Source: a virus (Duplodnaviria; Heunggongvirae; Uroviricota; Caudoviricetes). Taken from it: a stretch of 20,787 nt of DNA. This document shows, piece after piece, positions 1-20,787 of this stretch. The position numbers and the translations under genes are program-made. The DNA lies in the IMG/VR virus record IMGVR_UViG_2541047861_000013; one strand, given 5' to 3'. Under the pieces are notes generated by a model. That model was given only the letters and a program-made list of their open reading frames with translations. It did no database searches and had not been told where the DNA came from. Each line of letters opens with the position of its first letter. Positions within the stretch are counted from its first letter, which is position 1.

Positions 1-180
1 AAAGCGGAGGTAATACACCGTAAGAGCTGGAAAAACCGTGCAGAAGTGGAACTGGCCACACTCACGTGGGTGGACTGGTATAACAATCGACGATTGCTGG
101 AAAGGCTGGGCCATACTCCTCCGGCAGAAGCAGAAAAAGCTTATTATGCTTCCATCGGAAACGATGATCTGGCAGCCTGA
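1..180 (+). CDS. IS3-family transposase (OrfB-like), C-terminal fragment; 5' part lies upstream of the window
   Basis: Frame 1 is open from base 1 to TGA at 178-180 and translates to ...ATLTWVDWYNNRRLLERLGHTPPAEAEKAYYASIGNDDLAA, which I recognise as the conserved C-terminal tail of IS3-family transposases. Absent from the ORF track because it has no in-window start. Confidence 0.7.
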   Translation, partial: KAEVIHRKSWKNRAEVELATLTWVDWYNNRRLLERLGHTPPAEAEKAYYASIGNDDLAA

Positions 181-222
181 GTTCACAGATAAAACACTCT
201 CCAGGAAACCCGGGTCGGTTCA
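1..222 (+). mobile_element. Right-hand end of an IS3-family insertion sequence (outer boundary approximate)
   Basis: Transposase 3' end at 180; IS3-family elements end in ...CA, and ...GGTTCA ends at 222, exactly where the adjacent minus-strand tail ORF gets its stop codon (TCA at 220-222 = TGA on minus). Terminal inverted repeat not verified. Confidence 0.45.
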
Positions 223-1131
223 GGCATTATCCTCGCCAACTACCTGCGAAGGGATATAGGAAATCACCTCGGCAGTTGCAGTAGTTCCATTTGCAGCAGT
301 GATACGGGCAATGCCAAAACCACTGTGCAGATATTCCCACTCAATGCCAGTATCATCATCACCGGATCCGCCCCAGCCATCCCATGATGTGCCTTCTGTA
401 TGCGAAGGGCGCAAAGTACCTGTTTTGCCTGCTGTAACGGCGCGATAGTAGTTACTGTCTGCACGGCGAATATCGCCAATCGACGTACTCTTACTGGTTT
501 CCCATACCGGCACTGAATCCACTGCAGGCTGTTCCAGATAGAACAATTTGCCTACCTGCTCCGCGCCAAAAATAGAGGCGCTTGCCGTTAACGTAATTGT
601 CCCGGTGCTGGCGCTGGCATAAACCGTCACTGACTCGTCAATATTGATATCTTCAAATGGCCCGTTCTTCGTTACCACATCAACCAGTTGCCAGTTGTCA
701 TGCGCATAGCGACGCAACTCTTTCGGCGGGTATGCCGGATGAACCAGCGTAAGCACGTCGGCGCTTTGCGTGAATTTAATTCGGAACAGATCGGCTTCAG
801 TATATGGCGTGGCAATTTCATAAATAACATTGCTGCTGTTCAGCACCAACGCACCATCTTTGATAACGCGCATGTACTGGTGTCCGAACTCCAGAGCATA
901 AGTCTGAACCGTCGAGAACTGGAACGGGATCAGGCGGCATTTCCGATTTGGGTATTTGGCGGCACCGACAAAACGCGTACCAGGTCGATTCTCAACGCCG
1001 CCATACTGCCGCACGATAAAGTTATCGCACTTGCGCAATGCCACCTGGTACTTCGCCATGTCGATACGACCGTACAACGACGGTCCAATCTCACCACCGG
1101 CAAAGCTGGGCTGGATCCAACTGATAGCCAT
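220..1131 (-). CDS. Tail tubular protein B (T7 gp12-like nozzle), N-terminal 303 codons; probably truncated by the IS insertion
   Basis: ORF-track protein MAISWIQPSFAGGEIGPSLYGRIDMAKYQ... follows the N-terminal pattern I remember for T7 gp12 (MA.IS....GGIS..P.L), but is far shorter than the ~800 aa of that family; stop codon coincides with the putative IS end; start overlaps upstream stop (ATGA). Confidence 0.5.
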   Translation of the reverse strand: MAISWIQPSFAGGEIGPSLYGRIDMAKYQVALRKCDNFIVRQYGGVENRPGTRFVGAAKYPNRKCRLIPFQFSTVQTYALEFGHQYMRVIKDGALVLNSSNVIYEIATPYTEADLFRIKFTQSADVLTLVHPAYPPKELRRYAHDNWQLVDVVTKNGPFEDINIDESVTVYASASTGTITLTASASIFGAEQVGKLFYLEQPAVDSVPVWETSKSTSIGDIRRADSNYYRAVTAGKTGTLRPSHTEGTSWDGWGGSGDDDTGIEWEYLHSGFGIARITAANGTTATAEVISYIPSQVVGEDNA

Positions 1132-1736
1132 CAGGACAACCTCGCAATGGTAAACTCGTCAACCGGTGGCTGTGGTTCCTGTGATTCATTCTGGCTATGC
1201 GAGCCAGCACTAAGAATCACGCGATTGTACATATTGAGGGCAAACGTACCGAGGTCTGCATTCCCAGTAAGCGCCATGTTAATAGCTGCCGCAAGACGCC
1301 AGGCCAGCGCCTCCATAAAAATGGCATCAAACATGTTCACATCTGTAACGCGAGAGACATACTTGAGCCATGCCTGCGGCTGGTCTGTGTAGATCAACTT
1401 TCCTGTTCCGTTGGTGTCTGCACCAACTTCGTACTGAACGCGCATTGCTGCTGTTGGATTGCGTACACCAGGAAGCATAATTTCAGTAATGCGCAGACAA
1501 TCGGACGGGTACTGATACGCATATTCCCAGTCAGGCGGTGGATTGCTCGTATCTGCAAGCGCCACGCGTTTGGTAGCAAAGTTCCAGTCAAAATCAGAAA
1601 GCACAGCATCACGGCAGGCCTCAAAGTGCAGCGAACATTCCCCCGCTTCCTTGCTGGCTTCCGTCAGGCTGTTAATACTGCGGCTGTTGCCAATATTGGA
1701 CAGCGCACGATTGCAGATCTCTACTACAGAGGCCAT
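1131..1736 (-). CDS. Tail tubular protein A / head-tail adaptor (T7 gp11-like)
   Basis: 201 aa; N-terminus MASVVEICNRALSNIGNSRSINSLTE...DFDWNF resembles the gp11 pattern (..AVNDILASIGEPPVSTLE...RGWTFN); start overlaps the stop of the upstream gene. Confidence 0.5.
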   Translation of the reverse strand: MASVVEICNRALSNIGNSRSINSLTEASKEAGECSLHFEACRDAVLSDFDWNFATKRVALADTSNPPPDWEYAYQYPSDCLRITEIMLPGVRNPTAAMRVQYEVGADTNGTGKLIYTDQPQAWLKYVSRVTDVNMFDAIFMEALAWRLAAAINMALTGNADLGTFALNMYNRVILSAGSHSQNESQEPQPPVDEFTIARLS

Positions 1737-2059
1737 TACTCACCCCCATTGCCGTACAGGGTTTCAGCCGCTGATTTTTCTACATCCCCGGAAACAGGAG
1801 CGATCGCCATATCAGTGATCTGCAGATCGGCGCTGCGATTAACACCATCGTCAGTTTCTCTGGCAGACAGGCCTCGAATAACAGCTTTTGCAGTTATCAT
1901 CACTTCTGTTCCGACGCCATGAGGTTGCGCCTTCAGCTTATTCAATGTGTCGTTATTAAGAGTGATGCACAGCCCCCACGGGTATTCATCGCGAGTTCTG
2001 GTTTCTCCGCTCTCATCCTGGTAGCTGTCAGTGCCGGTTTTGAGGTTTACGAGTTCCAT
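1736..2059 (-). CDS. Hypothetical virion/head-completion protein (107 aa)
   Basis: Start moved to ATG at 2059 (MELVNLK...), which has an AGGAG Shine-Dalgarno 5 nt upstream; the track's start at 2065 is a GTG inside that SD. Confidence 0.45.
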   Translation of the reverse strand: MELVNLKTGTDSYQDESGETRTRDEYPWGLCITLNNDTLNKLKAQPHGVGTEVMITAKAVIRGLSARETDDGVNRSADLQITDMAIAPVSGDVEKSAAETLYGNGGE

Positions 2060-2075
2060 ATACACTCCTGCAATA

Positions 2076-2094
2076 AAGGGGCCGAAGCCCCTTG
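2076..2094 (-). terminator. GC-rich hairpin GGGGC-UUCG-GCCCC with weak U-tract; possible partial terminator or mRNA-stabilising element in the late operon
   Basis: Perfect 5-bp GC stem (7 bp with flanking A-U pairs) around a UUCG tetraloop, 15 nt downstream of the 2110 stop; followed on the minus strand by UUUAUUG. Confidence 0.25.
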
Positions 2095-2109
2095 TCGGAT
2101 TCGCGAGGC

Positions 2110-2445
2110 TTACACGCCTAGTTCTTTACGCTTATCTGCGATCTTCTCGCGGAGCGTTTCGGCTTTGGCGTTATGGTGTGGCTTCTCGTTAAAGAGCAAT
2201 TCGTACTCTTCACGGAGCTTATCCAGTTCACCATCATCTGACACATCGTTGATGATTTTGGTGCTGGTTGCTGCCATTGACACCTTTCCTGCAACTTTTG
2301 CTTTTGCCTGTCTGGCTGCATCGTTAACAGGTTCCAGTGCGCTACCAGGCTCACCTTCGTATTCTATTTCTGCCCCCTCCGGCCACAGAGTGTTATGGAT
2401 ATGAGAGAGGCGCAGAACGCGGTATCTTGGTTTCTCACCTGACAT
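2110..2445 (-). CDS. Hypothetical structural-module protein (111 aa, Lys/Glu-rich)
   Basis: ATG at 2445 (MSGEKPRYRV...) has an AAGGTGA SD 5 nt upstream; the track's start at 2454 is a GTG inside the SD. Confidence 0.45.
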   Translation of the reverse strand: MSGEKPRYRVLRLSHIHNTLWPEGAEIEYEGEPGSALEPVNDAARQAKAKVAGKVSMAATSTKIINDVSDDGELDKLREEYELLFNEKPHHNAKAETLREKIADKRKELGV

Positions 2446-2455
2446 CGATATCACC

Positions 2456-2893
2456 TTAACCAGTTACTTTTGAGCGGATCGGATACGGCGTATTGGCATC
2501 AACATCAAGACTGATACCAGCAGTGAATTCGCCAGCCGTTAGTGGGCCAGTTGCGACAGAGTAGTTAACACGCAGATATCGCTGAACACCGGCAGGCACC
2601 TTTGCAGAAACAACTCGTTTACCTGCTGTCAGGGCGGTCTTTGCCAGTGCGCCACTATCATAAATAGTGGTCCATGAGCTGTTATTCTCACTCGTCTGCA
2701 ACTGGATGTTTACAGTTGCATCACCGCTTGCCGCGGCGGCTGTGTTAACCAGCGCCCAAAACTCAAGCGGGTAACCCACGCCGATATCACGACGTTTTCC
2801 GTCAATTGGACCGAGATCGATTACGTCAGTAGAAGCCGCGGTATTCGTAACCGCCTGAGCTTCGGAGAACATCAACAGTTTGTCGGTGATCAT
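2456..2893 (-). CDS. Putative capsid accessory/decoration protein (145 aa)
   Basis: Immediately downstream of the major capsid gene; Gly/Thr/Val/Ala-rich composition; GGAGA SD 6 nt before the ATG at 2893. Function assigned by position only. Confidence 0.45.
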   Translation of the reverse strand: MITDKLLMFSEAQAVTNTAASTDVIDLGPIDGKRRDIGVGYPLEFWALVNTAAAASGDATVNIQLQTSENNSSWTTIYDSGALAKTALTAGKRVVSAKVPAGVQRYLRVNYSVATGPLTAGEFTAGISLDVDANTPYPIRSKVTG

Positions 2894-2944
2894 CTTCTTT
2901 CTCCATTAGTGGGTCTGTTACGACCCACAGGTTAATAACAGGCG

Positions 2945-3937
2945 TTACACCACGCGGGCTTCTGTTTCCAGAAGCGCATCAGTTTCACGGATTGGTACAC
3001 CACGGAATGAAGTCCACCACTCGCCTTCTGTCTCTTTTACGCTGATAGCCAGAGATGTTTTCTCCAGAGACTGCAGATCAAGAGCCTGGCCTACAGTGCG
3101 GTTCATGTAGAACACCGGGCGGCCCATGCCACGGTTTGGAATGCGATGTAGTGCTTTAACCATCAACTTCGCAATATTTGCGGCAGAGGATGGTTCTGAA
3201 AGATTGCTGACATCGATGTTTGCAATGCGAACAACATAACGCCAGTCACGCAGAGCAAGTCCGTTATCCCATTTGTAATGGGTGCGATAGCCTTCGTACT
3301 TGCCGCCATTAGCATCTTCCAGTGTCACCTGGCCTTTATCTTCCATCTGGATGCCAGCCTTCTGCCCTTTCGGGAAGATGCCATGCACGGTGTTTTCGCC
3401 CCACACCACTAACCAGATTGAGGTGTTATCTGTACCCGTGCCACCAGCATCAATGATGTTCTGAGCATTACCCGCAGACAGGCTGGAATAGCGGGAGGAC
3501 AGTCCCATAAACTGCTGAGGGTTAACGCTGGAATCACCATAAAACAGCGTCTGCGCCATCTGCTGATTCATCGCTTCAATAAATGCGCGGTCTTCAGACA
3601 GGCGGAATTCGGCGGTATTGCCGTTCAGATCAGCCAGTGACTTATCGACTTCCGCATAGGTTTCCAGCATGCCAACGGAATCGGTTACCTGCACTGTGGT
3701 TGATTTGCTTGGCTGTACGCCATAGTTCAGCAAACGCCAGGTAGCTGAAGGTAAACCAGAACGAATGGTGGTTCGGTGTCCGGTAGGAAGGTTCCCTTCG
3801 ACAAAAGGCATATCCTGAAGGATCGGGTTAGTTTGACCGAGAAGCTCGATAATCTTATCGACTTTCCCGTTTGGATCGACGCGCTTACCCCAGTCAGCCA
3901 GCGTTAGCGCAGTTAAGCCTTTAACAGCCATTGTCAT
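2945..3937 (-). CDS. Major capsid protein
   Basis: ~330 aa ORF after the scaffold gene in the canonical portal-scaffold-capsid order; the second ATG (3931) has the better SD spacing. Not confirmed by homology search. Confidence 0.65.
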   Translation of the reverse strand: MTMAVKGLTALTLADWGKRVDPNGKVDKIIELLGQTNPILQDMPFVEGNLPTGHRTTIRSGLPSATWRLLNYGVQPSKSTTVQVTDSVGMLETYAEVDKSLADLNGNTAEFRLSEDRAFIEAMNQQMAQTLFYGDSSVNPQQFMGLSSRYSSLSAGNAQNIIDAGGTGTDNTSIWLVVWGENTVHGIFPKGQKAGIQMEDKGQVTLEDANGGKYEGYRTHYKWDNGLALRDWRYVVRIANIDVSNLSEPSSAANIAKLMVKALHRIPNRGMGRPVFYMNRTVGQALDLQSLEKTSLAISVKETEGEWWTSFRGVPIRETDALLETEARVV

Positions 3938-3945
3938 TTCCTCTC

Positions 3946-4641
3946 TTATTTGCCATAGAGCACTTCGGCCGCACTACGCTGGCCTTCATTACCACCGGTG
4001 ACCATGCCATCTTCAGACATCGCCTTTCCGATTTTCACGAACGTTTTGACCAGATCAGGGTGATTACCCAGCCCGGTGGTGTTCAGATATTCTTTGAGTT
4101 CAGGTGTCCCGAACTGGTCAAGCGCACGCTGTGCGGCGCTAAGGTTAGAAATCAACTTGTCGCCACCGATTTCTTTGTCGGCTTTTACATCCACAGCCCA
4201 CTGCTCGGTTGTTTTCTGCCAGGCTTCTGCCTGGCGCTGCTGAACACCTGCCAGAATCTTCGGATAAGCATCAACCAGCTTTTGCGCTTGCTCGTTGGTC
4301 AGGTTTAGTTCTCGCGCCACCGGCTCGAATTCCTTCAACGCTTCTGTATCCAGCTCTACGCCTTCGGCAGCCTGAAACTCGTACTTTTCAGGCGCACCCT
4401 CTGGTTTATCGCCGTCCTTTTTTTCATCCTGCTTATCGTTTTCAGGCTTTTTGTCATCAGCAGGTTTATCGCCATCAGCAACAGGTTGTGGCTTATCACC
4501 TTCCTGTTGTGATGGATCACCAACTGGAGCAGGGTTATCACCTGCAGGCGCTGACGGTTCTGACGCAGCCGGAGCTGCTCCACCATCGACTGGTTGCTCA
4601 TTGCAAAGACGGCGATACAGCAAACGCTCAAATAAATTCAT
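3946..4641 (-). CDS. Scaffolding protein
   Basis: Acidic, low-complexity Ala/Pro/Asp/Lys-rich N-terminal half followed by a helical-looking C-terminal half, between portal and capsid; ATG at 4641 has AGGAG 5 nt upstream (track start 4647 is GTG). Confidence 0.55.
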   Translation of the reverse strand: MNLFERLLYRRLCNEQPVDGGAAPAASEPSAPAGDNPAPVGDPSQQEGDKPQPVADGDKPADDKKPENDKQDEKKDGDKPEGAPEKYEFQAAEGVELDTEALKEFEPVARELNLTNEQAQKLVDAYPKILAGVQQRQAEAWQKTTEQWAVDVKADKEIGGDKLISNLSAAQRALDQFGTPELKEYLNTTGLGNHPDLVKTFVKIGKAMSEDGMVTGGNEGQRSAAEVLYGK

Positions 4642-4643
4642 GA

Positions 4644-4940
4644 TCACTCCTGTTCACTGGCCTCTTTGGCCATCTTCAAATACTGTTCAGGGCAATGCGC
4701 CATAACGCGCTGAAACAGTTCCAGCGCCAGATTGCGTTGCCCCTCATTAAATGCCATTGCCATAGCGTCCATCGGTGAGATAGCGGAAAACACACGGCCT
4801 TTCTCCAGCACTGACCAGACAACGCGACGCCCCTGTTCACTGCTCATGACAAAGCGAATGTCATCAATTTCACGCTGTGCCATGTCACGTTGCTTACGGG
4901 CGTTTTCTTCTTTCAGTTGATCGTCTTCGTAATCTGTCAT
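4644..4940 (-). CDS. Hypothetical head-module protein (98 aa)
   Basis: ATG overlaps the portal stop (ATGA); charged, helical-looking sequence. Confidence 0.45.
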   Translation of the reverse strand: MTDYEDDQLKEENARKQRDMAQREIDDIRFVMSSEQGRRVVWSVLEKGRVFSAISPMDAMAMAFNEGQRNLALELFQRVMAHCPEQYLKMAKEASEQE

Positions 4941-6616
4941 TGTGATTGCCCACCCTGACCACTAACTGCATTCGCCATAGCTGACAAAACACTCGGATCC
5001 GAAGTTTTAGCTTCGCTTAGCGTCTTGGCACCCTGTGCCGCCACCATCCCCATCGCCATCATTTGTTGCTGCTGTTGTTGCTGTGCCCGTTGCTGGCGAG
5101 CCTGCTCAACCTGTTCCTGCGGAACAATGACGGTTGGAGACACTCCGGACATATCAGCGAATGCATCGATCGCCTGATCAACGTTGAGTTTGTCGAGAGC
5201 TTCTGGTTTCGCTTGCGCAAGTTGACCAATGAAGTTGACCGTAGACGCCAGACTGGACAGGCCGATAGACTTCTGCGCCTGAGCCATGACGGAAATGTAT
5301 TCGACCTTCAGGGGCATACCTTCCATCGCGTCAGGCGGTGGCGGCAGCATGTTTTTACGCACCATCATCGAGAAAGCGCGGTCAATGAGAGGATTAAGAC
5401 ATTCGTCGTTCAGACGCTCCAGAACCGGCCCCAACATCAGAAGTTTTTCTTCTTTCATTTCGATCACCGCTTCAACAGGCATCGAGCGGGTATTGATGTT
5501 CTGCAACATCATGAACAGATCGACAAAGTAGGCGCTGTTAATGATTTGACGGGTGTCCTGAATGTCTGCCACCAAATCTGCTGTACTGGGGTTAACCAGA
5601 TAAGCAGGCCTGAAACCATCCTGACCAGTAATCTGATCGATATACGTGATGTCGCCAGGAAGAAGGGAGGCACGCTGATTCTTGAGGGAAGTCGGAGCAA
5701 CCATCGGCGGATTGGTGGCTTTATCAATCAACTGCGACTTGCGCTTCTGGAGAAGCTGCAATGCCTTAACAGGTCCAAGCGCCAGCATACCCGGGCATGA
5801 TGATCCATAAACATCTTCGCCGTTAACTTCCCAGCGCGGAGCCATAATTGGAAACTCATCGAATCCGGACTCACGCAACAACTTGTCGTTATCGCCACCA
5901 ACCTCGTAATAAACCGATTTGAATGGCTTGTTCTTGCTATCCAGCTTCGATGTATCGCGGTCAATGTTCGGGTAAACCGAATGCATCACTTCAATCCACT
6001 TCTCGTAGGTGCCGCTTTCCCACATGCTTTTTACGGATTCGCTGACGTTATTTAGCCCGAACTCCTGAACAAGCTGACGAACAGTCATAGAGAACTTGCG
6101 AAAACAGGTGTCCACACTGCCACGAGGTGAGTTAGCCAGGTAGTAACTGCCTATCGGGAATGGCATTGTGCGAATGATGTCCTTGTCATCCTCCAGCACC
6201 GCCATTGCACCAGTGCTGTATGTGCCGAGGCTTCCGTATAACTGCGGAAGAGACTGGTAGAGATTCGACTTATTGAACATATCGTTCATGCGGTTCTGAA
6301 CTGCCTCAAGCCACAACTTAACAGGGCCATAGTCCATCATTTCAGGATCTGGCGTAGCCAGGCGAAACCACGGACGGGCGGGGCTTGTTATGCCTGACAT
6401 CATGCCGCTGGCAAGAGTGCGCGCCGCCATAGTCCCGGTCGAATCAATAATGCGTGTATTGCGTCGATCGTTACGGTTAACCTCAGAAGTCAGAAAGCGG
6501 GAACCACGCGGGTTGATGTAATCACTCAACTCGCGCCAGTGCGGCTCGAACGACTGACGCTCGCTTTCAAGTTGTGCGAACTGTTTGTTCAATCGCTCTT
6601 TAGTTGTTTCCGCCAT
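4937..6616 (-). CDS. Portal protein
   Basis: 559-aa ORF directly downstream of the terminase module with a Gln/Ala/Met-rich C-terminal tail; GGAG SD 8 nt upstream. Assignment by size and synteny. Confidence 0.7.
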   Translation of the reverse strand: MAETTKERLNKQFAQLESERQSFEPHWRELSDYINPRGSRFLTSEVNRNDRRNTRIIDSTGTMAARTLASGMMSGITSPARPWFRLATPDPEMMDYGPVKLWLEAVQNRMNDMFNKSNLYQSLPQLYGSLGTYSTGAMAVLEDDKDIIRTMPFPIGSYYLANSPRGSVDTCFRKFSMTVRQLVQEFGLNNVSESVKSMWESGTYEKWIEVMHSVYPNIDRDTSKLDSKNKPFKSVYYEVGGDNDKLLRESGFDEFPIMAPRWEVNGEDVYGSSCPGMLALGPVKALQLLQKRKSQLIDKATNPPMVAPTSLKNQRASLLPGDITYIDQITGQDGFRPAYLVNPSTADLVADIQDTRQIINSAYFVDLFMMLQNINTRSMPVEAVIEMKEEKLLMLGPVLERLNDECLNPLIDRAFSMMVRKNMLPPPPDAMEGMPLKVEYISVMAQAQKSIGLSSLASTVNFIGQLAQAKPEALDKLNVDQAIDAFADMSGVSPTVIVPQEQVEQARQQRAQQQQQQQMMAMGMVAAQGAKTLSEAKTSDPSVLSAMANAVSGQGGQSQ

Positions 6617-6630
6617 TTCAATGACTCCGG

Positions 6631-6837
6631 TTACTGACCAAGCAGCGTTTTACCGCTGGTATTAGCGGTTGATGTGTCGCCCTGAGAACCGGTAAGCAGC
6701 GTAGAACTACGACCAGCAGCAGCGCGACGGCGACGAGTTTCTTCGTCGCGGGCATCAACAACGGCGGCATCCTGCTCCTGTGGTGCTGCCTGAACTTCTG
6801 GTGTTGCAGGCACTGATGGTGAGCTACCCATGCACAT
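6631..6837 (-). CDS. Hypothetical small protein (68 aa, low complexity)
   Basis: Its translation-initiation region CGGAGTCATTGAT-ATG is a near-exact copy of the portal one (CGGAGTCATTGAA-ATG), which supports this frame over the overlapping 79-codon frame. Confidence 0.4.
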   Translation of the reverse strand: MCMGSSPSVPATPEVQAAPQEQDAAVVDARDEETRRRRAAAGRSSTLLTGSQGDTSTANTSGKTLLGQ

Positions 6838-6905
6838 ATCAATGACTCCGTACGCAATTAAATTATTACCAATTTAACCACATATGATTTATTTATCGTA
6901 GACAG

Positions 6906-6942
6906 TTGACATTTAACGCACGAATTATTACCTTTCAGGTAA
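6906..6942 (+). promoter_or_regulatory. Promoter-like TTGACA followed by a perfect TTACC-N5-GGTAA operator (6928-6942)
   Basis: TTGACA at 6906-6911; perfect 15-bp palindrome TTACCTTTCAGGTAA at 6928-6942. Which strand it serves (plus toward the tRNA, or minus toward the portal operon) is unresolved. Confidence 0.35.
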
Positions 6943-7264
6943 CCAAAGAATTCACTCCAGTTACTAATCTGACTGGCTTGTCGTTAAATTGAACAGGTGG
7001 GGTGAGCTTTTATTTTGAGCAGTACGGCGTATGGCACATGCGCCGATAGCGGTCTGGATACGTTTAAGGGGCACCCTCCCTTGCTCGGGCAAACGAACCA
7101 GGTAGCCGGAATGTGCAAGTCGAGCGGTTTTATTCCGCGCACGGGGATTCACCATCCCGGCGATTCGGTGTGACACCTCGGAAGAGACGAGGGTACAACG
7201 ATGAGAGCATTTATGGAGCCGCGACAAAGTGTGGCGCCTTAACAGGCTAAGTGCTCTCAGCGTT

Positions 7265-7341
7265 GTGGCATTAGCTCAGTTGGACAGAGCAACCGCCTTC
7301 TAAGCGGTTGGTCGCAGGTTCGAATCCTGCATGCCGCGCCA
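7265..7341 (+). tRNA. tRNA-Arg, anticodon UCU (argU-like), 3' CCA encoded
   Basis: Hand-folded cloverleaf: acceptor GTGGCAT/ATGCCGC (one G-U pair), D-stem GCTC/GAGC, anticodon stem ACCGC/GCGGT with loop CTTCTAA (anticodon TCT), T-stem GCAGG/CCTGC with TTCGAAT loop, discriminator G, CCA. Close to, but not identical with, my recollection of E. coli argU. Confidence 0.85.
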
Positions 7342-7384
7342 GAATCACGCCTAAGGACCGTGATGCCAGAAGTTCCAGGTGCTT

Positions 7385-7427
7385 GGCGGTGATGGTTTCC
7401 CTTGAAGGACTATCACCGCCCTTTTTA
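7385..7427 (+). terminator. Intrinsic terminator downstream of the tRNA
   Basis: GGCGGTGAT...ATCACCGCC stem followed by CTTTTTA. Confidence 0.5.
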
Positions 7428-7504
7428 CAGCAGGACGCCATTGCGATGACTTCATGCTGTAAACCCGTACAGCCACGGAAGGCATAACTCATTGCTTCCA
7501 GTTC

Positions 7505-7528
7505 GCCCGGTTCGCCGGGCATTTTTTT
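7505..7528 (+). terminator. Intrinsic terminator-like hairpin directly upstream of the moron ORF's ribosome-binding site
   Basis: GCCCGG-ttcg-CCGGGC followed by A-TTTTTTT, ending 11 nt before the ATG at 7540. Confidence 0.5.
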
Positions 7529-7539
7529 AAGGTGAGATC

Positions 7540-7962
7540 ATGAAAACAATTGATATGTTGGCTAAGTATCTAAATGAATGGCCATTAAAATATTCTCGTA
7601 TCGTTCAGGCTGAAGACTGCGTTTTTTATGGCGTTTTTGCTGGTAATGAAATGCATTACGAAGTAATTCAGAGTGAGGGACTGACCGGGTTAACTCTTAG
7701 CGAAGACCATGGTACTAGCGTTACGTTCCATGACTGGATAACAGCACAACGTTCTGAAATGGAAAAAGGCGATGTGTTTGATATTTCTCGCTCTGTTTGC
7801 GCTAAAGCAAAAAGTGATAATGATTACATGAGCGAACACTTATACAACATGAAGCTACAGTGCCTTGCCGAGGTGCTTGGTAAAAAAGCTATTGTCGATA
7901 AACAAGGCGCCATTAGCGAAGCAAAGGCAATAAATGCTGCATTTGATGAAATTATTTTCTAG
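7540..7962 (+). CDS. Hypothetical protein, 140 aa; AT-rich moron transcribed opposite to the late operon
   Basis: AAGGTG SD 5 nt before the ATG; a hand count of the first 120 nt gives roughly 35-40% GC, clearly below the flanking phage genes by eye; own downstream terminator; no transmembrane segment or recognisable catalytic motif. Confidence 0.6.
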   Translation: MKTIDMLAKYLNEWPLKYSRIVQAEDCVFYGVFAGNEMHYEVIQSEGLTGLTLSEDHGTSVTFHDWITAQRSEMEKGDVFDISRSVCAKAKSDNDYMSEHLYNMKLQCLAEVLGKKAIVDKQGAISEAKAINAAFDEIIF

Positions 7963-7965
7963 CTC

Positions 7966-7979
7966 TGTGACATGTCACA
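7966..7979. repeat. Perfect 14-bp palindrome TGTGACATGTCACA
   Basis: Read directly; sits between the moron stop (7962) and its terminator. A 13/14 copy lies at 10417-10430. Confidence 0.6.
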
Positions 7980-7982
7980 AAC

Positions 7983-8010
7983 AGCCAGCCTATGAGCTGG
8001 CTTTGTTTTA
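7983..8010 (+). terminator. Intrinsic terminator after the moron ORF
   Basis: AGCCAGC-ctatga-GCTGGCT followed by TTGTTTTA. Confidence 0.55.
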
Positions 8011-8052
8011 TCCTCACCAGAGGATATCAACGACATTATCCCCACCAGCGGA

Positions 8053-9528
8053 TTAAGCATAGGGATCGTAATCTGTGATGGCCTTGCCTTGCTGGTTCTG
8101 CTGACCGGGAATTCGCAGACGCTTCGACACAGGGAACGCAAACGTCAGCAGTAGCGCATCGCCTTTACCAGGAGAACGCCCAAGTCGCTCTTTGATATCT
8201 TCCTTCGGTTCGATAACGATTTTACCGTCCACTCGAACTTTGTACTCTGCTGCCGACAGGTCGTCCGCTGTTTCCTGGTCATCCAGCATGCCACCGAGCC
8301 TCAGCCATGTCTTGCATGAGTTGAACATCTCCCCACGCTTGTTGAGCATCTGCGGGTCAGTAGACGCGCCACCGAACGGAACAAGTTGCCATGTACGACC
8401 CCAGCCGTCACCGATTGACTTCAAACCGGTTCCGTAACCGAAGTCGATGAACACCGCGTCAGCCTGATACTGGTCTTCAAAGTCAGCGATACGCTTCGCC
8501 ATAATCAGATCGTCGGTAGTCTTGTTGCCAGTCCACAGCACCTTACTGTGTAGCCCCTGCCGCAGGTATATCACAGCGTCATCAACGCCGGAGTATGCCG
8601 GGTCAACGCCGATTATCACCGGAGCATGTGCAACCTGCGCAGCGGTTACCACCCGTTTCATTGCCTCGTCAGTAAGACCGGTAGGGATAAACTGCAATTC
8701 AGATGCATCAGGGAATATGCCACGCACACGGATTTTAACGAAGTCGCTGTCTTCCCCGTAGTCATCAACCCATTTCTGCAACTGCTGTTTGTTAGTGCCT
8801 TCCACCGTCCGGCTGTCAATCTGCGCAGTTTTCCAGCGGTGTTTATATTTGCGGAAACATTCGCGAAAACGCCCGGTGTTACGTGTAGGGTTTCCGAACG
8901 CCACCCAAATAATCTCAGTGTCTTCGTCCGTAAGCGCACCCTCGGCAACTTCCCACACCAGATCCGCAATGTTCGACGCTTCATCAAACACCACGATGAT
9001 GCGTTTGCGCTCGTTGTGTAGTCCGGCGAATGCCTCAGTGTTGTGCTCAGACCAGGGTATTGCGTCAGCCCGCCACCGCTTGTCGTGCCCAGGGTCATTG
9101 CTGTACATCGCGGTAGCGGTACAGGTAAACCAGTCTTTCGTGATAGCAAGGTTCGACCACTTGATAATTTCCGGCCAGGTCTTCGTTCGTAGCTGGTTGT
9201 CGGTGTTGGCGGTCACCACGACCTTACAATCCTCGCAAGTGGACATGCCCCAGTTGATGAGCATTGAGATGAATGCGGATTTACCAATACCGTGACCAGA
9301 AGCACGTGCCAGCATAAGCGGCTGATAACGCGTCTCTGGATTCTGCAGGTGATCACGTATCTCTCGGAACGCATCGGCCTGCCACTGACGTGGACCGGTA
9401 GCATGTGCCAGTTCAGTCCCCTCTTCCCCCCAAGGGAACGCATAGAGGGCATAGCCAAGCGGATCGTGAGTGAACCCTGCAATATCTTCGATTAACTGCT
9501 CTTCAGGAGATAACGCTGCATCTGTCAC
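8053..9528 (-). CDS. Terminase large subunit
   Basis: Walker A (ARASGHGIGKSAF) and Walker B-like IVVFDEA motifs; 491 aa; GTG start overlapping the small-subunit stop (GTGA). Confidence 0.85.
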   Translation of the reverse strand: MTDAALSPEEQLIEDIAGFTHDPLGYALYAFPWGEEGTELAHATGPRQWQADAFREIRDHLQNPETRYQPLMLARASGHGIGKSAFISMLINWGMSTCEDCKVVVTANTDNQLRTKTWPEIIKWSNLAITKDWFTCTATAMYSNDPGHDKRWRADAIPWSEHNTEAFAGLHNERKRIIVVFDEASNIADLVWEVAEGALTDEDTEIIWVAFGNPTRNTGRFRECFRKYKHRWKTAQIDSRTVEGTNKQQLQKWVDDYGEDSDFVKIRVRGIFPDASELQFIPTGLTDEAMKRVVTAAQVAHAPVIIGVDPAYSGVDDAVIYLRQGLHSKVLWTGNKTTDDLIMAKRIADFEDQYQADAVFIDFGYGTGLKSIGDGWGRTWQLVPFGGASTDPQMLNKRGEMFNSCKTWLRLGGMLDDQETADDLSAAEYKVRVDGKIVIEPKEDIKERLGRSPGKGDALLLTFAFPVSKRLRIPGQQNQQGKAITDYDPYA

Positions 9529-10118
9529 TGATTACCATCCTGACGTTCTTTGAGTCGCTTCCTGGCTGCCGCTATGCGATCAGCAATTGTCACATTCACA
9601 TTAACATCCAGTCGTTCTTTGAATGCGTTGACGTCGACGTGCTTACCAATCAGTTCGAGGTTCTTCACCTTGTCAGGCCATTTAATTTTTTTGAGGATTG
9701 TCTCTATCGAATCCTCGTTCATGTTCATGATGGTCGATGACAGATCAAAGCCGCTAAGCGTAGTGCGCCAGATTTTCGGCCACTCGCGGATTGGCTTAAG
9801 GCTCCCATCGTCGTTGAGGATATCAATCACGTCCATCTGGTCGATCTCCACCAGGCGCATGAGAACGTAATCAGCACTGACGCGCATTCGTTTGTTGCGC
9901 TCCTCCATCAACTCGGCAATCCGTTTCTGAATGCGTTCATCGCGCATCATGACACTGGCTTTAACTGCCGCTGTATTTGGGGAGAATCCTGCATTAATCG
10001 CAGCCTGAGTCTGGTTTTCAGGCGTTTTGATGTATGACTGGCAATAAGCCTCCTGCATTGCTGTTAGTGGCTTAAATTGCGTTGATTTGCGTTTATAGGC
10101 TTTAGGTTCAGCAGGCAT
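9525..10118 (-). CDS. Terminase small subunit (P27-like family)
   Basis: ...LTAMQEAYCQSYIKTPENQTQAAINAGFSPNTAAVKAS... matches the conserved small-terminase HTH region as I remember it. Start set at the ATG-ATG pair (10121/10118) preceded by GGTGG; the track's extended TTG start would read through the operator repeats. Confidence 0.75.
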   Translation of the reverse strand: MPAEPKAYKRKSTQFKPLTAMQEAYCQSYIKTPENQTQAAINAGFSPNTAAVKASVMMRDERIQKRIAELMEERNKRMRVSADYVLMRLVEIDQMDVIDILNDDGSLKPIREWPKIWRTTLSGFDLSSTIMNMNEDSIETILKKIKWPDKVKNLELIGKHVDVNAFKERLDVNVNVTIADRIAAARKRLKERQDGNQ

Positions 10119-10120
10119 CA

Positions 10121-10153
10121 TAACCACCGTGGTAATAGTTACCGTTGTGGTAA
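10121..10153 (-). promoter_or_regulatory. Tandem operator-like sites at the terminase small-subunit start
   Basis: TAACCACCGTGGTAA (10121-10135, one mismatch) and TTACCGTTGTGGTAA (10139-10153, perfect), 18 bp apart, just downstream of a minus-strand terminator. Confidence 0.45.
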
Positions 10154-10162
10154 TAGTAACAT

Positions 10163-10190
10163 GCAAAATAAAGCCGCCATAGTTGGCGGC
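10163..10190 (-). terminator. Intrinsic terminator separating the nin-like genes from the packaging operon
   Basis: GCCGCC-atagtt-GGCGGC followed on the minus strand by UUUAUUUUG. Confidence 0.45.
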
Positions 10191-10195
10191 AGTAT

Positions 10196-10408
10196 TCAAA
10201 GTCCATCAAATTCATCGTAAAAACTCTCGTCAAGATACCCTTCCCATTTACCGCGAATGAAAATTACATCCTCGCCGCAAGGGTGCTGACTGTCGATAAC
10301 TATATCCCTCCTGGCGCAACCATACTTATGCATGAGAAATTTAACCTCTTTCGGAAAATTTGCTGAGTTATCTCTCATATCTTCAAGGTCGTAGCGTATT
10401 TTTGGCAT
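10196..10408 (-). CDS. Hypothetical small protein (70 aa)
   Basis: ATG at 10408 (MPKIRYDLEDM...) preceded by GAAGGTG; the alternative GTG at 10429 lies inside the 12-bp palindrome. Confidence 0.4.
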   Translation of the reverse strand: MPKIRYDLEDMRDNSANFPKEVKFLMHKYGCARRDIVIDSQHPCGEDVIFIRGKWEGYLDESFYDEFDGL

Positions 10409-10417
10409 AACACCTTC

Positions 10418-10429
10418 GTGACATGTCAC
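10418..10429. repeat. 12-bp palindrome GTGACATGTCAC (second copy of the 7966-7979 core)
   Basis: Read directly; overlaps the stop codon of the 112-aa gene. Confidence 0.6.
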
Positions 10430-10764
10430 ACTATTAATTTCGTTTCATGCCAGCCTTTAGTCACCCAGCATTGTGAGTCACCATTACACGGACATGAATT
10501 AACTGGAACTCTCTCGCCGCACTTACCGCAACGTTTTCTACTGATCGATTTTATACGCCCGCGCACGCGTGCATCATCCTGGCGGATCAGTAACGCTATA
10601 TACTCACCAAATTCGTAAGGCGCACGCCCGGGGCGACGCGCGGCACAGTTACGCTCAAGCATTTCAATTTCCTGAGCATCAAGCACAATCTCCAGCTTAC
10701 GTACACCGGATGCAGCTTGTCTGGCTCTCTGAGCGGCTTTGCGCTCTGCTGCTGATTTAGCCAT
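10426..10764 (-). CDS. Hypothetical protein with C-terminal Cys-cluster (zinc-ribbon-like), 112 aa
   Basis: Ala/Arg-rich N-terminus; C-terminal CGKCG...CPC...C; ATG at 10764 with AAAGGTGA SD 6 nt upstream. Confidence 0.45.
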   Translation of the reverse strand: MAKSAAERKAAQRARQAASGVRKLEIVLDAQEIEMLERNCAARRPGRAPYEFGEYIALLIRQDDARVRGRIKSISRKRCGKCGERVPVNSCPCNGDSQCWVTKGWHETKLIV

Positions 10765-11038
10765 CAATATTCACCTTTATCGCGTAAACCTTTACCGGTT
10801 TATCGCCGAAGTGCGGATGTGTGATTGTCTTGATTTCATATCCGTCATACGGGACGTCAATTCTGCGGCTGGAATCGTCGCGCTTCGGATATCCCTTTGT
10901 GATAATCAGGCGGTCATGCTTACGGTTAACGAGGCGCTTTTTCCAGTAGTCATTAACAAGGCGATACTCTTCCGTTTTCTCTCCGCGAATCATGGCATCG
11001 AAGTATTCACCTTTAACGGCAAGTTGCAAGTTAGCCAC
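10757..11038 (-). CDS. Hypothetical protein, possibly ASCH/DUF3850-like (93 aa, GTG start)
   Basis: GTG at 11038 is preceded by a perfect AGGAGG SD at 6-nt spacing; KGEYFDAMIRGEKTEEYR resembles ASCH-type domains from memory. Confidence 0.4.
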   Translation of the reverse strand: MANLQLAVKGEYFDAMIRGEKTEEYRLVNDYWKKRLVNRKHDRLIITKGYPKRDDSSRRIDVPYDGYEIKTITHPHFGDKPVKVYAIKVNIDG

Positions 11039-11723
11039 GGTTAACCTCCTGCTTCGGTGCTGCTGGCATTTCACGCCAGTGCGTAACTGAGTGCGGATCC
11101 GGATATTCGGTGCCATCATCCCAGCGATTACCATTCCACATTGCAGACCACATCTCACCGTCTTCATACATGACCATTACCGGAATTAACTTATCCGGCA
11201 TTCGCTCACTACAGCTTATCCAACCATCCGGAGTTACCGGATAGTTGCCAGCCTGAACAGTAGGCATATCAGGACCTTTGCGAATCGCCCTGGCAAGATC
11301 GATTGGGTCGTCGTACAACCAGTCACCTGTTTGCGGATGATTGGCTTCTGCCAATTGTGCAGCCCACTCCAGGCCGTCTTTGTGTCCTTGCAGATAGTCC
11401 AGCGGTAACTCATCACTATTACTTACAGGTTCGGCTTCCAGCTCAACGCGCAGCTTCCCTACCGTTAGCGCAATATCCTCGTTCTCCTGGTCGCGGGATT
11501 TGATGTATTGCTGGTTTCTTTCCCGTTCATCCAGCAGCGCCAGCACGGTTTCTGGTCCGGTCAGAAATTTGAAGGCGTTGAGCGCATCAATATCCACACC
11601 GTAATCCTTAAGTTCCTGTTCACTTAACAAATCATCATCAACTGGCAACATTAACAGGCGTTCCATTGCTGGAATTGCACGTTCCGCCACCTCACGCAGT
11701 GCCTGGTAATTAATTTCGCTCAC
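11031..11723 (-). CDS. Ead/Ea22-like N-terminus fused to a DUF551-like C-terminus (230 aa)
   Basis: Starts MSEINYQALREVAERA (typical Ea22-like opening); C-terminal WISCSERMP...THWREMP resembles DUF551; GTG start with AAGGAGG SD. Confidence 0.5.
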   Translation of the reverse strand: MSEINYQALREVAERAIPAMERLLMLPVDDDLLSEQELKDYGVDIDALNAFKFLTGPETVLALLDERERNQQYIKSRDQENEDIALTVGKLRVELEAEPVSNSDELPLDYLQGHKDGLEWAAQLAEANHPQTGDWLYDDPIDLARAIRKGPDMPTVQAGNYPVTPDGWISCSERMPDKLIPVMVMYEDGEMWSAMWNGNRWDDGTEYPDPHSVTHWREMPAAPKQEVNRG

Positions 11724-12238
11724 TGATTGCCTCCTTTGCGAAGCTGGGCAGCAAAGTCAACTAACCACTCAGTCATTTCAACCTTCCCTACCAGGTCTGA
11801 ACCAGGGTGCATACAGCAATCACTCTGCGCCGCTTTGAAATCCTTATACTCATATTCTTGGGCCACCAGATTTTTTGCAGCTTCTATAGCAGCATCCACG
11901 CCCTGTGCCCGCAGTTCCGACAGGAAAGCATCGGTGGCTGGCATATTTCCTGTTGCCTTCATGGCCTCCAAAATAACCAGAACGCCATCTCTCCCAACCT
12001 CCTCGCAAATAACCTCGGTGTTGTCGCCAACAACATCGCAGAATGCCTGAACTGCTTTACGAGCAAGTGAATTCTCCGCCGCCAGCGCATTAGCACGCAC
12101 CAGTTGCACTTCCAGTTGCGTTGCCAAATCGCTGATCAGCTTTGCCACACTGCGCATATCAACGGCACCACATTCTGCTTTCAGTTCCGAAGCCATCTCA
12201 TGCCCGGAGGAAACTAACCCTTTGATATTACTTTCCAT
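11720..12238 (-). CDS. Hypothetical protein (172 aa)
   Basis: ORF with GAGG SD; acidic, helical-looking; no motif recognised. Confidence 0.45.
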   Translation of the reverse strand: MESNIKGLVSSGHEMASELKAECGAVDMRSVAKLISDLATQLEVQLVRANALAAENSLARKAVQAFCDVVGDNTEVICEEVGRDGVLVILEAMKATGNMPATDAFLSELRAQGVDAAIEAAKNLVAQEYEYKDFKAAQSDCCMHPGSDLVGKVEMTEWLVDFAAQLRKGGNQ

Positions 12239-12299
12239 CTTTACCCTCGCTTATCCACATAACTTATTGATTACATTGATAACTAAAAAGATCGTCGAT

Positions 12300-12644
12300 T
12301 CAGAACTCTTCGATGTTCCAGCCACCACCTGCTTTCTTTGGCTTAACCGTTACCCCGATGATTCGGAACGGATACTGATCTGCGGCGACTTTGGTTTTCA
12401 CCCTGGCGTCGTCGGTCCAGAAACCTTTCACTTCGTGCAGTTCCATCTCGCCGGTGGCGAGCATCACAGCGAAATCTGGCGTATAGAACGTGTTGTCAGC
12501 TAACCGCAGCTTGATACCCTCGAATCGATACCAGGCGATTTCCCCTGCACGTTTACGCAGCTCAAGGTGCTGGCAATACGCAGATTCTGTTTTGTTCATC
12601 TGGCCTGTTTTGAGTCGACCAAGAGCCTGTATCTGTTTTCTCAT
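12300..12644 (-). CDS. DUF1064-like putative PD-(D/E)XK nuclease (114 aa)
   Basis: ...YTPDFAV...ELHEVKG... gives a D...E.K signature typical of small resolvase-like nucleases in phage nin regions. Confidence 0.55.
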   Translation of the reverse strand: MRKQIQALGRLKTGQMNKTESAYCQHLELRKRAGEIAWYRFEGIKLRLADNTFYTPDFAVMLATGEMELHEVKGFWTDDARVKTKVAADQYPFRIIGVTVKPKKAGGGWNIEEF

Positions 12645-12647
12645 GAT

Positions 12648-12724
12648 TTACCCCTGAGGTAATTAAAAACCACATAAGACACGAAATCAATAGAGTTTAG
12701 AATATTTTGTTACCCAGCAGGTAA
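12648..12724 (-). promoter_or_regulatory. Promoter flanked by two perfect operator sites, driving the nin-like genes
   Basis: Minus-strand -35 TTGATT (plus 12685-12690), 17-bp spacer, -10 TTTAAT (12662-12667). TTACCCAGCAGGTAA (12710-12724) lies upstream of the -35; TTACCCCTGAGGTAA (12648-12662) lies between the -10 and the start codon. Confidence 0.5.
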
Positions 12725-12761
12725 TTATCAAGACGTAAAAAAATGCGCTATCGCGCTGGTA

Positions 12762-13544
12762 TTACTTGATAAATCCTGCCGCCTTTCCCCGCCTGTATTC
12801 CTCCATCAGCCACTGCGCCGGTGTTATTCCCCCTAGGGTGGCGGCGTTAGGCATGCACCCGAAACTTCGCCCTGGTGGATGGTAAACGTCTCTCCCTGTG
12901 TCCGGAGGCGTACTCATTGGTTCTGGCTTTGCCTGTATGCTGATCACCGGATCGGGTATCTGCTGTCCGGAAGCCACCTTTTTCGCCCAATCATCGAGCA
13001 GCCTGCGCGCGTGTTTCTCAACCTCAATCTCGCTAAGCTGGCGCTGATACATTGCACGGCGGGTATCACATACGACCCAGTACATAACCGGATGTCGCCA
13101 CGGGAATCTTTCGGGACCACCAGGATATAAACTTTTTTCCTTGCTGTACCGGTGAAACTCCGCCATCACATCGTCAATGGTGACGCCAAGAACCATCTTG
13201 CTGTCTTTGCACCACTTGATGAATTGCCCAGGCGACGGCCAGAACGGAGATTCACTGGCGCGGGCGTGGCGCATACCAGCGTTAACCTGTTCCATTGTTG
13301 TGATCCCATTCTCCAGAAACGCAAGCATCCATTGTTTTCGAAATTCGTTTAGCTTTCCTTGCTCGCTGATAGCAGCGATGCTGCCTGGAAATGCAGCCTG
13401 TAACTGGACAAACATTTCGTTGAAAATTCTTGCAACCTGCTCCTTCTTTGCCCTTTCATCGTCAGCAGAAGCAACCGCCGTCGAGTGGTCATGCCCACCA
13501 CGAAAGCGATCGTACTCATTAAGAAGTTCTGGAGTTGATTTCAT
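12762..13544 (-). CDS. Lambda P-like replication protein (DnaB helicase loader)
   Basis: WMLAFLENGITTMEQVNAGMRHARASESPFWPSPGQFIKWC is near-identical to the lambda P segment as I recall it (WVLAFRENGITTMEQVNAGMRVARRQNRPFLPSPGQFVAWC); start set at the ATG (MKSTPELL) with GAGGTG SD. Confidence 0.75.
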   Translation of the reverse strand: MKSTPELLNEYDRFRGGHDHSTAVASADDERAKKEQVARIFNEMFVQLQAAFPGSIAAISEQGKLNEFRKQWMLAFLENGITTMEQVNAGMRHARASESPFWPSPGQFIKWCKDSKMVLGVTIDDVMAEFHRYSKEKSLYPGGPERFPWRHPVMYWVVCDTRRAMYQRQLSEIEVEKHARRLLDDWAKKVASGQQIPDPVISIQAKPEPMSTPPDTGRDVYHPPGRSFGCMPNAATLGGITPAQWLMEEYRRGKAAGFIK

Positions 13545-14352
13545 CCCACACCTCATCTATCCAGTCAGTGTTATGCCAGTCAAGGCTCTTTCTGACTTCA
13601 CCTGATTTCTGTCTACAGAACTGGATGCGCCTTGCCAGCTTCTGCTCCCACTGTGCCTGATGGTATGCCTTACCCTCAGCCATCCAGTAAATTCTGAACT
13701 CTGCAAGTTCCTGTGCCGTTGGCAGACTGTCCAGGTAGATTCCCTGCAATGAGCTTTTCCGAAGAAAGTCATCTGATGGCTGCCATTGTTCATGCATGAC
13801 AAATTTACCTAATTGCCCTGGCCCACCAGGAGGAACAAAGTTATTCATCACGGCGTTGTTTGCGCCGGGGTCATGAGGAACAGAATCCCCGGTTTTTGTC
13901 CTGCTCTCCCTCTCTTGGTTAAATGACTGGTTATATGACTGGTTCTGGATCCCGTTTTTGGGATCATTCAACATCCCGTTTTTGGGATCATTCAACATCC
14001 CGTTTTTGGGTATATTCCCGTTTTCGGTAACATTACCGTTTTCGGGTTCATTGCCCCCCTCCCGGTTGCCTTTAATGTTCCCGTTTTTGGTTATATTAAG
14101 AGAGAAAACCCGCACTCTTTTTGTCGCTCCCTTTCTCTCTCCGGTATCTGAAATAAGCCCCATTTTCATGAGCGATATAAGCCCGGCCTGCACGGTTTTT
14201 TTATTCAGGCAAGTGTCTTTAACGAGGCGTTCTATGCTGGGGTAGCAGAGGTTATATTCATCGGCTCTGTCAGCCATCGAGAGCAGTATGAGCTTTAATG
14301 ATGAGCTACCTGGATCTGTCTCCCAGGCCCAATCTGTTGCATGTCTGCTCAT
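13519..14352 (-). CDS. Lambda O-like replication initiator with origin iterons inside the gene
   Basis: Sits upstream of and overlapping the P-like gene; central Asn/Gly-rich repeats (NGMLNDPKNGMLNDPKNG) are encoded by the DNA iterons. Confidence 0.55.
   Translation of the reverse strand: MSRHATDWAWETDPGSSSLKLILLSMADRADEYNLCYPSIERLVKDTCLNKKTVQAGLISLMKMGLISDTGERKGATKRVRVFSLNITKNGNIKGNREGGNEPENGNVTENGNIPKNGMLNDPKNGMLNDPKNGIQNQSYNQSFNQERESRTKTGDSVPHDPGANNAVMNNFVPPGGPGQLGKFVMHEQWQPSDDFLRKSSLQGIYLDSLPTAQELAEFRIYWMAEGKAYHQAQWEQKLARRIQFCRQKSGEVRKSLDWHNTDWIDEVWDEINSRTS
13951..14091. repeat. Origin iterons: CCCGTTTTTGGG cores
   Basis: Three perfect copies at 24-bp spacing (13951, 13975, 13999) plus degenerate copies at 14017, 14035 and 14080, all within the O-like ORF. 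Confidence 0.6.
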
Positions 14353-14367
14353 GATTAATCTCCGCTA

Positions 14368-14568
14368 TCAGCTTGAGTGTTGTGGGGAGGAATTAATCAT
14401 GATCTGCTTAATCTCTGCCCTGATGCGACGGTTTGATTCCATGGTGCACTCAACACAGTGTCCGTTGTAAACCCAGCGTTCACTGTCATGTCCGTGCTTA
14501 CATGGTTTTCCGGTGTAGTAGCGTTTAAGTCCGCGCTTTGCGGCATCAATACGTGTAATGATTTCCAT
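14368..14568 (-). CDS. Small Cys/His-cluster protein (66 aa) in the cII-equivalent position
   Basis: MEIITRI...KPCKHGHDSERWVYNGHCVEC...; ATG at 14568 with AGGG SD; the longer track ORF (to 14631) has no SD. Confidence 0.4.
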   Translation of the reverse strand: MEIITRIDAAKRGLKRYYTGKPCKHGHDSERWVYNGHCVECTMESNRRIRAEIKQIMINSSPQHSS

Positions 14569-14602
14569 GGTAAGCCCTGTTATTAGTATTGGGATTACGG
14601 TT

Positions 14603-14663
14603 ATTTTGTGCTGACACAAAAAAAAGATCAACCAGATTTGGTTTTTTATTACCTTTGAGGTAC
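14603..14663 (-). promoter_or_regulatory. Promoter with upstream operator-like site between cro and the replication genes
   Basis: Minus-strand -35 TTGATC (plus 14626-14631), 17-bp spacer, -10 CAAAAT (14603-14608); TTACCTTTGAGGTAC (14649-14663, one mismatch) 18 bp upstream of the -35. Confidence 0.35.
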
Positions 14664-14674
14664 GAATAGATATG

Positions 14675-14696
14675 AAAAGACCGCCGGGTGGCGGTC
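14675..14696 (-). terminator. Intrinsic terminator downstream of the Cro-like gene
   Basis: GACCGCC-acc c-GGCGGTC followed on the minus strand by UUUUCAU. Confidence 0.5.
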
Positions 14697-14718
14697 TACA
14701 GAGGGTTGTGGCTGGATA

Positions 14719-14949
14719 TCATGAGTAGAAGAAGTATGCCAGTTCTGCTTTTGAGCGCAGCCATTGTCTTGTTTTACAGGCTTTAAAAAGCCCATTCATC
14801 AATACTTTACCTGGCATTTTTCGCTTACCTGTTAAGTGAGTCTGGATATAGTGACTCGTCGTTCCGGCTTCCTGTGCGAAGGCTTCACGCTCATCCGGAG
14901 TAAGTGCAAGCCAGTGCTTTTTGAAATCGAAATGTCCGTTATCGCTCAT
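14719..14949 (-). CDS. Cro-like HTH regulator (76 aa)
   Basis: Divergent from the repressor gene across the operator region; small protein with a putative HTH; weak SD. Confidence 0.55.
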   Translation of the reverse strand: MSDNGHFDFKKHWLALTPDEREAFAQEAGTTSHYIQTHLTGKRKMPGKVLMNGLFKACKTRQWLRSKAELAYFFYS

Positions 14950-14985
14950 AGCTATTGCCTGATATTTATTTCAGATAATAAATAT

Positions 14986-15048
14986 TCACCCATAAGGTAA
15001 CAAAAATCAAGGATAGTTACCTATGAGGTGCATTTACCTGTTGGGTAA
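14986..15048. promoter_or_regulatory. Right-operator-like region with three TTACC-N5-GGTAA-type sites between the Cro-like and repressor genes
   Basis: TCACCCATAAGGTAA (14986-15000), TTACCTATGAGGTGC (15017-15031), TTACCTGTTGGGTAA (15034-15048, perfect); the last two are 17 bp apart. Confidence 0.6.
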
Positions 15049-15103
15049 TATTGCTTTAAATTGAATCATCTACTGATTCATATATGAGGCGATTTTCCAG
15101 AAA

Positions 15104-15688
15104 ATGAAAAGTATCCAGGACGTCCGCAGGCAAAATCTCAACGACTTGATCGACCGTGAATTCAATGGTGTTCAGACGCGGATGGCAGAAAAACTTGGAA
15201 CTCAGGCAAATCTGGTAAACCGCTGGGCTCTTGGCAAGAAGGTTATCGGCGACCAGGTTGCGCGAAAAATTGAAGCTGCCGCCAATAAACCCCGTAACTG
15301 GCTTGATATCGATCGCTCGCTTTCTCAGGAAGGTTTTCAGCCTGTCGGCCCAAGCGACATTGGTCAGCTGGCGGCTCACAACCTGGAACGCTGGATGAGC
15401 GAAAGCCGCGACCTTTCAACACAGGGAAAACTTCACCGCGCATCCGGCGTCGCCCAGGTGACAATCAGCCGCCTGTTAAACAATGAGGTCAGCGTTTCCA
15501 TTTCCACCCTGGAGAATGTTGCATCCGCATTCGGGCGTCACGGCTATGAATTACTGATTCACCCGCACGACCCTGCGACTATCAACTATGACCGCTCGCG
15601 CTACGCATTGTTACCCGAAACAGAGAAGGCAAAGATCGAAAGTTACATTGAATTTGTCATCAGCCAGAACGAAAAAAACAAACAATAA
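15104..15688 (+). CDS. Phage repressor, CI-equivalent, with two HTH (XRE-type) regions and no LexA-like peptidase domain
   Basis: N-terminal HTH (GVQTRMAEKLGTQANLVNRWALGKK) and a second HTH-like segment (ASGVAQVTISRLLNNEVSVSISTLENVASAFG); no Ser/Lys autoprotease signature; divergent from the Cro-like gene. Confidence 0.65.
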   Translation: MKSIQDVRRQNLNDLIDREFNGVQTRMAEKLGTQANLVNRWALGKKVIGDQVARKIEAAANKPRNWLDIDRSLSQEGFQPVGPSDIGQLAAHNLERWMSESRDLSTQGKLHRASGVAQVTISRLLNNEVSVSISTLENVASAFGRHGYELLIHPHDPATINYDRSRYALLPETEKAKIESYIEFVISQNEKNKQ

Positions 15689-15708
15689 AATCATATTTTT
15701 CAGTAAGT

Positions 15709-15733
15709 AAGCCGCCTCATGGCGGCTTTTTTA
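15709..15733 (+). terminator. Intrinsic terminator after the repressor gene
   Basis: GCCGCC-tcat-GGCGGC followed by TTTTTTA. Confidence 0.6.
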
Positions 15734-15745
15734 TTGCCAGCAAGA

Positions 15746-15822
15746 TTACCTTATGGGTAATTTTTTTAACTCATATCTATTGACATCAAACCAGATACGC
15801 ATAATCATTACCTCAACGGTAA
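15746..15822 (+). promoter_or_regulatory. Left-promoter-like region: TTGACA promoter flanked by two perfect operator sites
   Basis: TTACCTTATGGGTAA (15746-15760), -35 TTGACA (15780-15785), TTACCTCAACGGTAA (15808-15822); the -10 is ambiguous (CATAAT at 14-bp spacing or TAATCA at 16 bp). Confidence 0.55.
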
Positions 15823-15841
15823 CAGACCGAGGTAACAAATT

Positions 15842-15994
15842 ATGCAGTGGAAAATCATCAACGGTTGGTACTGCGTTACTGCATGCGGATTCATGAGCTG
15901 GAAGTTCCGCACCTTACAGGAAGGCATTAAGTGGGCTTTCGTCAGCAAAGAAGCTCGCGATGTGGCCAACGATAACGAGATATGGGAGGGCTGA
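15842..15994 (+). CDS. Hypothetical 50-aa protein, first ORF of the early-left operon
   Basis: ATG at 15842 with GAGGT 9 nt upstream; MQWKIINGWYCVTACGFMSWKF...; below the track's size cutoff. Confidence 0.3.
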   Translation: MQWKIINGWYCVTACGFMSWKFRTLQEGIKWAFVSKEARDVANDNEIWEG

Positions 15995-15996
15995 TA

Positions 15997-16296
15997 ATGA
16001 ACGTTAATCAGCAGAAAAATCTTCAAAAAATCATGCAGGCATTCGACAAGGACTACCACCTGTCAGAACAGCTATATGACCGACAAGTTGAACTGATTGA
16101 GAGCATCCGACTTCATCAACTGTCATCAACTTTCGACGTTGTAACAGGCAAAGGCGTTCGTCAGGAAGTACTGGAGGCTGCTAAAGACAGCCCTGAGTTC
16201 GAAGAACTGATGGATGCCTATCGGCGAGAGGCAATGGCAATTATCGCCCGCTGGGATCTGGCGGATCAGCTTGATGGACAGAAGGACGCGGCATGA
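15997..16296 (+). CDS. Hypothetical protein (99 aa) immediately upstream of the exonuclease gene
   Basis: ATG at 15997 with GGGAGGG SD 6 nt upstream; stop overlaps the exonuclease start (ATGA). Confidence 0.45.
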   Translation: MNVNQQKNLQKIMQAFDKDYHLSEQLYDRQVELIESIRLHQLSSTFDVVTGKGVRQEVLEAAKDSPEFEELMDAYRREAMAIIARWDLADQLDGQKDAA

Positions 16297-17114
16297 AACC
16301 GGGAATTTATTTCGGCATCAGCAACGAAGACTACCACGCAGGTGACGGCGTGAGTAAGTCGCAACTGGACATGGTTGCCAAGAATCCGGCGCTTCTTAAA
16401 TGGGTTCAGGCAGCACCAGAAGACGAAGAGAAAAAGTCTGCATTGGATATGGGAACCGCATTGCACTGCCTGCTTCTGGAACCTGGAGAATTCGACAAAC
16501 GCTTCATCGTGTCACCGAAATTCGATCGTCGGACAAAACAAGGTAAAGCTGACGAAGAAGCATTTCTTCGTGATGTGGCGGATATGGGTATTACGGTACT
16601 TGATGTCGAGCAGTGGCGAAAACTTGAGCTCATGCGTGATAGCGCAATGGCTCATCCGGCGGCACGCTGGATGTTGGAAGCACCTGGTTACTGCGAAGCA
16701 TCAATGTACTGGAACGATGAAGAGACGGGTGAGTTGTGCCGAATTCGTCCAGACAAATGGCTGAACGAGCACAACGTGATCGTCGACGTGAAAAAGGTTG
16801 CAGATATGGACCGTTTTGCACGCCACATCGAGGAATTCCGCTACCACGTGCAGGACGCAATGTACCGCGAAGGCGCAACGAGGGTTACTGGTCAACCGCA
16901 TGGTTTTTTCTTTCTTGCCGTGAGCGAAAGCATTGATTGTGGTCGGTATCCGGTACGCGTGTTCGAGTTGGATGCGCCGGATGTCGATGCCGGGCACGCT
17001 CTGTTCCGCCGGGATCTGAATACCTATCACGAATGCCGCATAAATGATGAATGGGGCGGCGTGGAAATTATTAAACGCCCTGACTGGGCACGTAAACAGG
17101 ATATGTATGTATGA
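16293..17114 (+). CDS. Recombination exonuclease, PD-(D/E)XK family (RecE C-terminal-domain-like)
   Basis: ...CRIRPDKW...IVDVKKV... gives a PD...D.K signature; translationally coupled to the downstream annealing-protein gene (ATGA). Confidence 0.65.
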   Translation: MKPGIYFGISNEDYHAGDGVSKSQLDMVAKNPALLKWVQAAPEDEEKKSALDMGTALHCLLLEPGEFDKRFIVSPKFDRRTKQGKADEEAFLRDVADMGITVLDVEQWRKLELMRDSAMAHPAARWMLEAPGYCEASMYWNDEETGELCRIRPDKWLNEHNVIVDVKKVADMDRFARHIEEFRYHVQDAMYREGATRVTGQPHGFFFLAVSESIDCGRYPVRVFELDAPDVDAGHALFRRDLNTYHECRINDEWGGVEIIKRPDWARKQDMYV

Positions 17115-17992
17115 GCAATGATATCGCAATCACATCACAACCAGGCGCAACTGTAGGCACTGCTGCGGCAATCTTCAGCCCCGAGGGCATGAATCAACTG
17201 GTGCGTTTCGCGGAGTTGATGTCACAAAGCAAAGCGACTGTACCGAAACATCTTGAAGGCAAACCTGCCGATTGCCTGGCGGTGACTATGCAGGCGGCAC
17301 AGTGGGGAATGAACCCTTTCGCCGTGGCGCAGAAAACGCATGTGGTAAACGGAACGTTAGGCTACGAAGCACAGTTGGTAAACGCGGTCGTATCCTCTTC
17401 CAGCCTGCTGGCGACACGCCTGAATTATCGCTGGAGCGGTGACTGGTCGAATGTTAACGGCAAAACAGATAAATCACCGAATCTGACGGTAACTGTGTCA
17501 GCAGTTCTTAAAGGTGAAACAGAACCCCGTGAGCTTACCATCAGTATGGCGCAAGCCGGAGTGCGTAACTCTCCATTGTGGGAACAGGATCCGCGCCAGC
17601 AGCTTGCCTATCTTTGCACGAAACGATGGGCTCGCCTGCACGCTCCTGATGTGCTTCTCGGTGTTTACACCCCTGACGAATTACAGGAAACGGCACCGCG
17701 CGTTGAGCGAGACATTACTCCGCAAACAACTACTGCTGCGGGAATGAACAGTCTGATCAACGCTAAACCAGTGAAAAAGCCTGATGAGCAAACTCGTAAA
17801 GCGGATAGCCGTGATCCAGAAGAAATGCTGATGGCCTTTACCAGCGCAGCGATGAATTACAGCACTGTCTCCGAACTGGATAAGGCTTACAAATACATTG
17901 CACAAAAACTTTCAGATGATGACGAACTGCTGGCAAAAGCCACCGACGTTTACAGCGTTCGTCGGGAAGAATTAAACGAAACATCTATGTAA
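17111..17992 (+). CDS. Single-strand annealing protein, Bet/RecT family
   Basis: C-terminal ...ETAPRVERDITPQ... matches the lambda Bet segment (...QPERDITPVNDE...) from memory; paired with the exonuclease. Confidence 0.65.
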   Translation: MSNDIAITSQPGATVGTAAAIFSPEGMNQLVRFAELMSQSKATVPKHLEGKPADCLAVTMQAAQWGMNPFAVAQKTHVVNGTLGYEAQLVNAVVSSSSLLATRLNYRWSGDWSNVNGKTDKSPNLTVTVSAVLKGETEPRELTISMAQAGVRNSPLWEQDPRQQLAYLCTKRWARLHAPDVLLGVYTPDELQETAPRVERDITPQTTTAAGMNSLINAKPVKKPDEQTRKADSRDPEEMLMAFTSAAMNYSTVSELDKAYKYIAQKLSDDDELLAKATDVYSVRREELNETSM

Positions 17993-18041
17993 CCACCACC
18001 GCGGCGCCACGCGCGCCGCACTGCAACCAAGAGAGGTATTT

Positions 18042-18290
18042 ATGAAAGGTGCATTAGGTAAGAAGGAACTCCTGGCGGTGGTGCCACTGTCATGGAGCAC
18101 TATCGACCGTATGGAGCGCGCAGGGGAATTTCCTAAACGCTGGTATATCACCGATAAACGCTGCGCATGGAACCGTGACGAAGTTGAGCGTTGGCTTGAT
18201 GAACGTCAGGCAGCAAGCCCGGCAGAGTTCCAGGGTAAAAAACCTCCTGTTCAGCAACGTGTATATCGTCCCGTGAGCAACGCTGCATGA
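18042..18290 (+). CDS. AlpA-family DNA-binding protein (putative excisionase/regulator)
   Basis: VPLSWSTIDRMERAGEFPKRWYITDKRCAWNRDEVERWLDER fits the AlpA/Xis-type HTH pattern; GAGAGG SD. Confidence 0.6.
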   Translation: MKGALGKKELLAVVPLSWSTIDRMERAGEFPKRWYITDKRCAWNRDEVERWLDERQAASPAEFQGKKPPVQQRVYRPVSNAA

Positions 18291-18399
18291 GTGCGCTGCT
18301 AAGGCACTGGATCAAATGGTCAGGATGGTACTTATTCCTGGCCTCTGTTTCAGCATGGCTTTATCTGCTGGCATTAATTTTCAGAGAGGGTTGGATTAA

Positions 18400-18699
18400 G
18401 TGAGAAAGTTAAGCCGACTTGAAAAATACCACATGAATAAGGTTTCAATGCGCAGTCCGTCAAAGATTGTCGCCGTTACTCCTGCGGCGATAGAGATCGA
18501 AAAACGCGCGATTGAAAGAGAGAAAAAAGGGCAGTTCCGCATTGCCGCTCACCTTTGGCTTCAGTGTATGGATGTTGCTTCTGGTGATGTTGAACGTGCA
18601 AGGATCGCGGTTCGCAGGGACCAATGTATCACAAAAGGTAACGGCCTTCGCCGTGGCGACTATAGCGGCATAGGATGTTGTGGGGTGGTTTATGACTAA
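18400..18699 (+). CDS. Hypothetical protein (99 aa, GTG start) translationally coupled to the methyltransferase
   Basis: GAGAGGG SD 9 nt before the GTG; its stop TAA overlaps the methyltransferase start (ATGACTAA). Confidence 0.4.
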   Translation: MRKLSRLEKYHMNKVSMRSPSKIVAVTPAAIEIEKRAIEREKKGQFRIAAHLWLQCMDVASGDVERARIAVRRDQCITKGNGLRRGDYSGIGCCGVVYD

Positions 18700-19342
18700 G
18701 AAATACACACTAATCTATGCAGATCCACCCTGGGTATACCGGGACAAAGCCGCAGATGGTAATCGCGGTGCCGGTTTTAAATATCCAGTTATGAGTGTGC
18801 TGGATATCTGCCGCCTTCCTGTGTGGGATTTGACCGCTGAAAACTGTCTGTTGGCCATGTGGTGGGTGCCAACACAACCACTCGAAGCACTAAAAGTTGT
18901 TGAAGCCTGGGGATTTCGTCTGATGACGATGAAGGGCTTCACGTGGATAAAATGTGGTAGTCGACAACCAGATAAACTGGTTATGGGTATGGGACACATG
19001 ACTCGCGCCAATAGTGAAGATTGCCTGTTTGCGGTAAAGGGAAAACTACCTACGCGCATTAATGCAGGGATCGTTCAGTCATTTACCGCACCGCGGCTTG
19101 AGCATTCAAGAAAGCCAGATATCGTTCGTGAAAAACTTGTGCAATTATTAGGCGATGTTTCTCGCATTGAACTGTTCGCCCGCCAGACGTCTCATGGCTT
19201 CGATGTTTGGGGTAATCAGTGCGAAGACCCGGCAGTGCAACTACACCCTGGATACGCGTTGGATATTGGCGGATTAACAAATGCATTCAGCAATGCTCCG
19301 CTGTCACCAACAGACATCCAGGGGCGGGAGCGTGCTGCATGA
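18692..19342 (+). CDS. MT-A70-family DNA N6-adenine methyltransferase
   Basis: N-terminal ...YTLIYADPPW... (DPPW catalytic motif); start set at the ATG at 18692 rather than the track's upstream GTG. Confidence 0.8.
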   Translation: MTKKYTLIYADPPWVYRDKAADGNRGAGFKYPVMSVLDICRLPVWDLTAENCLLAMWWVPTQPLEALKVVEAWGFRLMTMKGFTWIKCGSRQPDKLVMGMGHMTRANSEDCLFAVKGKLPTRINAGIVQSFTAPRLEHSRKPDIVREKLVQLLGDVSRIELFARQTSHGFDVWGNQCEDPAVQLHPGYALDIGGLTNAFSNAPLSPTDIQGRERAA

Positions 19343-19533
19343 ACAGGGCATCACCAGCAGATTTAAGAAAATGCCTTGAAACTGCAAACATGCTTGCACA
19401 CAGCGGGATCAGGTTTGTTCCAATTCCCGCTGTCACTGATGCTGAATTTGCAACACTGTCAGCAATATTCGAAAACAAAATTGAATCACTGGCAGCAGAA
19501 GCAGAGATGGAAGAAAATCAGCAGAACTATTAA
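19339..19533 (+). CDS. Hypothetical protein (64 aa)
   Basis: ATG at 19339 overlaps the methyltransferase stop (ATGA); converges on the integrase 3' end with a 3-bp gap. Confidence 0.45.
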   Translation: MNRASPADLRKCLETANMLAHSGIRFVPIPAVTDAEFATLSAIFENKIESLAAEAEMEENQQNY

Positions 19534-19536
19534 ACG

Positions 19537-20787
19537 TTATTCCCCCGCCATCCACTTCTCAAACTTCGACGGGGAGAACGGAATCAGATCCGTATGCTCC
19601 CCGTCAATCCATGAATCAATCATATCGGCCCACTGCTGCAACATGTAGGCGCGCTGTCTGGCGTATTCCGCTTTGTTATATACGGCGCGCACACCTTTCT
19701 GCTCATGTGCCAGAGCCTTTTCAATCCAGTCTGAAGGATAACCAGCCTCATGCAACAACGTACTGGCTGTACGGCGCATATCGTGTACGGTGAAGCCCTG
19801 AATATGCTCACCATCTTCATTTATTATTTTCACCGTTCTGTCGATCAGAGAGTTCAGCGCGGCATTAGATAATGGCTTCCGGAAATTGTAACGACCAGGA
19901 ACCAGATATTCACTTCCACCAGCGCACATCTGCAACCCAACCAATATATCCTGTGCCTGTTTAGGCAGGTAAATAACGTGCGCCCGGCTTCCCTTCATGC
20001 GGTCTGAAGGAATTGTCCATGTCCATTTTTTAAAATCTATTTCATCCCACGTTGCATTGGTGAATTCGCCTTTACGAACCATAGTGATAAGCACCAGCTT
20101 TAAAGCCATTTTCATAGTGCCCATAGCACCAATGGCATCCAGCGTGCGGAAGAACAGGCCAATTTCTTCTGGTGTCAGTGTTCGCTCTCGTGGTTTAAAT
20201 ATGGCGATAGACGAAGGTTTAATGTCAGCCGCAGGATTAAACAAACCATGACCACGGTCATTGGCGTGACGGTATACGCTGCTGATGATCTCCCTAGCCT
20301 GTACTGCTGTTGCCCGACCACCGCGTTCGACAATCCGGTCACACAAATCACGAACCATCGATGTGGTAATTTCAGCCATCATTTTGTTACCAAGAACAGG
20401 AAGTATGTCACGGTCGATCACCGCCTGCTTCATTGCGCGGGTACTGTCAGCCAGGATGACGTGTTTCATATAACTGTCGGTATGTACCGCAAACGTCTCG
20501 GCACCACGAATCTTTTTGATACCGTCACGTTTAGCCGCAGCCGGTGACTGGCCTGCTTTAAGCAGCTTCTTTGCAGCAATCAGTTCTTCTCGCGCTTCTG
20601 CCAGGCTGATACCGTCACGCCCATACTGCCCGATTACCAGTGTTTCGCGGCGACCGTTGATACGGTAGTCATAGCGAAACGAGACCGTGCCTGACGTAAG
20701 CACAGCTACATACAGCCCGTCACGATCGGAGACCTTGTACAGTTTGTCCTGCGGCTTGAGGTTTTTTAATTTTGTATCGGTAAGCAC
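19537..20787 (-). CDS. int: Tyrosine integrase (P4-type); N-terminus at or just beyond the right window edge
   Basis: 416 aa in window; N-terminal arm-binding-like region (LTDTKLKNLKP...) and C-terminal catalytic region (...HDMRRTASTLLHEAGYPSDWIEKALAHE...YNKAEY...) with the R...H..R...Y pattern. Confidence 0.9.
   Translation of the reverse strand: MLTDTKLKNLKPQDKLYKVSDRDGLYVAVLTSGTVSFRYDYRINGRRETLVIGQYGRDGISLAEAREELIAAKKLLKAGQSPAAAKRDGIKKIRGAETFAVHTDSYMKHVILADSTRAMKQAVIDRDILPVLGNKMMAEITTSMVRDLCDRIVERGGRATAVQAREIISSVYRHANDRGHGLFNPAADIKPSSIAIFKPRERTLTPEEIGLFFRTLDAIGAMGTMKMALKLVLITMVRKGEFTNATWDEIDFKKWTWTIPSDRMKGSRAHVIYLPKQAQDILVGLQMCAGGSEYLVPGRYNFRKPLSNAALNSLIDRTVKIINEDGEHIQGFTVHDMRRTASTLLHEAGYPSDWIEKALAHEQKGVRAVYNKAEYARQRAYMLQQWADMIDSWIDGEHTDLIPFSPSKFEKWMAGE

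Follow-up and report, generated by a model that had tools for sequence, protein, structure and literature searches.

Why does the tail-nozzle gene of a prophage stop after 303 codons when intact phages of the same lineage carry a gene of 823 codons? The window analysed here, a stretch of 20,787 nucleotides recorded as IMG/VR virus IMGVR_UViG_2541047861_000013 (Caudoviricetes), opens inside an insertion sequence (IS), and the short nozzle reading frame ends where that element ends (Table 1). Here, we argue using sequence alignment, profile and fold searches and the source scaffold of the window that one IS629 (1310 bp) transposed into the nozzle gene of the phiV10/epsilon15-like prophage of E. 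coli HVH 222 and left the N-terminal module only, a reading to which we assign a probability of about 0.88.

Table 1. Features at the insertion site and elsewhere in the prophage, in window positions unless a scaffold is named.
Feature	Position	Strand	Evidence or remark
Right-hand end of IS629 (IS3 family)	1..222	+	99.5% identical to depositor-annotated IS629 copies
C-terminal 59 codons and stop of IS629 transposase OrfB	1..180	+	Pfam rve_2, E=1.3e-5, 25.6 bits (cut-off 22 bits)
Right terminal inverted repeat (IRR) of IS629, ending ...GGTTCA	198..222	+	agrees at 22 of its first 25 positions with the left repeat of the source scaffold (L003)
TGA stop of the truncated nozzle ORF, the last three IS bases (window TCA, reverse complement)	220..222	-	
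Truncated tail-nozzle gene, N-terminal module, 303/823 codons	220..1131	-	PHROG phrog_376 'tail protein', E=1e-134; PDB 8ck1_A
Target-site duplication, copy 1 (GGC on +, GCC in gene sense, codon Ala303)	223..225	.	single GCC in phiV10
Target-site duplication, copy 2	L003 11961-11963		on the far side of the IS, not in the window
gp11-like tail adaptor / tail tubular protein A, 201 aa, intact; stop overlaps the nozzle start	1131..1736	-	phrog_394 'tail protein', E=4e-87; phrog_9239 'tail tubular protein'
tRNA-Arg (anticodon TCT)	7265-7341	+	between portal-side and terminase genes; annotated in related prophages too
140-aa ORF, opposite strand	7540-7962	+	slot of a 123-aa 'Gp49 family protein' in the related prophage L009
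PerC-family regulator and MT-A70-family methyltransferase, full length	18400-19342	+	by the integrase; names from the L009 annotation

The insertion sequence and its boundary

The first-pass annotation had proposed an element of the IS3 family, and the element can be named as IS629. Thousands of copies, carried by plasmids of E. coli and Shigella and by Stx phages, match window 1-222 at 99.5% identity, and the names that depositors gave to matching copies, where they gave any, are 'IS3 family IS629', 'IS629 transposase OrfB' and 'IS629 ORF2', with the OrfB region itself carrying the latter two names in the matched records H80, H81 and H65. The tail of the transposase reading frame, whose stop lies at 178-180, matches the integrase-core families rve_2/rve_3 of Pfam. 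Against LC567828, in which a mobile_element 'IS3 family IS629' of 1310 bp with a 3-bp target duplication is annotated, the sequenced bases of the element are identical at 222/224 positions of the right end and 122/123 of the left end (344/347 in total), a comparison that covers 347 of the 1310 bp, the middle (~960 bp) being a 705-N gap in the source scaffold. The ORF evidence for the element comes from the last 59 OrfB codons and the first orfA codons, the frameshift region lying inside the same gap; the annotation of a related IS copy, from another strain (L002), includes a programmed frameshift. The two ends read TGAACCG... and ...CGGTTCA, and thus show the 5'-TG...CA-3' termini and the imperfect inverted repeats by which IS3-family elements are recognized, including the terminal repeat that the first-pass annotation had expected downstream of the transposase stop. 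Within the right repeat, window 215 is a T, in contrast to the G of the reference and of the left repeat (position 8 from the tip). This private substitution is real, as the independent assembly L005 has the same base.

Three independent lines place the boundary between IS and phage at 222/223. Megablast of window 223-2100 against a phage collection returned 20 intact phiV10-like/epsilon15-like phages, which match from the first query base at 98-99% identity; the last base of the annotated IS629 in LC567828 is where its match to the window ends, at 222; and the second IS629-type copy, in the other strain (L002), has the same terminal ...GGTTCA. In a three-way alignment, the window tracks the IS up to ...GGTTCA (222) and then follows phiV10 from GGCATTATCC (223), with an identity to phiV10 of 98.0% over 223-2100. 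Because the alignment switches from IS to phiV10 at this point and the GGTTCA end is repeated elsewhere, the TGA of the truncated frame is the very tip of the IS. The earlier claim that the frame stops exactly at the IS end is therefore borne out to the base, the IS ending at 222 rather than well before 220; the 40 bp that it gave as the distance from the transposase stop to that end measure 42 nt (181-222), which is close enough.

IS3-family ends read 5'-TGA.../...TCA-3', and for this reason the tip of the antisense element supplies an in-frame TGA directly after Ala303. The truncated frame runs from an ATG at 1131 to the TGA at 222-220 and makes up 37% of the 823-codon gene; its last codon, GCC, is the native Ala303, and the IS adds no residue of its own. 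The product is deposited in NCBI as EQV12787.1, a 'hypothetical protein' of E. coli HVH 222, an annotation for which the IS629 insertion accounts. An AlphaFold2 model of this 303-aa N-module has a mean pLDDT of 84.

The nozzle gene and its hinge

The homologue in phiV10, PhiV10p15 ('tail protein', similar to epsilon15p12), is encoded by 2472 nt and has 823 aa, and the RefSeq relatives of the gene are also 2472 nt long. A length of about 800 aa, given in the first-pass annotation for proteins of this type, therefore suits the intact phages of the lineage, while the window ORF, at 303 aa, falls short of a full-length nozzle because of the IS; as it reads, the window copy is a disrupted member of the family and not a functional one. 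PhiV10p15 aligns end-to-end (residues 2-822, E=3e-217) with the 'Tail Nozzle' of Cobetia phage Carin-1 (PDB 8ck1_A, 830 aa), chain A of the cryo-EM tail structure 8CK1 (title as given by the fold search; a literature search for the code 8CK1 returned no match). A profile built from 36 full-length homologues reaches 9efk_M, 9k09_U (cyanophage A4 'Tail tubular protein B', 1e-10), 23sh_T (HRP29 'nozzle gp13', 3e-7) and 9vvr_S, with LME-1 orf18 among the targets. The gene order is T7-like as well: an adaptor-like gene of 201 aa is followed by the nozzle, a 154-aa gene, a 191-aa gene of the gp14 family (PF24072 T7_gp14), a 905-aa gene with an SLT domain (PF01464) and a 1004-aa gene, so that the nozzle gene lies after the gp11-like adaptor and before the gp14-like and SLT-domain genes.

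Taken together, the Carin-1 alignment, the profile matches and the T7-like gene order support placing the interrupted gene in the tail nozzle / tail tubular protein B class. The strict label of a T7 gp12 homologue is not demonstrated: T7 gp12 itself was returned by neither phmmer nor the profile search at E<=1, the structural score against it (PDB 6R21) is barely over that of unrelated propellers, and the N-module holds a carbohydrate-binding-like insert, for which the searches made here gave no tie to T7 gp12. A Pfam scan assigned no family to the 303-aa ORF, to the 823-aa phiV10 protein or to the 201-aa protein encoded upstream. Of the earlier label, a gp12-like tail tubular protein B, it is the nozzle class that is supported (8ck1_A).

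Where in the protein does the IS cut? Among the 36 fused homologues, P294 and W307 are near-invariant, and the segment that they bound is 9-12 aa long in 11 and 72-133 aa long in the other 25, with flanking control segments of constant length. Since length varies here and not in the flanks, we take residues 295-306 to be a hinge of the family. IS629 sits after codon 303, within these 12 residues, and the site is covered by window 220-255 (codons 292-303 of the nozzle gene); the chance of such a hit is about 12/823, and the hinge was noticed post hoc.

Distant relatives (~44% identity) encode a protein that consists of the N-module only, of 387 aa in L010 or 509 aa in L011. In L010 (6001-8840) the 387-aa gene is directly followed by a gene of 559 aa, and in L011 (6001-9254) the 509-aa gene by one of 574 aa; compared with phiV10 gp15, the first gene aligns to residues 1-299 and the second to residues 307-821 or 299-822. 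Judged by these alignments, the nozzle of both phages is encoded as two polypeptides and is two-piece, not short. The paired genes overlap stop-to-start in an ATGA-type coupling, and the natural C-module proteins have 35-43 extra N-terminal residues. Homologues of about 300 aa, which the first-pass annotation had regarded as an observation that would speak against a truncation, do not occur in the lineage of the window; the 387-aa and 509-aa proteins of distant relatives come in part close to such a form, and both are followed by a separate C-module gene. The nozzles of epsilon15/BPP-1-like podoviruses share a well-defined hinge near residue 300 and come in fused, fused-with-insert and two-gene forms, which is useful for annotation and for tail engineering.

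Two PHROGs families, phrog_20269 and phrog_15566, each cover one part of the protein, one only the N-terminal 374 positions ('unknown function') and the other only residues 300-823 (552 positions). They may have been built from split or IS-interrupted genes. The length of the 552-position family is also that of the TTG-started ORF that leaves the IS (31+521 aa).

Could the prophage of HVH 222 then still build a nozzle from two pieces? The insertion would not be inactivating if the 303-aa N-module were joined by a C-module that starts at the TTG within the IS (31 IS residues + 521 = 552 aa). The adjacent genes of L010 (387+559 aa) and L011 (509+574 aa) provide a natural precedent, the IS lies within the hinge of variable length, and the frame of the C-terminal part, open 45 codons into the IS, could encode an N-terminal extension like the 35-43 residues of the natural C-modules. 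However, the frame is open for these 45 codons only and the TTG, 93 nt upstream, is its single canonical start, preceded by a weak GGA as Shine-Dalgarno sequence; crude consensus scans of IS629 found no sigma-70-like promoter on either strand and, as for terminators, a weak 5-bp hairpin only, no more than expected in shuffled sequence, which speaks neither for nor against read-through. A credible start codon or promoter for the C-terminal part thus appears to be absent from the sequence. Moreover, the naturally split genes are ATGA-coupled, whereas here the two parts are held 1.3 kb apart by an antisense IS. The junction is confined to clonal assemblies that are identical over 10.6 kb, with no sign of spread as a phage; IS629-type insertions in the C-module of other strains persist without any need to preserve function; and the coincidence with the hinge carries the post hoc character noted above. 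We therefore give a working two-piece nozzle a slim chance. If it were true, the insertion would be an accidental copy of the natural two-gene architecture and a snapshot of the interconversion of fused and split forms, in a phage that carries an IS and yet is viable.

The far junction and the reconstructed gene

The inactivating insertion of one IS629, our preferred reading, can be followed past the edge of the window. The scaffold KE701088.1 (L003; assembly GCA_000459455.1, E. coli HVH 222 (4-2977443)) is identical to the window at 11131/11131 shared bases. Only 1-2 nt separate the start of the window, which falls within the IS, from the 705-N gap of the source assembly; on the far side of the gap are 123 nt of the left IS end, which terminate in ...CGGTTCA and are followed by GCC AGC TAT AAA TGG. 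In gene orientation, the junctions in the scaffold read ...GATAAT GCC / TGAACCG...(IS)...CGGTTCA / GCC AGCTATAAATGG, and the intact gene of phiV10 reads ...GATAATGCCAGCTATAAATGG, GAT AAT GCC AGC TAT AAA TGG at the same site, with a single GCC. As GCC stands on both sides of the IS and only once in the intact gene, it is a 3-bp target-site duplication, and the comparison shows that the insertion cost no phage DNA. When the IS and one GCC are taken out in silico, an ORF of 823 aa is recovered that is identical to phiV10 gp15 at 816 positions, with the IS placed between codons 303 and 304 and antisense to the nozzle gene. The IS is thereby shown to be the only lesion in the nozzle gene and its neighbours. 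The other IS end, its duplication and the continuation of the gene, all of which the first-pass annotation had proposed to look for outside the window, are thus found in KE701088.1, and the match to an uninterrupted homologue is near complete.

The distance between the junctions is estimated from the gap at ~1.05 kb, compared with 1.31 kb for one IS. From the two ends, the matching duplication and this estimate, we infer that one complete IS lies between the junctions. Two different IS629 copies flanking extra DNA, or a recombination between IS copies, might be hidden in the ~960 bp of interior that are unsequenced, but such a composite or rearrangement is very unlikely: the identical GCC on both sides corresponds to the single GCC of the intact gene and is the signature of one transposition, the estimated gap is near the length of one IS and far from that of two, and the flanks are colinear and in the same orientation.

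Is the junction itself real? The start of the window within 1-2 nt of a gap inside the IS could point to an IS end that was wrongly joined, or to a contig that ends in a repeat, in front of a gene that is really intact. An exact look-up of the 303-aa product found five contigs, and the IS junction is present in two, L003 and L005. L004, L006 and L007 were rejected as carriers of the insertion; these contigs merely end at codon 303, and L006 goes on with an A, as the intact allele does, which is what an artefact might look like. Against an artefact, the sequence runs without a break across both junctions and on into the IS, for 224 nt on one side and 123 nt on the other, and a single scaffold has the parts of the gene in colinear order; no chimeric join would produce a matching 3-bp duplication; and L005, an independent Logan assembly (4 samples) that is identical over 10.6 kb, reads 30 nt through the same junction, which is thus no artefact of a single assembly. 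We consider an assembly or scaffolding error highly improbable.

Finally, we asked how long homologues of the 303-aa protein are. An exhaustive search of 1.84 billion representatives of 50%-identity clusters was evaluated for the best 150 matches to the 303 aa; among these, the 140 representatives first returned comprise 114 of at least 700 aa, 21 of 340-600 aa and 4 below 340 aa, and proteins of 823 aa exist that are 99% identical across the entire query. Another list of homologues for the same query, which held nothing above 528 aa in spite of the existing 823-aa relatives, was left out as length-biased. A natural short form of the protein, which the shorter matches and the N-terminal PHROGs family of 374 positions could suggest for the 303-aa ORF, has next to no probability, as phages of the same lineage all have the 823-codon gene, the stop is IS sequence, the short natural forms examined precede a separate C-module gene, and the remaining 520 codons, in frame and undamaged behind the IS in the source scaffold, rule it out.

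The prophage and the consequences of the insertion

By its sequence, the prophage is phiV10/epsilon15-like (Uetakevirus-type). Its genes follow the order of phiV10 one by one, with the integrase and the immunity region present, and E. coli prophages adjoining guaA cover 92-95% of the window at 97-99% identity. The adaptor gene upstream of the nozzle is 606 nt long in the window, in phiV10 and in the RefSeq relatives alike, and the genes downstream of the IS (154, 191, 905 and 1004 aa) have the same lengths as in relatives, including L002. For the other genes, the reference for ORF lengths in the window was a guaA-adjacent prophage of 98.7% identity (L009, as annotated in RefSeq), with a tolerance of a few codons for alternative upstream starts. 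The lengths match for the adaptor and for the capsid staple gp10, Bbp16-type cement protein, major capsid protein, protease and portal, for both terminase subunits, replication P, the DnaT-like protein and the Cro-like and CI-like HTH proteins, and for the PD-(D/E)XK nuclease, RecT, the MT-A70 methyltransferase and the 416-aa integrase that ends the window. The earlier statement that immunity, recombination and accessory genes are intact thus holds at the level of ORF integrity.

The slot at 7540-7962, by the tRNA gene, looks like a variable cargo position. One sewage phage of the phiV10-like group, Escherichia phage EC.W1-9 (PP445227.1, L014), has an intact nozzle and is without the gp10 'capsid staple' gene (5014-5071), which in all other relatives examined lies between the adaptor gene and the next head gene.

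What would the insertion mean for the phage? In podoviruses, the tail channel beneath the adaptor is built from the nozzle (T7 gp12 class). We propose that IS629 transposed in antisense orientation between codons 303 and 304, duplicating the 3-bp target GCC. With the TGA at the IS tip, only the N-terminal module of the nozzle could be made, and the other 520 codons would be left 1.3 kb downstream, without a start codon of their own or translational coupling. A prophage that lacks the nozzle would still be repressed, integrate and excise, replicate and fill heads, and its particles would be tail-less and non-infectious. Given the established role of the nozzle, the most likely outcome is therefore a prophage that yields tail-less, non-infectious particles in a lysogen that is immune and inducible, in line with the earlier proposal that no functional tail can be made. 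The insertion probably also has polar effects on downstream genes: the late genes overlap stop-to-start in a tightly coupled operon, for which reason ~2.9 kb of untranslated RNA (the antisense IS and the orphaned 3' part) would be expected to lower the expression of the ejection proteins. The absence of further damage makes a recent, clonally inherited event probable. The prophage can thus be marked as probably non-infectious yet keeping its immunity, recombination, methyltransferase and other cargo genes.

How common are such insertions? An IS end adjoins nozzle-gene sequence in 3 of the 451 complete-genome records with the prophage region. The exact insertion of the window was found in none of the complete RefSeq E. 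coli genomes; the three top matches have IS629-type elements at other sites of the gene. In strain 2011C_4247 (L002 6922-8222), an IS629-type element follows codon 589 in the same orientation, with the duplication ATC, and in 2013C-3492 and 90-3040 (L013 about 1413-2722) one follows codon 492, again in the same orientation. In the prophage of 2013C-3492, the gp10 capsid staple gene (L013 4803-5127) is frameshifted in addition to the nozzle being split by the IS. Unlike the window prophage, this copy has decayed further.

The disruption of structural genes by IS elements is a textbook route of prophage decay, and IS629, a well-characterised element, has been studied mostly in O157 EHEC. In O157:H7, 62% of the IS629 copies are found in prophages, and target duplications of IS629 are 3-4 bp long (PMC3271280). 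The kind of event described here is therefore already known and represents ordinary prophage decay, with both partners at least 98% identical to known sequences; it extends the list of prophages disabled by IS629 by one and is of limited importance beyond annotation.

In comparison with known systems, the element resembles IS629 of E. coli and Shigella (IS3 group) in its 99% identity over 347 bases, its TGAACCG/CGGTTCA ends, its imperfect inverted repeats of ~25 bp, its 3-bp duplication and the rve-type C-terminus of OrfB, and also in its choice of prophage DNA as target, which is the preference seen in O157:H7 (PMC3271280); it differs in the private substitution in the right repeat (215, T for G). 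The interrupted gene is like the nozzle genes of the phiV10/epsilon15 group (PhiV10p15, epsilon15p12) and Carin-1, with 816/823 residues of the reconstructed product identical to PhiV10p15 and the same neighbour genes, but the window allele is translatable for residues 1-303 only. Sequence similarity to the nozzle of T7, gp12 (PDB 6R21), was not detected by phmmer or by the profile search at E<=1. As a whole, the locus is reminiscent of IS-inactivated ('grounded') prophages such as those with IS629-interrupted lambdoid genes in Sakai and EDL933, with which it shares an IS in a structural gene of an otherwise complete prophage, a target-site duplication and vertical inheritance; in contrast to those lambdoid cases, the prophage here is an epsilon15/phiV10-group podovirus, and the gene that was hit is that of the nozzle, with the IS inside the hinge between the two modules.

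Follow-up and report, generated by a model that had tools for sequence, protein, structure and literature searches.

A 15-bp palindrome, TTACC-N5-GGTAA, is a strongly conserved, predicted repressor operator found at nearly every lytic control region of the 20,787-nucleotide stretch of DNA analysed here (the window), which comes from an E. coli phage of the Uetakevirus (ε15/phiV10) group. The best overall explanation, to which we give a probability of roughly 0.65, is that Rep, the immunity repressor encoded by the phage itself, binds these sites as its operators, and that the lytic units are silenced separately. An earlier note on this DNA had reported six sites outside the immunity region, and a pattern search with TTACCNNNNNGGTAA returned exactly those coordinates, beginning at 6928, 10121 (1 mismatch), 10139, 12648, 12710 and 14649 (1 mismatch); the observation of dispersed operator sites is confirmed. 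Including matches in the immunity region at 14986, 15034, 15746 and 15808, the window holds 10 copies at ≤1 mismatch versus 0.30 expected, the maximum in 100 dinucleotide shuffles being 2 matches. A weaker operator with 2 mismatches was read from the sequence at 15018-15032. In an unbiased census of all 5-mer/spacer/reverse-complement palindromes in the window, this motif ranked first with 7 perfect copies, any other palindrome having at most 2. Its consensus, aTTACC-wwWww-GGTAAt, is a dyad of 15–17 bp that marks six control regions: OR, the PL-like region, the post-cro and post-replication loci, the terS start and the gp3/tRNA region. None of the 10 operators contains a coding base in a window that is 9.5% non-coding, a placement with a chance probability of ~3e-11 if the sites are assumed to be independent.

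The immunity region contains the following features:

14719..14949, minus strand: cro-like gene (76 aa), opening the rightward lytic unit (match to phrog_35 'transcriptional repressor', E=6e-13)
14986..15048, unstranded: OR-like cluster between cro and rep (pattern search, alignment)
15104..15688, plus strand: repressor gene rep (Rep/CI-like, 194 aa), homologue of SPC32H Rep
15709-15728, plus strand: intrinsic terminator preceding the OL-like cassette (terminator scan)
15746..15822, unstranded: OL-like cassette downstream of rep (pattern search, alignment)

One motif flanks rep and cro in the classical OR/OL arrangement. The OR-like sites lie at 14986-15000 (1 mismatch), 15018-15032 (2 mismatches) and 15034-15048 (perfect), the first of them within the cro promoter, between TTGATT/TTGTTA and its TATTAT-type -10. 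In the OL-like cassette, a distal operator (15746-15760) and a proximal operator (15808-15822) are separated by 62 bp centre to centre, with a PL-like promoter inside the cassette (-35 TTGACA, 15780-15785; -10 AATCAT, 15803-15808).

Rep matched PDB 5D50_A over residues 1-190 (phmmer against PDB, E=4e-42) and is 42% identical to SPC32H Rep by BLASTP, with the helix NLVNRW conserved. The likeness to the SPC32H Rep/Ant system (PDB 5D50, 5D4Z) extends over the full-length repressor, its DNA-binding helix and its C-terminal tetramerisation/Ant-binding region, and SPC32H carries the window's operator motif at equivalent loci. In the recognition helix, N36, R40 and W41 do not vary across 17 homologues, down to 42% identity. 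Pfam and NCBIfam searches found HTH-type domains only in Rep, with the S24 peptidase domain (RecA-dependent autocleavage) absent. According to published summaries, Rep is a DNA-binding tetramer on palindromic sites, and the fold of its C-terminal domain has been proposed to bring about DNA looping (PMC9638917, PMC9986798). SPC32H Rep is described in the accessible accounts as a tetramer taken apart by a small antirepressor, not cleaved; one summary states that the mechanism of Rep repression 'has not been extensively characterized' (PMC9986798), and the accessible published work on SPC32H covers repressor inactivation, not the operator set. We found no binding data for the distal sites in the accessible literature, which excludes the primary ε15 and SPC32H papers. 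Overexpression of the ZX5 repressor, which is 99.5% identical to the window's Rep, lowered holin and endolysin mRNA by >99.9% (PMC9782041), a qPCR drop that could equally mean a cascade blocked at its first step. The ant gene is outside the window, which itself carries no ant; upstream of the ant homologue in relatives is a conserved CTGT-N8-ACAG (LexA) box.

We consider it improbable that a protein other than Rep, either Cro-like or of the host, reads the palindrome, or that it is kept mainly as a junction for module recombination. In favour of the Cro-like protein, its HTH is of Rep's type, with weak similarity, and a Cro usually binds the operators that its repressor binds; however, the recognition helix of the Cro-like protein differs from Rep's, and the sites surround rep in OR/OL fashion. 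We know of no E. coli regulator with a TTACC-N5-GGTAA consensus, which counts against a host factor. Module boundaries among relatives do fall near the cassettes (matches end at 10216, 12365 and 14531), but spacers and flanks drift around unvarying operator arms, as expected under constraint from protein binding and not under junction homology.

Motif and placement alike are conserved in phiV10, PAS61, Tyrion, BUCT711, ε15, SPC32H, and Serratia and E. coli prophages. It ranks first among palindromes in nine related genomes and loci, where its positions recur and its spacings are fixed: 62 bp in 8/9 at the post-replication locus and in 7/9 at OL, with 63 bp in one more. An 18-bp terS pair is present in six (window, PAS61, phiV10, Tyrion, ε15 and L012), and the SPC32H terS locus retains the second site with 2 mismatches. 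Throughout the alignments, spacers vary between invariant arms and -35/-10 blocks are conserved between paired sites. Relatives have extra operators before tail fibre/ant genes, lysis genes and int, and none of the relatives examined had a different operator specificity.

The dispersed-operator design is already known, since the ε15 RefSeq record (NC_004775.2) carries 'protein_bind: repressor, lysogeny' features at seven orthologous sites: before terS (12-27), before gp3/portal (2931-2947), after the replication gene (35906-35922), on the OL side (32479, 32554, 32616) and one more before the tail fibre. The ε15 motif, ATTACC-N5-GGTAAT, is identical and its positions at terS, gp3, post-replication and OL are orthologous. 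The record lists perfect 17-mers only, and for this reason it lacks the OR sites, the second pair members and the lysis-upstream site that our search picked up. The two repressors are only 42% identical, with sites predicted in ε15 and the window alike.

The idea is also not new in that comparable multi-site repressor systems are known. In the Streptomyces phage phiC31 one repressor acts on palindromic sites (conserved inverted repeats, CIRs) at many separate lytic promoters, and among the sites of the N15/phiKO2 CB repressor, those of N15 are found at the immunity, antirepressor and replication loci; neither system is related to the window's in its proteins, hosts or motifs. Stoperators are asymmetric and orientation-dependent, are often inside transcribed regions and block elongation. 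In cluster A mycobacteriophages, stoperators for one immunity repressor (L5 gp71) are spread far beyond the immunity region (PMC6550527), and the window resembles them in having a single repressor with many genome-wide sites. The window's sites do not belong to this asymmetric, in-unit class: they are symmetric, all 10 are intergenic, and most of them overlap promoters or bracket them. In cluster A, repressors and stoperators have diversified in step; the window-type specificity, by contrast, is unchanged across Uetakevirus.

Downstream of cro and of the replication genes, we assigned promoters by eye and by conservation, as at the other loci:

14697-14678, minus strand: intrinsic terminator after cro, an 8-bp stem with 6 GC pairs, then TTTTCATATCT
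14649..14663, unstranded: lone operator, sense strand GTACC...GGTAA, with a degenerate arm (pattern search)
14603..14631, minus strand: replication-unit promoter candidate (by eye and conservation in the alignment)
12737..12756, minus strand: short GCGC-GATA-GCGC hairpin then T7, after the P-like gene (stop 12762), conserved in the alignment
12648..12724, unstranded: post-replication cassette (pattern search, alignment)

The replication-unit candidate comprises TTGATC (14631-14626), 17 nt and CAAAAT (14608-14603), with the gene starting at 14568; it scored 8/12, under the threshold of the promoter scan, and in the post-cro alignment the GGTAAT arm and promoter block GGTTGATCTTTTTT...AAAAT are conserved in six phages. 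The earlier note had placed the 14649 site at a promoter after the cro terminator. Both the terminator and a promoter candidate are there, but the operator is not over the core promoter: it lies 14 nt past the terminator, and 17 nt then separate it from the -35 downstream. The post-replication operators, said to bracket a promoter after the P-like gene, do so, with a conserved -35 (TTGATT, 12690-12685) and -10 (TTTAAT, 12667-12662) between the distal (12710-12724) and proximal (12648-12662) sites, which are 62 bp apart. The proximal operator overlaps the -10, the +1 and the Shine-Dalgarno of a DUF1064 gene with its ATG at 12644, and here too the alignment shows invariant arms and variable spacers. 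The counterpart of the GCGC hairpin is annotated as a terminator in the phiV10 record (35038-35057); ours is missing from the terminator scan list because its stem has <5 pairs.

At the terS locus we found:

10190-10173, minus strand: strong intrinsic terminator closing the early-right operon, GCCGCCAACTATGGCGGC then TTTATTTTGC
10138..10166, minus strand: weak terS promoter candidate (read by eye, inference)
10121..10153, unstranded: tandem operator pair (pattern search, alignment)

The pair consists of a perfect site (10139-10153) and a site with 1 mismatch (10121-10135), 18 bp apart centre to centre, and ends 3 nt before the terS ATG (10118), a start fixed by the conserved ATGCCTGCTGAACC in the terS alignment. 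A tandem pair at the terS start just after a terminator had been proposed, and coordinates and terminator agree, the terminator being conserved in 5/5 genomes aligned. The promoter candidate is weak: TTGCAT (10166-10161), 17 nt and GGTAAC (10143-10138) were missed by the consensus promoter scan. Operator 1 would fall in its spacer and -10, and operator 2 over the +1 and Shine-Dalgarno.

The divergent region between gp3/portal and the tRNA is organized differently:

6862..6889, minus strand: best gp3/portal late-promoter candidate (ultra-conserved block in the alignment)
6906..6934, plus strand: promoter candidate facing tRNA-Arg and the ORF at 7540-7962 (by eye and conservation)
6928..6942, unstranded: single perfect operator between gp3/portal (minus) and tRNA-Arg/ORF140 (plus) (pattern search)
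7265-7341, plus strand: tRNA-Arg (Rfam; the sole match at gathering threshold)
7540-7962, plus strand: ORF

The TTGACA that the earlier note put upstream of the portal operon is present beside the operator, yet it is on the plus strand and faces the tRNA, the portal being on the minus strand. It forms a candidate with TTGACA at 6906-6911, 17 nt and TACCTT (6929-6934) inside the operator; the operator arms are invariant in six phages, and GTCAA stands at a fixed distance from the operator in 6/6. The gp3 late candidate has a CATATGTGGTT element (6886-6876), then a -10-like AATAAT (6867-6862) before the gp3 ATG at 6837, with no conserved -35, and the operator is ~80 bp upstream of it. The uniform terminator, operator, promoter layout that had been proposed thus holds for the post-cro, post-P and terS loci and fails at the portal.

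These placements bear on whether the distal sites could bind Rep as stoperator-like roadblocks, looping or titration sites instead of as promoter operators, which we regard as unlikely. In four places the operator starts 14-20 nt past a terminator hairpin (14678 to 14663, 12737 to 12724, 10173 to 10153 and 15728 to 15746), and the 14649 and 6928 sites are outside sense-strand core promoters, both in favour of such a role. Set against this are the symmetry of the sites, which are never intragenic, the conserved -35/-10 blocks between paired sites, and the site over the -10/+1/ribosome-binding site at PL, post-replication and terS, the classical position for occlusion.

A different question is whether derepression suffices for late expression. 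No N or Q homologue was found with PHROGs among the 23 ORFs tested (6631-19648), or with Pfam and NCBIfam on subsets of them, in keeping with the proposal that the window has no recognisable N- or Q-like antiterminator; the structural genes at 220-6616, terL and integrase were outside these scans, and a novel antiterminator may exist. Two candidate positive regulators were found:

10426..10767, minus strand: putative transcription regulator, ε15 gp49-like (phrog_536, E=7e-55)
18400-18699: PerC/ANR-like activator in the left operon

That positive control, through an activator or an unrecognised antiterminator, chiefly governs late transcription, with the distal Rep sites as only a secondary lock, is a serious contender that falls somewhat short of an even chance. 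Of the conserved early genes, phrog_536 comes last before terS, and a strong conserved terminator parts the early genes from terS. The phrog_536 protein has a basic helical N-terminus and a Cys/His cluster (C80, C83, C92, C94, C100, H107) invariant across 38 homologues. It has no Pfam or PDB match and its structure models are poor (pLDDT 48 and 60), which weakens its candidacy. A candidate DNA target is CATATRTGGTT, which recurs among relatives in the leaders of gp3, the tail fibre and lysis; good -10 hexamers (AATAAT, TAGAAT, TATAAT) follow it after 7-10 nt, and a conserved -35 is lacking; Rep operators are ~70-80 bp upstream of these putative late starts. AACCA-N4-TGGTT at ≤1 mismatch occurs 9 times in phiV10 versus 1.3 expected, but neither the window nor ε15 shows significant enrichment of this second motif, and the terS leader lacks it. 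Since late leaders lack a conserved -35, share this element and follow a putative regulator gene, a positive late factor is likely: late expression probably needs one besides loss of repression, and derepression alone probably does not run the lytic programme. Such control is compatible with direct silencing by Rep and does not exclude it. The earlier proposal of independently repressed units in place of a cascade therefore stands in part, favoured by the shared consensus, the positions and the lack of N/Q, and qualified by the likely late factor.

Under silencing by Rep, one repressor species would occupy all operator sites in the lysogen. At PL, post-replication and terS, one site would cover the -10, +1 and ribosome-binding site, and its partner, six helical turns or 18 bp away, would give cooperative binding, held by the second DNA-binding pair of one Rep tetramer. 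Intrinsic terminators just upstream would insulate the units, so that each would be silenced alone. The post-cro and gp3 operators lie off the sense-strand core promoter, where looping or a roadblock is more likely, and for the 6928 operator repression of the plus-strand tRNA promoter is more likely. Inactivation of Rep by the antirepressor would then set off the early units at their sigma-70 promoters; the late units would probably require a phage-encoded positive factor as well.

The window resembles lambda in its lambdoid gene order, divergent rep/cro, three-site OR, PL-like leftward recombination operon, and P-like and nin-like genes. Unlike lambda, it has no N/Q homologue among the ORFs tested, its repressor is non-cleavable, and its rightward genes are subdivided by terminators followed by fresh operator-promoter cassettes. 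We tentatively combine these elements, in a joint reading that is possible but doubtful as a whole, as a lambdoid-looking podophage lacking antitermination, in which a tetrameric, non-cleavable Rep directly locks every lytic unit, including the late ones, via 62- and 18-bp operator pairs, while a separate late activator reads CATATRTGGTT. Specificity would be frozen genus-wide, with Rep down to 42% identity, because ~14 sites must change together.

If Rep does occupy all sites, the design would be unlike lambda's, with parallel repression of insulated units: silence would not come from blocking the top of an antitermination cascade, and induction would consist of taking the repressor tetramer apart. 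This would explain the unchanged operator specificity in phages of Escherichia, Salmonella, Klebsiella, Enterobacter and Serratia. It would also predict cross-immunity among those phages, which bears on phiV10-type reporter phages and on prophages in pathogenic E. coli.

By megablast, the window falls within the Uetakevirus group of ε15/phiV10-like temperate podophages, and it is 97–98% identical to PAS61, phiv142-3, ZX5 and TL-2011b. The minus strand carries the late, replication and nin-like genes, which are listed below from right to left ahead of the plus-strand genes.

Gene layout of the window
14719-14949, minus: Cro-like gene
14368-14568, minus: small ORF
13519-14352, minus: DnaT-like gene
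12762-13556, minus: lambda-P-like gene
left of the lambda-P-like gene and right of the phrog_536 gene, minus: DUF1064, Eae and Ea22/DUF551 genes
10426-10767, minus: phrog_536 'transcriptional regulator' gene
9525-10118, minus: terS, with terL next
7265-7341, plus: tRNA-Arg(UCU), inside a plus-strand insert between terL and gp3
7540-7962, plus: ORF beside the tRNA in the same insert
beyond the insert, minus: gp3 and the portal gene
15104-15688, plus: repressor gene (rep)
plus, like rep: recombination, methylase and int-proximal genes

A pattern search of the window for TTACCNNNNNGGTAA, allowing up to one mismatch, returned 10 sites against 0.30 expected, with a maximum of 2 in any shuffle. All six operators named in the earlier note were recovered at exactly the coordinates it gave, those at 6928, 10139, 12648 and 12710 being perfect and those at 10121 and 14649 carrying one mismatch. 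Four more surround the repressor gene, at 14986 and 15034 in the cro–rep interval (OR-like) and at 15746 and 15808 downstream of rep (OL-like), and an additional site with 2 mismatches lies at 15018. The motif also came out on top when every 5-mer palindrome with a 0–9 nt spacer was counted in an unbiased census: it had 7 perfect copies, and no other palindrome had more than 2. Just 9.5% of the window is non-coding, and none of the 10 sites includes a coding base. Together, the shuffles, the census and the all-intergenic placement rule out a chance origin; the feature is real, looks functional and shows good conservation. When the relatives are pooled, the consensus reads aTTACC-wwWww-GGTAAt, and only A or T occurs at the central base.

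The same palindrome is the top palindrome in phiV10, PAS61, Tyrion (Enterobacter), BUCT711 (Klebsiella), ε15 and SPC32H, as well as in Serratia and E. coli prophages whose repressors are 54–59% identical to that of the window. Its positions are conserved too. Upstream of terS lies a tandem pair spaced 18 bp centre to centre in 6 genomes or loci, and a single operator holds its position upstream of gp3/portal. The pair that follows the replication genes is 62 bp apart in 8 of 9 cases, the Serratia prophage being the exception at 18 bp, and the OL pair is 62 bp apart in 7 of 9, with 63 bp, or 75–76 bp and an extra site, elsewhere. The OR cluster and the post-cro site likewise keep their places, and beyond the span of the window the relatives have further operators upstream of ant/tail-fibre, lysis and int. 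In alignments of the loci the arms are invariant, the 5-nt spacers vary freely and the flanks drift, which is the pattern expected of protein-binding constraint.

Operators in two prophages (coordinates in each locus)
Serratia prophage: 263, 3339, 7285/7303, 9939, 10922/10997
E. coli prophage: 491, 3680/3698, 7368/7430, 9882/9930, 10647/10709

A conserved near-operator, TTACC-N5-GGTAT, forms part of a longer dyad, GGTATTACC...GGTATAC, which all relatives have upstream of int near attP, outside the window (phiV10, 26870-26884; L003, 26882-26896; L008, 28568-28582; and L009, 238-252, the last three being further relatives). It may connect Rep to the control of int or attP.

Promoters at all loci were assigned from consensus and conservation only. 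The cassette downstream of rep (PL-like) and the post-replication cassette clearly share one build, and alignment showed the −35 and −10 blocks to be conserved in both.

Control elements of four loci
PL-like, plus strand
15709-15728: terminator
15746-15760: distal operator
15780-15785: TTGACA, then 17 nt and AATCAT, promoter
15808-15822: proximal operator
15842: ATG, preceded by a ribosome-binding site
Post-replication, minus strand
12756-12737: hairpin, short GCGC plus T7
12724-12710: distal operator
12690-12685 and 12667-12662: promoter, TTGATT, 17 nt, TTTAAT
12662-12648: proximal operator, overlapping the −10, +1 and Shine-Dalgarno
12644: ATG, gene start
terS, minus strand
10190-10173: strong terminator upstream of terS, conserved in 5 of 5 aligned genomes
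TTGCAT-17-GGTAAC: weak promoter candidate
Post-cro, minus strand
14697-14678: terminator
14663-14649: operator, one arm degenerate in every phage
TTGATC-17-CAAAAT, 17 nt past the operator: promoter, fully conserved
14568: gene start

A second promoter candidate around the distal post-replication operator, TTGATA-16-CAAAAT on the minus strand, was rejected, as its −35 is not conserved. At terS, the first operator sits in the spacer and −10 of the weak candidate promoter, and the second covers the +1 and Shine-Dalgarno, stopping 3 nt short of the conserved ATG (10118). The post-cro operator is upstream of the −35 and has no proximal partner; ε15 retains a half-site there.

Two side observations concern these junctions. 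A third conserved palindrome, GTGACATGTCAC, occurs in the window at 7968-7977 and 10419-10428 and, in relatives, also where the structural operon ends (for instance at 19494 in phiV10); it marks operon 3′ ends, falling after terL, over the phrog_536 stop codon and after the last structural gene, and in relatives a terminator is usually adjacent. Megablast matches to relatives end at ~10216, ~12365, ~14068 and ~14531, and since these mosaic-module boundaries lie near terminator–operator–promoter cassettes, the conserved cassettes may double as recombination junctions.

The gp3/portal locus is arranged differently. Its operator (6928-6942) overlaps the −10 (TACCTT) of a candidate plus-strand promoter, whose TTGACA (6906-6911) is kept at a fixed 17-nt distance in 6 of 6 phages. 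This promoter points to tRNA-Arg and the ORF at 7540-7962, away from the portal operon. The TTGACA, which the earlier note placed upstream of the portal operon/tRNA, was rejected as a portal promoter, being on the opposite strand. On the gp3 side there is an ultra-conserved block that includes CATATGTGGTT and a −10-like AATAAT (6867-6862), with no −35; late transcription towards gp3 would then likely start ~80 bp downstream of the operator. An Rfam scan for structured RNA in this leader returned the tRNA alone. Within the neighbouring insert, the ORF annotated as phiV10p04 in relatives (phrog_4647; window 7271-7522, minus) overlaps tRNA-Arg(UCU) (7265-7341, plus) by ~70 nt on the opposite strand, and may be a spurious gene call.

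In relatives, the element CATATRTGGTT is common to the leaders of gp3, the tail fibre and lysis, where it precedes good −10 hexamers by 7–10 nt; a conserved −35 is missing from these leaders, and a Rep operator stands ~70–80 bp upstream. The element occurs at 6876-6889 (upstream of gp3) and 14630-14643 in the window and at 3305-3318, 20918-20931, 24736-24749 and 33132-33145 in phiV10, and it also overlaps the −35 of the post-cro promoter. In phiV10 its palindromic form, AACCA-N4-TGGTT, is enriched, with 9 copies where 1.3 would be expected; the window and ε15 showed no significant enrichment. A late activator may have the element as its target, or the Cro-like protein may. The phrog_536 protein (ε15 gp49-like) is encoded by the last conserved early gene before terS, and its invariant C80, C83, C92, C94, C100 and H107, along with a basic helical N-terminus, suggest a zinc-binding DNA-binding protein. 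It had no match in Pfam, NCBIfam or PDB, and AlphaFold gave two models, both with low confidence (pLDDT 48 and 60). The left operon also encodes a PerC/ANR-like activator. Leaders with CATATRTGGTT and no conserved −35, the putative phrog_536 regulator and the PerC/ANR-like protein together make it likely that a positive late factor exists, with Rep acting as a parallel lock.

These results bear on the regulatory model of the earlier note, whose outline is correct and several of whose details are not. Its core claim, that control regions for replication, nin-like genes and packaging repeat the immunity operator, is sound. Of the four distal loci, three follow the proposed order of terminator, operator, promoter and gene, as PL does; gp3/portal is the exception. 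Consistent with the proposed absence of an N- or Q-like antiterminator, no family member was found by PHROGs in 23 tested ORFs (6631-19648) or by Pfam/NCBIfam in subsets of them, a scan that left out the structural genes (220-6616), terL and the integrase. To describe the lytic programme as simply a set of units, each repressed independently, is to overreach, given the CATATRTGGTT leaders, phrog_536 and the PerC/ANR-like protein.

The ε15 RefSeq record, NC_004775.2, carries seven 'protein_bind: repressor, lysogeny' features, all perfect 17-mers (ATTACC-N5-GGTAAT). Three of them coincide with the motif on the OL side, and the other four with its copies ahead of terS, gp3 and the tail fibre and past the replication gene. 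Missing from its annotation are the OR sites and, in each pair, the imperfect member. From this annotation, the dispersed-operator design is already described, as a prediction, for the genus type phage. Comparable systems include the CIR sites of phiC31 and N15's CB sites. The nearest functional analogues are the stoperators of cluster A mycobacteriophages (PMC6550527), from which the sites of the window differ in being symmetric, intergenic and promoter-associated.

The repressor of the window matches the solved Rep of the Salmonella phage SPC32H (PDB 5D50) over residues 1–190 (E=4e-42; 42% identity), and Pfam found only HTH domains in it and no S24 autocleavage domain. Judging from this homology, this repressor is most likely the reader of the palindrome. 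SPC32H Rep is described as a tetramer on palindromic sites, in which paired DNA-binding domains come from different dimers, and as being dismantled by a tetrameric antirepressor (PMC9638917). A passage in a later paper calls its repression mechanism not extensively characterised, and, on the same source, its C-terminal tetramerisation domain has a fold for which a role in DNA looping has been proposed (PMC9986798). Across 17 aligned homologues, with identities as low as 42%, the putative recognition helix (NLVNRW) has N36, R40 and W41 as invariant residues. Helix and half-site are kept together in these homologues, including the Serratia and E. coli prophages taken with their flanks, and none of the 17 offered a different repressor specificity for a co-variation check. 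Functional data were found for phage ZX5 alone: overexpression of its repressor, 99.5% identical to that of the window, lowered holin and endolysin mRNA by >99.9% (PMC9782041), a drop that fits direct or indirect control alike and does not distinguish between them. A perfect palindrome of another kind, GAATCA-N5-TGATTC (15062-15078), occupies part of the leader immediately ahead of the start codon of the repressor gene; phiV10 conserves it, Tyrion has only part of it, and ε15 differs.

Across members from Escherichia, Salmonella, Klebsiella, Enterobacter and Serratia, operator specificity is unchanged while the repressors diverge to 42% identity. Such constancy is unusual for temperate phages, whose immunity specificities normally diversify.

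Follow-up and report, generated by a model that had tools for sequence, protein, structure and literature searches.

A predicted early unit with exchangeable cargo and a structured RNA between the terminase and portal genes of an epsilon15-like prophage

The 20,787-nucleotide window analysed here (the whole stretch of DNA under study) belongs to an epsilon15/phiV10-like E. coli prophage and was compared within the genus Uetakevirus. Between its terminase and portal genes lies a 1.2-kb slot that we, with modest confidence, interpret as one autonomous, operator-controlled plus strand unit, which ends in an exchangeable cassette, expresses its cargo early and in a terminator-gated manner, and in this phage carries the accessory protein ORF140. 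Along the plus strand, a predicted promoter with an operator is followed by a leader of about 85 nt, a 170-nt RNA, a tRNA-Arg(UCU), two intrinsic terminators (T1 and T2), a Shine-Dalgarno sequence (SD), the cargo ORF and a third terminator (T3). We propose that the repressor shuts the slot promoter in the lysogen, and that upon induction or infection the unit would fire early, with the structured RNA and the tRNA as its abundant products. The cargo gene would be reached only by RNA polymerase passing T1 and T2, and hence be expressed at a low or conditional level; possibly, the upstream RNA enables polymerase to read through termination signals, in the manner of put from HK022. T3 would then halt transcription ahead of the gene for the terminase large subunit (TerL).

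Architecture of the slot and exchange of its cargo

Two minus strand genes bound the slot, namely TerL (8053-9528; phrog_2, phrog_5902), annotated as such at the equivalent gene in the phiV10, PAS61 and epsilon15 records, and a gp3-like ORF of 68 aa (6631-6837; phrog_831), which has epsilon15p03 and PhiV10p06 as counterparts. Between the TerL stop and the start of gp3 lie 1215 nt, which are taken up by the opposite-strand (plus strand) unit, in agreement with the antisense stretch of about 1.2 kb described in a first-pass annotation of this DNA. That annotation also had the stretch separate terminase from portal; the slot does lie there, but the gp3-like ORF additionally intervenes between it and the portal gene (4937-6616, minus strand; PF12236). 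The further idea that the stretch is an insert into a normally adjacent gene pair finds no support, as the opposite-strand unit is conserved in all Uetakeviruses examined, the hosts being E. coli, Salmonella, Klebsiella and Enterobacter. As judged from this comparison, the unit is ancestral architecture, with the cargo ORF alone varying.

Three blocks (6840-6942, 7391-7543 and 7965-8007) are conserved in all annotated relatives. The homology of phiV10 to the window covers 6838-7540 at 98% and 7967-8060 at 92.5% with an unrelated ORF between, and the cassette difference extends exactly from the ATG to 4 nt beyond the stop codon. Different slot ORFs are found in phiV10, epsilon15, SPC32H, Tyrion and KpST512, and SPN1S also has an unrelated protein in place of ORF140; the cargo of SPC32H is a membrane-anchored protein and as such more exclusion- or defence-like. 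The 44 unique slots, which are 706-2275 nt long, contain Gp49_66 in 23 cases, the ORF140 family in 18, and in addition at least 10 other families. Alignment of relatives, which had been suggested as a check for a variable cargo slot, revealed that only the ORF is swapped while the flanks are kept, and the occupation of the same slot by unrelated ORFs upholds the earlier view that the cargo is horizontally exchanged. Since the flanks are fixed, with the leader constant down to the ATG and the far flank resuming 4 nt beyond the stop, the cargo is easy to mine and to swap, and the slot constitutes a defined, genus-wide source of uncharacterised small phage proteins.

The exchange of cargo also bears on whether ORF140 could be a head-assembly or packaging accessory of the terminase-portal module, for which nothing but its location between TerL and portal speaks. 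We regard such a role as highly improbable, and the comparative data already contradict it. The gene lies on the opposite strand, its product matches no structural-protein family in Pfam or PHROGs, and it is replaced by unrelated proteins in the viable phages phiV10, epsilon15, SPN1S and Tyrion, rather than being conserved in every relative as part of the head module, the outcome that the first-pass annotation had named as decisive against an accessory gene.

The intrinsic terminators were located by scanning the plus strand. T1 (7385-7426) consists of a stem-loop at 7385-7420 followed by CTTTTT, and its stem is maintained by compensatory change in Klebsiella and Enterobacter relatives (GGCGGTGAT/ATCACCGCC versus GGCGGTGG/CCACCGCC). 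The leader that follows contains an imperfect 40-nt palindrome, or hairpin, on the plus strand (7424-7463; TTACAGCA...TGCTGTAA), which was detected as a self-match, aligning in several relatives with its reverse complement at 80%, and which contributes to the fold predicted for the leader (z = -3.45). T2 (7505-7528; GCCCGG-TTCG-CCGGGC at 7505-7520, then A and seven T) abuts the SD and is kept in 24 of 24 unique leaders examined. The SD itself, AAGGTGAG (7529-7536, plus strand; read from the sequence), ends 3 nt before the ATG, as expected from the earlier description of a 140-codon ORF with a strong SD, and is conserved across genera together with the leader as far as the ATG. T3, the terminator of the cargo gene (7983-8010), comprises a hairpin at 7983-8002 followed by TTTGTTTT, and the block that contains it (7965-8007) is present in all relatives irrespective of cargo. 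Terminators had thus rightly been noted before and after the ORF, except that two and not one precede it. Four sites in the region versus 2.2 expected from shuffling make the terminator count alone weak evidence; the three plus strand hairpins and their T-runs are all conserved across genera.

ORF140 and its predicted control

The cargo gene ORF140 (7540-7962, plus strand) starts with ATG and encodes 140 aa. It is compositionally foreign: its GC content of 0.392 (GC3 0.35), compared with 0.499 for the window, 0.537 for TerL and 0.514 for the portal gene, is the minimum over all 423-nt windows in the 20.8 kb (percentile 0.0003), and the exact calculation confirms the AT-richness that had been counted by hand. 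ORF140 is also a real gene under purifying selection, with a dN/dS of 0.20 versus PAS61, and is maintained across hundreds of assemblies. At the places examined, of 749 collection blocks listed, the identical 140-aa protein always resides in the terminase-portal slot.

These properties are pertinent to the suggestion that the functional unit comprises only the RNA and the tRNA gene, ending at T1/T2, and that the cargo ORF has no role of its own, being passenger DNA that a recombination-prone site tolerates and that is silent or expressed poorly. Two strong terminators right behind the tRNA, the high heterogeneity of the cargo in slots of such different length (706-2275 nt) and the example of epsilon15, which shows that parts can be lost, would fit a passenger. 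We nevertheless find this quite unlikely, given the conservation of the SD and of the leader up to the ATG across genera, the low dN/dS and wide retention of ORF140, and the conservation of a dedicated T3. Of note, epsilon15 lost the RNA body, the tRNA and half of T1 and kept the leader, T2 and a cargo gene, which indicates that the RNA and tRNA are dispensable and that the cargo may not depend on either.

ORF140 is an orphan two-domain protein family. The protein matches phrog_4846, a family of unknown function, at 1.8e-88, and its 80 homologues are all hypothetical proteins of Enterobacteriaceae. Neither PADLOC, NCBIfam nor Pfam provided a match at E<=1 or below, and no PDB sequence matched at E<=10. 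A profile search against 1.84 billion representatives recovered only 32 clusters, which represent the same family or its fragments, while the fold search found no PDB fold and, in BFVD, only uncharacterised phage proteins. The earlier statement that the protein has no recognisable motif is therefore extended here to profile and structure searches, neither of which returned a match of known function. The AlphaFold2 model (mean pLDDT 81 overall and 88 in the N-terminal domain) predicts an alpha/beta domain at residues 1-75, a disordered linker at 82-90 and a C-terminal helical hairpin at 93-137; a C-terminal module of 45 aa is conserved. With this confident model, ORF140 adds to the protein universe an orphan two-domain family, phrog_4846, whose N-terminal domain is without known fold. 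The protein is acidic (pI 4.9, net charge about -8), and most likely it is a soluble accessory protein that engages a target of the host or of a competitor during early infection, in host takeover or counter-defence; a function in lysogenic conversion or in the virion is unlikely.

The timing of ORF140 expression is suggested by the elements upstream of the RNA. A predicted sigma-70 promoter on the plus strand, read from the sequence, spans 6906-6934, with the -35 hexamer TTGACA at 6906-6911, a 17-nt spacer and the -10 hexamer TACCTT, which is weak, at 6929-6934. A promoter scan reported an overlapping site (TAGACA-18-AATTAT, 6899-6928) and found no minus strand promoter around 6899-6934, and the block 6840-6942 is at least 84% conserved in epsilon15, SPC32H and Tyrion. 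Taken together, these features point to promoter activity at 6906-6934.

Overlapping both the -10 hexamer and the predicted start near 6941 is an operator-type palindrome, ATTACCTTTCAGGTAAC (TTACC-N5-GGTAA, 6927-6943). With at most one mismatch, this motif has 10 copies in the window versus 0.3 expected, and the other copies are concentrated near the cro-like gene and the repressor gene (15104-15688; product of 194 aa), two of them between these genes and two just downstream of the repressor gene. As the homologous site is annotated as a repressor-binding site in the epsilon15 GenBank record, the repressor probably binds at 6927-6943. Alternatively, this lone operator may belong to a minus strand promoter for gp3 and portal that escaped recognition. 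From the end of the T1 stem-loop (7420) to the ATG (7540), a consensus scan, which may miss a weak or alternative-sigma promoter, revealed no sigma-70-like site. Because the sole recognisable plus strand promoter overlaps an operator copy and two terminators precede the ORF, repressor-controlled early expression is predicted, and ORF140 would be expressed upon induction, in a terminator-gated manner, rather than from the prophage. Hence, the expression from the prophage state that the first-pass annotation had assumed is not what these sequence features suggest.

That assumption formed part of a broader view, in which ORF140 is a classic moron with its own transcription from the repressed prophage, serving in defence, superinfection exclusion or conversion. 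We consider this rather unlikely. ORF140 does resemble a moron in its antisense orientation to the late operon, its low GC content, its own terminator and its variability among relatives, the slot elsewhere holds a membrane-anchored protein, and T1/T2 could insulate ORF140 from the early promoter, leaving it to a weak, unrecognised promoter. However, no sigma-70-like promoter was recovered by the scan between T1 and the ATG, and a promoter located there must fire through T2, since T2 abuts the SD. Rather than lying directly upstream as in a moron, the nearest plus strand promoter (6906-6934) is found beyond the RNA, the tRNA and two terminators, and this conserved promoter bears the operator palindrome. 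The absence of a PADLOC match and the prediction of a soluble, acidic protein rather than a membrane protein also argue against a moron of this kind.

The structured RNA and the tRNA

The stretch 6838-7264, on which the first-pass annotation had not remarked, is not empty spacer, as it harbours the promoter with its operator and a structured, pseudoknotted RNA of about 170 nt (7023-7195, plus strand). This RNA, situated immediately 5' of the tRNA, is the biggest slot component overlooked in that annotation, and it was delineated by covariation and a covariance model. Helix P1 pairs 7025-7032 with 7038-7045; P2 pairs 7049-7057 with 7098-7106 and has a variable tip; P3 is variable; P4 pairs 7144-7148 with 7154-7158 and P5 pairs 7176-7180 with 7188-7192. 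An invariant single strand, CGGAAUGUGCAAG, occupies 7107-7119, and pseudoknots are proposed between 7034-7037 and 7113-7116 and between 7150-7153 and 7167-7170. In a set of 62 sequences of less than 93% identity, 92.5% of cells are paired versus at most 45% with slid partners, both sides have changed in 15 pairs, and none of 500 shuffles attained the observed values. The RNA of the window scores 140 bits against the covariance model and is assigned to the plus strand on account of its G-U pairs. Downstream of the core, a 3' extension (7196-7264, plus strand) is predicted by its minimum-free-energy fold to form a hairpin domain with a GAGAGCA/TGCUCUC closing that reaches up to the tRNA. This extension is 82% common to the cdtI/mEp460 class, where homology stops 4 nt into the tRNA, and lies outside the universal core.

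No match to Rfam 15 was obtained at the gathering threshold, nor at E<=10 with permissive filters, and searches of the literature on put-like RNAs, phiV10/epsilon15, the invariant 19-mer and the ban operon of P1 turned up no description of the RNA or of ORF140. Among 5426 complete E. coli genomes, this covariation-supported RNA is present, unannotated, in 1836 (about one-third), and it is both widespread and apparently undescribed. It also occurs in P1 and near the early-left (PL-like) promoters of lambdoid phages, and in many lambdoid and Shiga-toxin phages it adjoins the immunity region. The order in lambdoid phages is cI terminator, operators, PL-like promoter and RNA, with at least seven unrelated repressor families, and the RNA there often begins 2-4 nt past the predicted transcription start; in the window it lies about 85 nt downstream of it. 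The RNA occurs in lambdoid phages that lack an annotated N gene at the head of the left operon, and in P1/P7 it lies inside the C1-controlled ban operon. Two other accounts of the conserved segment were discarded: as a minus strand small ORF (6964-7227; gp37 in mEp460), it would have a low-complexity translation, and the G-U covariation fits the plus strand only; as a general tRNA leader, it should adjoin a tRNA more often than in just 32 of 124 contexts.

As to function, we tentatively propose that 7023-7195 may be the founding member of a new phage RNA class directed at the transcription machinery of the host, a cis-acting processive antiterminator that heads repressor-controlled early operons and in this phage would carry polymerase past the two terminators gating a hypervariable cargo gene, while acknowledging that this proposal is more likely wrong than right. 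Such an antiterminator would be unrelated to put in both sequence and fold and would operate in temperate phages of Enterobacterales, in PL-like operons without annotated N, in the P1 ban operon and in the Uetakevirus slot; ORF140 would then belong to a large set of interchangeable proteins serving early in counter-defence or host takeover. If the RNA indeed modifies transcription, it would represent a second, independent RNA-only solution to antitermination and could explain left-operon expression in lambdoid phages without an annotated N gene.

A serious competitor, which we judge possible though still somewhat unlikely, is that the RNA acts in trans early in infection, for instance by sequestering a conserved host factor or a defence system as a decoy or sponge, or in a catalytic or processing capacity, and is unlinked to cargo expression. 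In its favour, the RNA is a self-contained module that recurs across three phage architectures unrelated to one another, ahead of unrelated genes, and its single-stranded segments are nearly invariant, suggesting a conserved binding partner. In P1, moreover, it is located about 2.4 kb from the operator of the operon, away from the 5' end. Outside Uetakeviruses, the stretch downstream of the RNA shows no enrichment of terminators (0.85 per 1200 nt, compared with 1.8 upstream of it and 2.3 on the opposite strand), with a terminator within 600 nt in 24 of 72 such contexts; this test is weak both ways, because the detector overlooked the long-loop terminator in mEp460. Within Uetakeviruses, terminators follow the RNA in 23 of 24 contexts. 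Yet the RNA sits directly at early promoters, or tens of nucleotides away, in at least six independent promoter classes, a placement hard to reconcile with an action purely in trans, and most contexts lack an own terminator directly behind the RNA.

The tRNA-Arg (anticodon UCU, CCA end encoded; 7265-7341, plus strand) recognised in the first-pass annotation is found by both ARAGORN (anticodon tct at position 35) and Rfam (RF00005; 69.4 bits against a gathering score of 29), and is annotated in phiv142-3, SPC32H and O157 typing phages. AGA codons number zero in the structural genes and ORF140. Of the 16 Arg codons in the O-like replication gene, 8 are AGA and 3 are AGG; the P-like gene has 3 AGA codons. 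The tRNA could thereby supply AGA decoding to the AGA-rich replication genes, and its presence in an early operator-controlled unit would provide a testable reason for the phage to carry it.

Relation to known systems

Morons and variable accessory slots are an established concept from HK97/HK022, and P2 has 'moron positions' (PMC3573123). Like morons, the slot cargo occupies a fixed site between essential genes and is present or replaced among relatives, and ORF140 shares with them the antisense orientation to its neighbours, the deviant base composition and the own terminator. Morons carry their own promoter, whereas the slot cargo sits in an expression context common to the genus, in which promoter/operator, RNA, tRNA and two terminators precede an SD and the leader is kept as far as the ATG; as this promoter is predicted to be repressor-controlled, the lysogen would not be expected to express the cargo.

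The put RNA of HK022 is a cis-acting processive antiterminator of about 70 nt with two stem-loops, and putL starts 2-4 nt after the start of an early repressor-controlled promoter (PMC9378689). RNAs of the put type let RNA polymerase run past terminators in cis by way of its beta' zinc-binding domain. Similarly, the RNA at 7023-7195 lies just downstream of an early, predicted repressor-controlled promoter and is followed by terminators. The two differ in architecture, as the RNA of the window has about 170 nt, five helices and two proposed pseudoknots, and in copy number, as putL has a putR partner while a second, diverged copy analogous to putR was found in none of 71 loci, each of which has one copy. 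Nor is there homology between them: the covariance model had no match in HK022 (best 5.3 bits, E = 2.6), and an assignment to classical put was accordingly rejected.

The commonest slot cargo, Phage_gp49_66 (PF13876, the N4 Gp49 / Sf6 gene 66 family), resembles ORF140 in using the same leader and in being a small acidic protein of unknown function. No relationship between the two is detectable, with remote homology receiving an hhalign probability of 0.15%. They are not alternatives for one function, as they co-occur in Klebsiella and Enterobacter prophages, where ORF140 homologues adjoin Gp49_66.

Finally, the phage-borne tRNA-Arg(UCU) of phiV10 relatives and SPN1S-like phages has the same anticodon and a canonical cloverleaf and likewise belongs to temperate phages of enterobacterial hosts. 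The tRNA-Arg of the window is itself ordinary; what is new is that it appears to share a predicted operator-controlled unit with the structured RNA in a phage with AGA-rich replication genes.

The slot and its exchangeable cargo

The window comes from a temperate E. coli podophage of the epsilon15/phiV10 type (genus Uetakevirus), or from a prophage of that kind. Its capsid protein matches PF20911 (epsilon15 GP7), its portal protein PF12236 and its small terminase PF03592, and at this locus Escherichia phage HEMP4 shares 99.9% identity with it, while PAS61, phiV10, phiv142-3 and TL-2011b share 92-98%. Between the large terminase gene (TerL; 8053-9528, minus strand) and the portal gene (4937-6616, minus strand), the first-pass annotation had described an opposite-strand insert and read it as an acquired moron expressed from the prophage; every item it listed is present, although its interpretation is only partly supported. 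The tRNA-Arg(UCU) lies at 7265-7341 on the plus strand and the 140-codon ORF (ORF140) at 7540-7962 on the same strand, with a Shine-Dalgarno (SD) sequence, AAGGTGAG, 3 nt 5' of the ATG and its own terminator hairpin, T3, downstream at 7983-8002. The terminator placed between tRNA and ORF proved to be two plus-strand hairpins rather than one in a terminator scan, T1 (7385-7420, then CTTTTT) and T2 (7505-7520, then A and seven T). The AT-richness judged by hand was borne out by exact count: the GC content of ORF140 is 0.392 (GC3 0.35), the lowest among all 423-nt windows, compared with 0.537 in TerL, 0.514 in the portal gene and 0.499 in the window as a whole. A gp3-like 68-aa ORF (6631-6837, minus strand) separates the slot from the portal gene. 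Between T1 and T2 lies an imperfect 40-nt palindrome (7424-7463), conserved in Klebsiella and Enterobacter as well as in E. coli, which may form a hairpin in the RNA or bind a protein.

Comparison among relatives indicates that the slot is ancestral and that the ORF alone is cargo. A plus-strand unit between TerL and gp3 was found in all annotated relatives examined, and pairwise comparison showed that every relative retains three blocks, namely the promoter region (6840-6942), the leader with terminators and SD (7391-7543) and the final terminator (7965-8007), while the ORF is exchanged, so the earlier suggestion of a variable cargo slot is correct. The cassette has unusually sharp edges: phiV10 matches the window at 98% identity as far as the A of the ATG (7540), identity resumes (92.5%) at 7967, 4 nt past the stop codon, and between these flanks phiV10 carries a 123-aa Phage_gp49_66 family protein unrelated to ORF140. 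Across 44 unique slots from phage records and IMG/VR contigs, 706-2275 nt long, the cargo consisted of 23 Gp49_66 ORFs, 18 members of the ORF140 family and at least 10 other real-looking families, among them a membrane-anchored protein (168 aa as called in the cargo scan, 138 aa in the SPC32H annotation), a 261-aa coiled-coil protein, a DUF2829 protein and DUF551. In prophages of Klebsiella and Enterobacter, Gp49_66 comes next after an ORF140 homologue. The assembly collection lists the exact 140-aa protein in 749 blocks, and in every E. coli chromosome examined it occupies the same prophage position.

The ORF140 protein

ORF140 is a real gene. Its 80 homologues (38-100% identity, constant length) come from Enterobacteriaceae only and are all labelled hypothetical, and dN/dS against the PAS61 copy is 0.20 in both protein halves. 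The protein is assigned to phrog_4846 (unknown function) and is predicted to be soluble and acidic (pI 4.9, net charge about -8), and its AlphaFold2 model (mean pLDDT 81) has an alpha/beta domain at the N-terminus (residues 1-75) and a helical hairpin at the C-terminus (93-137), with a disordered linker (82-90) in between. The family is modular. Conservation is highest in the helical C-terminal module (about 45 aa; …LYNMKLQCL…AINAAFD…; window 7810-7962, residues about 93-140), which is also joined to unrelated N-terminal domains in Tyrion gp53 (L004 3720-4091), P0096 and P0099; conversely, the N-terminal domain is paired with different C-termini in P0109 and P0088, and these alternatives include an additional tail of about 60 aa (P0047, P0088).

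Searches of Pfam, NCBIfam, PADLOC and PDB sequences gave no match, a profile search of 1.84 billion representatives matched 32 clusters and no more, and the model retrieved only uncharacterised phage proteins from a viral structure library. Because there is no homology or fold match, the role has to be argued from context: a small, soluble, acidic and modular protein under purifying selection, encoded by a hypervariable cassette in a predicted early lytic unit. Such features suit a protein of host takeover or counter-defence better than one of lysogenic conversion or exclusion, a preference that derives entirely from the predicted early lytic timing. The exchange of cargo among viable phages excludes a role in the virion or in assembly.

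A structured RNA upstream of the tRNA

The stretch of 427 nt that separates gp3 from the tRNA, on which the first-pass annotation was silent, is not empty spacer and holds a structured RNA (7023-7195, plus strand, with an extension to 7264). From an alignment of 62 sequences below 93% identity we propose four nested helices (P1, P2, P4 and P5) and two pseudoknots, the variable P3 being omitted. Pairing holds in 92.5% of cells over the 62 sequences, compared with 25-45% when partners are slid, both sides have changed in 15 pairs (136 cells), and none of 500 shuffles reached the observed value on any measure; covariation support for the predicted structure is thus strong. The second pseudoknot is supported by one compensatory change, C-G to A-U, and the first is invariant, leaving no covariation by which to judge it. 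Frequent G-U pairs place the RNA on the plus strand and thereby rule out the small minus-strand ORFs annotated over it in some records. More generally, public records place hypothetical proteins over the tRNA or RNA, in most cases on the opposite strand (PhiV10p04, L001 3172-3423; mEp460 gp37, L011 2443-2811; mEp390 gp36, L019 2011-2253; in the window, 7271-7522, minus strand); these gene calls are probably spurious.

Rfam 15 returned no match even at E<=10, and no description was found in the literature searched; the RNA appears to be an undescribed family, and a widely distributed one. The window scores 140 bits with a covariance model derived from the alignment, and this model finds a single copy at each of 71 loci. 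The segment 7024-7268 matches unannotated DNA in the lambdoid phages cdtI, mEp460, 2H10, mEp390 and Stx2c and Stx2a phages, and likewise unannotated DNA in P1, P7, D6, SJ46, RCS47, Klebsiella phages and one Stenotrophomonas phage. The invariant 19-mer GGTAGCCGGAATGTGCAAG occurs in at least 120 IMG/VR contigs and in 24 stretches of species-representative genomes, all from Enterobacterales apart from two short MAG contigs (L153, L166); these are labelled Bacillota and Lachnospiraceae, probably through binning error rather than as part of the true distribution. Of 5426 complete E. coli genomes, 1836 carry the RNA, unannotated in nearly all matches listed.

In lambdoid phages the RNA lies on the cI strand, 3' of the cI terminator, operator-like palindromes and a PL-like promoter, an order that recurs behind at least seven unrelated repressor families. 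Its first helix begins 2-4 nt past the predicted transcription start in six promoter classes and follows a leader of 45-85 nt in the remainder. The RNA-bearing lambdoid left operons have no annotated N-like gene at their start, and the first ORF of the mEp460 left operon is not arginine-rich. Between the RNA and that operon's first gene, with no N-like gene intervening, mEp460 has a long-loop intrinsic terminator (GCGGTACCAG...CTGGTACCGC, then TCTTTTT; L011, about 2886-2935) that the standard terminator scan misses. In P1 and P7 the RNA lies 15 nt after a tRNA-Ile, upstream of ban and within the C1-controlled ban operon; only 32 of 124 contexts have a neighbouring tRNA, which excludes a mere tRNA leader. 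In Klebsiella phage SopranoGao (Lastavirus; L017 1937-2099) it directly follows a strong promoter; the site is downstream of the lysis cassette and close to the end of the genome, so the RNA is not restricted to immunity-region surroundings. The theme common to the lambdoid and P1/P7 settings is a repressor-controlled transcript made early in lytic growth.

Control and proposed working of the unit

A single plus-strand promoter is recognised at the slot (TTGACA 6906-6911, 17-nt spacer, TACCTT 6929-6934); the promoter scan reported an overlapping plus-strand site, none on the minus strand and no recognisable promoter between T1 and the ATG. The sequence ATTACCTTTCAGGTAAC, a copy of the palindrome TTACC-N5-GGTAA, covers the -10 hexamer and start site of this predicted promoter. 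Ten copies of that palindrome lie in the window, where 0.3 would be expected: in the slot (6928), between the cro-like gene (14719-14949, minus strand) and the repressor gene (15104-15688, plus strand) at 14986 and 15034, just 3' of the repressor gene (15746, 15808), at 14649, at 12648 and 12710, and at the 5' end of TerS (10121, 10139). Outside the immunity region the copies mark the start of TerS and the gap 5' of the P-like replication gene. This pattern suggests direct control of several operons, the late one among them, by a single repressor, and the homologous slot site in the epsilon15 record is labelled as repressor-binding. The slot promoter is inferred to be silent in the lysogen and to become active upon induction, which disfavours the prophage-state expression of ORF140 envisaged earlier.

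Upon induction, the slot promoter would fire and yield a transcript containing the structured RNA and tRNA-Arg(UCU). In Klebsiella and Enterobacter a compensatory change preserves the T1 stem, and T2 with its T-run is invariant in the leaders compared, so the cargo gene always stands behind two terminators; most transcripts would end at T1 or T2, with cargo translated from read-through only. Neither the structural genes nor ORF140 contain AGA codons, which are concentrated in the O-like gene (13519-14352, minus strand; 8 AGA and 3 AGG among 16 Arg codons) and the P-like gene (12762-13556, minus strand; 3 AGA and 4 AGG), so that an early supply of this tRNA makes sense, and the AGA/AGG-rich replication genes are its plausible client.

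In epsilon15 (L003 3998-4226), a deletion relative to the window removes the RNA body, the tRNA and the 5' arm of T1, leaving a truncated RNA copy (34.5 bits) and retaining leader, T2 and a Gp49_66 cargo gene; RNA and tRNA are thus dispensable for a viable phage. The HK022 put RNA makes polymerase resistant to termination (PMC9378689), and the position of our RNA, which is the sole basis for the idea, raises the possibility that it acts likewise on T1 and T2. Against this, epsilon15 keeps its cargo despite the deletion, terminators are not enriched 3' of the RNA outside Uetakeviruses, no second copy is present, and the RNA is not homologous to put, the covariance model finding nothing in HK022. 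About as likely as antitermination is a trans-acting role, in which some conserved host factor would be drawn away by the RNA acting as its decoy or sponge.

Elsewhere in the window, directly after the cro-like gene, a terminator-like hairpin (GACCGCCACCCGGCGGTC, then TTTT; 14677-14697, minus strand) is followed by an operator-like palindrome, a layout that resembles lambda tR1. The cargo slot itself is a variant of the known theme of morons and accessory hotspots.

Follow-up and report, generated by a model that had tools for sequence, protein, structure and literature searches.

Small ribbon-helix-helix (RHH) regulators, including P22 Arc, Mnt, CopG, MetJ, ParG, TraM and antitoxins, are small dimers that bind short symmetric sites, and their genes lie beside those sites. 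Their operators overlap promoters. A regulator can also bind where its own coding sequence ends: Abo et al. reportedly found in 2000 that LacI, when bound to the 3' end of lacI, acts as a roadblock and yields a truncated, SsrA-tagged product. The late-control proteins lambda Q, with its qut site, and P2 Ogr, with the site TGT-N12-ACA, provide the precedent of a small zinc-motif protein with a DNA site beside its gene. Lambdoid phages were reported by Juhala et al. in 2000 and Clark et al. in 2001 to carry morons and "boundary sequences", that is, accessory genes with their own terminators between operons and short conserved sequences at the junctions. In the bacterial host, MatP, which organises the Ter macrodomain of enterobacteria and vibrios, normally binds the 13-bp matS site GTGACRNYGTCAC in the chromosome terminus, where the matS consensus is GTGAC[AG]N[TC]GTCAC (PMC3603311).

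Here we describe a 12-bp palindrome, GTGACATGTCAC, which occurs twice in a 20,787-nt stretch of viral DNA (the window). The late genes of the window, an epsilon15/phiV10-like (Uetakevirus) prophage, are on the minus strand. Our comparisons of sequences indicate that the palindromes are most likely DNA-binding sites of a 112-aa protein rather than recombination sites.

This locus resembles each of the systems above only in part. The 112-aa protein shares the predicted fold of the small RHH regulators, and its gene has a similar layout. However, the sites lie at the 3' ends of genes and operons or inside genes, with no conserved promoter geometry, and the protein has a conserved Cys-rich domain at its C terminus and a basic helix at its N terminus that the small RHH families lack. 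The overlap of a site with the end of the 112-aa coding sequence recalls LacI, as an analogy of layout only. Like genes for late-control proteins, the 112-aa gene is the last of the early-right operon and precedes a terminator and the late genes. Unlike in lambda, there is no promoter between the gene and the terminator for Q-type loading, and N15 and ZF40 carry both the family gene and a gene for a Q-like antiterminator; the geometry of the Ogr site differs from that of the palindrome, which has no fixed distance to late promoters. Accessory genes with their own terminators and short junction sequences are likewise found here, but the junction is one specific dyad, which phage groups unrelated to each other have in common and which goes with a single protein family. 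Finally, the half-sites of the phage site are those of matS, but they are one base pair closer together. In the phage protein, the N-terminal four-helix bundle of MatP is missing and a Cys-rich tail takes the place of the coiled coil, and the sites are kilobases apart in the phage, as compared to tens of kilobases for matS in the terminus.

The palindrome in the window and in related phages

A motif scan of the window detected two exact copies of GTGACATGTCAC (Table 1), while 100 dinucleotide-preserving shuffles contained a mean of 0 exact matches, which rules out a chance origin and bears out the sequence-only reading that the two copies are real. Copy 1 extends to a perfect 14-mer, TGTGACATGTCACA (7966-7979), and copy 2, CGTGACATGTCACA (10417-10430), matches this 14-mer at 13 of 14 positions. 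Copy 1 begins 4 nt past the stop of the 140-aa gene and ends 4 nt ahead of the terminator stem. Copy 2 includes the TGA stop (10428-10426) of the 112-aa Cys-rich ORF, and its end is 9 nt ahead of the ATG of the 70-aa ORF. Sites with two mismatches or fewer were not enriched in the window (3 found vs 1.0 expected), so that the exact sites alone count. The one-mismatch site in the gp5-like ORF has a counterpart in PAS61 at 18193 and is absent from epsilon15.

Table 1. Position and context of the palindromes and neighbouring features in the window.
Feature	Position	Strand	Context
Palindrome copy 1, 12-bp GTGACATGTCAC	7967-7978		Between moron stop and bidirectional terminator after TerL
Palindrome copy 2, 12-bp GTGACATGTCAC	10418-10429		Overlaps TGA stop of 112-aa gene
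One-mismatch copy GTGCCATGTCAC	4877-4888		Inside gp5-like ORF; status uncertain
140-aa accessory gene (moron, phrog_4846)	7540-7962	+	Variable slot; convergent on late operon
Bidirectional intrinsic terminator	7983-8002		Between TerL (minus) and convergent moron (plus)
TerS (9525 to ~10121) and TerL (8053-9528)	8053-10121	-	Operon between the two copies
Two CI-type operators (TTACC-N5-GGTAA) before TerS	10121-10153		By analogy with "repressor" sites of epsilon15 AY150271.2
Intrinsic terminator ending early-right operon	10173-10190	-	GCCGCCAACTATGGCGGC then TTTATTTT; upstream of true TerS start
70-aa accessory ORF (phrog_1541)	10196-10408	-	Between copy 2 and terminator; present or absent among relatives
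112-aa protein gene	10426-10764	-	Basic helix, ribbon-helix-helix, Cys-rich (zinc-ribbon-like) tail

The complete prophage, matched to the window by identity over a 161-base query, was found in E. coli MS20659, integrated beside guaA; integration at guaA was also reported for ZX5 (PMC9782041). Prophages of this type are present in ~5% of complete E. coli genomes. The MS20659 prophage contains exactly three exact copies of the palindrome, the third of which lies outside the window, past the last structural operon and 17 kb away. All three are at the 3' end of a transcription unit and adjoin an intrinsic terminator. A significance of the bracketing of the terminase genes by the two copies, as initially proposed, is thus not supported, given this distant third copy and the presence of the motif inside genes in other phages. 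Nor does a pac or cos site seem likely: there are three copies per prophage, in the cos phage N15 the motif lies far from cos, and the epsilon15-group literature that was searched contained no statement on packaging.

The surrounding features are supported by annotation of related phages. A terminator equivalent to that beside copy 1 is annotated in phiV10, and the terminator that ends the early-right operon corresponds to a stem-loop annotated at 39646-39672 in epsilon15. TerS matches Pfam Terminase_2, and terminase subunits are annotated in PAS61, phiV10 and TL-2011b. The moron slot of relatives contains different genes or none (loci L145 and L179), and window positions 10217-10415 are reduced to 13 bp in PAS61 and TL-2011b. 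The palindrome is distinct from the operator of the prophage repressor, which was ruled out as an identity for it: that palindrome is TTACC-N5-GGTAA (ATTACC-N4-5-GGTAAT in AY150271.2). Repressor-type sites occur at ten other positions of the window, and the late operons have their own repressor-controlled promoters.

Among close relatives, copy 1 is kept in ~50 of 78, with single-base variants in others, and copy 2 is present and overlaps the stop of the 112-aa gene in 75 of 79. The position of copy 1 is also kept in epsilon15 (2142) and PAS61 (14608). In epsilon15, a Salmonella phage with ~81% DNA identity, the same three positions carry a site, and the adjoining terminator stems differ in sequence while the palindromes are unchanged. 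Point mutations of copy 1 in close relatives are about as frequent as those in the terminator beside it, and purifying selection therefore cannot be measured over this distance. Over wider distances, the GTGAC half-sites are invariant and the centre differs between clades and within one genome (AT, TG/CA, CG, AC, CC, TT), and sites with an asymmetric centre are found in both orientations relative to the local transcript (N15, K233). Invariant halves, a free centre and the use of both orientations fit a symmetric DNA-binding dimer, not an RNA element.

The site and the 112-aa protein family occur together

The 112-aa protein was modelled with high confidence from a diverse alignment (pLDDT 93.9), after an earlier AF2 model from a shallow alignment had proved poor (pLDDT 65.7). 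The model predicts a basic helix, the strand-helix-helix fold of RHH proteins and a Cys-rich tail. No Pfam family was matched by any of 60 diverse members of the protein family, the Pfam RHH models did not match the 112-aa protein, and among curated RHH families the NCBIfam model YbfE alone gave a hit, below threshold (E 0.046). Similarly, a sequence search of the PDB returned nothing, and Foldseek found no significant match of the model to the PDB. No paper on the family was found; the literature on N15 and phiKO2 yielded nothing on gene 46, and searches for the motif and its variants retrieved unrelated primer sequences only. In one complete E. coli genome that was examined, PGAP calls the gene "hypothetical".

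Six whole genomes with a gene of this family contained 16 GTGAC-N2-GTCAC sites, as compared to 0.23 expected (Poisson P ~2e-24), with three each in N15, PAS61, epsilon15, ZF40 and K233 and one in YenM42.18. The other spacers from 0 to 6 gave 0 sites in these genomes, except for one 13-mer in K233. Lambda, P22, HK97 and P2 have neither a family member nor a GTGAC-N2-GTCAC site; the two GTGAC-N1-GTCAC sequences of lambda were dismissed as coding sequence that reads Val-Thr-Val-Thr. BUCT709 is an exception: it contains the exact site twice, but no homologue of the 112-aa protein was detected.

For a bias-free test, seven family representatives with 27-45% identity to the window protein were picked by protein alone. 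Their flanks contained 8 sites, as compared to 0.07 expected (P ~2e-14), and all 8 had the 2-bp spacer. Several were in or beside the family gene (at -38, -124 and +138 from the gene end, and just upstream of the start). Three of the seven loci had no exact site; two of these are shorter than 4 kb, and one of the short loci has a one-mismatch site on the stop codon. The linkage is closer still in the N15 clade, where GTGAC(TG/GG)GTCAC overlaps the stop of the family gene in 43 of 43 loci. In L019, L073 and ZF40, the site is just past a TAA or TAG stop; since it adjoins different stop codons, it is not a by-product of coding. As a negative control, a 14-mer scan of bacterial genomes (596 Gb) gave mostly chance matches in every phylum, and among 120 matches from all phyla a family member was found within the 8-kb locus in three Enterobacterales loci only. 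The 120 IMG/VR loci that were retrieved with the 14-mer are a biased sample, which served to describe contexts and not to measure conservation.

The site and protein occur together in epsilon15-like, N15-like, ZF40-like, P2-like, Mu-like and vibrio phages. Because the site travels with the 112-aa family, and the gene ends inside one copy, the 112-aa protein is most likely what binds the palindrome, and a 12-bp dyad is consistent with an RHH dimer on a symmetric operator. Thus, of the two roles first proposed for the palindrome from the window alone, co-occurrence and physical linkage favour the binding site for a phage regulator, with the 112-aa protein as the putative regulator, over the module-exchange site considered next.

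Other readings of the palindrome

If the palindromes were recombination sites at which phages swap accessory genes and modules, breakpoints between relatives should fall on them, and the predicted coincidence was indeed observed: of 79 close relatives, 42-43 lose homology to the window exactly at 7967, and 45 do so at 10416. Both sites border variable slots, with different morons or none and with the small ORF present or absent, and in different phages the gene and palindrome are followed by unrelated sequences. A conserved functional site beside a variable slot, however, gives the same breakpoints without being a substrate. All contigs in which the cargo genes were found are of Uetakevirus size, and the genes adjoin the palindrome in 31 of 31 and (8-9 nt downstream of it, for the 70-aa ORF) 58 of 61 loci, so the exchange looks like ordinary homologous recombination in conserved flanks. 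Moreover, the other slot edges (7528-7545, 10216) have no palindrome, no recombinase gene accompanies the sites or is linked to them in Uetakeviruses, the TerS-TerL block between the sites was never inverted or replaced in the 79 relatives, and the motif also lies inside conserved genes of N15 and ZF40. We found none of the marks of cassette insertion, namely a site at both ends, a recombinase and the same cargo in unrelated backbones, and an invariant pair of half-sites with a free centre marks the site of a protein that binds as a dimer. Recombination at the palindromes is thus improbable. We give a similarly low probability to the reading of the palindromes by host MatP, which would position or condense the phage DNA or keep MukBEF off it. 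Motif-carrying phages come from Escherichia, Salmonella, Klebsiella, Yersinia, Pectobacterium and Vibrio, taxa known to possess MatP. BUCT709 carries sites and no family gene, one 13-mer of K233 fits the matS consensus, and the half-sites are identical to those of matS, such that a laboratory matS, GTGACAGTGTCAC (PMC7394560), becomes the phage site on removal of its central G. In contrast, the 12-bp spacing is found in 24 of 25 sites counted, both window sites having two rather than three central bases, and a difference of one base pair turns the half-sites relative to each other by ~36 degrees. In 500 prophages of Escherichia and Salmonella no true matS motif occurs, apparently owing to counter-selection (PMC3603311). 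A host reader would also leave the attachment of the site to the 112-aa gene in unrelated phages unexplained. The prophage, moreover, lies beside guaA, which on the K-12 map is outside the Ter macrodomain. Kinship of the two proteins was likewise not detected: E. coli MatP matches both PF06303 (MatP N-terminal) and PF17414 (MatP_C RHH), but the window protein and four homologues matched neither, even at E up to 10, and hhalign of the 112-aa family with MatP gave non-significant probabilities of 0.14-0.42%. A search for MatP homologues gave no useful profile, since all were at least 97% identical to E. coli MatP bar one at 69% (P0269). Marginally less improbable, but still unlikely, is a miniature MatP/matS-like system carried by phages of MatP-containing bacteria, with a stripped-down relative or structural analogue of the DNA-binding core of MatP (basic helix and RHH) that is fused to a zinc ribbon, and with two to four matS sites per genome that are one base pair short. 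Such a system might serve in lytic growth to organise DNA or to interact with MukBEF or the divisome, and not to control transcription, and its shifted spacing might hide the phage sites from host MatP, or its protein might compete at matS.

The palindrome could alternatively act in RNA, as a small hairpin with a 5-bp stem and a CAUG loop that closely precedes terminators or ribosome-binding sites. It would then be a nut-like site where an antiterminator loads, or else an operator for translation, and the zinc-ribbon part of the 112-aa protein might bind it. Many copies are 0-45 nt upstream of an intrinsic terminator along transcription, many others are 8-15 nt before a start codon (the small ORF of the window, N15 gene 47, L073, L014 and K233 TerS), and both strands give the identical RNA. 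Neither a stable hairpin nor compensatory change was observed, however: folding energy is -2.8 kcal/mol, no better than shuffles (z -0.85), and the stem bases are invariant, without covariation. Asymmetric-centre sites occur in both transcript orientations, and, read in the late direction, copy 1 follows the terminator instead of preceding it. We consider an RNA element doubtful, to about the same degree as recombination. Far less probable is a role in promoters, either with GTGACA as the -35 hexamer of each strand or with the palindrome as a CRP-like site that activates the late promoters. GTGACA matches TTGACA at 5 of 6 positions, and the best match of the region, GTGACA-16-AATAAT on the minus strand, scores 10/12. 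Yet the region has 4 promoter-like sites vs 4.2 in shuffles, and a -10 hexamer at 16-18 nt was found on 14 of 172 sides (86 non-redundant contexts) vs 3-16 in shifted registers; this lack of sigma-70 -10 conservation rules out a generic -35 element. The -10 would fall in variable cargo, and the palindromes are from ~85 to more than 1000 nt away from the late promoters and operators. The sequence-only reading had correctly stated that this is not a standard CRP site. A CRP site (TGTGA-N6-TCACA) is ruled out on spacing, because the TGTGA/TCACA arms are 4 bp (CATG), not 6, apart.

Proposed action and significance

Of these readings, recognition by the 112-aa protein is the one that we favour. The RHH domain would form a dimer that, aided by the basic helix before it, contacts both GTGAC half-sites and is indifferent to the two bases between them. 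The sites are located not at promoters but at the 3' ends of three successive rightward units (early-right, TerS-TerL and structural). Because they are at operon 3' ends beside terminators, a boundary element is their most likely action. The association of the motif with terminators is real but partial: a crude terminator finder placed a terminator nearby in 9% of non-redundant motif contexts vs 1.5% of control positions. This association may be incidental, as it could just reflect that operon ends are the sole non-coding space available.

As the 112-aa protein accumulated, it would occupy operon ends and limit or modulate the passage of RNA polymerase, with possible effects on early read-through into late genes and on collision with convergent accessory genes. 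At its own stop codon, the protein would modulate its own expression; by analogy with LacI, polymerase could be halted ahead of the stop codon by the protein bound there, as a built-in negative feedback. We infer a boundary or roadblock function from these positions, against which count some sites well inside genes in N15 (repA) and ZF40 (gp08 and gp12), and whether the effect is to block or help read-through is a guess. Overall, we see about an even chance that the palindromes are cognate operators of the 112-aa protein, probably marking the boundaries of transcription units.

The short DNA site thus appears to form a conserved pair with a small protein family that has no Pfam entry or structure. 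According to our comparisons, the pair is carried by many temperate phages of enterobacteria and vibrios. If this pairing is true, it would explain the accessory-gene slots bounded by the 12-mer without a special recombination mechanism. It would also raise the question of why the site copies the half-sites of host matS, which prophages otherwise avoid. Finally, with the pairing, a gene annotated as hypothetical would gain a name and a function open to testing, and a regulator would be identified that acts at operon ends rather than at promoters.

Positions of the palindrome in the prophage and its relatives

By sequence comparison, the window corresponds to an epsilon15/phiV10-like (Uetakevirus) prophage, and its region 7400-11200 is 94-99% identical to phages PAS61, HEMP4, phiV10 and TL-2011b. 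The late genes lie on the minus strand, and the upper part of the window carries genes for a CI-like repressor, a cro-like protein, RecT, an exonuclease, a methyltransferase and an integrase.

Features of the window in the order of late transcription, with the repressor-type palindromes
Feature	Position	Strand	Remark
Replication and nin-like genes			first in late-direction order, before the 112-aa ORF
112-aa Cys-rich ORF	10764-10426	-	
70-aa ORF	10408-10196	-	
Intrinsic terminator	10190-10173	-	
TerS	about 10121-9525	-	
TerL	9528-8053	-	
Bidirectional terminator	8002-7983		
tRNA-Arg(UCU)	7265-7341	+	part of convergent unit
140-aa accessory gene	7540-7962	+	same convergent unit as tRNA-Arg
Portal operon			last in late-direction order, past the convergent plus-strand unit
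TTACC-N5-GGTAA, ten copies	15808, 15746, 15034, 14986, 14649, 12710, 12648, 10139, 10121, 6928		

Three details of this map were recorded. A longer TerS ORF (TTG at 10199; window 10118-10199) would include the intrinsic terminator (10173-10190, minus strand) and both TTACC-N5-GGTAA operators; TerS more probably begins at the ATG at 10121 or 10118, in line with the TL-2011b annotation. An 83-aa minus-strand ORF (7271-7522), annotated in phiV10 as p04 (phrog_4647), is antisense to tRNA-Arg(UCU) and is probably not a gene, since its C-terminal peptide ..GFEPATNRLEGGCSVQLS is of the kind that translation of a tRNA typically gives. A further conserved inverted repeat (..GGGGATAATGTCGTTGATATCCTC..GAGGATA..), retained in nearly all close relatives, is located in the interval from the TerL stop to the terminator (8006-8052).

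The sequence-only reading had described two copies of a palindrome bracketing the terminase genes and had considered their chance occurrence very unlikely. Both copies were confirmed, as GTGACATGTCAC is exact at 7967-7978 (copy 1) and 10418-10429 (copy 2), and 100 dinucleotide-preserving shuffles of the window gave a mean of 0 exact matches. Copy 1 lies between the stop of the 140-aa accessory gene and the terminator, while the TGA with which the 112-aa ORF stops falls within copy 2, whose end is 9 nt ahead of the ATG of the 70-aa ORF. An Escherichia coli MS20659 prophage that is integrated beside guaA and is identical to the window over a 161-base query contained exactly three copies in the 40 kb fetched, which is nearly all of the prophage. 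Its third copy comes after the stop of the last structural-operon gene, directly next to a terminator and to an accessory gene that runs convergently. PAS61 has three copies in the same architectural positions, and Salmonella phage epsilon15, with about 81% DNA identity in the terminase region, has three as well, at the end of gp49, past the TerL terminator and at the end of gp18. The terminator stems adjoining the sites differ between epsilon15 and PAS61, and the 12-mer is unchanged. Thus, two of the positions do flank the terminase block, but there are three copies, and the apparent bracketing is explained by sites that mark the ends of successive transcription units.

Among 79 close relatives, the palindrome was confined to these positions over the 10 kb to each side of the 112-aa gene. 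Copy 2 was exact in 75 of the 79; copy 1 was exact in about 50 of 78, with single-base variants in others. The half-site variants GTGAAATGTCAC and GTGACATGTTAC occur naturally in two related loci, L145 and L178. A one-mismatch copy, GTGCCATGTCAC, is found at 4877-4888 within a gp5-like ORF and also in PAS61 (18193), and is absent from epsilon15. In the P2-like loci L029, L057, L088 and L109, this variant is found 21 nt away from a perfect site.

Co-occurrence of the palindrome with the family of the 112-aa protein

The 112-aa ORF belongs to phrog_536, which is labelled "transcriptional regulator" without known function; PGAP labels the gene "hypothetical". Homologues include epsilon15 gp49, N15 gp46 and ZF40 gp22, and others are found in P2-like Yersinia phages and in Vibrio phages; the gene is typically last, or among the last, in an early operon. 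Six whole genomes with a family member contained 3, 3, 3, 3, 1 and 3 copies of GTGAC-N2-GTCAC, 16 in all versus 0.23 expected (P about 2e-24). With the remaining spacer lengths between 0 and 6, these genomes had no site except for one 13-mer in Vibrio phage K233. The whole genomes of lambda, P22, HK97 and P2 had neither a family member nor a site. Every one of the 43 N15-clade loci carries GTGAC(TG or GG)GTCAC across the stop codon of gp46; 37 of the 43 have a second site within repA, and many have a third.

For a motif-unbiased test, we picked seven full-length representatives by protein alone (27-45% identity to the window protein) and retrieved their contigs by exact protein identity; the underlying profile search of 1.84 billion protein representatives gave only 185 clusters at E <= 0.001. 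The flanks of the seven contained 8 sites versus 0.07 expected (P about 2e-14), all with a 2-bp spacer and several within or adjoining the family gene itself. As a negative control, the 14-mer (the perfect extended form, 7966-7979) was searched in bacterial genomes of all phyla, and a family member was present within the 8-kb locus in 3 of the 120 matches listed, all Enterobacterales. The association of site and gene is not a product of coding sequence, because in ZF40 and two further loci (L019 and L073) the site sits a few bases past a TAA or TAG stop. The single exception was "Stenotrophomonas phage BUCT709" (L211, OM816835.1), which has two exact palindromes, one of them in the portal gene, and no detectable family member. 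Together, these comparisons indicate that the motif tracks the presence of the 112-aa protein family.

Two details of these loci were noted. Part of the BUCT709 sequence is 88% identical to an IMG/VR locus (L023). In one of the seven loci, a Mu-like prophage (L480), the family member at 10001-10387 lies directly upstream of gemA and has a site 38 nt ahead of its stop codon.

A regulator-binding site or a recombination site

The GTGAC half-sites were the same in all sites compared, while the central two bases differ between clades (AT; TG/CA or GG/CC; CG, AC, CC) and also within one genome (AG and TG; AT and TT), and sites with asymmetric centres occur in both orientations relative to local transcription. 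As RNA, the element would fold into a hairpin with a 5-bp stem, whose energy of -2.8 kcal/mol does not stand out from that of shuffled sequences; no covariation was seen in the stem among the sites compared. Because the half-sites are invariant, the centre is free, both orientations occur and the hairpin is weak and lacks covariation, the pattern is the one expected of a DNA-binding protein that acts as a symmetric dimer and contacts the five outer base pairs of each half.

An AlphaFold model of the 112-aa protein from a shallow alignment was poor (pLDDT 65.7), and one with 60 diverse family members reached a pLDDT of 93.9. In the latter, a predicted basic helix at the N-terminus (6-20) is followed by an extended stretch and two helices (31-43 and 53-76). 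The C-terminal part is rich in Cys; Cys80 and Cys83 do not vary, and Cys100 hardly does. None of the 60 members matched a Pfam family, and no PDB sequence matched the 112-aa protein.

The half-sites resemble those of matS, the 13-bp MatP site GTGAC[AG]N[TC]GTCAC (PMC3603311); the laboratory matS, GTGACAGTGTCAC (PMC7394560), minus its central G is the phage palindrome. A set of 500 Escherichia and Salmonella prophages contains no true matS motif (PMC3603311). Comparison of the family with MatP by hhalign gave nothing significant (probability 0.14-0.42%), although what it aligned were the two topologically equivalent ribbon-helix-helix (RHH) helices of each, and the 112-aa protein matched neither MatP Pfam domain. 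We therefore treat the likeness as one of site and predicted fold class, not of membership. K233 carries, besides three 12-bp sites, one 13-bp site at 19491, GTGACACCGTCAC, that fits the true matS consensus; one of its 12-bp sites is 31 nt upstream of TerS.

The sequence-only reading had offered two functions, binding of a phage regulator and module exchange by recombination, and had proposed comparing breakpoints between relatives. That comparison gave the pattern expected of recombination sites: homology of the 79 relatives to the window stops exactly at 7967 in 42-43 of them and at 10416 in 45, coinciding with palindrome edges. The slot beside copy 1 holds various accessory genes, or none, among relatives, and in many of them 13 bp stand in place of window 10217-10415, which holds the small ORF. 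However, the opposite edges of these slots are at 7528-7545 and 10216, so that each has the palindrome at one edge only. Moreover, all contigs in which the cargo genes were found had the size of a Uetakevirus, and the palindrome almost always adjoined these genes; the terminase block between the sites was never swapped or inverted in the 79 relatives; no recombinase was associated with the sites; and the motif also lies within conserved genes of other phages. A selected site adjoining a slot with accessory-gene turnover yields the same breakpoint pattern, and recombination sites are not supported. Binding of a phage regulator is the best-supported reading, based on co-occurrence of the motif with the 112-aa protein and its linkage to the gene, and the best-supported candidate partner is the putative RHH/zinc-ribbon protein encoded at 10764-10426.

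Short remnants were observed at both slots. Relatives lacking the 70-aa ORF (L125, 10339-10400) retain a mini-ORF, MHDEFDVF-stop, and the empty accessory slot of L145 (12560-12640) and L179 has MKYEFDGF-stop on the other strand. Both junctions thus carry similar remnants, as the two mini-ORFs have GAATTYGATGGNTTTTGA in common with the end of the 70-aa ORF (..YDEFDGL-stop; window 10196-10220).

Placement at the ends of transcription units

The palindromes are not at promoters, and no enrichment of a -10 hexamer was found at promoter spacing from their GTGACA. The late operons have their own promoters, and these overlap with another palindrome, TTACC-N5-GGTAA, which the epsilon15 annotation gives as the repressor operator. 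Its copies lie around the repressor and cro genes and directly upstream of TerS (10121-10153) and the portal operon (6928), and the latter placement suggests that the late operons are under direct repressor control.

The GTGAC-N2-GTCAC sites cluster at the 3' ends of genes and operons, often 0-45 nt from an intrinsic terminator; with a crude finder, a terminator was within 30 nt in 9% of non-redundant contexts versus 1.5% of control positions. Sites inside genes are found in N15 repA and in ZF40 gp08 and cII-like gp12, the latter two flanking the immunity region.

In ZF40-type phages, the two sites (5125 and 7622 in ZF40) are about 2.2-2.5 kb from each other, one on either side of the cI-cro-cII region. 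Within coding sequence the 14-mer reads Cys-Asp-Met-Ser-Gln/His, a peptide shared by small proteins of one family encoded in early-left operons (ZF40 gp08, a 107-aa ORF of BUCT709, where the site is at 11212, and a 144-aa ORF of locus L047) and also present near the C-terminus of cII-like proteins.

The placement could be partly due to operon ends being the only non-coding space in a phage genome. From the layout of the sites at operon 3' ends, we infer a boundary function. The site and protein pair appears to be undescribed so far. LacI binds at the 3' end of lacI, a layout analogous to that of the palindrome at the stop of the 112-aa gene. Bound at operon ends, the 112-aa protein would modulate passage of RNA polymerase, and at its own stop codon it would modulate its own expression.

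Follow-up and report, generated by a model that had tools for sequence, protein, structure and literature searches.

The six closely packed minus-strand genes at positions 12644-10196 of the window (the whole 20,787-nucleotide stretch of viral DNA analyzed here) most probably constitute a post-replication accessory operon of a Uetakevirus prophage, controlled by the phage repressor Rep and organized as two conserved anchor genes with an exchangeable middle. The block brings known gene families together in a new combination and does not represent a new kind of system; for the genus, existing annotations already cover these families, the mosaicism and the control by a repressor at several sites.

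Gene content, position and conservation of the block

The element carrying the block is an epsilon15/phiV10-like (Uetakevirus) prophage, whose backbone is 97-98% identical to PAS61, phiv142-3, ZX5, TL-2011b and phiV10. About one in ten complete E. coli genomes contains a prophage of the epsilon15-like type. All six ORFs listed in the initial annotation were found on the minus strand and, as it had described, between the replication and packaging modules: the genes for a DnaT/HTH initiator and a lambda-P-like helicase loader lie 5' of the block, and those for the small and large terminase subunits lie 3'. Since each ORF has a PHROG family match at E ≤ 1e-39, all six can be regarded as real genes and not chance reading frames. 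Numbered in the direction of transcription, they are:

12300..12644, minus strand: g1, DUF1064 PD-(D/E)XK nuclease, 114 aa (Pfam DUF1064, PF06356, 31 bits, cut-off 24.7)
11720..12238, minus strand: g2, Eae-like protein, 172 aa (phrog_492, E = 7e-55)
11031..11723, minus strand: g3, 230-aa fusion of an Ea22-type N-terminus and coiled coil with a C-terminal DUF551 domain (Pfam)
10757..11038, minus strand: g4, probable ASCH-domain protein, 93 aa (phrog_625, E = 1e-48; GTG start 6 nt after AGGAGG)
10426..10764, minus strand: g5, basic 112-aa protein of the epsilon15 gp49/phiV10 gp55/N15 gp46 family (phrog_536 "transcriptional regulator", E = 1e-54)
10196..10408, minus strand: g6, acidic 70-aa UvsY.-1 homologue (phrog_1541, E = 2e-39)

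Gene ends overlap or abut (GTGA at g2/g3, GTGGCTAA at g3/g4, ATGGCTAA at g4/g5), and upon inactivation of Rep a single mRNA of about 2.5 kb would carry the six genes, with their translation coupled. An Rfam scan revealed no RNA families in the block, the sole match in the window being a tRNA elsewhere, and nothing significant was obtained when the six proteins were searched against NCBIfam.

The block corresponds to the right-arm region of other Uetakevirus genomes (epsilon15 gp43-gp49; phiV10 p45-p55), with which it shares the position from the replication genes to the small terminase gene, a terminator/operator-promoter-operator head and a terminator tail, a last gene to whose product g5 is 79-98% identical, an Eae-like second gene, and Ea22/DUF551/ASCH modules. 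The present copy differs in having g6 inserted between g5 and the terminator. With a length of about 2.6 kb versus a median of 3.7 kb among relatives, it is one of the shortest; 80% of it was covered by no phage record and by only 20 of 5426 E. coli genomes.

Block content was compared among 59 relatives, which displayed 52 different block lengths. This comparison, proposed in the initial annotation as a way of separating conserved from variable members, singled out g1 (57/59) and g5 (59/59) as the only genus-conserved genes, the rest being variable. The six are thus not all conserved core genes with established roles in relatives, and the earlier statement that most of them have no assigned function is supported.

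Promoter, operators and terminators

The regulatory elements that delimit the block are:

12737..12756, minus strand: weak intrinsic terminator that follows the gene for the P-like helicase loader (4-bp GCGC stem, GAUA loop, U7 run)
12710..12724, no strand assigned: predicted distal repressor operator, reading TTACCTGCTGGGTAA on the transcribed strand and starting 34 nt before the -35 element
12685..12690, minus strand: -35 element TTGATT of the predicted block promoter, aligning with the PL -35 TTGACA
12662..12667, minus strand: -10 element TTTAAT, read from the sequence, after a 17-nt spacer
12648..12662, no strand assigned: predicted proximal repressor operator, TTACCTCAGGGGTAA, overlapping the transcription start region and the g1 ribosome-binding site
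10165..10190, minus strand: strong intrinsic terminator at the block end (7-bp G+C-rich stem, U-rich tail)
10121..10161, minus strand: late-operon boundary, with an extended -10 promoter TGtTACTAT (10161-10153) abutting two operator-type palindromes

The idea that the block has its own operator-flanked promoter agrees with the finding of two TTACC-N5-GGTAA copies (12710-12724 and 12648-12662) bracketing a predicted sigma-70 promoter upstream of g1. This palindrome occurs 10 times in the window, compared with 0.3 copies expected by chance, and is of the same sequence type as the epsilon15 RefSeq "repressor / lysogeny" protein_bind sites, one of which is annotated just upstream of the gene occupying the g1 slot. 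The operator assignment is based on this RefSeq annotation together with conservation. The centers of the two operators are 62 bp apart, the same spacing as in the PL pair (15746/15808), and a 62-bp palindrome pair precedes the first gene in 57 of 57 relatives; the distal operator has 19 different central spacers among these relatives, with its half-sites intact. Moreover, the regulatory region of the block can be aligned column for column with that of PL, all 10 regulatory regions in an alignment contain the heptamer CTATTGA unchanged, and the proximal operator begins with the last T of the -10 element, a geometry shared with PL (AATCAT running directly into TACC).

The repressor encoded in the window matches the SPC32H Rep structure 5d50 over its full length (E = 4e-42), and SPC32H Rep is a tetramer that binds palindromic sites (PMC9638917). 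The full-length Rep homologue and half-sites identical to those annotated in epsilon15 liken the control of the block to the SPC32H/epsilon15 Rep-Ant lysogeny switch. In the lysogen, we infer that Rep binds the two operators and keeps the block off, in an arrangement that would copy the PL region of the phage.

Transcription entering from PR has to be considered as well. The terminator following the helicase-loader gene is kept in sequence in all relatives, and phiV10 has a terminator annotated at the same place; it is weak (fold of -8.4 kcal/mol, z = -1.55), and PR read-through may therefore contribute to block expression. A stricter reading would have the palindromes flank no active promoter, the block being expressed by read-through only and the sites serving Rep as roadblocks or looping anchors. 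Besides the weak terminator, this reading could invoke the imperfect -10 element, which is devoid of the usual A at position 2 and absent from the list of the consensus promoter scan (the scan lists TTGATA-16-CAAAAT at 12731-12704 instead, with the distal operator in its spacer), as well as a single Rep-type site (14649) that also follows a terminator, that of the cro-like gene, where no promoter was called. However, the -35, the -10 and both operators line up with those of the PL promoter without a shift, neither CTATTGA nor the spacing varies across genera, including where another gene lies downstream (epsilon15), and the position of the operator relative to the -10 is identical at PL, at the block promoter and at the late promoter. 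Exclusive read-through is consequently regarded as very improbable, and a repressor-controlled block promoter is the preferred explanation.

At the other end, the terminator downstream of g6 is kept in relatives and folds with -16.2 kcal/mol (z = -4.4; none of 200 shuffled sequences was equally stable). The block mRNA would stop there, before the late (terminase) operon, which has Rep operators of its own: two palindromes (10153-10139 and 10135-10121) lie just upstream of the small-terminase start codon (10118). Both operator-type sites are present in 79 of 79 relatives, and an epsilon15 repressor site is annotated at the same place.

A predicted junction-resolving nuclease as first gene

The product of g1 had been described as a DUF1064-like PD-(D/E)XK nuclease, and this description holds: the Pfam score is above the cut-off and the catalytic motif can be read in the translation (E20...P56-D57...E71-V72-K73). 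The protein also matches phrog_190, labeled "Holliday junction resolvase" (E = 7e-43), and exhibits weak similarity to T7 endonuclease I. In epsilon15, g1 is replaced by a RuvC-type resolvase gene that begins at the same start codon and has the same promoter ahead. The family prediction, which places DUF1064 in the PD-(D/E)XK nucleases (PMC1189080), the PHROG label and this positional replacement are the basis for proposing a resolvase role. From its sequence, g1 is probably a structure-specific (Holliday-junction-type) endonuclease, which would most likely cut branched replication or recombination intermediates before packaging, the same job as that of lambda Rap/NinG or the epsilon15 RuvC-type resolvase.

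A conserved zinc-ribbon protein before the late operon

The other anchor, g5, combines an N-terminal half that is weakly ribbon-helix-helix-like with a C-terminal Cys4 zinc ribbon. The zinc-ribbon assignment made earlier is corroborated by 56 diverse homologues, in which C79 and C82 never vary and C99 hardly does; C91 and C93 are kept among close relatives. Within Uetakevirus, g5 is 79-100% identical to its counterparts, and the (A/G)TGGCTAA junction before it is kept whatever gene precedes. The family is small, with only 156 clusters among 1.84 billion representative proteins.

Similarities of g5 to known regulators were all below significance. The best three PDB matches of the family profile were TraR and YbiI, with E about 0.03 only (hhalign 53%); the fourth cysteine of g5 is out of alignment with the finger of these proteins (CxxC-N17-CxxC), and zf-dskA_traR was matched by 0 of 56 family members. 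Matches to ribbon-helix-helix models were likewise weak, comprising the YbfE-type NF008671 (E = 0.045) and RHH_5, RepB-RCR_reg and RHH_1 in 5 of the 56 members. An AlphaFold model built from a 65-sequence alignment, of low confidence (pLDDT 66), places helices at residues 30-42 and 52-67 after an extended segment, and Foldseek found nothing in the PDB below E = 0.7 with it. When g1, g3, g4 and g5 were compared with PDB sequences, every match stayed below threshold.

Taken together, g5 may be a conserved small zinc-ribbon regulator. Its location raises a more specific scenario, in which g5 would be the late-gene activator and the block would work like lambda nin-Q, as a set of delayed-early genes at whose end transcription switches to the late genes. 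Indeed, g5 is, in every Uetakevirus, the final conserved gene ahead of the late operon, PHROG and RefSeq both label it a transcriptional regulator, a Q-like protein was not seen in the window, and the TraR and YbiI proteins heading its PDB profile matches are RNA-polymerase-binding zinc-finger proteins. On the other hand, the extended -10 promoter of the late operon abuts Rep operators in all 79 relatives, so derepression alone could turn the late operon on. In addition, the N15 homologue gp46 lies downstream of gp40, the annotated late transcription activator of that phage, and in a P2-like Yersinia phage the homologue follows gpA and is separated from the portal gene by several genes and about 1.8 kb; the sub-threshold similarity to known regulators also speaks against this role. 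The scenario as a whole is judged improbable, and g5 as a necessary late activator was set aside in view of the operators at the late promoter and the position of the N15 homologue.

Exchangeable genes in the middle and at the end of the block

The middle of the block is extremely mosaic and common to Stx, P22-like and P1-like phages. The genes g2, g3, g4 and g6 appear to be exchangeable accessory cargo, traded with lambdoid, P22-like, P1-like and even T-even phages through recombination at gene boundaries; their probable role would be to modulate the host or the balance of lysis and lysogeny, not to serve core phage functions.

Two genes reported as unknowns, those of 172 and 70 aa, are indeed present, but both labels had to be corrected. 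The first, g2, encodes an acidic protein (pI 4.6) that is Eae-like according to phrog_492 and to the NCBI name "eae-like domain protein", carried by more than 6000 relatives. It is nearly always the second gene, with identities of 34-94%; a g2-like gene was found in 48 of the 59 relatives and was at least 80% identical in 2 only. A homologue search with g2 recovered close relatives only, and its C-terminal part is elsewhere fused to an Ea22 N-terminus (phrog_368).

The Ea22-like/DUF551 fusion proposed for g3 is borne out by matches to both Pfam domains (Ead_Ea22, 100.5 bits, E = 1.5e-28; DUF551, 64.9 bits, E = 1.2e-17). This is the architecture of the Ea22_V2 variant of Stx phages, with an Ea22 N-terminus and coiled coil followed by a DUF551 C-terminal domain; a tetrameric state and a pro-lysogenic effect have been reported for lambda and P27 Ea22 only (PMC10834534). 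Both g3 and g4 start with GTG after a perfect Shine-Dalgarno sequence, as had been noted for g4. The g3-g4 DNA is about 92-96% identical to that of Stx1a, CUS-3 and RCS47 phages (about 92% for Stx1a-converting phages). These features, together with the names Eae, Ead and Eaa that recur in relatives, link the block to the lambdoid exo-xis ("ea") region; in lambdoid phages, however, the ea genes belong to the leftward PL operon, from exo to xis, whereas here they lie in the rightward arm after the replication genes.

The ASCH-like character attributed to g4 is probable on sequence grounds. The signature GxKxxExR of the domain (PMC6803910) is present as GEKTEEYR at residues 20-27, and RefSeq proteins 89-91% identical to g4 are named "ASCH domain-containing", but the Pfam match (PF04266), which covers residues 6-48 only, stays below the cut-off (15.4 versus 21.2 bits, E = 0.032), and NCBIfam and PDB sequences gave no hit for ASCH. 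Of the 59 relatives, 38 carry the gene, as do 1537 of 5426 E. coli genomes.

The second relabeled gene, g6, has a low G+C content (41%) and is 46% identical to T4 UvsY.-1 over nearly its full length (about 46-56% to UvsY.-1 of T-even phages), both proteins displaying the pattern FLM.K...R.DI...HPCGEDV...G..GY.DE.FY; T4 uvsY.-1 itself belongs to phrog_1541. A homologue search, the yield of which was limited by the word index, returned 7 proteins. The gene is present in 18 of 59 relatives and in 103 of 5426 E. coli genomes, and elsewhere in the phage collection it was found only in the unannotated record PH444. Relatives without g6 retain its last codons as a remnant; g6 is a dispensable cargo gene in Uetakevirus. 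In T4, knock-down of uvsY.-1 left fitness unimpaired in a laboratory host (PMC11879866, supplement). Unlike its T4 counterpart, g6 does not lie beside uvsY in a T-even genome but at the end of an early operon, by the terminase genes of a temperate podovirus. Its AlphaFold model (6 sequences) is of low confidence (pLDDT 67), and Foldseek detected nothing in the PDB below E = 0.7.

Relationship to the lambda nin region and putative anti-defense role

The block had been termed nin-like and a possible home for anti-defense and defense cargo. Both terms are fair for the slot, because relatives sometimes carry NinB or NinX, Lar, or an orphan Dam methylase there. The present content is instead "ea-like" (Eae, Ea22, DUF551, ASCH), without nin genes: profile searches gave no match to a Nin family or to Q for any of the six proteins, and PADLOC returned no defense-component match for them at E ≤ 1e-3. 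Anti-defense cargo is plausible for the slot but unproven for these six genes.

The lambda nin region, between P and Q, has Rap/NinG, a nuclease of the junction-resolving type. The block resembles it in following a P-type helicase loader directly, in consisting of small, overlapping, largely dispensable genes, and in including a nuclease of that type, here predicted (g1). It differs in its predicted repressor-controlled promoter, where lambda relies on N-dependent PR read-through, and in what comes after it, which is not a Q antiterminator but a terminator and then a repressor-controlled late promoter.

The block might alternatively be mainly an anti-defense/defense island, with at least one of g2, g3, g4 and g6 neutralizing host immunity or excluding other phages. 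This would fit the hypervariability of the slot and the presence in relatives of Lar restriction-alleviation proteins, orphan Dam and proteins with dATP/dGTP pyrophosphohydrolase domains, and also g6, which is small, acidic, low in G+C, common to T-even phages, dispensable in Uetakevirus and cost-free to knock down in T4 in a laboratory host (PMC11879866), a pattern typical of genes that matter in particular hosts only. Nevertheless, PADLOC models were matched by 0 of 6 proteins, the pan-cargo of the 59 relatives contains single-domain methylase and HNH matches but no complete systems, the anchors g1 and g5 have likely DNA-processing and regulatory roles, and lambda Ea22, the only studied relative of g3, affects the lysis-lysogeny balance with no link to immunity (PMC10834534). 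An island of this type is unlikely, albeit less so than the two scenarios weighed above, and the accessory operon of mixed cargo is preferred.

A further proposal concerns individual genes. As a member of the UvsY.-1 family, otherwise almost confined to T-even phages, g6 could be a portable counter-defense or host-takeover factor acting upon derepression, and g5 could act on RNA polymerase in a TraR-like manner and not by binding DNA. We consider this proposal speculative, with a chance similar to that of the island.

Implications

The block offers a clean, well-delimited example of the cargo bay of an epsilon15-like prophage, with two conserved anchors and, most probably, direct repressor control. 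That DUF1064 and RuvC-type resolvase genes replace each other at one and the same start codon bears usefully, if indirectly, on the function of DUF1064. The slot is a defined place in which to seek new host-modulating or anti-defense genes, the best candidates being g6, of the UvsY.-1 family, and the small g5 family; should the proposal be true for either, it would provide a function for a widespread orphan family.

Genomic context of the accessory block

The window is a Uetakevirus prophage, from the genus of epsilon15/phiV10-like podoviruses, with a backbone showing 97-98% identity to phages PAS61, phiv142-3, HEMP4, ZX5, TL-2011b, and phiV10. On the minus strand, genes for a Cro-like protein, a replication initiator, and a helicase loader (P) are followed by the six small genes of the accessory block (g1 to g6 in order of transcription, 12644-10196), and these by the small and then the large terminase genes. 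The initial annotation of this block proved largely right: its six ORFs were all found where they had been placed, every one with a PHROG family match (E <= 1e-39), and neighbouring genes share overlapping start/stop sequences (GTGA, GTGGCTAA, and ATGGCTAA). The RecE/RecT module of relatives is located in their left operon.

Genes flanking the block
14368-14631, minus strand: small gene of phrog_1081 (epsilon15 gp40 type), flanked by the cro-like and replication-initiator genes
14352-13519, minus strand: DnaT/HTH replication initiator
13556-12762, minus strand: lambda-P-like helicase loader
7540-7962, plus strand: 140-aa ORF of phrog_4846, between large terminase and portal operon
7265-7341, plus strand: tRNA-Arg, anticodon TCT, between large terminase and portal operon

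Iteron-like tandem repeats within the initiator gene (13916-14052), comprising 24-bp units (100% identity) and 12-/18-bp units, code for N/G-rich repeats of the protein and probably form the origin of replication of the phage, as in lambda O. The product of the phrog_1081 gene has the pattern C-x-H-G-H...C-x-x-C and weakly matches endonuclease VII; upstream of this gene lie a terminator and one operator-type site. The tRNA-Arg and the 140-aa ORF, both on the opposite strand, look like a moron-like insertion; relatives carry other genes at this location, encoding a "Gp49 family" protein or other hypothetical proteins.

Repressor operators and the block promoter

The palindrome TTACC-N5-GGTAA occurs 10 times in the window, versus 0.3 copies expected by chance. 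Two copies lie upstream of g1 and two upstream of the small terminase gene; others are found at PR and PL, past the cro terminator, and ahead of the portal operon. The same sites are marked as repressor-binding in the epsilon15 RefSeq record, where one precedes the gene in the g1 slot and others precede terminase, portal, and tail-fibre genes. The repressor encoded in the window is a full-length homologue of SPC32H Rep (PDB 5d50, E = 4e-42), which is a tetramer when bound to palindromic sites (PMC9638917).

Elements of the block head, in order, and related sites
Before the distal operator: weak terminator, first element of the block head
12724-12710: distal operator
12690-12685: -35 element TTGATT, followed by a 17-nt spacer
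12667-12662: -10 element TTTAAT, whose final T is also base 1 of the proximal operator
12662-12648: proximal operator
12644: ATG of g1
10153-10161: late (terminase) promoter, extended -10 TGtTACTAT, without recognisable -35 element
6928-6942, 10121-10153, 14649-14663, 14986-15048, 15746-15822: TTACC-N5-GGTAA sites elsewhere in the window

The proposal that the block is transcribed from its own operator-flanked promoter is well supported as a prediction by the operators, the -35 and -10 elements, the PL-like geometry, and conservation. Indeed, the block head and the PL region align column by column, with an operator spacing of 62 bp and a distal operator starting 34 nt upstream of the -35 element in both. 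The operator pair is kept at 62 bp in 57/57 IMG/VR relatives, among which the distal operator shows 19 different central spacers with intact half-sites, the hallmark of a site recognised by a protein.

A strong terminator (-16.2 kcal/mol, z = -4.4) closes the block. The late promoter beyond it (extended -10, TGnTACTAT) abuts an operator in 79/79 relatives, the last base of the -10 element being the first base of the operator, as at PL and the block promoter. Operator palindromes at PR, PL, the terminase and portal genes, and the cro terminator suggest that the prophage repressor controls late operons directly, at several points. Multi-site control by Rep is already annotated for the genus, and equivalent sites are annotated in epsilon15.

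Predicted functions of the block genes

The assignment of g1 to DUF1064 holds, with a match above the Pfam cut-off and an intact E...PD...ExK motif. Kosinski et al. (PMC1189080) assigned DUF1064 to the PD-(D/E)XK superfamily, close to T7 endonuclease I, and the weak matches of g1 to that enzyme agree with this. In epsilon15, a RuvC-type Holliday-junction resolvase takes the place of DUF1064, behind the same promoter and at the same start codon. SPN1S, whose immunity region is of the epsilon15 type, carries DUF1064. This replacement within one slot supports, by inference, a predicted junction-resolving role for g1. The 61-nt gap between g1 and g2 contains AATCAATAAGTTA (12260-12272, minus strand), which fits the IHF consensus WATCAANNNNTTR; an IHF site is annotated at the same relative position in epsilon15.

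The product of g2 (11720-12238), initially left as unknown, is an Eae-like protein, 100% identical to hypothetical protein G873_02636 of E. coli HVH 222. Its C-terminal part is found elsewhere fused to the Ea22 N-terminus (phrog_368), so that g2 appears to be one of the exchangeable domains found at the Ea22 C-terminus. The Ead_Ea22 plus DUF551 composition reported for g3 was corroborated and is the arrangement published for Stx-phage Ea22_V2; in lambda, Ea22 forms tetramers and favours lysogeny (PMC10834534). As for g4, described as ASCH-like, the protein bears a GxKxxExR signature and RefSeq calls close relatives ASCH, but it falls below the Pfam cut-off; its GTG start does follow a perfect AGGAGG, as had been noted, and so does that of g3.

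The g5 product is basic and contains a conserved Cys4 cluster. Its family is small, with 156 clusters among 1.84 billion representative proteins, and has members in all Uetakeviruses, N15 (gp46), P2-like Yersinia phages after gpA, and Vibrio phages. The N-terminal half gives weak ribbon-helix-helix signals and the C-terminal half weak TraR and YbiI matches (E about 0.03; hhalign 53%) in which the cysteine pattern differs; the structure predicted by AlphaFold is poor, and a search for similar folds found none. On these grounds g5 is called a conserved, putative zinc-ribbon regulator. It need not be a late activator, since Rep operators lie at the late promoter itself and N15 encodes a separate annotated late activator; a necessary role of that kind was set aside. 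A perfect 12-bp palindrome, GTGACATGTCAC, lies over the g5 stop codon (10409-10432) and is conserved with or without g6 downstream.

The 70-aa acidic protein encoded by g6 (41% G+C) shares about 46-56% identity with T-even phage UvsY.-1; a search for fold matches to its structure model found none. According to the supplement of PMC11879866, knock-down of T4 uvsY.-1 carried no fitness cost in a laboratory host.

Conserved and variable genes, and cargo of the slot

Nine annotated relatives and 59 IMG/VR contigs with a complete P-to-small-terminase interval were compared. Among the latter, g5 is present in 59/59 (by construction of the sample), g1 in 57, g4 in 38, and g6 in 18. An Eae-like gene takes second place in 48, only two being >= 80% identical to g2, and no close full-length g3 was found among the relatives compared. 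The interval has 52 different lengths (2.4-5.1 kb), and Eae/Ea22/DUF551 ORFs alone form 86 clusters at 70% identity.

Matches among 5426 complete E. coli genomes
g1: 530
g4: 1537, including many in plasmids and in prophages of other types
g5: 612
g6: 103
Whole-block query of 2.7 kb (10100-12800), >= 80% covered: 20

The g3 and g4 DNA is ~92-96% identical to Stx1a-converting, CUS-3 (P22-like), and RCS47 (P1-like) phages. The junction (A/G)TGGCTAA in front of g5 is kept whatever the preceding gene, which points to exchange at gene boundaries. Phages devoid of g6 retain its last ~20 nt (…DEFDGF stop), indicating that the gene was lost by internal deletion.

The region had also been proposed as a nin-like home for defence and anti-defence genes. 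A scan of 113 representative ORFs drawn from this slot in the 59 relatives revealed many DUF551 and Ea22 proteins, Lar restriction-alleviation proteins (two clusters), one Dam methylase, dATP/dGTP pyrophosphohydrolase domains, NinB, NinX, HNH endonuclease, and several DUF families. PADLOC returned only single-domain methylase and HNH matches for these ORFs, with no complete systems, and no match for any of the six block proteins. The slot sometimes holds anti-restriction-type cargo and true nin genes, in partial support of the general proposal, but no such role is evident for g1-g6. In the equivalent block of epsilon15, the small protein gp46 (7036-7254 of its record) is described as "released from the phage upon host infection", suggesting that virions may carry at least one cargo protein of that region; none of g1-g6 was recognised as its counterpart.

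The block is a new combination, among the shortest, in a type of region that is known and has been annotated before; the small, unexplained g5 family, the DUF1064/RuvC swap, and the presence of a T-even-type gene, g6, in a temperate phage are points of mild interest.

What the first reader, a model, noticed from the sequence alone, without database searches (positions are those of the whole stretch)
14986..15822. Immunity switch built on a 15-bp palindromic operator, TTACC-N5-GGTAA
Three sites lie between the divergent Cro-like and repressor genes, and two perfect sites bracket the TTGACA promoter downstream of the repressor terminator. The motif is 10 specified bases and a palindrome, so it is very unlikely to recur by chance in about 21 kb. 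This defines the probable repressor (and Cro) recognition sequence for this phage.
Basis: seen in the sequence. Interest (0 to 1): 0.45.

Follow-up and report, generated by a model that had tools for sequence, protein, structure and literature searches.

The report
Known phage repressor operator, genome-wide
The repeated 15-bp palindrome TTACC-N5-GGTAA is real and is almost certainly the binding site of this phiV10/epsilon15-type phage's repressor, but the same motif is already annotated as the repressor site in phage epsilon15, and it guards nearly every promoter in the window rather than only the immunity switch.

Summary
TTACC-N5-GGTAA occurs 7 times perfectly and 3 times with one mismatch in the window, against about 0 and 0.3 expected by chance.

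The motif is not confined to 14986-15822. Six further sites lie upstream of the portal operon, terS, the post-replication early operon and the replication operon. All lie outside genes, at promoters.

The window is about 98% identical to E. coli phage phiV10 (genus Uetakevirus). Its 194-aa repressor is a homologue of the crystallised Salmonella phage SPC32H Rep (PDB 5D50). That protein is a tetramer inactivated by an antirepressor, not a lambda-CI-type self-cleaving protein.

The GenBank record of epsilon15 already annotates the same motif as "repressor" binding sites at equivalent positions. Across seven genomes whose Rep falls to 42% identity, the half-sites, the Rep recognition helix (NLVNRW) and a 62-bp spacing of operator pairs are all conserved. 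The pairs are centred at about -62 and +1 of a TTGAC-type promoter.

Verdict: a real, correctly interpreted and already known kind of operator. The scope is wider than reported, Cro binding is untested, and no binding data for this phage could be read. Interest is low.

The parts
15104..15688 (+). rep: 194-aa prophage repressor. It has an N-terminal HTH DNA-binding domain (about residues 1-70, recognition helix NLVNRW at 36-41), a middle dimerisation domain that carries the Pfam HTH_3 hit (106-147), and a C-terminal tetramerisation and Ant-binding domain.
   Evidence: phmmer hit to PDB 5D50 SPC32H Repressor, E=4e-42 over residues 1-190. Pfam finds HTH_3 and YdaS-like HTH only, no peptidase domain. 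Alignment A1 gives the invariant helix. Domain names are from PMC9986798.
14719..14949 (-). Cro-like 76-aa HTH protein, divergent from rep.
   Evidence: phrog_35 'transcriptional repressor', E=5.6e-13. AF2 model is five helices, pLDDT 81.6. Best fold neighbours are YdaS, 434 repressor and C-proteins, TM 0.55-0.62, with weak E-values. 58-84% identical across the genus.
14986..15000 (.). Operator in the cro-rep intergenic region, cro-proximal. One mismatch (TCACC). It overlaps the -35 and spacer of the predicted cro promoter.
   Evidence: The one-mismatch TCACC/GGTGA half is present at this position in 6 of the 7 genomes (BUCT711 has GGTGT, 2 mismatches).
15017..15031 (.). Middle operator, weak (GGTGC half, 2 mismatches), 17 bp from the next site.
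   Evidence: The GGTGC form is conserved in the phiV10 and Enterobacter group; the site is perfect in epsilon15, SPC32H and BUCT711.
15034..15048 (.). rep-proximal operator, perfect.
14975..15003 (-). Predicted cro promoter, TTGTTA-17-TATTAT.
   Evidence: Consensus scan. Not experimentally mapped.
15709..15728 (+). rep terminator.
   Evidence: Also annotated in phiV10.
15746..15760 (.). Upstream operator of the early-left promoter, centre about -62.
15780..15808 (+). Early-left promoter, TTGACA-17-AATCAT. It drives gp37/gp36-like genes, recE and recT.
   Evidence: The -35 'ctaTTGAC' is conserved in all 7 genomes.
15808..15822 (.). Downstream operator of the early-left promoter, centre about +1. 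Its first T is the last T of the -10.
14649..14663 (.). Weak operator (GTACC, 1 mismatch) after the cro terminator and upstream of the replication-operon promoter TTGATC-17-CAAAAT (14631-14603, minus strand).
14678..14697 (-). Terminator after the cro-like gene.
12710..12724 (.). Upstream operator of the promoter between the P-like gene and the DUF1064 gene, centre about -62.
12662..12690 (-). Promoter TTGATT-17-TTTAAT for the DUF1064/eae/ead operon.
   Evidence: Ungapped alignment to the early-left promoter module. An alternative, TTGATA-16-CAAAAT, was found by the scan.
12648..12662 (.). Downstream operator, centre about +1. Its 5-nt spacer holds the Shine-Dalgarno sequence of the DUF1064 gene.
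10139..10153 (.). Operator upstream of terS (distal), just after the terminator at 10173-10190.
   Evidence: Equivalent to the annotated epsilon15 site at 12-27.
10121..10135 (.). Operator (1 mismatch) abutting the probable terS start codon (ATG 10121-10119), 18 bp from the distal site.
   Evidence: Equivalent to the epsilon15 site at 30-44.
6928..6942 (.). Operator upstream of the gp3-like/portal late operon.
   Evidence: Equivalent to the annotated epsilon15 repressor site at 2931-2947.

Best explanation
TTACC-N5-GGTAA (extended consensus a-TTACC-NNWNN-GGTAA-t) is the operator of the prophage repressor Rep of a phiV10/epsilon15-type podovirus (genus Uetakevirus).

How it most likely works. 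Rep reads each 5-bp half-site with one N-terminal helix-turn-helix domain, so a pair of domains covers one palindrome. Rep is a tetramer, so it offers two such pairs.

The operators are dispersed. Each transcription unit is insulated by a terminator and has its own Rep-controlled promoter:
- The cro promoter has an operator in its -35/spacer region, with two more operators 17 bp apart next to rep.
- Two early promoters, early-left and post-replication, each have a pair of operators 62 bp apart, centred at about -62 and +1. The replication-operon promoter shares the layout only in part: a weak upstream operator at about -60 and a degenerate partial downstream site 60 bp away.
- The terS and portal late operons have one or two operators at or just upstream of the start of the first gene.

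Occupied operators exclude RNA polymerase and keep the prophage silent. Induction is not by RecA-stimulated self-cleavage. It works through a small LexA-controlled antirepressor (Ant), encoded outside this window, that pulls Rep off the DNA.

What is shown here: the existence of the motif, its statistics, its positions, its conservation and the homologies. What is inferred: the identity of the binding protein (from the epsilon15 annotation, from homology and from secondary literature), the promoter positions, and bridging of the 62-bp pairs by one tetramer.
For: Statistics and position:
- 7 perfect sites against 0 expected, and 10 with up to 1 mismatch against 0.3 expected.
- All sites lie outside genes, next to promoters or terminators.

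Identity of the phage and of Rep:
- The window is about 98% identical to phiV10.
- Rep matches the PDB 5D50/5D4Z SPC32H Repressor at E=4e-42.
- Pfam finds no peptidase domain.

Prior annotation and conservation:
- The epsilon15 record AY150271.2 annotates 7 'protein_bind repressor' features, and all coincide with this motif.
- Seven genomes with Rep identity from 99% down to 42% each carry 8-11 perfect sites at equivalent positions.
- In ungapped alignments of the two paired promoters, half-site columns are invariant 20/20, against 0-2/10 for operator spacers and 19-26/66 for other columns.
- The recognition helix N36-L-V-N-R-W41 is invariant, and the DNA-binding domain is the best-conserved part of Rep.
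- In 120 IMG/VR loci, neighbouring perfect sites are spaced 62 bp 141 times, 63 bp 22 times and 61 bp once.

Literature:
- Rep of SPC32H binds palindromic sites as a tetramer and is dismantled by tetrameric Ant (PMC9638917).
- Its domains are a DNA-binding domain, a middle dimerisation domain and a tetramerisation domain (PMC9986798).
- Ant is controlled by LexA (PMC7380047).
- Overexpressing the 99.5%-identical vB_EcoP_ZX5 repressor abolished free phage and cut holin and endolysin mRNA by more than 99.9% (PMC9782041).

Ant in the lineage:
- phiV10 carries an Ant homologue 82-86% identical to those of epsilon15 and SPC32H, with a canonical LexA box CTGTATAAATACACAG just upstream.
Against: - No footprint or gel-shift on this motif could be read. 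Kropinski 2007, Kim & Ryu 2013 and Kim 2016 were not held.
- The epsilon15 'repressor' features may themselves be computational calls.
- The Cro-like protein is always present alongside Rep and is even better conserved, so conservation alone cannot say which protein reads the motif.
- The rep promoter could not be located convincingly.
- 62 bp of straight DNA is about 210 A, while the two dimerisation-domain pairs of the Rep tetramer are reported about 100 A apart (PMC9986798). Bridging by one tetramer would therefore need DNA bending or long linkers.
- The Ant gene and its LexA box lie outside the window.
Confidence: 0.85

Rival explanations
1. The motif is read mainly or only by the 76-aa Cro-like protein, acting as a lytic-phase repressor of early promoters, and Rep recognises something else.
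For: The Cro-like protein is an HTH protein. It is more conserved than Rep, at 58-84% against 42-78%, which matches the invariance of the motif. In the lambda, 434 and P22 paradigms Cro shares the repressor's operators.
Against: The epsilon15 record assigns the sites to the repressor. No other over-represented palindrome was seen in the control regions that Rep could use. Sites at late-gene promoters make sense for a prophage repressor. Rep's recognition helix is invariant. The shared-operator version, in which both proteins bind, is not a true rival and is quite likely.
Confidence: 0.05
2. The upstream sites centred near -62 are activator sites at the class I position, like CRP at -61.5. Some occurrences would then stimulate transcription, for example Rep activating its own or other promoters, rather than repress it.
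For: The inferred centre at -62 coincides with the classical class I activator position. A T-rich tract follows the upstream operator.
Against: The same promoters carry a second, identical site over +1, which is a repressing position. The promoters already have near-consensus -35 hexamers (TTGACA). Transcription start sites are inferred, not mapped. Overexpressing the repressor silences lytic genes.
Confidence: 0.07
3. The recurrences reflect duplication of one promoter cassette, or chance palindromes, and are not protein-binding sites.
For: The two 62-bp promoter modules share the same layout, with the post-cro promoter a partial third copy, so they could be paralogous copies.
Against: Only the half-sites and the promoter hexamers are conserved between cassettes and between genomes, while the spacers are free to vary. 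Sites also occur singly or as 17-18-bp pairs at promoters with a different layout (terS, portal, cro-rep). Shuffles expect 0 sites.
Confidence: 0.02

Closest known systems
Epsilon15 gp38 and SPC32H Rep with antirepressor Ant (Uetakevirus immunity system; PDB 5D50, 5D4Z)
   Same: The repressor is homologous over its full length (E=4e-42). The operator motif TTACC-N5-GGTAA is identical and sits at equivalent positions. Gene order is the same (cro-like gene divergent from rep, then terminator and early-left promoter). There is no self-cleavage domain. An Ant homologue with a LexA box is present in the 98%-identical phiV10 genome.
   Different: Rep is only 42% identical overall (54% in the DNA-binding domain). 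In the phiV10 and Enterobacter group the middle cro-rep operator is degenerate (GGTGC). Epsilon15 and SPC32H have a third early-left site 76 bp further downstream that is absent here. The epsilon15 record does not annotate the three cro-rep sites or the downstream partner of the post-replication pair.
Lambda, 434 and P22 CI/Cro OR-OL switch
   Same: There are three palindromic operators of graded quality between divergent repressor and cro-like genes, overlapping the cro promoter, and a second operator set at an early-left promoter. The HTH fold is of the lambda-repressor type.
   Different: There is no S24 peptidase domain and no RecA-mediated cleavage. Rep is a tetramer built on a different oligomerisation domain. 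The operators are dispersed to late and replication promoters. Transcription units are separated by terminators, each with its own promoter, rather than one antiterminated operon. Half-sites are separated by 5 nt.
P1 C1 and N15/PY54 CB repressors (dispersed-operator immunity)
   Same: One repressor controls many operators scattered around the genome, including replication and late functions. Antirepressors take part in induction.
   Different: The proteins are unrelated. P1 operators are asymmetric 17-mers. This comparison rests on general knowledge and was not tested here.
Rco of Bacillus plasmid pLS20 (PDB 8BNY)
   Same: It has an N-terminal HTH domain plus a C-terminal p53-like tetramerisation domain, and it is said to be an analogue of SPC32H Rep, with DNA looping between operator clusters and an antirepressor (PMC9986798).
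   Different: It has no middle dimerisation domain and different operators, and it controls a conjugation switch rather than a phage. Only a weak, non-significant hit from the Cro-like profile was seen here (E=0.21).

Membership tests
Uetakevirus Rep-Ant immunity system (epsilon15 gp38 / SPC32H Rep) | Repressor homologous to SPC32H Rep over the DNA-binding, dimerisation and tetramerisation domains | tested here: met
   phmmer to 5D50_A, E=4e-42, residues 1-190. Alignment A1 shows that F184, the equivalent of the SPC32H tetramer-interface residue F190, is invariant, and that F187 corresponds to Y181 (interface residues from PMC9986798).
Uetakevirus Rep-Ant immunity system (epsilon15 gp38 / SPC32H Rep) | Palindromic operators identical to the annotated epsilon15 repressor sites, at equivalent positions | tested here: met
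   The epsilon15 protein_bind features at 12-27, 2931-47, 19895-911, 32479-94, 32554-70, 32616-32 and 35906-22 all contain TTACC-N5-GGTAA. Window sites at 10139, 6928, 15746/15808 and 12710 are their positional equivalents.
Uetakevirus Rep-Ant immunity system (epsilon15 gp38 / SPC32H Rep) | Repressor lacks a LexA-like self-cleavage (S24) domain | tested here: met
   Pfam scan finds only HTH families.
Uetakevirus Rep-Ant immunity system (epsilon15 gp38 / SPC32H Rep) | Small antirepressor gene (ant) under LexA control | tested here: inconclusive
   It is not in the window, because the ant region lies beyond the window's ends. In phiV10, which is 98% identical to the window, p24 is 82-86% identical to the epsilon15 and SPC32H Ant proteins and has the LexA box CTGTATAAATACACAG about 20 bp upstream of its ATG.
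Uetakevirus Rep-Ant immunity system (epsilon15 gp38 / SPC32H Rep) | Rep binds the operator as a tetramer and is released by Ant | not testable with these tools
   Known only from secondary descriptions of Kim et al. 2016 (PMC9638917, PMC9986798). It needs biochemistry.
Lambda-type CI/Cro switch | Three operators between divergent repressor and cro genes, overlapping their promoters | tested here: met
   Sites at 14986, 15017 and 15034. The first overlaps the predicted cro promoter.
Lambda-type CI/Cro switch | Repressor with a C-terminal S24 peptidase domain, inactivated by RecA-stimulated self-cleavage | tested here: not met
   No Peptidase_S24 hit. The C-terminal part is homologous to the SPC32H Rep dimerisation and tetramerisation domains.
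Lambda-type CI/Cro switch | Operators confined to OL and OR, with downstream genes reached by antitermination | tested here: not met
   Operators are found at six promoter regions. Terminators at 15709, 14678 and 10173 each precede an operator.

The most novel reading that the evidence does not exclude
The 62-bp operator pair is a structural module. One Rep tetramer, or an octamer, would bind the -62 and +1 operators on the same face of the helix (about 6 turns apart) and clamp the promoter in a very small loop. The module is used at two early promoters, with a partial third copy (upstream operator at about -60, degenerate partner) at the replication promoter, and is held almost invariant (62 bp, rarely 63) across the whole genus.

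Together with the invariant operator and the well-conserved Cro-like and Ant proteins, this would make all Uetakeviruses of E. coli, Salmonella, Enterobacter and Klebsiella a single immunity group, unlike the many immunity types of lambdoid phages. I could not check whether Kim et al. 2016 already described the bridging.
Probability: 0.3. Interest if true: 0.4.

Novelty: already known. Interest (0 to 1): 0.2.

Why it matters
Its value is mainly for annotation. phiV10-type prophages are very common in E. coli: at least 80 IMG/VR contigs carry a Rep 99-100% identical to this one. Yet neither the phiV10 records nor the 2022 vB_EcoP_ZX5 study lists the operators, and that study only speculated that the repressor acts at 'PL'.

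The site map given here names the promoters under direct repressor control. These include the terminase, portal and replication operons. It also corrects a probable over-extended terS start.

The strict 62-bp pairing gives a simple, testable prediction about how the tetrameric Rep engages DNA. phiV10 derivatives are used as O157:H7 reporter phages (my own knowledge), so defined operators could be useful for engineering them.

Tried and rejected
1. Primary papers. I tried Kropinski 2007 (DOI and PMC2698709), Kim & Ryu 2013 (PMC3807360) and Kim 2016 (PMC4983836 and DOI). None is held. Direct binding evidence therefore comes only from secondary citations.

2. Literature searches for the motif string, for phiV10 with 'operator', for Uetakevirus and for SPC32H with 'operator' found no paper that defines the operator.

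3. Covariation between Rep's recognition helix and the operator could not be tested.
- The search for related loci with the Rep alignment used the recognition helix itself as a search pattern and returned only 99-100% identical copies.
- The search for homologous proteins with the DNA-binding domain returned only near-identical fragments.
- So no relative with an altered helix was obtained.

4. The idea that immunity specificity has diversified through Rep-Ant pairing is rejected. Ant is 66-87% identical across the genus, which is better conserved than Rep. Rep's C-terminal domain is not unusually divergent.

5. Relatedness of the Cro-like protein to Rep's DNA-binding domain: hhalign aligns the HTH regions in register, but E=0.067 and probability 0.8% are not significant.

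6. A second operator 62 bp downstream of 14649: only a degenerate TAACCgtaatCCCAA at 60 bp, so it is not claimed.

7. The rep promoter: no convincing sigma-70 match was found (plus manual inspection), so it is left open.

8. LexA boxes in the window at 2915 and 7457 are compatible with chance, since 4 of 100 shuffles reach 2 matches.
Full report

Yes. An exact scan of both strands finds seven perfect TTACC-N5-GGTAA sites in the 20,787-bp window, while 100 dinucleotide-preserving shuffles gave none. Allowing one mismatch gives ten sites against 0.30 expected.

Within the reported interval the sites are:
- 14986-15000, TCACC...GGTAA, one mismatch
- 15017-15031, TTACC...GGTGC, two mismatches
- 15034-15048, perfect
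- 15746-15760, perfect
- 15808-15822, perfect

The first three lie between a 76-aa gene on the minus strand (14719-14949) and the 194-aa HTH gene on the plus strand (15104-15688). The last two flank TTGACA (15780-15785), downstream of a terminator at 15709-15728. The coordinates and the description are therefore correct.

**2.

The motif is not confined to the immunity region. Further sites are:

| Site | Quality | Location |
|---|---|---|
| 6928 | perfect | upstream of the gp3-like/portal operon |
| 10139 | perfect | upstream of terS |
| 10121 | one mismatch | 18 bp from 10139, abutting the terS ATG |
| 12710 and 12648 | both perfect, 62 bp apart | between the lambda-P-like gene and the DUF1064 gene |
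| 14649 | one mismatch | after the terminator that follows the cro-like gene |

Against a deliberately generous ORF map covering 93.2% of the window, 9 of 11 sites lie completely outside ORFs. The two exceptions sit in a TTG-initiated 5' extension of terS that also contains a rho-independent terminator, so that extension is most unlikely to be translated. The extra sites strengthen the operator reading.

**3. What the window is**

The region is 98% identical to Escherichia phage phiV10 and its close relatives (typing phages 9 and 10, vB_EcoP_ZX5, TL-2011b and others), which belong to the genus Uetakevirus of epsilon15-like podoviruses.

Gene content around the sites:
- On one side are the cro-like gene, a small phrog_1081 protein, a DnaT/O-like initiator with internal iterons, a lambda-P-like protein, a DUF1064 protein and eae/ead-like genes, followed by terS, terL, the portal gene and the head genes.
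- On the other side are rep, two small ORFs, a RecE-like nuclease, RecT and, further on, the integrase.

**4. The repressor**

The 194-aa protein matches the crystallised repressor of Salmonella phage SPC32H (PDB 5D50 and 5D4Z) at E=4e-42 over residues 1-190. Pfam finds only HTH domains and no S24 peptidase.

According to PMC9986798, SPC32H Rep has an N-terminal DNA-binding domain, a middle dimerisation domain and a C-terminal tetramerisation domain that also binds the antirepressor Ant. The Pfam HTH_3 hit at residues 106-147 therefore lies in the dimerisation domain, not in the DNA-reading one.

PMC9638917 summarises Kim et al. 2016. Rep binds palindromic sites as a tetramer, with each DNA-binding pair formed by subunits from different dimers. 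Tetrameric Ant breaks the tetramer. PMC7380047 cites Kim & Ryu 2013 for LexA-controlled Ant synthesis.

The ant gene lies outside this window. phiV10 does carry a homologue, 82-86% identical to epsilon15 gp19 and SPC32H Ant, with a canonical LexA box (CTGTATAAATACACAG) just upstream of its start codon.

In vB_EcoP_ZX5, whose repressor is 99.5% identical to the one here, overexpression abolished free phage and lowered holin and endolysin transcripts by more than 99.9% (PMC9782041). That paper defines no operator.

**5. Is the motif already known?**

Yes, for the genus. GenBank AY150271.2 (epsilon15) carries seven 'protein_bind, repressor, lysogeny' features. Every one coincides with a TTACC-N5-GGTAA match. 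They lie upstream of terS, upstream of gp3/portal, between gp19 (ant) and the tailspike gene, three downstream of the repressor gene, and one after the replication gene. These are the positional equivalents of the window's sites at 10139, 6928, 15746/15808 and 12710.

The phiV10 records annotate terminators but no operators. The epsilon15 record does not mark the three sites in its own cro-rep intergenic region (33341, 33358, 33388) or the downstream partner at 35969.

**6. Comparative evidence**

I scanned seven genomes: the window, phiV10, Enterobacter phages Tyrion and BUCT554, Klebsiella phage BUCT711, epsilon15 and SPC32H. Rep identity to the window runs 99, 78, 75, 45, 42 and 42%. Each genome has 8-11 perfect sites in the same relative positions.

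The two paired promoters align without gaps across the genomes, with the single exception of BUCT711's early-left pair, whose operators are 63 rather than 62 bp apart. The order is always the same:
- a terminator T-run
- the upstream operator
- about 19 nt
- the -35 element 'ctaTTGAc'
- a 17-nt spacer
- a -10 hexamer whose last T is the first base of the downstream operator

In a non-redundant subset, half-site columns are invariant 20/20 in each alignment. Operator spacers are invariant at 0-2/10 columns and other columns at 19-26/66. The symmetrised profile of 44 perfect sites adds only weak preferences: A at -1, T at +16 and W at the centre.

On the protein side, the recognition helix N36-L-V-N-R-W41 is invariant. 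The DNA-binding domain is the best-conserved part of Rep, at 54-56% where the dimerisation domain is 31-42%. An invariant operator together with an invariant recognition helix is what a Rep operator predicts.

**7. Geometry and likely mechanism**

Taking the transcription start as 7 nt after the -10, operator centres fall as follows:
- at -62 and +1 for the early-left promoter (15746 and 15808)
- at -62 and +1 for the post-replication promoter (12710 and 12648)
- at -60 for the weak site at 14649, upstream of TTGATC-17-CAAAAT
- at -25 for 14986, inside the predicted cro promoter TTGTTA-17-TATTAT

Most contigs are about 40 kb, and 89 of the loci encode a Rep homologue of 40-100% identity. Most of the rest are truncated Uetakevirus loci. 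Among neighbouring perfect sites in these loci the spacing is 62 bp 141 times, 63 bp 22 times and 61 bp once. Close pairs are 17 bp (27 times) or 18 bp (5 times) apart.

Sixty-two base pairs is about six helical turns, so paired operators face the same side of the helix. My inference is that the two DNA-binding pairs of a Rep tetramer, or two interacting tetramers, occupy both operators cooperatively, occluding the start site and the upstream promoter region. This is not shown.

It has a geometric difficulty. 62 bp of straight DNA is about 210 A, whereas the dimerisation-domain pairs are reported about 100 A apart (PMC9986798), so bending or long linkers would be needed.

Each early unit is preceded by a terminator and has its own operator-controlled promoter. 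The late terS and portal operons carry operators too. The system therefore works as a dispersed regulon rather than a lambda-style pair of antiterminated operons.

**8. The Cro-like protein**

The 76-aa product hits phrog_35 'transcriptional repressor' at E=5.6e-13. It folds in silico (single sequence, pLDDT 81.6) into five helices. Its best structural neighbours are YdaS, 434 repressor and controller C-proteins, at TM 0.55-0.62, but the E-values are not significant.

It is 58-84% identical across the genus, with an invariant AGTTSHYIQ-HLT segment. 'Cro-like' is therefore reasonable by position and fold. Whether it reads the same palindrome is untested. A profile comparison with Rep's DNA-binding domain is in register but not significant (E=0.067).

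**9. Comparison with known systems, and novelty**

The locus is a member of the epsilon15/SPC32H Rep-Ant immunity system. Homology, operator identity and position, and absence of a cleavage domain were tested and met. Ant and LexA control were confirmed only in the near-identical phiV10 genome. Tetrameric binding is not testable here.

The locus works like a lambda switch at the cro-rep region, but it fails two defining features of that family: the S24 self-cleavage domain and the confinement of operators to OL and OR. Functionally it resembles dispersed-operator systems such as P1 C1 and N15 CB (my own knowledge, not tested).

Because the same motif is already annotated as the repressor site in epsilon15, I rate the finding as already known. 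What is new is limited to three things: a complete site list for a phiV10-type genome, the three cro-rep sites, and the quantification of the 62-bp rule.

**10. Verdict**

The feature is real and correctly interpreted. Its scope is wider than reported, Cro binding is unproven, and it is of low surprise. Confidence that the motif is the Rep operator is 0.85.

Noticed in passing
window 13949-14101: Six copies of an 18-24-nt direct repeat (ATCCCGTTTTTGGGATCATTCAAC and variants such as TTCCCGTTTTCGGTAAC and TTACCGTTTTCGGGTTC) lie inside the DnaT/O-like replication gene (13519-14352, minus strand). This is probably the origin of replication, with iterons as in lambda O. Some copies resemble operator half-sites. 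Two copies were also called 'terminator-like' at 13959 and 13983.
   Followed up: partly
window 10121-10199 (phiV10 NC_007804 41-119): The phiV10 annotation starts terS at a TTG, so the CDS would include a rho-independent terminator and both operators. By comparison with epsilon15, where terS starts right after the sites and is 198 aa, the real start is probably ATG 10121-10119, which also gives 198 aa.
   Followed up: partly
window 16293-17992: The RecE-like nuclease (273 aa) and RecT (293 aa) are separate, overlapping ORFs here and in the Enterobacter and Klebsiella relatives. phiV10 p37 is annotated as a single 586-aa RecE-RecT fusion. That could be a real fusion or a frameshift in the phiV10 record.
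   Followed up: no
L028 589-688; L099 7882-7959; L110 323-423: Low-GC phage contigs unrelated to Uetakevirus carry 3-5 perfect TTACC-N5-GGTAA sites between divergent XRE-type HTH genes. The same palindrome therefore seems to serve as an operator in other phage immunity regions.
   Followed up: partly
L017 3828-3905; L058 7251-7387: The motif occurs as tandem 18-23-bp repeats (GGTTACCGTTTTGGTAACC) in or next to a replication-protein-like ORF. These look like origin iterons rather than operators.
   Followed up: no
phiV10 L007 26870; epsilon15 L002 26882; SPC32H L003 26960; Tyrion L004 28568 (outside the window): A one-mismatch site, GGTATTACC-N5-GGTATAC, is conserved just upstream of the integrase gene in the attP region of all relatives. 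It could be a Rep site controlling int, or an unrelated attP palindrome.
   Followed up: no
window 12648-12662: The 5-nt spacer of this operator (TTACCTCAGGGGTAAatcATG on the minus strand) contains the Shine-Dalgarno sequence of the DUF1064 gene, so bound Rep sits over both the transcription start and the ribosome-binding region.
   Followed up: no
window 14986-15000 and equivalents in 6 relatives: The cro-proximal operator carries the same single T-to-C change (TCACC/GGTGA) in 6 of the 7 genomes (BUCT711 has a 2-mismatch GGTGT half), which suggests a deliberately weaker site. TCACC is also the core of the lambda operator half-site (TATCACC), although the half-site spacing differs (the lambda consensus is from my own knowledge).
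   Followed up: no
window 6964-7227 (minus strand): This 87-aa ORF lies in the 433-bp gap between the p04-like and gp3-like genes. It has no annotated counterpart in phiV10, where locus tag p05 is absent from the record. It is probably not a gene, so the gap is a long regulatory region holding the 6928 operator.
   Followed up: no

Follow-up and report, generated by a model that had tools for sequence, protein, structure and literature searches.

Genomic context of the repressor gene

In the window analysed here, by which the whole stretch of 20,787 nucleotides is meant, head and tail genes, terminase genes, a nin-like region and replication genes make up the first part, a cro-like gene, rep on the opposite strand and recombination genes follow, and an AlpA-type excisionase-like regulator and an integrase adjoining guaA come last, the prophage being integrated at guaA. 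This gene order is also that of phiV10, epsilon15 and SPC32H, phages of the genus Uetakevirus, and 2 kb around rep are 98.3% identical to Escherichia phage phiV10. When a 2-kb stretch of the immunity region was used as query, at least 80% of it was covered by 16 phage records, 15 of which were 97-98% identical to it. The rep gene occupies positions 15104-15688 of the plus strand, stop codon included, and encodes, from an ATG start, a protein of 194 amino acids. Divergent from it, on the minus strand at 14719-14949, lies the gene for a 76-aa cro/cII-like regulator (phiV10 gp41, epsilon15 gp39-like), which was assigned through its match to phrog_35 ('transcriptional repressor', E=5.6e-13) and its synteny with phiV10 and SPC32H, and an intrinsic terminator is found 3' of rep at 15709-15728 (plus strand), at the same place as in the phiV10 annotation.

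Positions 1-222 of the window (plus strand) are the 3' end of an IS629 element, which has broken a gp15-like tail gene by simple insertion and duplicated 3 bp of its target; in this broken gene the prophage differs from SPC32H. The window starts at its position 1 because an assembly gap falls inside the IS629. Over the stretch compared, the window is 100% identical to the E. coli scaffold KE701088.1 (assembly GCA_000459455.1), and, because tail and injection genes continue past the gap, the prophage is not truncated there, though one of its tail genes is broken. The junction between IS629 and the tail gene is present in no complete E. coli genome of the collection, and an exact-pattern scan of contigs for this junction was empty.

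Identity and domain content of Rep

The Rep protein of the window is 99.5% identical to gp40 of phiV10 and matches the repressor of vB_EcoP_ZX5 (ORF21) at 193 of 194 residues, so that the three are essentially the same protein. The GenBank note on phiV10 gp40 mentions 'two helix-turn-helix motifs' and similarity to the putative repressor epsilon15p38. Compared with the SPC32H Rep, the protein is 42% identical over its full length (196 columns, E=2e-53, BLASTP), with the identity distributed unevenly over the N-terminal (54%), linker (22%), middle (32%) and C-terminal (49%) regions. In phmmer searches of the PDB, residues 1-190 matched 5D50_A ('Repressor', 199 aa; E=4e-42), and a match was also obtained to 5D4Z (SPC32H Rep 92-198; E=4e-20). 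PHROGs places the protein in transcriptional regulator/repressor families, while in Pfam the HTH_3 family (PF01381) matched two stretches with E=1.2e-9, the best being residues 106-147, and the N-terminal HTH was matched by YdaS_toxin (residues 21-61) and DUF739 (residues 20-55). Judged by its sequence, the window Rep is a lysogeny repressor of the phiV10/epsilon15 (Uetakevirus) type and an orthologue-level relative of the SPC32H Rep; by membership, it is an SPC32H-type Rep.

A sequence-only reading of this DNA had described the repressor as having two HTH regions and no LexA-type autoprotease domain, and had proposed a domain search for a cryptic Peptidase_S24 domain. The profile search of the 194-aa protein gave no match to Peptidase_S24 (PF00717) even at E<=10, and precomputed S24 domains were absent from all 86 Rep homologues, which come from Enterobacteriaceae, are 52-98% identical and are nearly all 190-200 aa long. 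Likewise, the linker at residues 71-88, RSLSQEGFQPVGPSDIGQ, contains no AG or CG dipeptide that could serve as an Ala-Gly or Cys-Gly cleavage site, and no LexA/CI/UmuD-type fold occurs among the top 50 PDB matches of the AlphaFold2 model described below. As Rep has neither an S24 domain nor an Ala-Gly site, it is not a repressor of the LexA/CI type, and this part of the reading holds.

The AlphaFold2 model of Rep, built on an alignment of 27 family members (mean pLDDT 79), predicts bundles of four to five helices at residues 1-60 and 84-142 and a C-terminal element at 147-193, with residues 74-83 disordered (pLDDT <50). Foldseek ranks 5D50 and 5D4Z as the best matches of this model, with generic Xre-type HTH proteins after them, and the TM score of the model to 5D4Z is 0.73 when normalised by target length. 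According to a paper in Acta Cryst D 2023, three domains make up SPC32H Rep. The N-terminal one binds DNA (DBD), the middle one serves dimerization (MDD), and the C-terminal one (CAD or 'TetDloop') forms the tetramer, at the interface of which Phe187 and Phe190 are located, and also binds Ant (PMC9986798). In the window Rep, the N-terminal HTH DBD can be assigned to residues 1-70 (15104-15313, plus strand) from the YdaS/DUF739 matches at 20-61 and homology to SPC32H. It is followed by a variable, disordered linker at residues 71-88 (15314-15367, plus strand), which combines low pLDDT with the least conserved stretch of the family alignment, by the equivalent of the MDD at residues 89-147 (15368-15544, plus strand), supported by HTH_3 at 106-147 and the alignment with 5D4Z, and by the predicted tetramerization and Ant-binding domain at residues 148-194 (15545-15685, plus strand), which aligns with the C-termini of 5D50 and 5D4Z.

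Conservation within the family follows this layout at several places. The motif 'NLVNRW' of the N-terminal HTH is the same in the window Rep and the SPC32H Rep, and in the family alignment N36, R40 and W41 are invariant and L37 is nearly so. At the other end of the protein, Y148, E149, Y162, L170 and F184 are invariant among the 27 members, and the tetramer-interface residues F187 and F190 of SPC32H align with Y181 and F184 of the window Rep. By homology, the second HTH-like bundle corresponds to the SPC32H MDD. Since the second HTH-like unit of SPC32H Rep is described as a dimerization domain, the second 'HTH region' of the window Rep is probably no second DNA reader. The two HTH-like regions of the earlier description stand, as Pfam also finds them.

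The possibility that RecA stimulates a cleavage of Rep, at a protease site that is cryptic or not of the S24 kind, and thereby inactivates it has a single argument in its favour, namely that DNA damage induces phages carrying this repressor. However, in addition to the empty S24 search, all 194 residues are covered by three domains with solved homologous structures and no protease fold, and the reviews dealing with SPC32H attribute its induction to LexA-controlled antirepression and do not present repressor cleavage as the major outcome in Salmonella prophages (PMC7380047). Cleavage of Rep is therefore regarded as hardly credible.

Operators and promoters

The palindrome TTACC-N5-GGTAA occurs in seven perfect copies in the 20.8-kb window, against 0.025 expected in shuffles; spacers of 3-8 bp were allowed in the scan, and every perfect copy had a spacer of 5 bp. 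Three sites recovered by this pattern scan form a predicted right operator between rep and the divergent cro-like gene: a perfect site, TTACCtgttgGGTAA, at 15034-15048, a site with two mismatches at 15017-15031, 17 bp from the perfect one, and a site with one mismatch at 14986-15000, which overlaps the PR-like promoter of the cro-like gene detected by promoter scan on the minus strand (15003-14975). On the other side of rep, two perfect left-operator sites, 62 bp apart, at 15746-15760 (ATTACCttatgGGTAAT) and 15808-15822, bracket a PL-like promoter at 15780-15808 (plus strand; TTGACA-17-AATCAT, 10 of 12 consensus positions) of the early-left operon, which comprises gp39, gp38, exonuclease and RecT, and the second of these sites overlaps the -10 element of the promoter.

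Further copies lie outside the immunity region proper. An operator-like site with one mismatch is found past the terminator of the cro-like gene (14649-14663), and a perfect pair, again 62 bp apart (12648-12662 and 12710-12724, together 12648-12724), is located between replication gene P and the next, post-replication operon. At the 5' end of the small terminase gene (10121-10153), one site with one mismatch (10121-10135) is accompanied by a perfect site (10139-10153), one operator copy lying inside the first codons of the gene, and another perfect site is found upstream of the head-gene operon (6928-6942). Operator-like copies mark the early left, early right, post-replication, terminase and head units, and for most transcription units a copy is found at the start or a short way upstream of it.

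The same arrangement is seen in relatives, where the 62-bp pair occurs at syntenic places in phiV10 (31953/32015) and SPC32H (33604/33666), and where SPC32H has two sites 17 bp apart (34390/34407) at the place syntenic to 15017/15034; the half-sites of the predicted operators are the same in the window and in SPC32H. Pairs spaced by 62 bp would suit a single Rep tetramer holding two operators. We tentatively raise the possibility that Rep is a prophage-wide repressor, with a reach beyond that of a two-operator switch.

An ant gene with a LexA box in related phages

From the missing autoprotease, the sequence-only reading had gone on to suggest that induction would need an antirepressor or another signal, that no obvious antirepressor gene is present in the window, and that such a gene should be looked for elsewhere in the prophage or in the host genome. 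The window was searched by tblastn with the SPC32H Ant, phiV10 gp24 and the Bro-N protein of phiV10 as queries, none of which gave a match, and none of the open reading frames scanned against PHROGs or Pfam belongs to an antirepressor family or to the P22-type antirepressors, which bears out the suggestion; the idea that one of the window's small early genes encodes a hidden antirepressor was accordingly rejected. Two CTGT-N8-ACAG sites of the window, at 2915 and 7457, were considered as LexA boxes and rejected, as they fit only 9 and 12 of 20 positions and have G+C-rich spacers.

The search beyond the window was more productive. In the phage record of SPC32H, ant has the injection genes on one side and the tailspike gene on the other and runs on the opposite strand. 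At the same position, phiV10 encodes gp24, a protein of 85 aa recorded as 'hypothetical' that is 88% identical to the SPC32H Ant, and the Ant of complete E. coli prophages matches PDB 5D50_E ('Anti-repressor protein') with E=4e-47. Directly upstream of ant lies a near-consensus LexA box, TACTGTATAAATATACAGTT, which fits 17-18 of 20 consensus positions. LexA boxes were read over the whole genomes of phiV10 and SPC32H and, for ZX5 and two E. coli prophages, over the stretches that contain ant, and in each of these the ant-adjacent box is the only strong one. An alignment of the E. coli phages with SPC32H shows that the box and its surroundings are conserved. A scan of the ant-tailspike intergenic region for the sigma-70 consensus gave no match; by our own reading of the alignment, a putative ant promoter, TGGATA-17-TACTGT, overlaps the LexA box. 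A copy of the Rep operator is located approximately 55 bp upstream of this box in the relatives.

By synteny, ant of the relatives lies approximately 11 kb past the left end of the window. The gene would thus fall outside the window, between injection and tailspike genes, and the window therefore shows no antirepressor, the IS629 and the assembly gap inside it being one reason why the ant region is not visible. An antirepressor gene elsewhere is accordingly what the relatives provide, in the form of an 85-aa ant with a LexA box in phiV10, ZX5 and intact E. coli prophages with the same immunity region.

The gene is also widespread. Of 17 phage records that are 95-99% identical in the immunity region, 16 have an Ant homologue among the matches listed; Escherichia phage BP9 was not among the Ant-homologue matches listed, and the fragment record Phi05_1999 B also has an Ant homologue. 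In complete E. coli genomes, the ant region was detected in 529 of 5426 genomes versus 562 of 5426 for the rep region, and the exact Ant sequence is present on at least 1000 contigs. In the source strain, scaffold KE701088.1 was read to 10 kb past the broken tail gene, which is approximately 5 kb short of the expected ant site. The last 4.4 kb read match the prophage of APEC E18055 at 100% identity. In this strain an Arc/P22-Ant-like module and a Bro-N gene come first, and the gene for Ant (WP_001188252.1) follows at a distance of 5.4 kb. Because the stretch read ends in sequence identical to this ant-bearing prophage, the source prophage very probably has ant as well.

The Arc/P22-Ant-like module deserves consideration as a source of the antirepressor in its own right, since it resembles the immI region of P22 in combining an Arc-family repressor with a 300-aa protein annotated with a 'phage antirepressor N-terminal domain', and since APEC E18055, a representative of the prophage subtype of the source, has it between the injection genes and ant. 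It is, however, absent from the inducible phages phiV10, ZX5 and SPC32H and has no LexA box, it is known from APEC E18055 while the scaffold of the source was read only short of that region, and in PMC7380047 the P22 Ant of this type is described as dispensable for SOS induction. It is thus very improbable that this module supplies the antirepressor that acts on Rep.

Functional data from E. coli phages and the Bro-N protein

When the ZX5 repressor was overexpressed, free phage disappeared and the transcripts for endolysin and holin fell by more than 99.9%. Mitomycin C increased the titre of this phage from 1e7 to 1e9 PFU/mL (ZX5 paper). Similarly, phiV10-species prophages of gut E. coli showed a 21-47-fold induction by a DNA-damaging microcin. 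A phage with an S24-less repressor thus responds to DNA damage, as a relay from LexA to Ant predicts.

The ZX5 paper, which is the sole experimental study of a phage having exactly this Rep, named, on the basis of overexpression effects, a different protein as the anti-repressor, namely the Bro-N protein encoded by ORF4 (phiV10 gp23), the gene of which is located a few genes upstream of ant. Acting on Rep, this protein could be the antirepressor or a second one. It is annotated as 'anti-repressor' in ZX5 and has a partial COG3617 antirepressor domain in phiV10, sites of the Rep-operator type occur upstream of the Bro-N genes, and when ZX5 ORF4 was overexpressed, the prophage count dropped from 1e9 to 1e6 and the level of rep transcripts fell by 75%. 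Nevertheless, that experiment used a GST-tagged, overexpressed protein and included no binding assay, and total and free phage titres were unchanged. The study also left the 85-aa Ant homologue out of account, which remains 'hypothetical' in the ZX5 record, and it makes no mention of LexA or SPC32H. In addition, no LexA box is found near the Bro-N gene in the relatives scanned, and the SPC32H record has no Bro-N gene, the induction of this phage being explained by Ant. The Bro-N protein is therefore an unlikely candidate for the antirepressor of Rep, and it is kept as a minor rival to Ant or as an accessory factor.

A probable LexA-to-Ant-to-Rep switch

Kim and Ryu reportedly found in 2013 that SPC32H Rep stays uncleaved, that one base change in the LexA box gives a virulent-like phage, and that the SPC32H-type Ant is structurally distinct from other LexA-controlled antirepressors. 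Four sources on the mechanism (PMC9986798, PMC7380047, PMC9638917 and bioRxiv 10.1101/2025.11.27.690993), which refer to Kim & Ryu 2013 and to Kim et al. 2016, describe SPC32H Rep as binding DNA as a tetramer in which paired DBDs are drawn from different dimers, and SPC32H Ant (86 aa) as a LexA-repressed protein that is made once LexA is cleaved in the SOS response.

Transferred to the E. coli prophages, and with the SPC32H homology as its basis, the following mechanism is proposed. Rep would dimerize via its middle HTH-like domain and tetramerize via its C-terminal domain, and it would keep the lytic promoters silent because the four N-terminal domains of the tetramer read two palindromic operators. 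Upon DNA damage, Rep would not be cut; instead, self-cleavage of LexA would de-repress the small ant gene (85 aa), and tetrameric Ant would bind the C-terminal domains of Rep, split the tetramer into dimers and remove Rep from the DNA. Taken as a whole, this explanation, in which a phiV10-type Rep is switched off by an SOS-controlled Ant encoded outside the window and without self-cleavage, is considered highly likely. Binding of Ant by Rep, tetramerization and non-cleavage were demonstrated for the SPC32H proteins, to the Rep of which the window Rep is 42% identical. As Ant is 88% identical and Rep less so, with 49% in its C-terminal domain, we therefore only infer that the Rep-Ant interface is conserved in the E. 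coli phages.

The induction without self-cleavage that had been anticipated from the sequence, through an antirepressor encoded elsewhere, thus agrees with the published Rep/Ant pair of SPC32H and with the LexA-boxed ant of the relatives. The finding of a two-HTH, S24-less repressor is correct, but the system to which it belongs is already known and structurally solved.

Comparison with known systems

The SPC32H Rep-Ant system (Kim & Ryu, J Virol 2013; Kim et al., PNAS 2016; PDB 5D4Z, 5D50) is the closest counterpart, as it shares with the window the genus, the gene order, a Rep of three domains and the TTACC-N5-GGTAA half-sites with their places and their 62-bp and 17-bp spacings, and with the E. 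coli relatives the Ant homologue and a LexA box at the same position. On the other hand, the E. coli phages carry a Bro-N gene, and some also an Arc/P22-Ant-like module, beside ant, and the divergence of the window Rep extends over the DBD, MDD and CAD. For phiV10 and ZX5, in which the repressor is the same, the difference lies in the interpretation, given that the records call the 85-aa ant product 'hypothetical' and that the antirepressor role in ZX5 was credited to Bro-N.

Other phages have arrived at a comparable logic with different parts. To our knowledge, Tum of phage 186, the antirepressors of the Gifsy and Fels-2 prophages and AntC of N15 are unrelated in sequence to Rep-Ant, and the repressors of 186, Gifsy, Fels-2 and N15 differ in architecture from Rep. 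What 186 Tum, the Gifsy-1/-3 and Fels-2 antirepressors (Lemire et al. 2011) and N15 AntC have in common with it, according to PMC7380047, is a non-cleavable repressor to which the SOS signal is relayed by a small LexA-repressed antirepressor.

Repressors such as lambda CI and P22 C2, as well as LexA, resemble Rep in having an N-terminal HTH of the Xre/Cro-C1 type and in cooperative oligomeric binding, which for Rep is suggested by homology, and also in the position of the repressor between divergent early promoters with multiple operators. They differ from it in that Rep, to judge from its sequence, has neither the S24 Ser/Lys domain nor self-cleavage and would, by homology, oligomerize via a middle domain that is HTH-like and a tetramerization element that is p53-like (PMC9986798). 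The same paper compares the SPC32H protein with Rco/Rap of the Bacillus plasmid pLS20, where an N-terminal HTH DBD is likewise joined to a C-terminal beta-strand/helix tetramerization domain (TetDloop) and repression is relieved by a protein antirepressor (PMC9986798). In contrast to Rep, Rco has no middle dimerization domain and its tetramerization domain has no sequence similarity to that of Rep, and the signal in the plasmid system is a quorum peptide rather than SOS (PMC9986798).

Significance

A common E. coli prophage type, the rep region of which is present in approximately 10% of complete E. coli genomes (562/5426), very probably uses the relay from LexA to Ant to Rep that was solved for SPC32H, and to the mechanism itself little new is added here. 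Nearly all E. coli records label the product of the 85-aa ant a 'hypothetical protein', and because of this, and because the ZX5 paper credits Bro-N, both the annotation of ant and the interpretation of Bro-N deserve correction. Phages of the phiV10 type are in use as reporter phages for the detection of O157, and knowledge of the real induction switch helps the engineering of such reporter phages.

The remaining novelty is the genome-wide, regularly spaced set of operators together with a possible double lock by LexA plus Rep, which may in part be already described. The spaced operators could serve as a test bed for the question of how a tetrameric Rep with trans-paired DBDs chooses and bridges its sites. 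If Rep acts as a prophage-wide repressor, both LexA and Rep would keep ant locked, and the release of ant would give positive feedback on induction.

Predicted Rep-type operators and the range of repression

Sites matching the Rep-type operator, a 15-bp palindrome of the form TTACC-N5-GGTAA, are dispersed over the prophage (first positions 6928, 10121, 10139, 12648, 12710, 14649, 14986, 15017, 15034, 15746 and 15808 of the window), and most of them lie at, or just upstream of, the starts of transcription units. Seven perfect copies are found in the window where 0.025 would be expected, pairs of sites are separated by exactly 62 bp at two loci, and the site pattern is kept in phiV10 and in Salmonella phage SPC32H. 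Taken together, this scatter, paired spacing and conservation suggest that a Rep tetramer bridging two sites would directly repress transcription across the whole prophage.

A further predicted operator of this type is present in the E. coli phages as well as in SPC32H, in the intergenic region between the tailspike gene and ant, the gene for the small antirepressor, about 55 bp upstream of the ant LexA box (phiV10, about 20877-20891; SPC32H, 20013-20027; the APEC E18055 prophage, 18638-18652; and L004, another ant-bearing E. coli relative, 14020-14034). Given the position of this site near the LexA box, Rep may control ant or the tailspike gene as well, an arrangement that could provide both a double lock and feedback. 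Within the window itself, two matches to CTGT-N8-ACAG (2915-2930 and 7457-7472) are both kept in phiV10 (at 7264 and 2722), but are unlikely to be LexA sites, as they fit only 9 and 12 of the 20 consensus positions, respectively, and have G+C-rich spacers.

Candidate antirepressors of the E. coli relatives

SPC32H and the E. coli phages share 88% identity in Ant, but only 42% in Rep (15104-15688 on the plus strand of the window), with 49% in the C-terminal Ant-binding domain of Rep. Either few residues of Rep count for Ant binding, or Ant is under some other constraint, such as cross-talk with other repressors. The exact sequence of the ant homologue occurs in at least 1000 contigs, yet this SPC32H-type gene is labelled 'hypothetical protein' in nearly every phage or genome record of E. 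coli; in the experimental study of vB_EcoP_ZX5 (loci concerned, 1078-1773 and 2089-2346) the anti-repressor role was given to a Bro-N protein and not to the ant homologue.

The APEC E18055 prophage, which is of the same subtype as the source prophage of the window, carries between its injection genes and ant a module resembling P22 immI, composed of an Arc-family gene and a gene for a 300-aa protein with a 'phage antirepressor N-terminal domain', accompanied by a YafO-type toxin-antitoxin pair (within 13463-15193). This module is a potential source of a second antirepressor in the subtype.

Replication and integrity of the prophage

The DnaT-like replication gene (13519-14352, minus strand) contains iteron-like tandem repeats at 13916-14052, with units of 24 bp (2.6 copies, 100% identity), 18 bp (3.1 copies) and 12 bp (2.4 copies) that encode the repeated peptide PKNGMLND/ENGN. 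These repeats are probably a replication origin within the initiator gene, the same layout as in lambda O. A tRNA-Arg gene with anticodon TCT (7265-7341, plus strand) separates the terminase module from the head module, an arrangement shared by SPC32H and other relatives.

An assembly gap in scaffold KE701088.1 (GCA_000459455.1) marks the start of the window, whose bases 1-222 are the 3' end of IS629. This element entered a gp15-like tail gene by simple insertion, duplicating 3 bp of the target (GCC) and leaving a truncated gene (220-1131, minus strand) whose 303-aa product ends at a stop codon supplied by the IS629 end. Because of this truncation, the prophage would probably be incapable of producing infectious particles even on induction.

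What the first reader, a model, noticed from the sequence alone, without database searches (positions are those of the whole stretch)
18316..19533. Integrase-proximal accessory cluster: hydrophobic mini-ORF, 99-aa ORF coupled to an MT-A70 adenine methyltransferase, and a 64-aa ORF
Between the AlpA/Xis-like gene and the integrase lie a possible 27-codon hydrophobic peptide (18316-18399, MVRMVLIPGLCFSMALSAGINFQRGLD, weak SD), a 99-aa ORF whose stop overlaps the methyltransferase start, the methyltransferase itself, and a 64-aa ORF. Orphan phage adenine methyltransferases often act against host restriction. The tight coupling to an unknown partner suggests a two-gene module such as a methyltransferase with a specificity or regulatory subunit, or an anti-restriction pair. 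The region next to int is a recognised cargo hotspot.
Basis: partly seen in the sequence, partly recalled or inferred. Interest (0 to 1): 0.55.

Follow-up and report, generated by a model that had tools for sequence, protein, structure and literature searches.

The report
phiV10-type prophage early accessory genes

Summary
The ORFs exist where stated, but the cluster is ordinary and already annotated. The window is a phiV10-like (Uetakevirus) prophage beside guaA. It is 100% identical to RefSeq E. coli genomes, about 98% to phage phiV10, and present in 559 of 5426 complete E. coli genomes. The 99-aa ORF is a PerC-family protein. The methyltransferase is an orphan MT-A70 enzyme, 83% identical to the studied Stx2-phage enzyme M.EcoPA8orf6770P/M.EcoGV. 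The 64-aa ORF is a lambda Orf63 (DUF1382) homolog. The real gene is a conserved 38-aa membrane peptide at 18287-18403.

All five genes from alpA onward are chained by 4-8 nt overlaps, so coupling is not specific to the PerC/methyltransferase pair. In relatives other genes sit between them. DNA homology breaks exactly at their junction. One identical PerC-like protein occurs with two unrelated methyltransferases. A dedicated two-subunit enzyme is therefore unlikely.

One lead remains. All 17 distinct Uetakevirus-type loci carry an N6-adenine methyltransferase downstream of the PerC-like gene (MT-A70 or Dam). The unrelated YfdN-type PerC proteins of lambdoid phages are likewise followed by Dam or D12 methylases.

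The parts
15780..15808 (+). Sigma-70-like promoter (TTGACA-17-AATCAT), just after a terminator-like hairpin (15709-15728) that follows the repressor-type HTH gene. Likely early-left promoter for the whole + strand operon down to 19533.
   Evidence: It is the only + strand promoter-like site in 15000-20787, and no + strand terminator-like site lies between it and 19533. A consensus match only. In epsilon15 the equivalent interval carries annotated repressor operators.
16293..17992 (+). Recombination module upstream of the finding: PD-(D/E)XK exonuclease (16293-17114) and RecT (17111-17992), overlapping by 4 nt.
   Evidence: Pfam DUF3799 at 1.1e-21 and RecT at 8e-32. RefSeq annotation.
18042..18290 (+). 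AlpA-type helix-turn-helix protein (82 aa): probable excisionase/regulator.
   Evidence: Pfam Phage_AlpA at 24.2 bits (cutoff 21); phrog_66 'excisionase and transcriptional regulator' at 2e-16. 85% identical to epsilon15 gp33.
18287..18403 (+). 38-aa single-pass membrane peptide. This is the real small gene. Its start overlaps the alpA stop (ATGA) and its stop overlaps the PerC-like GTG start (GTGA).
   Evidence: phrog_17484 over full length, E 2.5e-26. 82% identical in epsilon15/SPN1S with substitutions 6/3/13 by codon position. Annotated in phiV10, epsilon15, SPN1S and Tyrion. Found in 7 of the 8 species loci (all but L116).
18316..18399 (+).
   Evidence: No family hit. The frame is not conserved and is not hydrophobic in epsilon15/SPN1S.
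18400..18699 (+). PerC-family protein, 99 aa from GTG 18400. RefSeq starts it at ATG 18448 (83 aa) and the phiV10 record at ATG 18433 (88 aa). Four predicted helices plus a conserved C-terminal tail, ...GVVYD.
   Evidence: Pfam PerC at 6e-07 (30.1 bits, cutoff 22.6); phrog_868 at 5.7e-62 over 1-99 of 99. The long form is supported three ways: nearly invariant Y10/H11 upstream of the RefSeq start, an ATG at the equivalent position in epsilon15, and a predicted helix at residues 6-18. AF2 pLDDT 75.7. No significant PDB fold match; the best is MIT/TPR-like at E 0.33.
18676..18699 (+). Conserved coupling junction GGGGTGGTTTATGACTAA. It encodes the PerC-like C-terminus (G-V-V-Y-D-stop), a Shine-Dalgarno-like GGGGTGG, and the ATG of the next gene. 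It is also the module (recombination) boundary.
   Evidence: The same junction precedes MT-A70 (window, L107) and Dam (L112, L115). DUF1317 in SPN1S and Tyrion and gp30 in epsilon15 show the same 8-nt overlap (coordinates). blastn homology to relatives breaks at 18699/18701, and homology to Stx2 phage PA8 starts at 18691.
18692..19342 (+). Orphan MT-A70 N6-adenine methyltransferase (216 aa, DPPW at residues 11-14).
   Evidence: Pfam MT-A70 at 4.2e-22 over 1-172 of 172; phrog_359 at 5e-120. PADLOC MTase_II at 2.1e-78. PDB hits to MT-A70/METTL3 chains, 6e-13 to 4e-4. 83% identical over residues 1-187 to M.EcoPA8orf6770P and 78% to the epsilon15 methylase. ATG 18692 matches the homologs' N-terminus, MTKKYTLIYADPPW.
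19339..19533 (+). Lambda Orf63-like protein (DUF1382, 64 aa). Its start overlaps the methyltransferase stop (ATGA).
   Evidence: Pfam DUF1382 at 1.8e-30 over 1-60 of 60. PDB 8DSB (lambda Orf63) at E 8.5e-13. 51% identical to Stx2 phage PA8 gp4, which also follows and overlaps that phage's MT-A70 gene.
19537..20787 (-). P4-type tyrosine integrase, convergent with the operon. guaA lies beyond it in the source genome.
   Evidence: Pfam Arm-DNA-bind_3, Phage_int_M and Phage_integrase. RefSeq context.

Best explanation
The interval is the integrase-proximal end of the early-left (recombination/excision) operon of a phiV10-like Uetakevirus prophage inserted beside guaA.

After infection or induction, one transcript from the repressor-controlled promoter near 15.8 kb runs through exo, recT and then five short genes. 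These five are translated as a chain through 4-8 nt stop/start overlaps:
1. An AlpA-type excisionase/regulator.
2. A 38-aa single-pass membrane peptide.
3. A PerC/Pch-type all-helical protein with no helix-turn-helix. By family analogy it most likely modulates transcription through protein or nucleoprotein contacts, for example by relieving H-NS silencing.
4. An orphan MT-A70 N6-adenine methyltransferase. It most likely methylates DNA in a Dam-like (GATC) manner, giving anti-restriction protection or full methylation of replicating phage DNA.
5. A lambda Orf63-like dimeric early protein, which is pro-lytic in lambda.

The PerC-like gene and the methyltransferase are separate mosaic modules. 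They are joined at a conserved coupling junction that accepts different downstream genes. They are not a dedicated two-subunit enzyme.

Shown here: gene identities, conservation, operon architecture, module boundaries, and replacement of the methyltransferase family in the same slot. Inferred: the transcript, all biochemical activities, and the DNA target.
For: Identity and prevalence:
- 100% identity to annotated E. coli chromosomes and 98.4% to phage phiV10, with the same gene calls.
- Present in 559 of 5426 complete E. coli genomes.
- Family assignments.

Conserved order:
- The order AlpA / 38-aa / PerC-like / ... / adenine methyltransferase / int holds in epsilon15, SPN1S, Tyrion, Klebsiella phages and 8 further species.

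Evidence for separate modules:
- Intervening DUF1317, winged-helix, DndB-like or gp30 genes occur in relatives.
- Homology breakpoints fall at 18699/18701, and Stx2-phage homology starts at 18691.
- The conserved junction serves MT-A70, Dam, DUF1317 or gp30.
- The identical PerC-like protein P0094 occurs with a C5-Dam fusion (L104) and with MT-A70 (L105).
- None of 29 MT-A70 proteins with N-terminal extensions carries a PerC domain.
- MT-A70 genes in distant phages have unrelated upstream neighbours.

Evidence for a DNA target:
- In 4 of 17 distinct loci the same slot holds a Dam (PF05869) DNA methylase, once fused to a C5 DNA methylase.
- The close homolog M.EcoGV is listed with GATC specificity (PMC6602927 Table 3; PMC10810198 discussion).

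PerC mechanism:
- Pch relieves H-NS silencing (PMC4764244).
- The AF2 model is helical with only weak MIT/TPR-like resemblance and no HTH.

Orf63: dimeric, early-expressed and pro-lytic in lambda (PMC10869804).
Against: - No expression or biochemical data exist for this phage group in the literature I could search.
- The nearest studied enzyme (83% identical) was reported to be weak and non-specific alone, and to methylate 16S rRNA once bound to its upstream partner PNB-2 (PMC10810198). A DNA-only role is therefore not secure.
- The PerC Pfam match covers only profile positions 5-50 of 90. The ANR NCBIfam score (23.6) is below its cutoff (32). Transfer of the anti-H-NS mechanism is weak.
- The invariable presence of an adenine methyltransferase downstream of PerC-type genes in two phage lineages hints at a functional link that 'independent modules' does not explain.
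- The promoter is a consensus match only.
Confidence: 0.7

Rival explanations
1. Functional (not physical) link. PerC-domain proteins and phage N6-adenine methyltransferases form a recurrent regulatory pair. The PerC-like protein might control methyltransferase expression in the way a controller protein does, or it might act on promoters or nucleoprotein complexes whose state depends on adenine methylation.
For: - All 17 distinct Uetakevirus-type loci examined have an N6-adenine methyltransferase downstream of the 99-aa PerC-type gene: 13 MT-A70 and 4 Dam PF05869.
- In L112 and L115 Dam sits at exactly the junction that MT-A70 uses in the window.
- In an unrelated lineage, the YfdN-type proteins of SfV/CPS-53-like lambdoid phages (N-terminal domain plus PerC domain; hhalign 92% to the 99-aa family) are directly followed by a methylase in about 7 distinct intact arrangements. 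It is Dam PF05869 in K-12 yfdN-yfdM, SfV, Kp4866-6 and L098-L103, and a D12-class methylase PF02086 in F1055 and L097.
- Three methyltransferase families in two lineages amounts to non-orthologous displacement beside a constant partner.
Against: - Each lineage keeps its own fixed gene order, so this is effectively two independent observations.
- Methylases occupy the same lambdoid slot without any PerC gene, as in Pasteurella phage Pm86.
- Rearranged prophages keep the PerC domain after losing the methylase.
- From my own knowledge, not tested here: canonical PerC (EPEC perABC) and the EHEC pch genes are not known to neighbour methylases.
- There are no PerC-methylase domain fusions other than an apparent yfdN-yfdM frameshift product.
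- No paper in the library links the two.
Confidence: 0.2
2. The 99-aa protein is a specificity or regulatory subunit that binds the MT-A70 enzyme, analogous to PNB-2 of Stx2 phages. The pair might then act as an RNA (16S rRNA) methyltransferase.
For: - The 83%-identical M.EcoPA8orf6770P is weak and non-specific alone. It co-purifies 1:1 with the product of the overlapping upstream gene PNB-2, which directs it to 16S rRNA (PMC10810198).
- Here too the upstream gene overlaps the methyltransferase start.
- The 99-aa protein looks like a helical protein-interaction module (MIT/TPR-like, weak) rather than a DNA binder, and it has a conserved, low-confidence C-terminal tail.
Against: - PNB-2 and the 99-aa family show no homology (BLAST none, hhalign about 1%).
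- Relatives insert other genes between the two. In Tyrion a separate 75-aa winged-helix gene occupies the PNB-2-like position.
- One identical PerC-like protein is paired with unrelated methylases.
- Homology breaks at the junction.
- Conservation of the tail is also explained at the nucleotide level, because it carries the SD and ATG of the next gene.
- The window enzyme's C-terminal 29 residues differ from the PA8 tail that the authors propose is needed for PNB-2 binding.
Confidence: 0.08
3. The 27-codon hydrophobic ORF (18316-18399) is a real translated peptide.
For: An ATG-initiated ORF with a hydrophobic stretch exists in this sequence and in phiV10.
Against: - It lies wholly inside, and out of frame with, the conserved 38-aa gene.
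- In epsilon15 and SPN1S its frame is charged and open-ended.
- It has no family hit, while the 38-aa frame has a full-length PHROG match and a third-position substitution bias.
Confidence: 0.02

Closest known systems
Escherichia phage phiV10 genes PhiV10p36-p32 (NC_007804) and the equivalent genes of Salmonella phage epsilon15 (gp33-gp29)
   Same: Same genes in the same order with the same overlaps. About 98% nucleotide identity to phiV10. Protein identity to epsilon15 is 78-85% for AlpA, the 38-aa peptide, PerC-like and MT-A70.
   Different: - epsilon15 has a 35-aa gp30 and a 46-nt gap between the PerC-like gene and the methylase. After the methylase it carries a membrane protein annotated as a 'transacetylase repressor' instead of DUF1382.
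- The phiV10 record annotates RecE-RecT as one fused gene, whereas the window has two genes.
M.EcoPA8orf6770P / M.EcoGV with PNB-2 (Stx2a phage PA8 gp5-gp6; Gong et al., NAR 2023, PMC10810198)
   Same: - MT-A70 enzyme 83% identical over residues 1-187, with the DPPW motif.
- Orphan, and integrase-proximal in a temperate phage.
- The upstream gene overlaps its start.
- Followed by an overlapping DUF1382/Orf63-like gene.
   Different: - The upstream gene here is PerC-like, not PNB-2, and no homology is detectable.
- The C-terminal ~29 residues differ.
- DNA homology is confined to the methyltransferase core, 18691-19223.
- rRNA methylation and its effects on virulence and induction were shown only for the Stx2 phage.
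PerC / Pch family (PF06069): EPEC PerC and EHEC PchA-C, anti-H-NS activators of LEE1
   Same: Pfam match above the gathering threshold. A small, helical protein carried on horizontally transferred DNA (PMC4764244).
   Different: - Only the ~46-residue core aligns.
- This subfamily (phrog_868) is a conserved early gene of Uetakeviruses in Salmonella, Klebsiella, Enterobacter and other hosts that lack LEE, so its primary target must be phage- or host-general.
- No activity has been tested.
E. coli K-12 CPS-53 yfdN-yfdM and SfV orf40-dam (YfdN-type PerC-domain protein followed by phage Dam)
   Same: A PerC-domain gene immediately upstream of, and overlapping or abutting, an N6-adenine methyltransferase gene in a temperate phage.
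   Different: - YfdN-type proteins are 150-175 aa with an extra N-terminal domain.
- They sit after the replication genes of lambdoid phages, not next to int.
- The methylase is Dam PF05869 or D12 PF02086, not MT-A70.
Lambda exo-xis region protein Orf63 (DUF1382; PDB 8DSB; PMC10869804)
   Same: The 64-aa protein aligns over residues 2-62 (E 8.5e-13). It also lies between the recombination genes and int/xis in the early-left operon.
   Different: A different phage type (podovirus, P4-type integrase). Here the gene is translationally coupled to a methyltransferase. Its function in this phage is untested.

Membership tests
MT-A70 N6-adenine methyltransferases (PF05063) | Profile match above the curated threshold across the whole domain | tested here: met
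   79.3 bits against a cutoff of 23.9; residues 9-180 cover profile positions 1-172 of 172.
MT-A70 N6-adenine methyltransferases (PF05063) | Catalytic DPPW motif | tested here: met
   LIYADPPWVY at residues 7-16 of the 216-aa protein. The same motif was mutated in the PA8 homolog (PMC10810198).
MT-A70 N6-adenine methyltransferases (PF05063) | SAM-dependent m6A formation, and the identity of the substrate (DNA or RNA) | not testable with these tools
   Inferred only, from homologs: M.EcoGV is listed as GATC (PMC6602927), and M.EcoPA8orf6770P-PNB-2 acts on 16S rRNA (PMC10810198).
Two-subunit M.EcoPA8orf6770P-PNB-2 type enzyme | A PNB-2 homolog encoded immediately upstream | tested here: not met
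   No BLAST similarity. hhalign of the PNB-2 family against the 99-aa family gives probability 1.2%.
Two-subunit M.EcoPA8orf6770P-PNB-2 type enzyme | The C-terminal ~27 residues of the methyltransferase proposed to be needed for PNB-2 binding | tested here: not met
   Identity to PA8 gp5 ends at residue 187. The tails are unrelated (PMC10810198 discussion).
Type II restriction-modification system | A cognate restriction endonuclease adjacent to the methyltransferase | tested here: not met
   The neighbours are the PerC-like gene, the Orf63-like gene and the integrase. PADLOC hits only MTase_II. The enzyme is therefore an orphan.
PerC family (PF06069) | Profile match above the curated threshold | tested here: met
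   30.1 bits against a cutoff of 22.6, but only profile positions 5-50 of 90. RefSeq names it a PerC family transcriptional regulator.
PerC family (PF06069) | Activation of H-NS-silenced promoters (LEE1) | not testable with these tools
   Known for Pch (PMC4764244). No data exist for this subfamily.
ANR (AraC negative regulator) family, NF033650 | Score above the NCBIfam cutoff | tested here: not met
   23.6 bits against a cutoff of 32.
Lambda Orf63 / DUF1382 (PF07131) | Full-length profile match and similarity to the solved Orf63 | tested here: met
   105.2 bits over 1-60 of 60. 8DSB at E 8.5e-13 over residues 2-62.
AlpA/excisionase-type HTH (PF05930) | Profile match, and a position next to a P4-type integrase | tested here: met
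   24.2 bits against a cutoff of 21; phrog_66 at 2e-16. The integrase lies at 19537-20787. Excision activity was not tested.
Uetakevirus (epsilon15/phiV10-like) early-left operon | Conserved order: repressor, small ORFs, exo, RecT, AlpA, 38-aa, PerC-like, adenine methyltransferase, int | tested here: met

The most novel reading that the evidence does not exclude
PerC-domain proteins are conserved functional companions of phage N6-adenine DNA methyltransferases. In two unrelated temperate-phage lineages a PerC-type gene is always followed by an adenine methylase. The methylase family (MT-A70, Dam PF05869 or D12 PF02086) can be swapped while the PerC-type gene stays. This suggests a switch that depends on or controls methylation, for example an anti-silencing factor acting together with adenine methylation of incoming phage DNA. 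It would also imply that the PerC/Pch virulence regulators of EPEC and EHEC descend from such a phage module.
Probability: 0.2. Interest if true: 0.55.

Novelty: already known. Interest (0 to 1): 0.22.

Why it matters
As it stands the finding matters little. It re-describes annotated accessory genes of a prophage family carried by about a tenth of complete E. coli genomes.

Three things are worth keeping:

1. The close relationship to the Stx2-phage MT-A70 enzyme. That enzyme's activity (GATC DNA or 16S rRNA) is disputed and depends on a partner that is absent here. The phiV10-type enzyme is therefore a natural PNB-2-less comparison for settling what this clade methylates.

2. The recurrent pairing of PerC-type genes with adenine methylases. 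This includes the K-12 cryptic-prophage pair yfdN-yfdM. It is a cheap, testable lead on the unknown native role of the PerC/Pch family.

3. Annotation corrections. RefSeq omits the 38-aa gene and truncates the PerC-like start.

Tried and rejected
1. PNB-2 as a divergent PerC/YfdN-type protein. A MAFFT alignment looked suggestive. hhalign rejected it: probabilities of 0.4% and 1.2%. The Tyrion winged-helix protein against PNB-2 gave 1.4%.

2. Rosetta-stone fusions. The 1.84-billion-protein HMMER search with the methyltransferase gave 12007 hits. Among the best 150, 29 proteins had N-terminal extensions of 75 residues or more. These extensions carried ParB_N, HTH and other domains, and never PerC. 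PerC+Dam, PerC+RusA and PerC+HTH 'fusions' among YfdN-type hits are deletion or frameshift products of degraded prophages.

3. A viral-contig scan with the methyltransferase returned only near-identical phiV10-like loci, which was useless for diversity.

4. tblastn of the 99-aa protein against the phage collection at E<=1 found only Uetakevirus-type phages, so other PerC subfamilies could not be sampled this way.

5. The small ORFs downstream of the methylase in relatives were tested for hidden DUF1382 homology. None was found; they are at least five unrelated kinds.

6. GATC content of the window: 79 observed against about 81 (mononucleotide model) or 109 (Markov model) expected. There is no avoidance or clustering signal.

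7. A fold search of the 99-aa model against the PDB gave no significant hit (best E 0.33, MIT domains). A PDB sequence search also gave nothing.

8. A co-fold of the 99-aa protein with the methyltransferase was not attempted. The structure tool takes one chain and accepts only window or database sequences.
Full report
**What the window is**

Region 17990-19540 is 100% identical to several RefSeq E. coli chromosomes. It occurs in 559 of 5426 complete E. coli genomes, and 537 of them hold at least 80% of it. It is 98.4% identical to Escherichia phage phiV10. The first 710 bases are about 78-80% identical to Salmonella phages epsilon15 and SPN1S and to Enterobacter phage Tyrion, all classified as Uetakevirus. 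The whole 20.8-kb window aligns to phiV10-like phages at about 97-98%.

In E. coli BCE049 the integrase at the window's end abuts guaA. The finding therefore lies at the integrase-proximal end of a phiV10-type prophage.

**Checking the observation**

Three are real, conserved genes:

| ORF | Coordinates | Assignment | Evidence |
|---|---|---|---|
| 99 aa | 18400-18699 | PerC family | Pfam 30.1 bits (cutoff 22.6); phrog_868 'transcriptional activator' over full length, E 5.7e-62 |
| Methyltransferase | 18692-19342 | MT-A70 | Pfam 79.3 bits, full domain; DPPW at residues 11-14 |
| 64 aa | 19339-19533 | DUF1382 | Pfam 105 bits, full length |

RefSeq and the phiV10 record already carry these names.

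The 27-codon 'hydrophobic mini-ORF' is a frame error. The conserved gene over that DNA is 18287-18403, in another frame. It encodes a 38-aa single-pass membrane peptide. Evidence for the 38-aa frame:
- A full-length match to phrog_17484 (E 2.5e-26).
- 82% identity in epsilon15 and SPN1S, with substitutions concentrated at third codon positions (6/3/13).

**Operon architecture**

It is one link in a chain:
- alpA / 38-aa: ATGA
- 38-aa / PerC-like: GTGA
- PerC-like / methyltransferase: 8 nt
- methyltransferase / DUF1382: ATGA
- exo / recT upstream overlap in the same way

The only + strand promoter-like site in 15000-20787 is at 15780-15808. It lies just after a terminator-like hairpin that follows the repressor-type gene. 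No + strand terminator-like site follows before 19533. This fits a single early-left transcript, as annotated for epsilon15. It remains an inference.

The 99-aa reading from GTG 18400 is better supported than RefSeq's 83-aa call or phiV10's 88-aa call:
- Residues Y10 and H11 are nearly invariant across 47 homologs.
- epsilon15 has an ATG at the equivalent codon.
- The structure model places a helix at residues 6-18.

**Is the PerC-like protein a partner of the methyltransferase?**

The idea is reasonable on the literature. The window enzyme is 83% identical over residues 1-187 to gp5 of Stx2a phage PA8 (M.EcoPA8orf6770P). Gong, Chakraborty and Koudelka (PMC10810198) reported three things about that enzyme:
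- It is weak and non-specific alone.
- It co-purifies 1:1 with PNB-2, the product of the overlapping upstream gene.
- As a holoenzyme it prefers 16S rRNA.

The evidence here goes against transferring that model.

1. PNB-2 and the 99-aa family are not detectably related. BLAST finds nothing and hhalign gives 1.2%.
2. In other Uetakeviruses the two genes are separated:
   - gp30 plus a gap in epsilon15;
   - DUF1317 plus a DndB-like DGQHR protein in SPN1S;
   - DUF1317 plus a 75-aa winged-helix gene in Tyrion;
   - DUF1317 in Klebsiella phages.
3. blastn homology to those relatives breaks exactly at 18699/18701. Homology to the Stx2 phage begins at 18691 and ends at 19223. The junction is therefore a mosaic boundary.
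4. The junction sequence GGGGTGGTTTATGAnTnA encodes the PerC-like C-terminus G-V-V-Y-D/E, an SD-like run, and the next gene's ATG. It is conserved whichever gene follows: MT-A70 (window, L107), Dam (L112, L115), and DUF1317 or gp30 elsewhere (coordinates). This also offers a nucleotide-level reason why the tail is conserved although it is modelled with low confidence (pLDDT < 50 for residues 88-99).
5. One identical PerC-like protein (P0094) occurs upstream of a 635-aa C5-methylase/Dam fusion in one genome and upstream of MT-A70 in another.
6. Among MT-A70 proteins with N-terminal extensions drawn from a 1.84-billion-protein search, none of 29 carries a PerC domain.
7. MT-A70 genes in more distant phages have unrelated upstream neighbours: a head-morphogenesis protein, replication protein P, an HNH nuclease, and an unknown.

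A dedicated PerC-like/MT-A70 heteromer is therefore unlikely. I put it at about 0.08.

**What the methyltransferase most likely does**

It is an orphan. No endonuclease gene is nearby, and only MTase_II models hit in PADLOC.

Across 17 distinct Uetakevirus-type loci an N6-adenine methyltransferase always lies between the PerC-like gene and int. The loci are the window/phiV10, epsilon15, SPN1S, Tyrion, two Klebsiella phages, four metagenome or genome contexts, and seven further distinct loci from the species-representative genomes.
- 13 loci carry MT-A70.
- 4 loci carry Dam PF05869, once fused to a C5 DNA methylase.

Replacement by bona fide DNA methylases in the same slot points to DNA adenine methylation as the selected function here. 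So does the GATC specificity listed for the Stx2-phage homolog M.EcoGV (PMC6602927 Table 3; discussed in PMC10810198). An rRNA activity like that reported for the Stx2 phage cannot be excluded.

GATC frequency in the window is unremarkable.

**The other proteins**

The 64-aa protein aligns to the solved lambda Orf63 (PDB 8DSB, E 8.5e-13). Orf63 is a dimeric, early-expressed, pro-lytic protein of the exo-xis region with a fold seen only in temperate phages (PMC10869804). The same DUF1382 gene follows and overlaps the MT-A70 gene in Stx2 phage PA8. In other Uetakeviruses the position after the methylase holds unrelated small genes: coiled-coil, winged-helix-like, cysteine-rich, or membrane proteins. 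This confirms that the integrase-proximal end is a variable cargo zone.

The 99-aa protein is modelled as four helices (pLDDT 75.7). It has no significant structural neighbour. The best, non-significant matches are MIT/TPR-like three-helix modules (E 0.33), and there is no helix-turn-helix. The characterised family member Pch activates LEE1 by displacing H-NS-type silencing complexes (PMC4764244). By analogy I propose that the phage protein modulates transcription or nucleoid silencing early in infection. This is inference only. The ANR model scores below its cutoff.

**A lead noticed on the way**

PerC-domain genes sit directly upstream of adenine methyltransferases in a second, unrelated setting. 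These are the YfdN-type proteins (about 150-175 aa; PerC domain at the C-terminus; hhalign 92% to the 99-aa family) of SfV/CPS-53-like lambdoid phages. They lie between the replication genes and rusA. What follows them:
- Dam PF05869 in E. coli K-12 (yfdN-yfdM), SfV, Klebsiella phage Kp4866-6 and several Salmonella prophages.
- A D12-class methylase PF02086 in Salmonella phage F1055 and a Salmonella Muenchen prophage.

Rearranged prophages can lose the methylase and keep the PerC domain.

In total, three methyltransferase families in two lineages follow a PerC-type gene. This could reflect a functional link at the level of adenine methylation rather than physical binding. It could also be conserved synteny counted twice. 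No paper in the searchable library links PerC to adenine methyltransferases in phages. I give the functional-link reading about 0.2.

**Verdict**

- Supported: an orphan adenine methyltransferase in a cargo zone.
- Not supported: a dedicated two-gene module.
- Corrected: the 'unknown' proteins are PerC-family and Orf63-family members.

Everything here is already annotated in phiV10 and RefSeq, so novelty is 'already known' and interest is low. Two modest, testable leads remain: the PerC/adenine-methylase association, and the value of this PNB-2-less enzyme as a comparison for the disputed Stx2-phage MT-A70.

Noticed in passing
window 18287-18403 and 18400-18448; L001 3301-3459: RefSeq (PGAP) annotation of the identical E. 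coli BCE049 sequence has no CDS for the conserved 38-aa membrane peptide. It starts the PerC-family gene at ATG 18448 (83 aa). Conservation supports GTG 18400 (99 aa). The phiV10 record uses a third start (18433, 88 aa).
   Followed up: yes
L085 8113-8882 (E. coli K-12 CPS-53 yfdN-yfdM); L086, L087, L088, L097-L103: YfdN is a PerC-domain protein (Pfam 8.1e-09). It abuts the truncated Dam-family gene yfdM. Its homologs in SfV, F1055, Kp4866-6 and Salmonella prophages are always followed by an adenine methylase, either Dam PF05869 or D12 PF02086. Together with the Uetakevirus pattern this gives a recurrent PerC-then-methylase arrangement that I found in no paper.
   Followed up: partly
L104 3466-5373 (Kosakonia cowanii prophage): In the methyltransferase slot of this Uetakevirus-type prophage there is one 635-aa ORF. 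It combines an N-terminal C5-cytosine methylase motif (GGTPCQAFSIAG) with a C-terminal Dam PF05869 domain. The gene caller had recorded only the last 184 aa.
   Followed up: partly
L093 1509-3094 (Salmonella phage SPN1S); also L111 3948-5605 (Citrobacter werkmanii): A 331-aa DndB-like DGQHR protein (Pfam DndB 1.3e-42) overlaps the start of the MT-A70 gene by 4 nt. This is a different candidate partner for the same methyltransferase clade.
   Followed up: no
L094 3463-4327 (Enterobacter phage Tyrion): A 75-aa winged-helix protein (HTH_24/MarR-like) overlaps the MT-A70 start by 11 nt. The arrangement mirrors PNB-2/gp5 of Stx2 phages, although hhalign finds no homology to PNB-2 (1.4%).
   Followed up: partly
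window 18691-19223 versus L004 2323-2855 (Stx2a phage PA8): Nucleotide homology (78.6%) between a podovirus-type prophage and a Stx2 phage covers only the methyltransferase core. It starts one base before the start codon. The DUF1382 gene that follows in both is only 51% identical at protein level. The pattern looks like exchange of a methylase cassette between unrelated temperate phages.
   Followed up: partly
P0087; L118 3354-3671 (Klebsiella pneumoniae ATCC 13883): Some relatives carry an in-frame fusion of the 38-aa membrane peptide to the C-terminal two-thirds of the PerC-like protein. An internal deletion removes the first PerC-like helices.
   Followed up: no
window 16293-17992 versus L002 743-2503 (phiV10) and L106 712-1611: The phiV10 record annotates a single RecE-RecT fusion CDS where the window has two overlapping genes (a PD-(D/E)XK DUF3799 exonuclease and RecT). 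Other relatives use a YqaJ-type exonuclease instead. The recombination module is therefore also mosaic.
   Followed up: no
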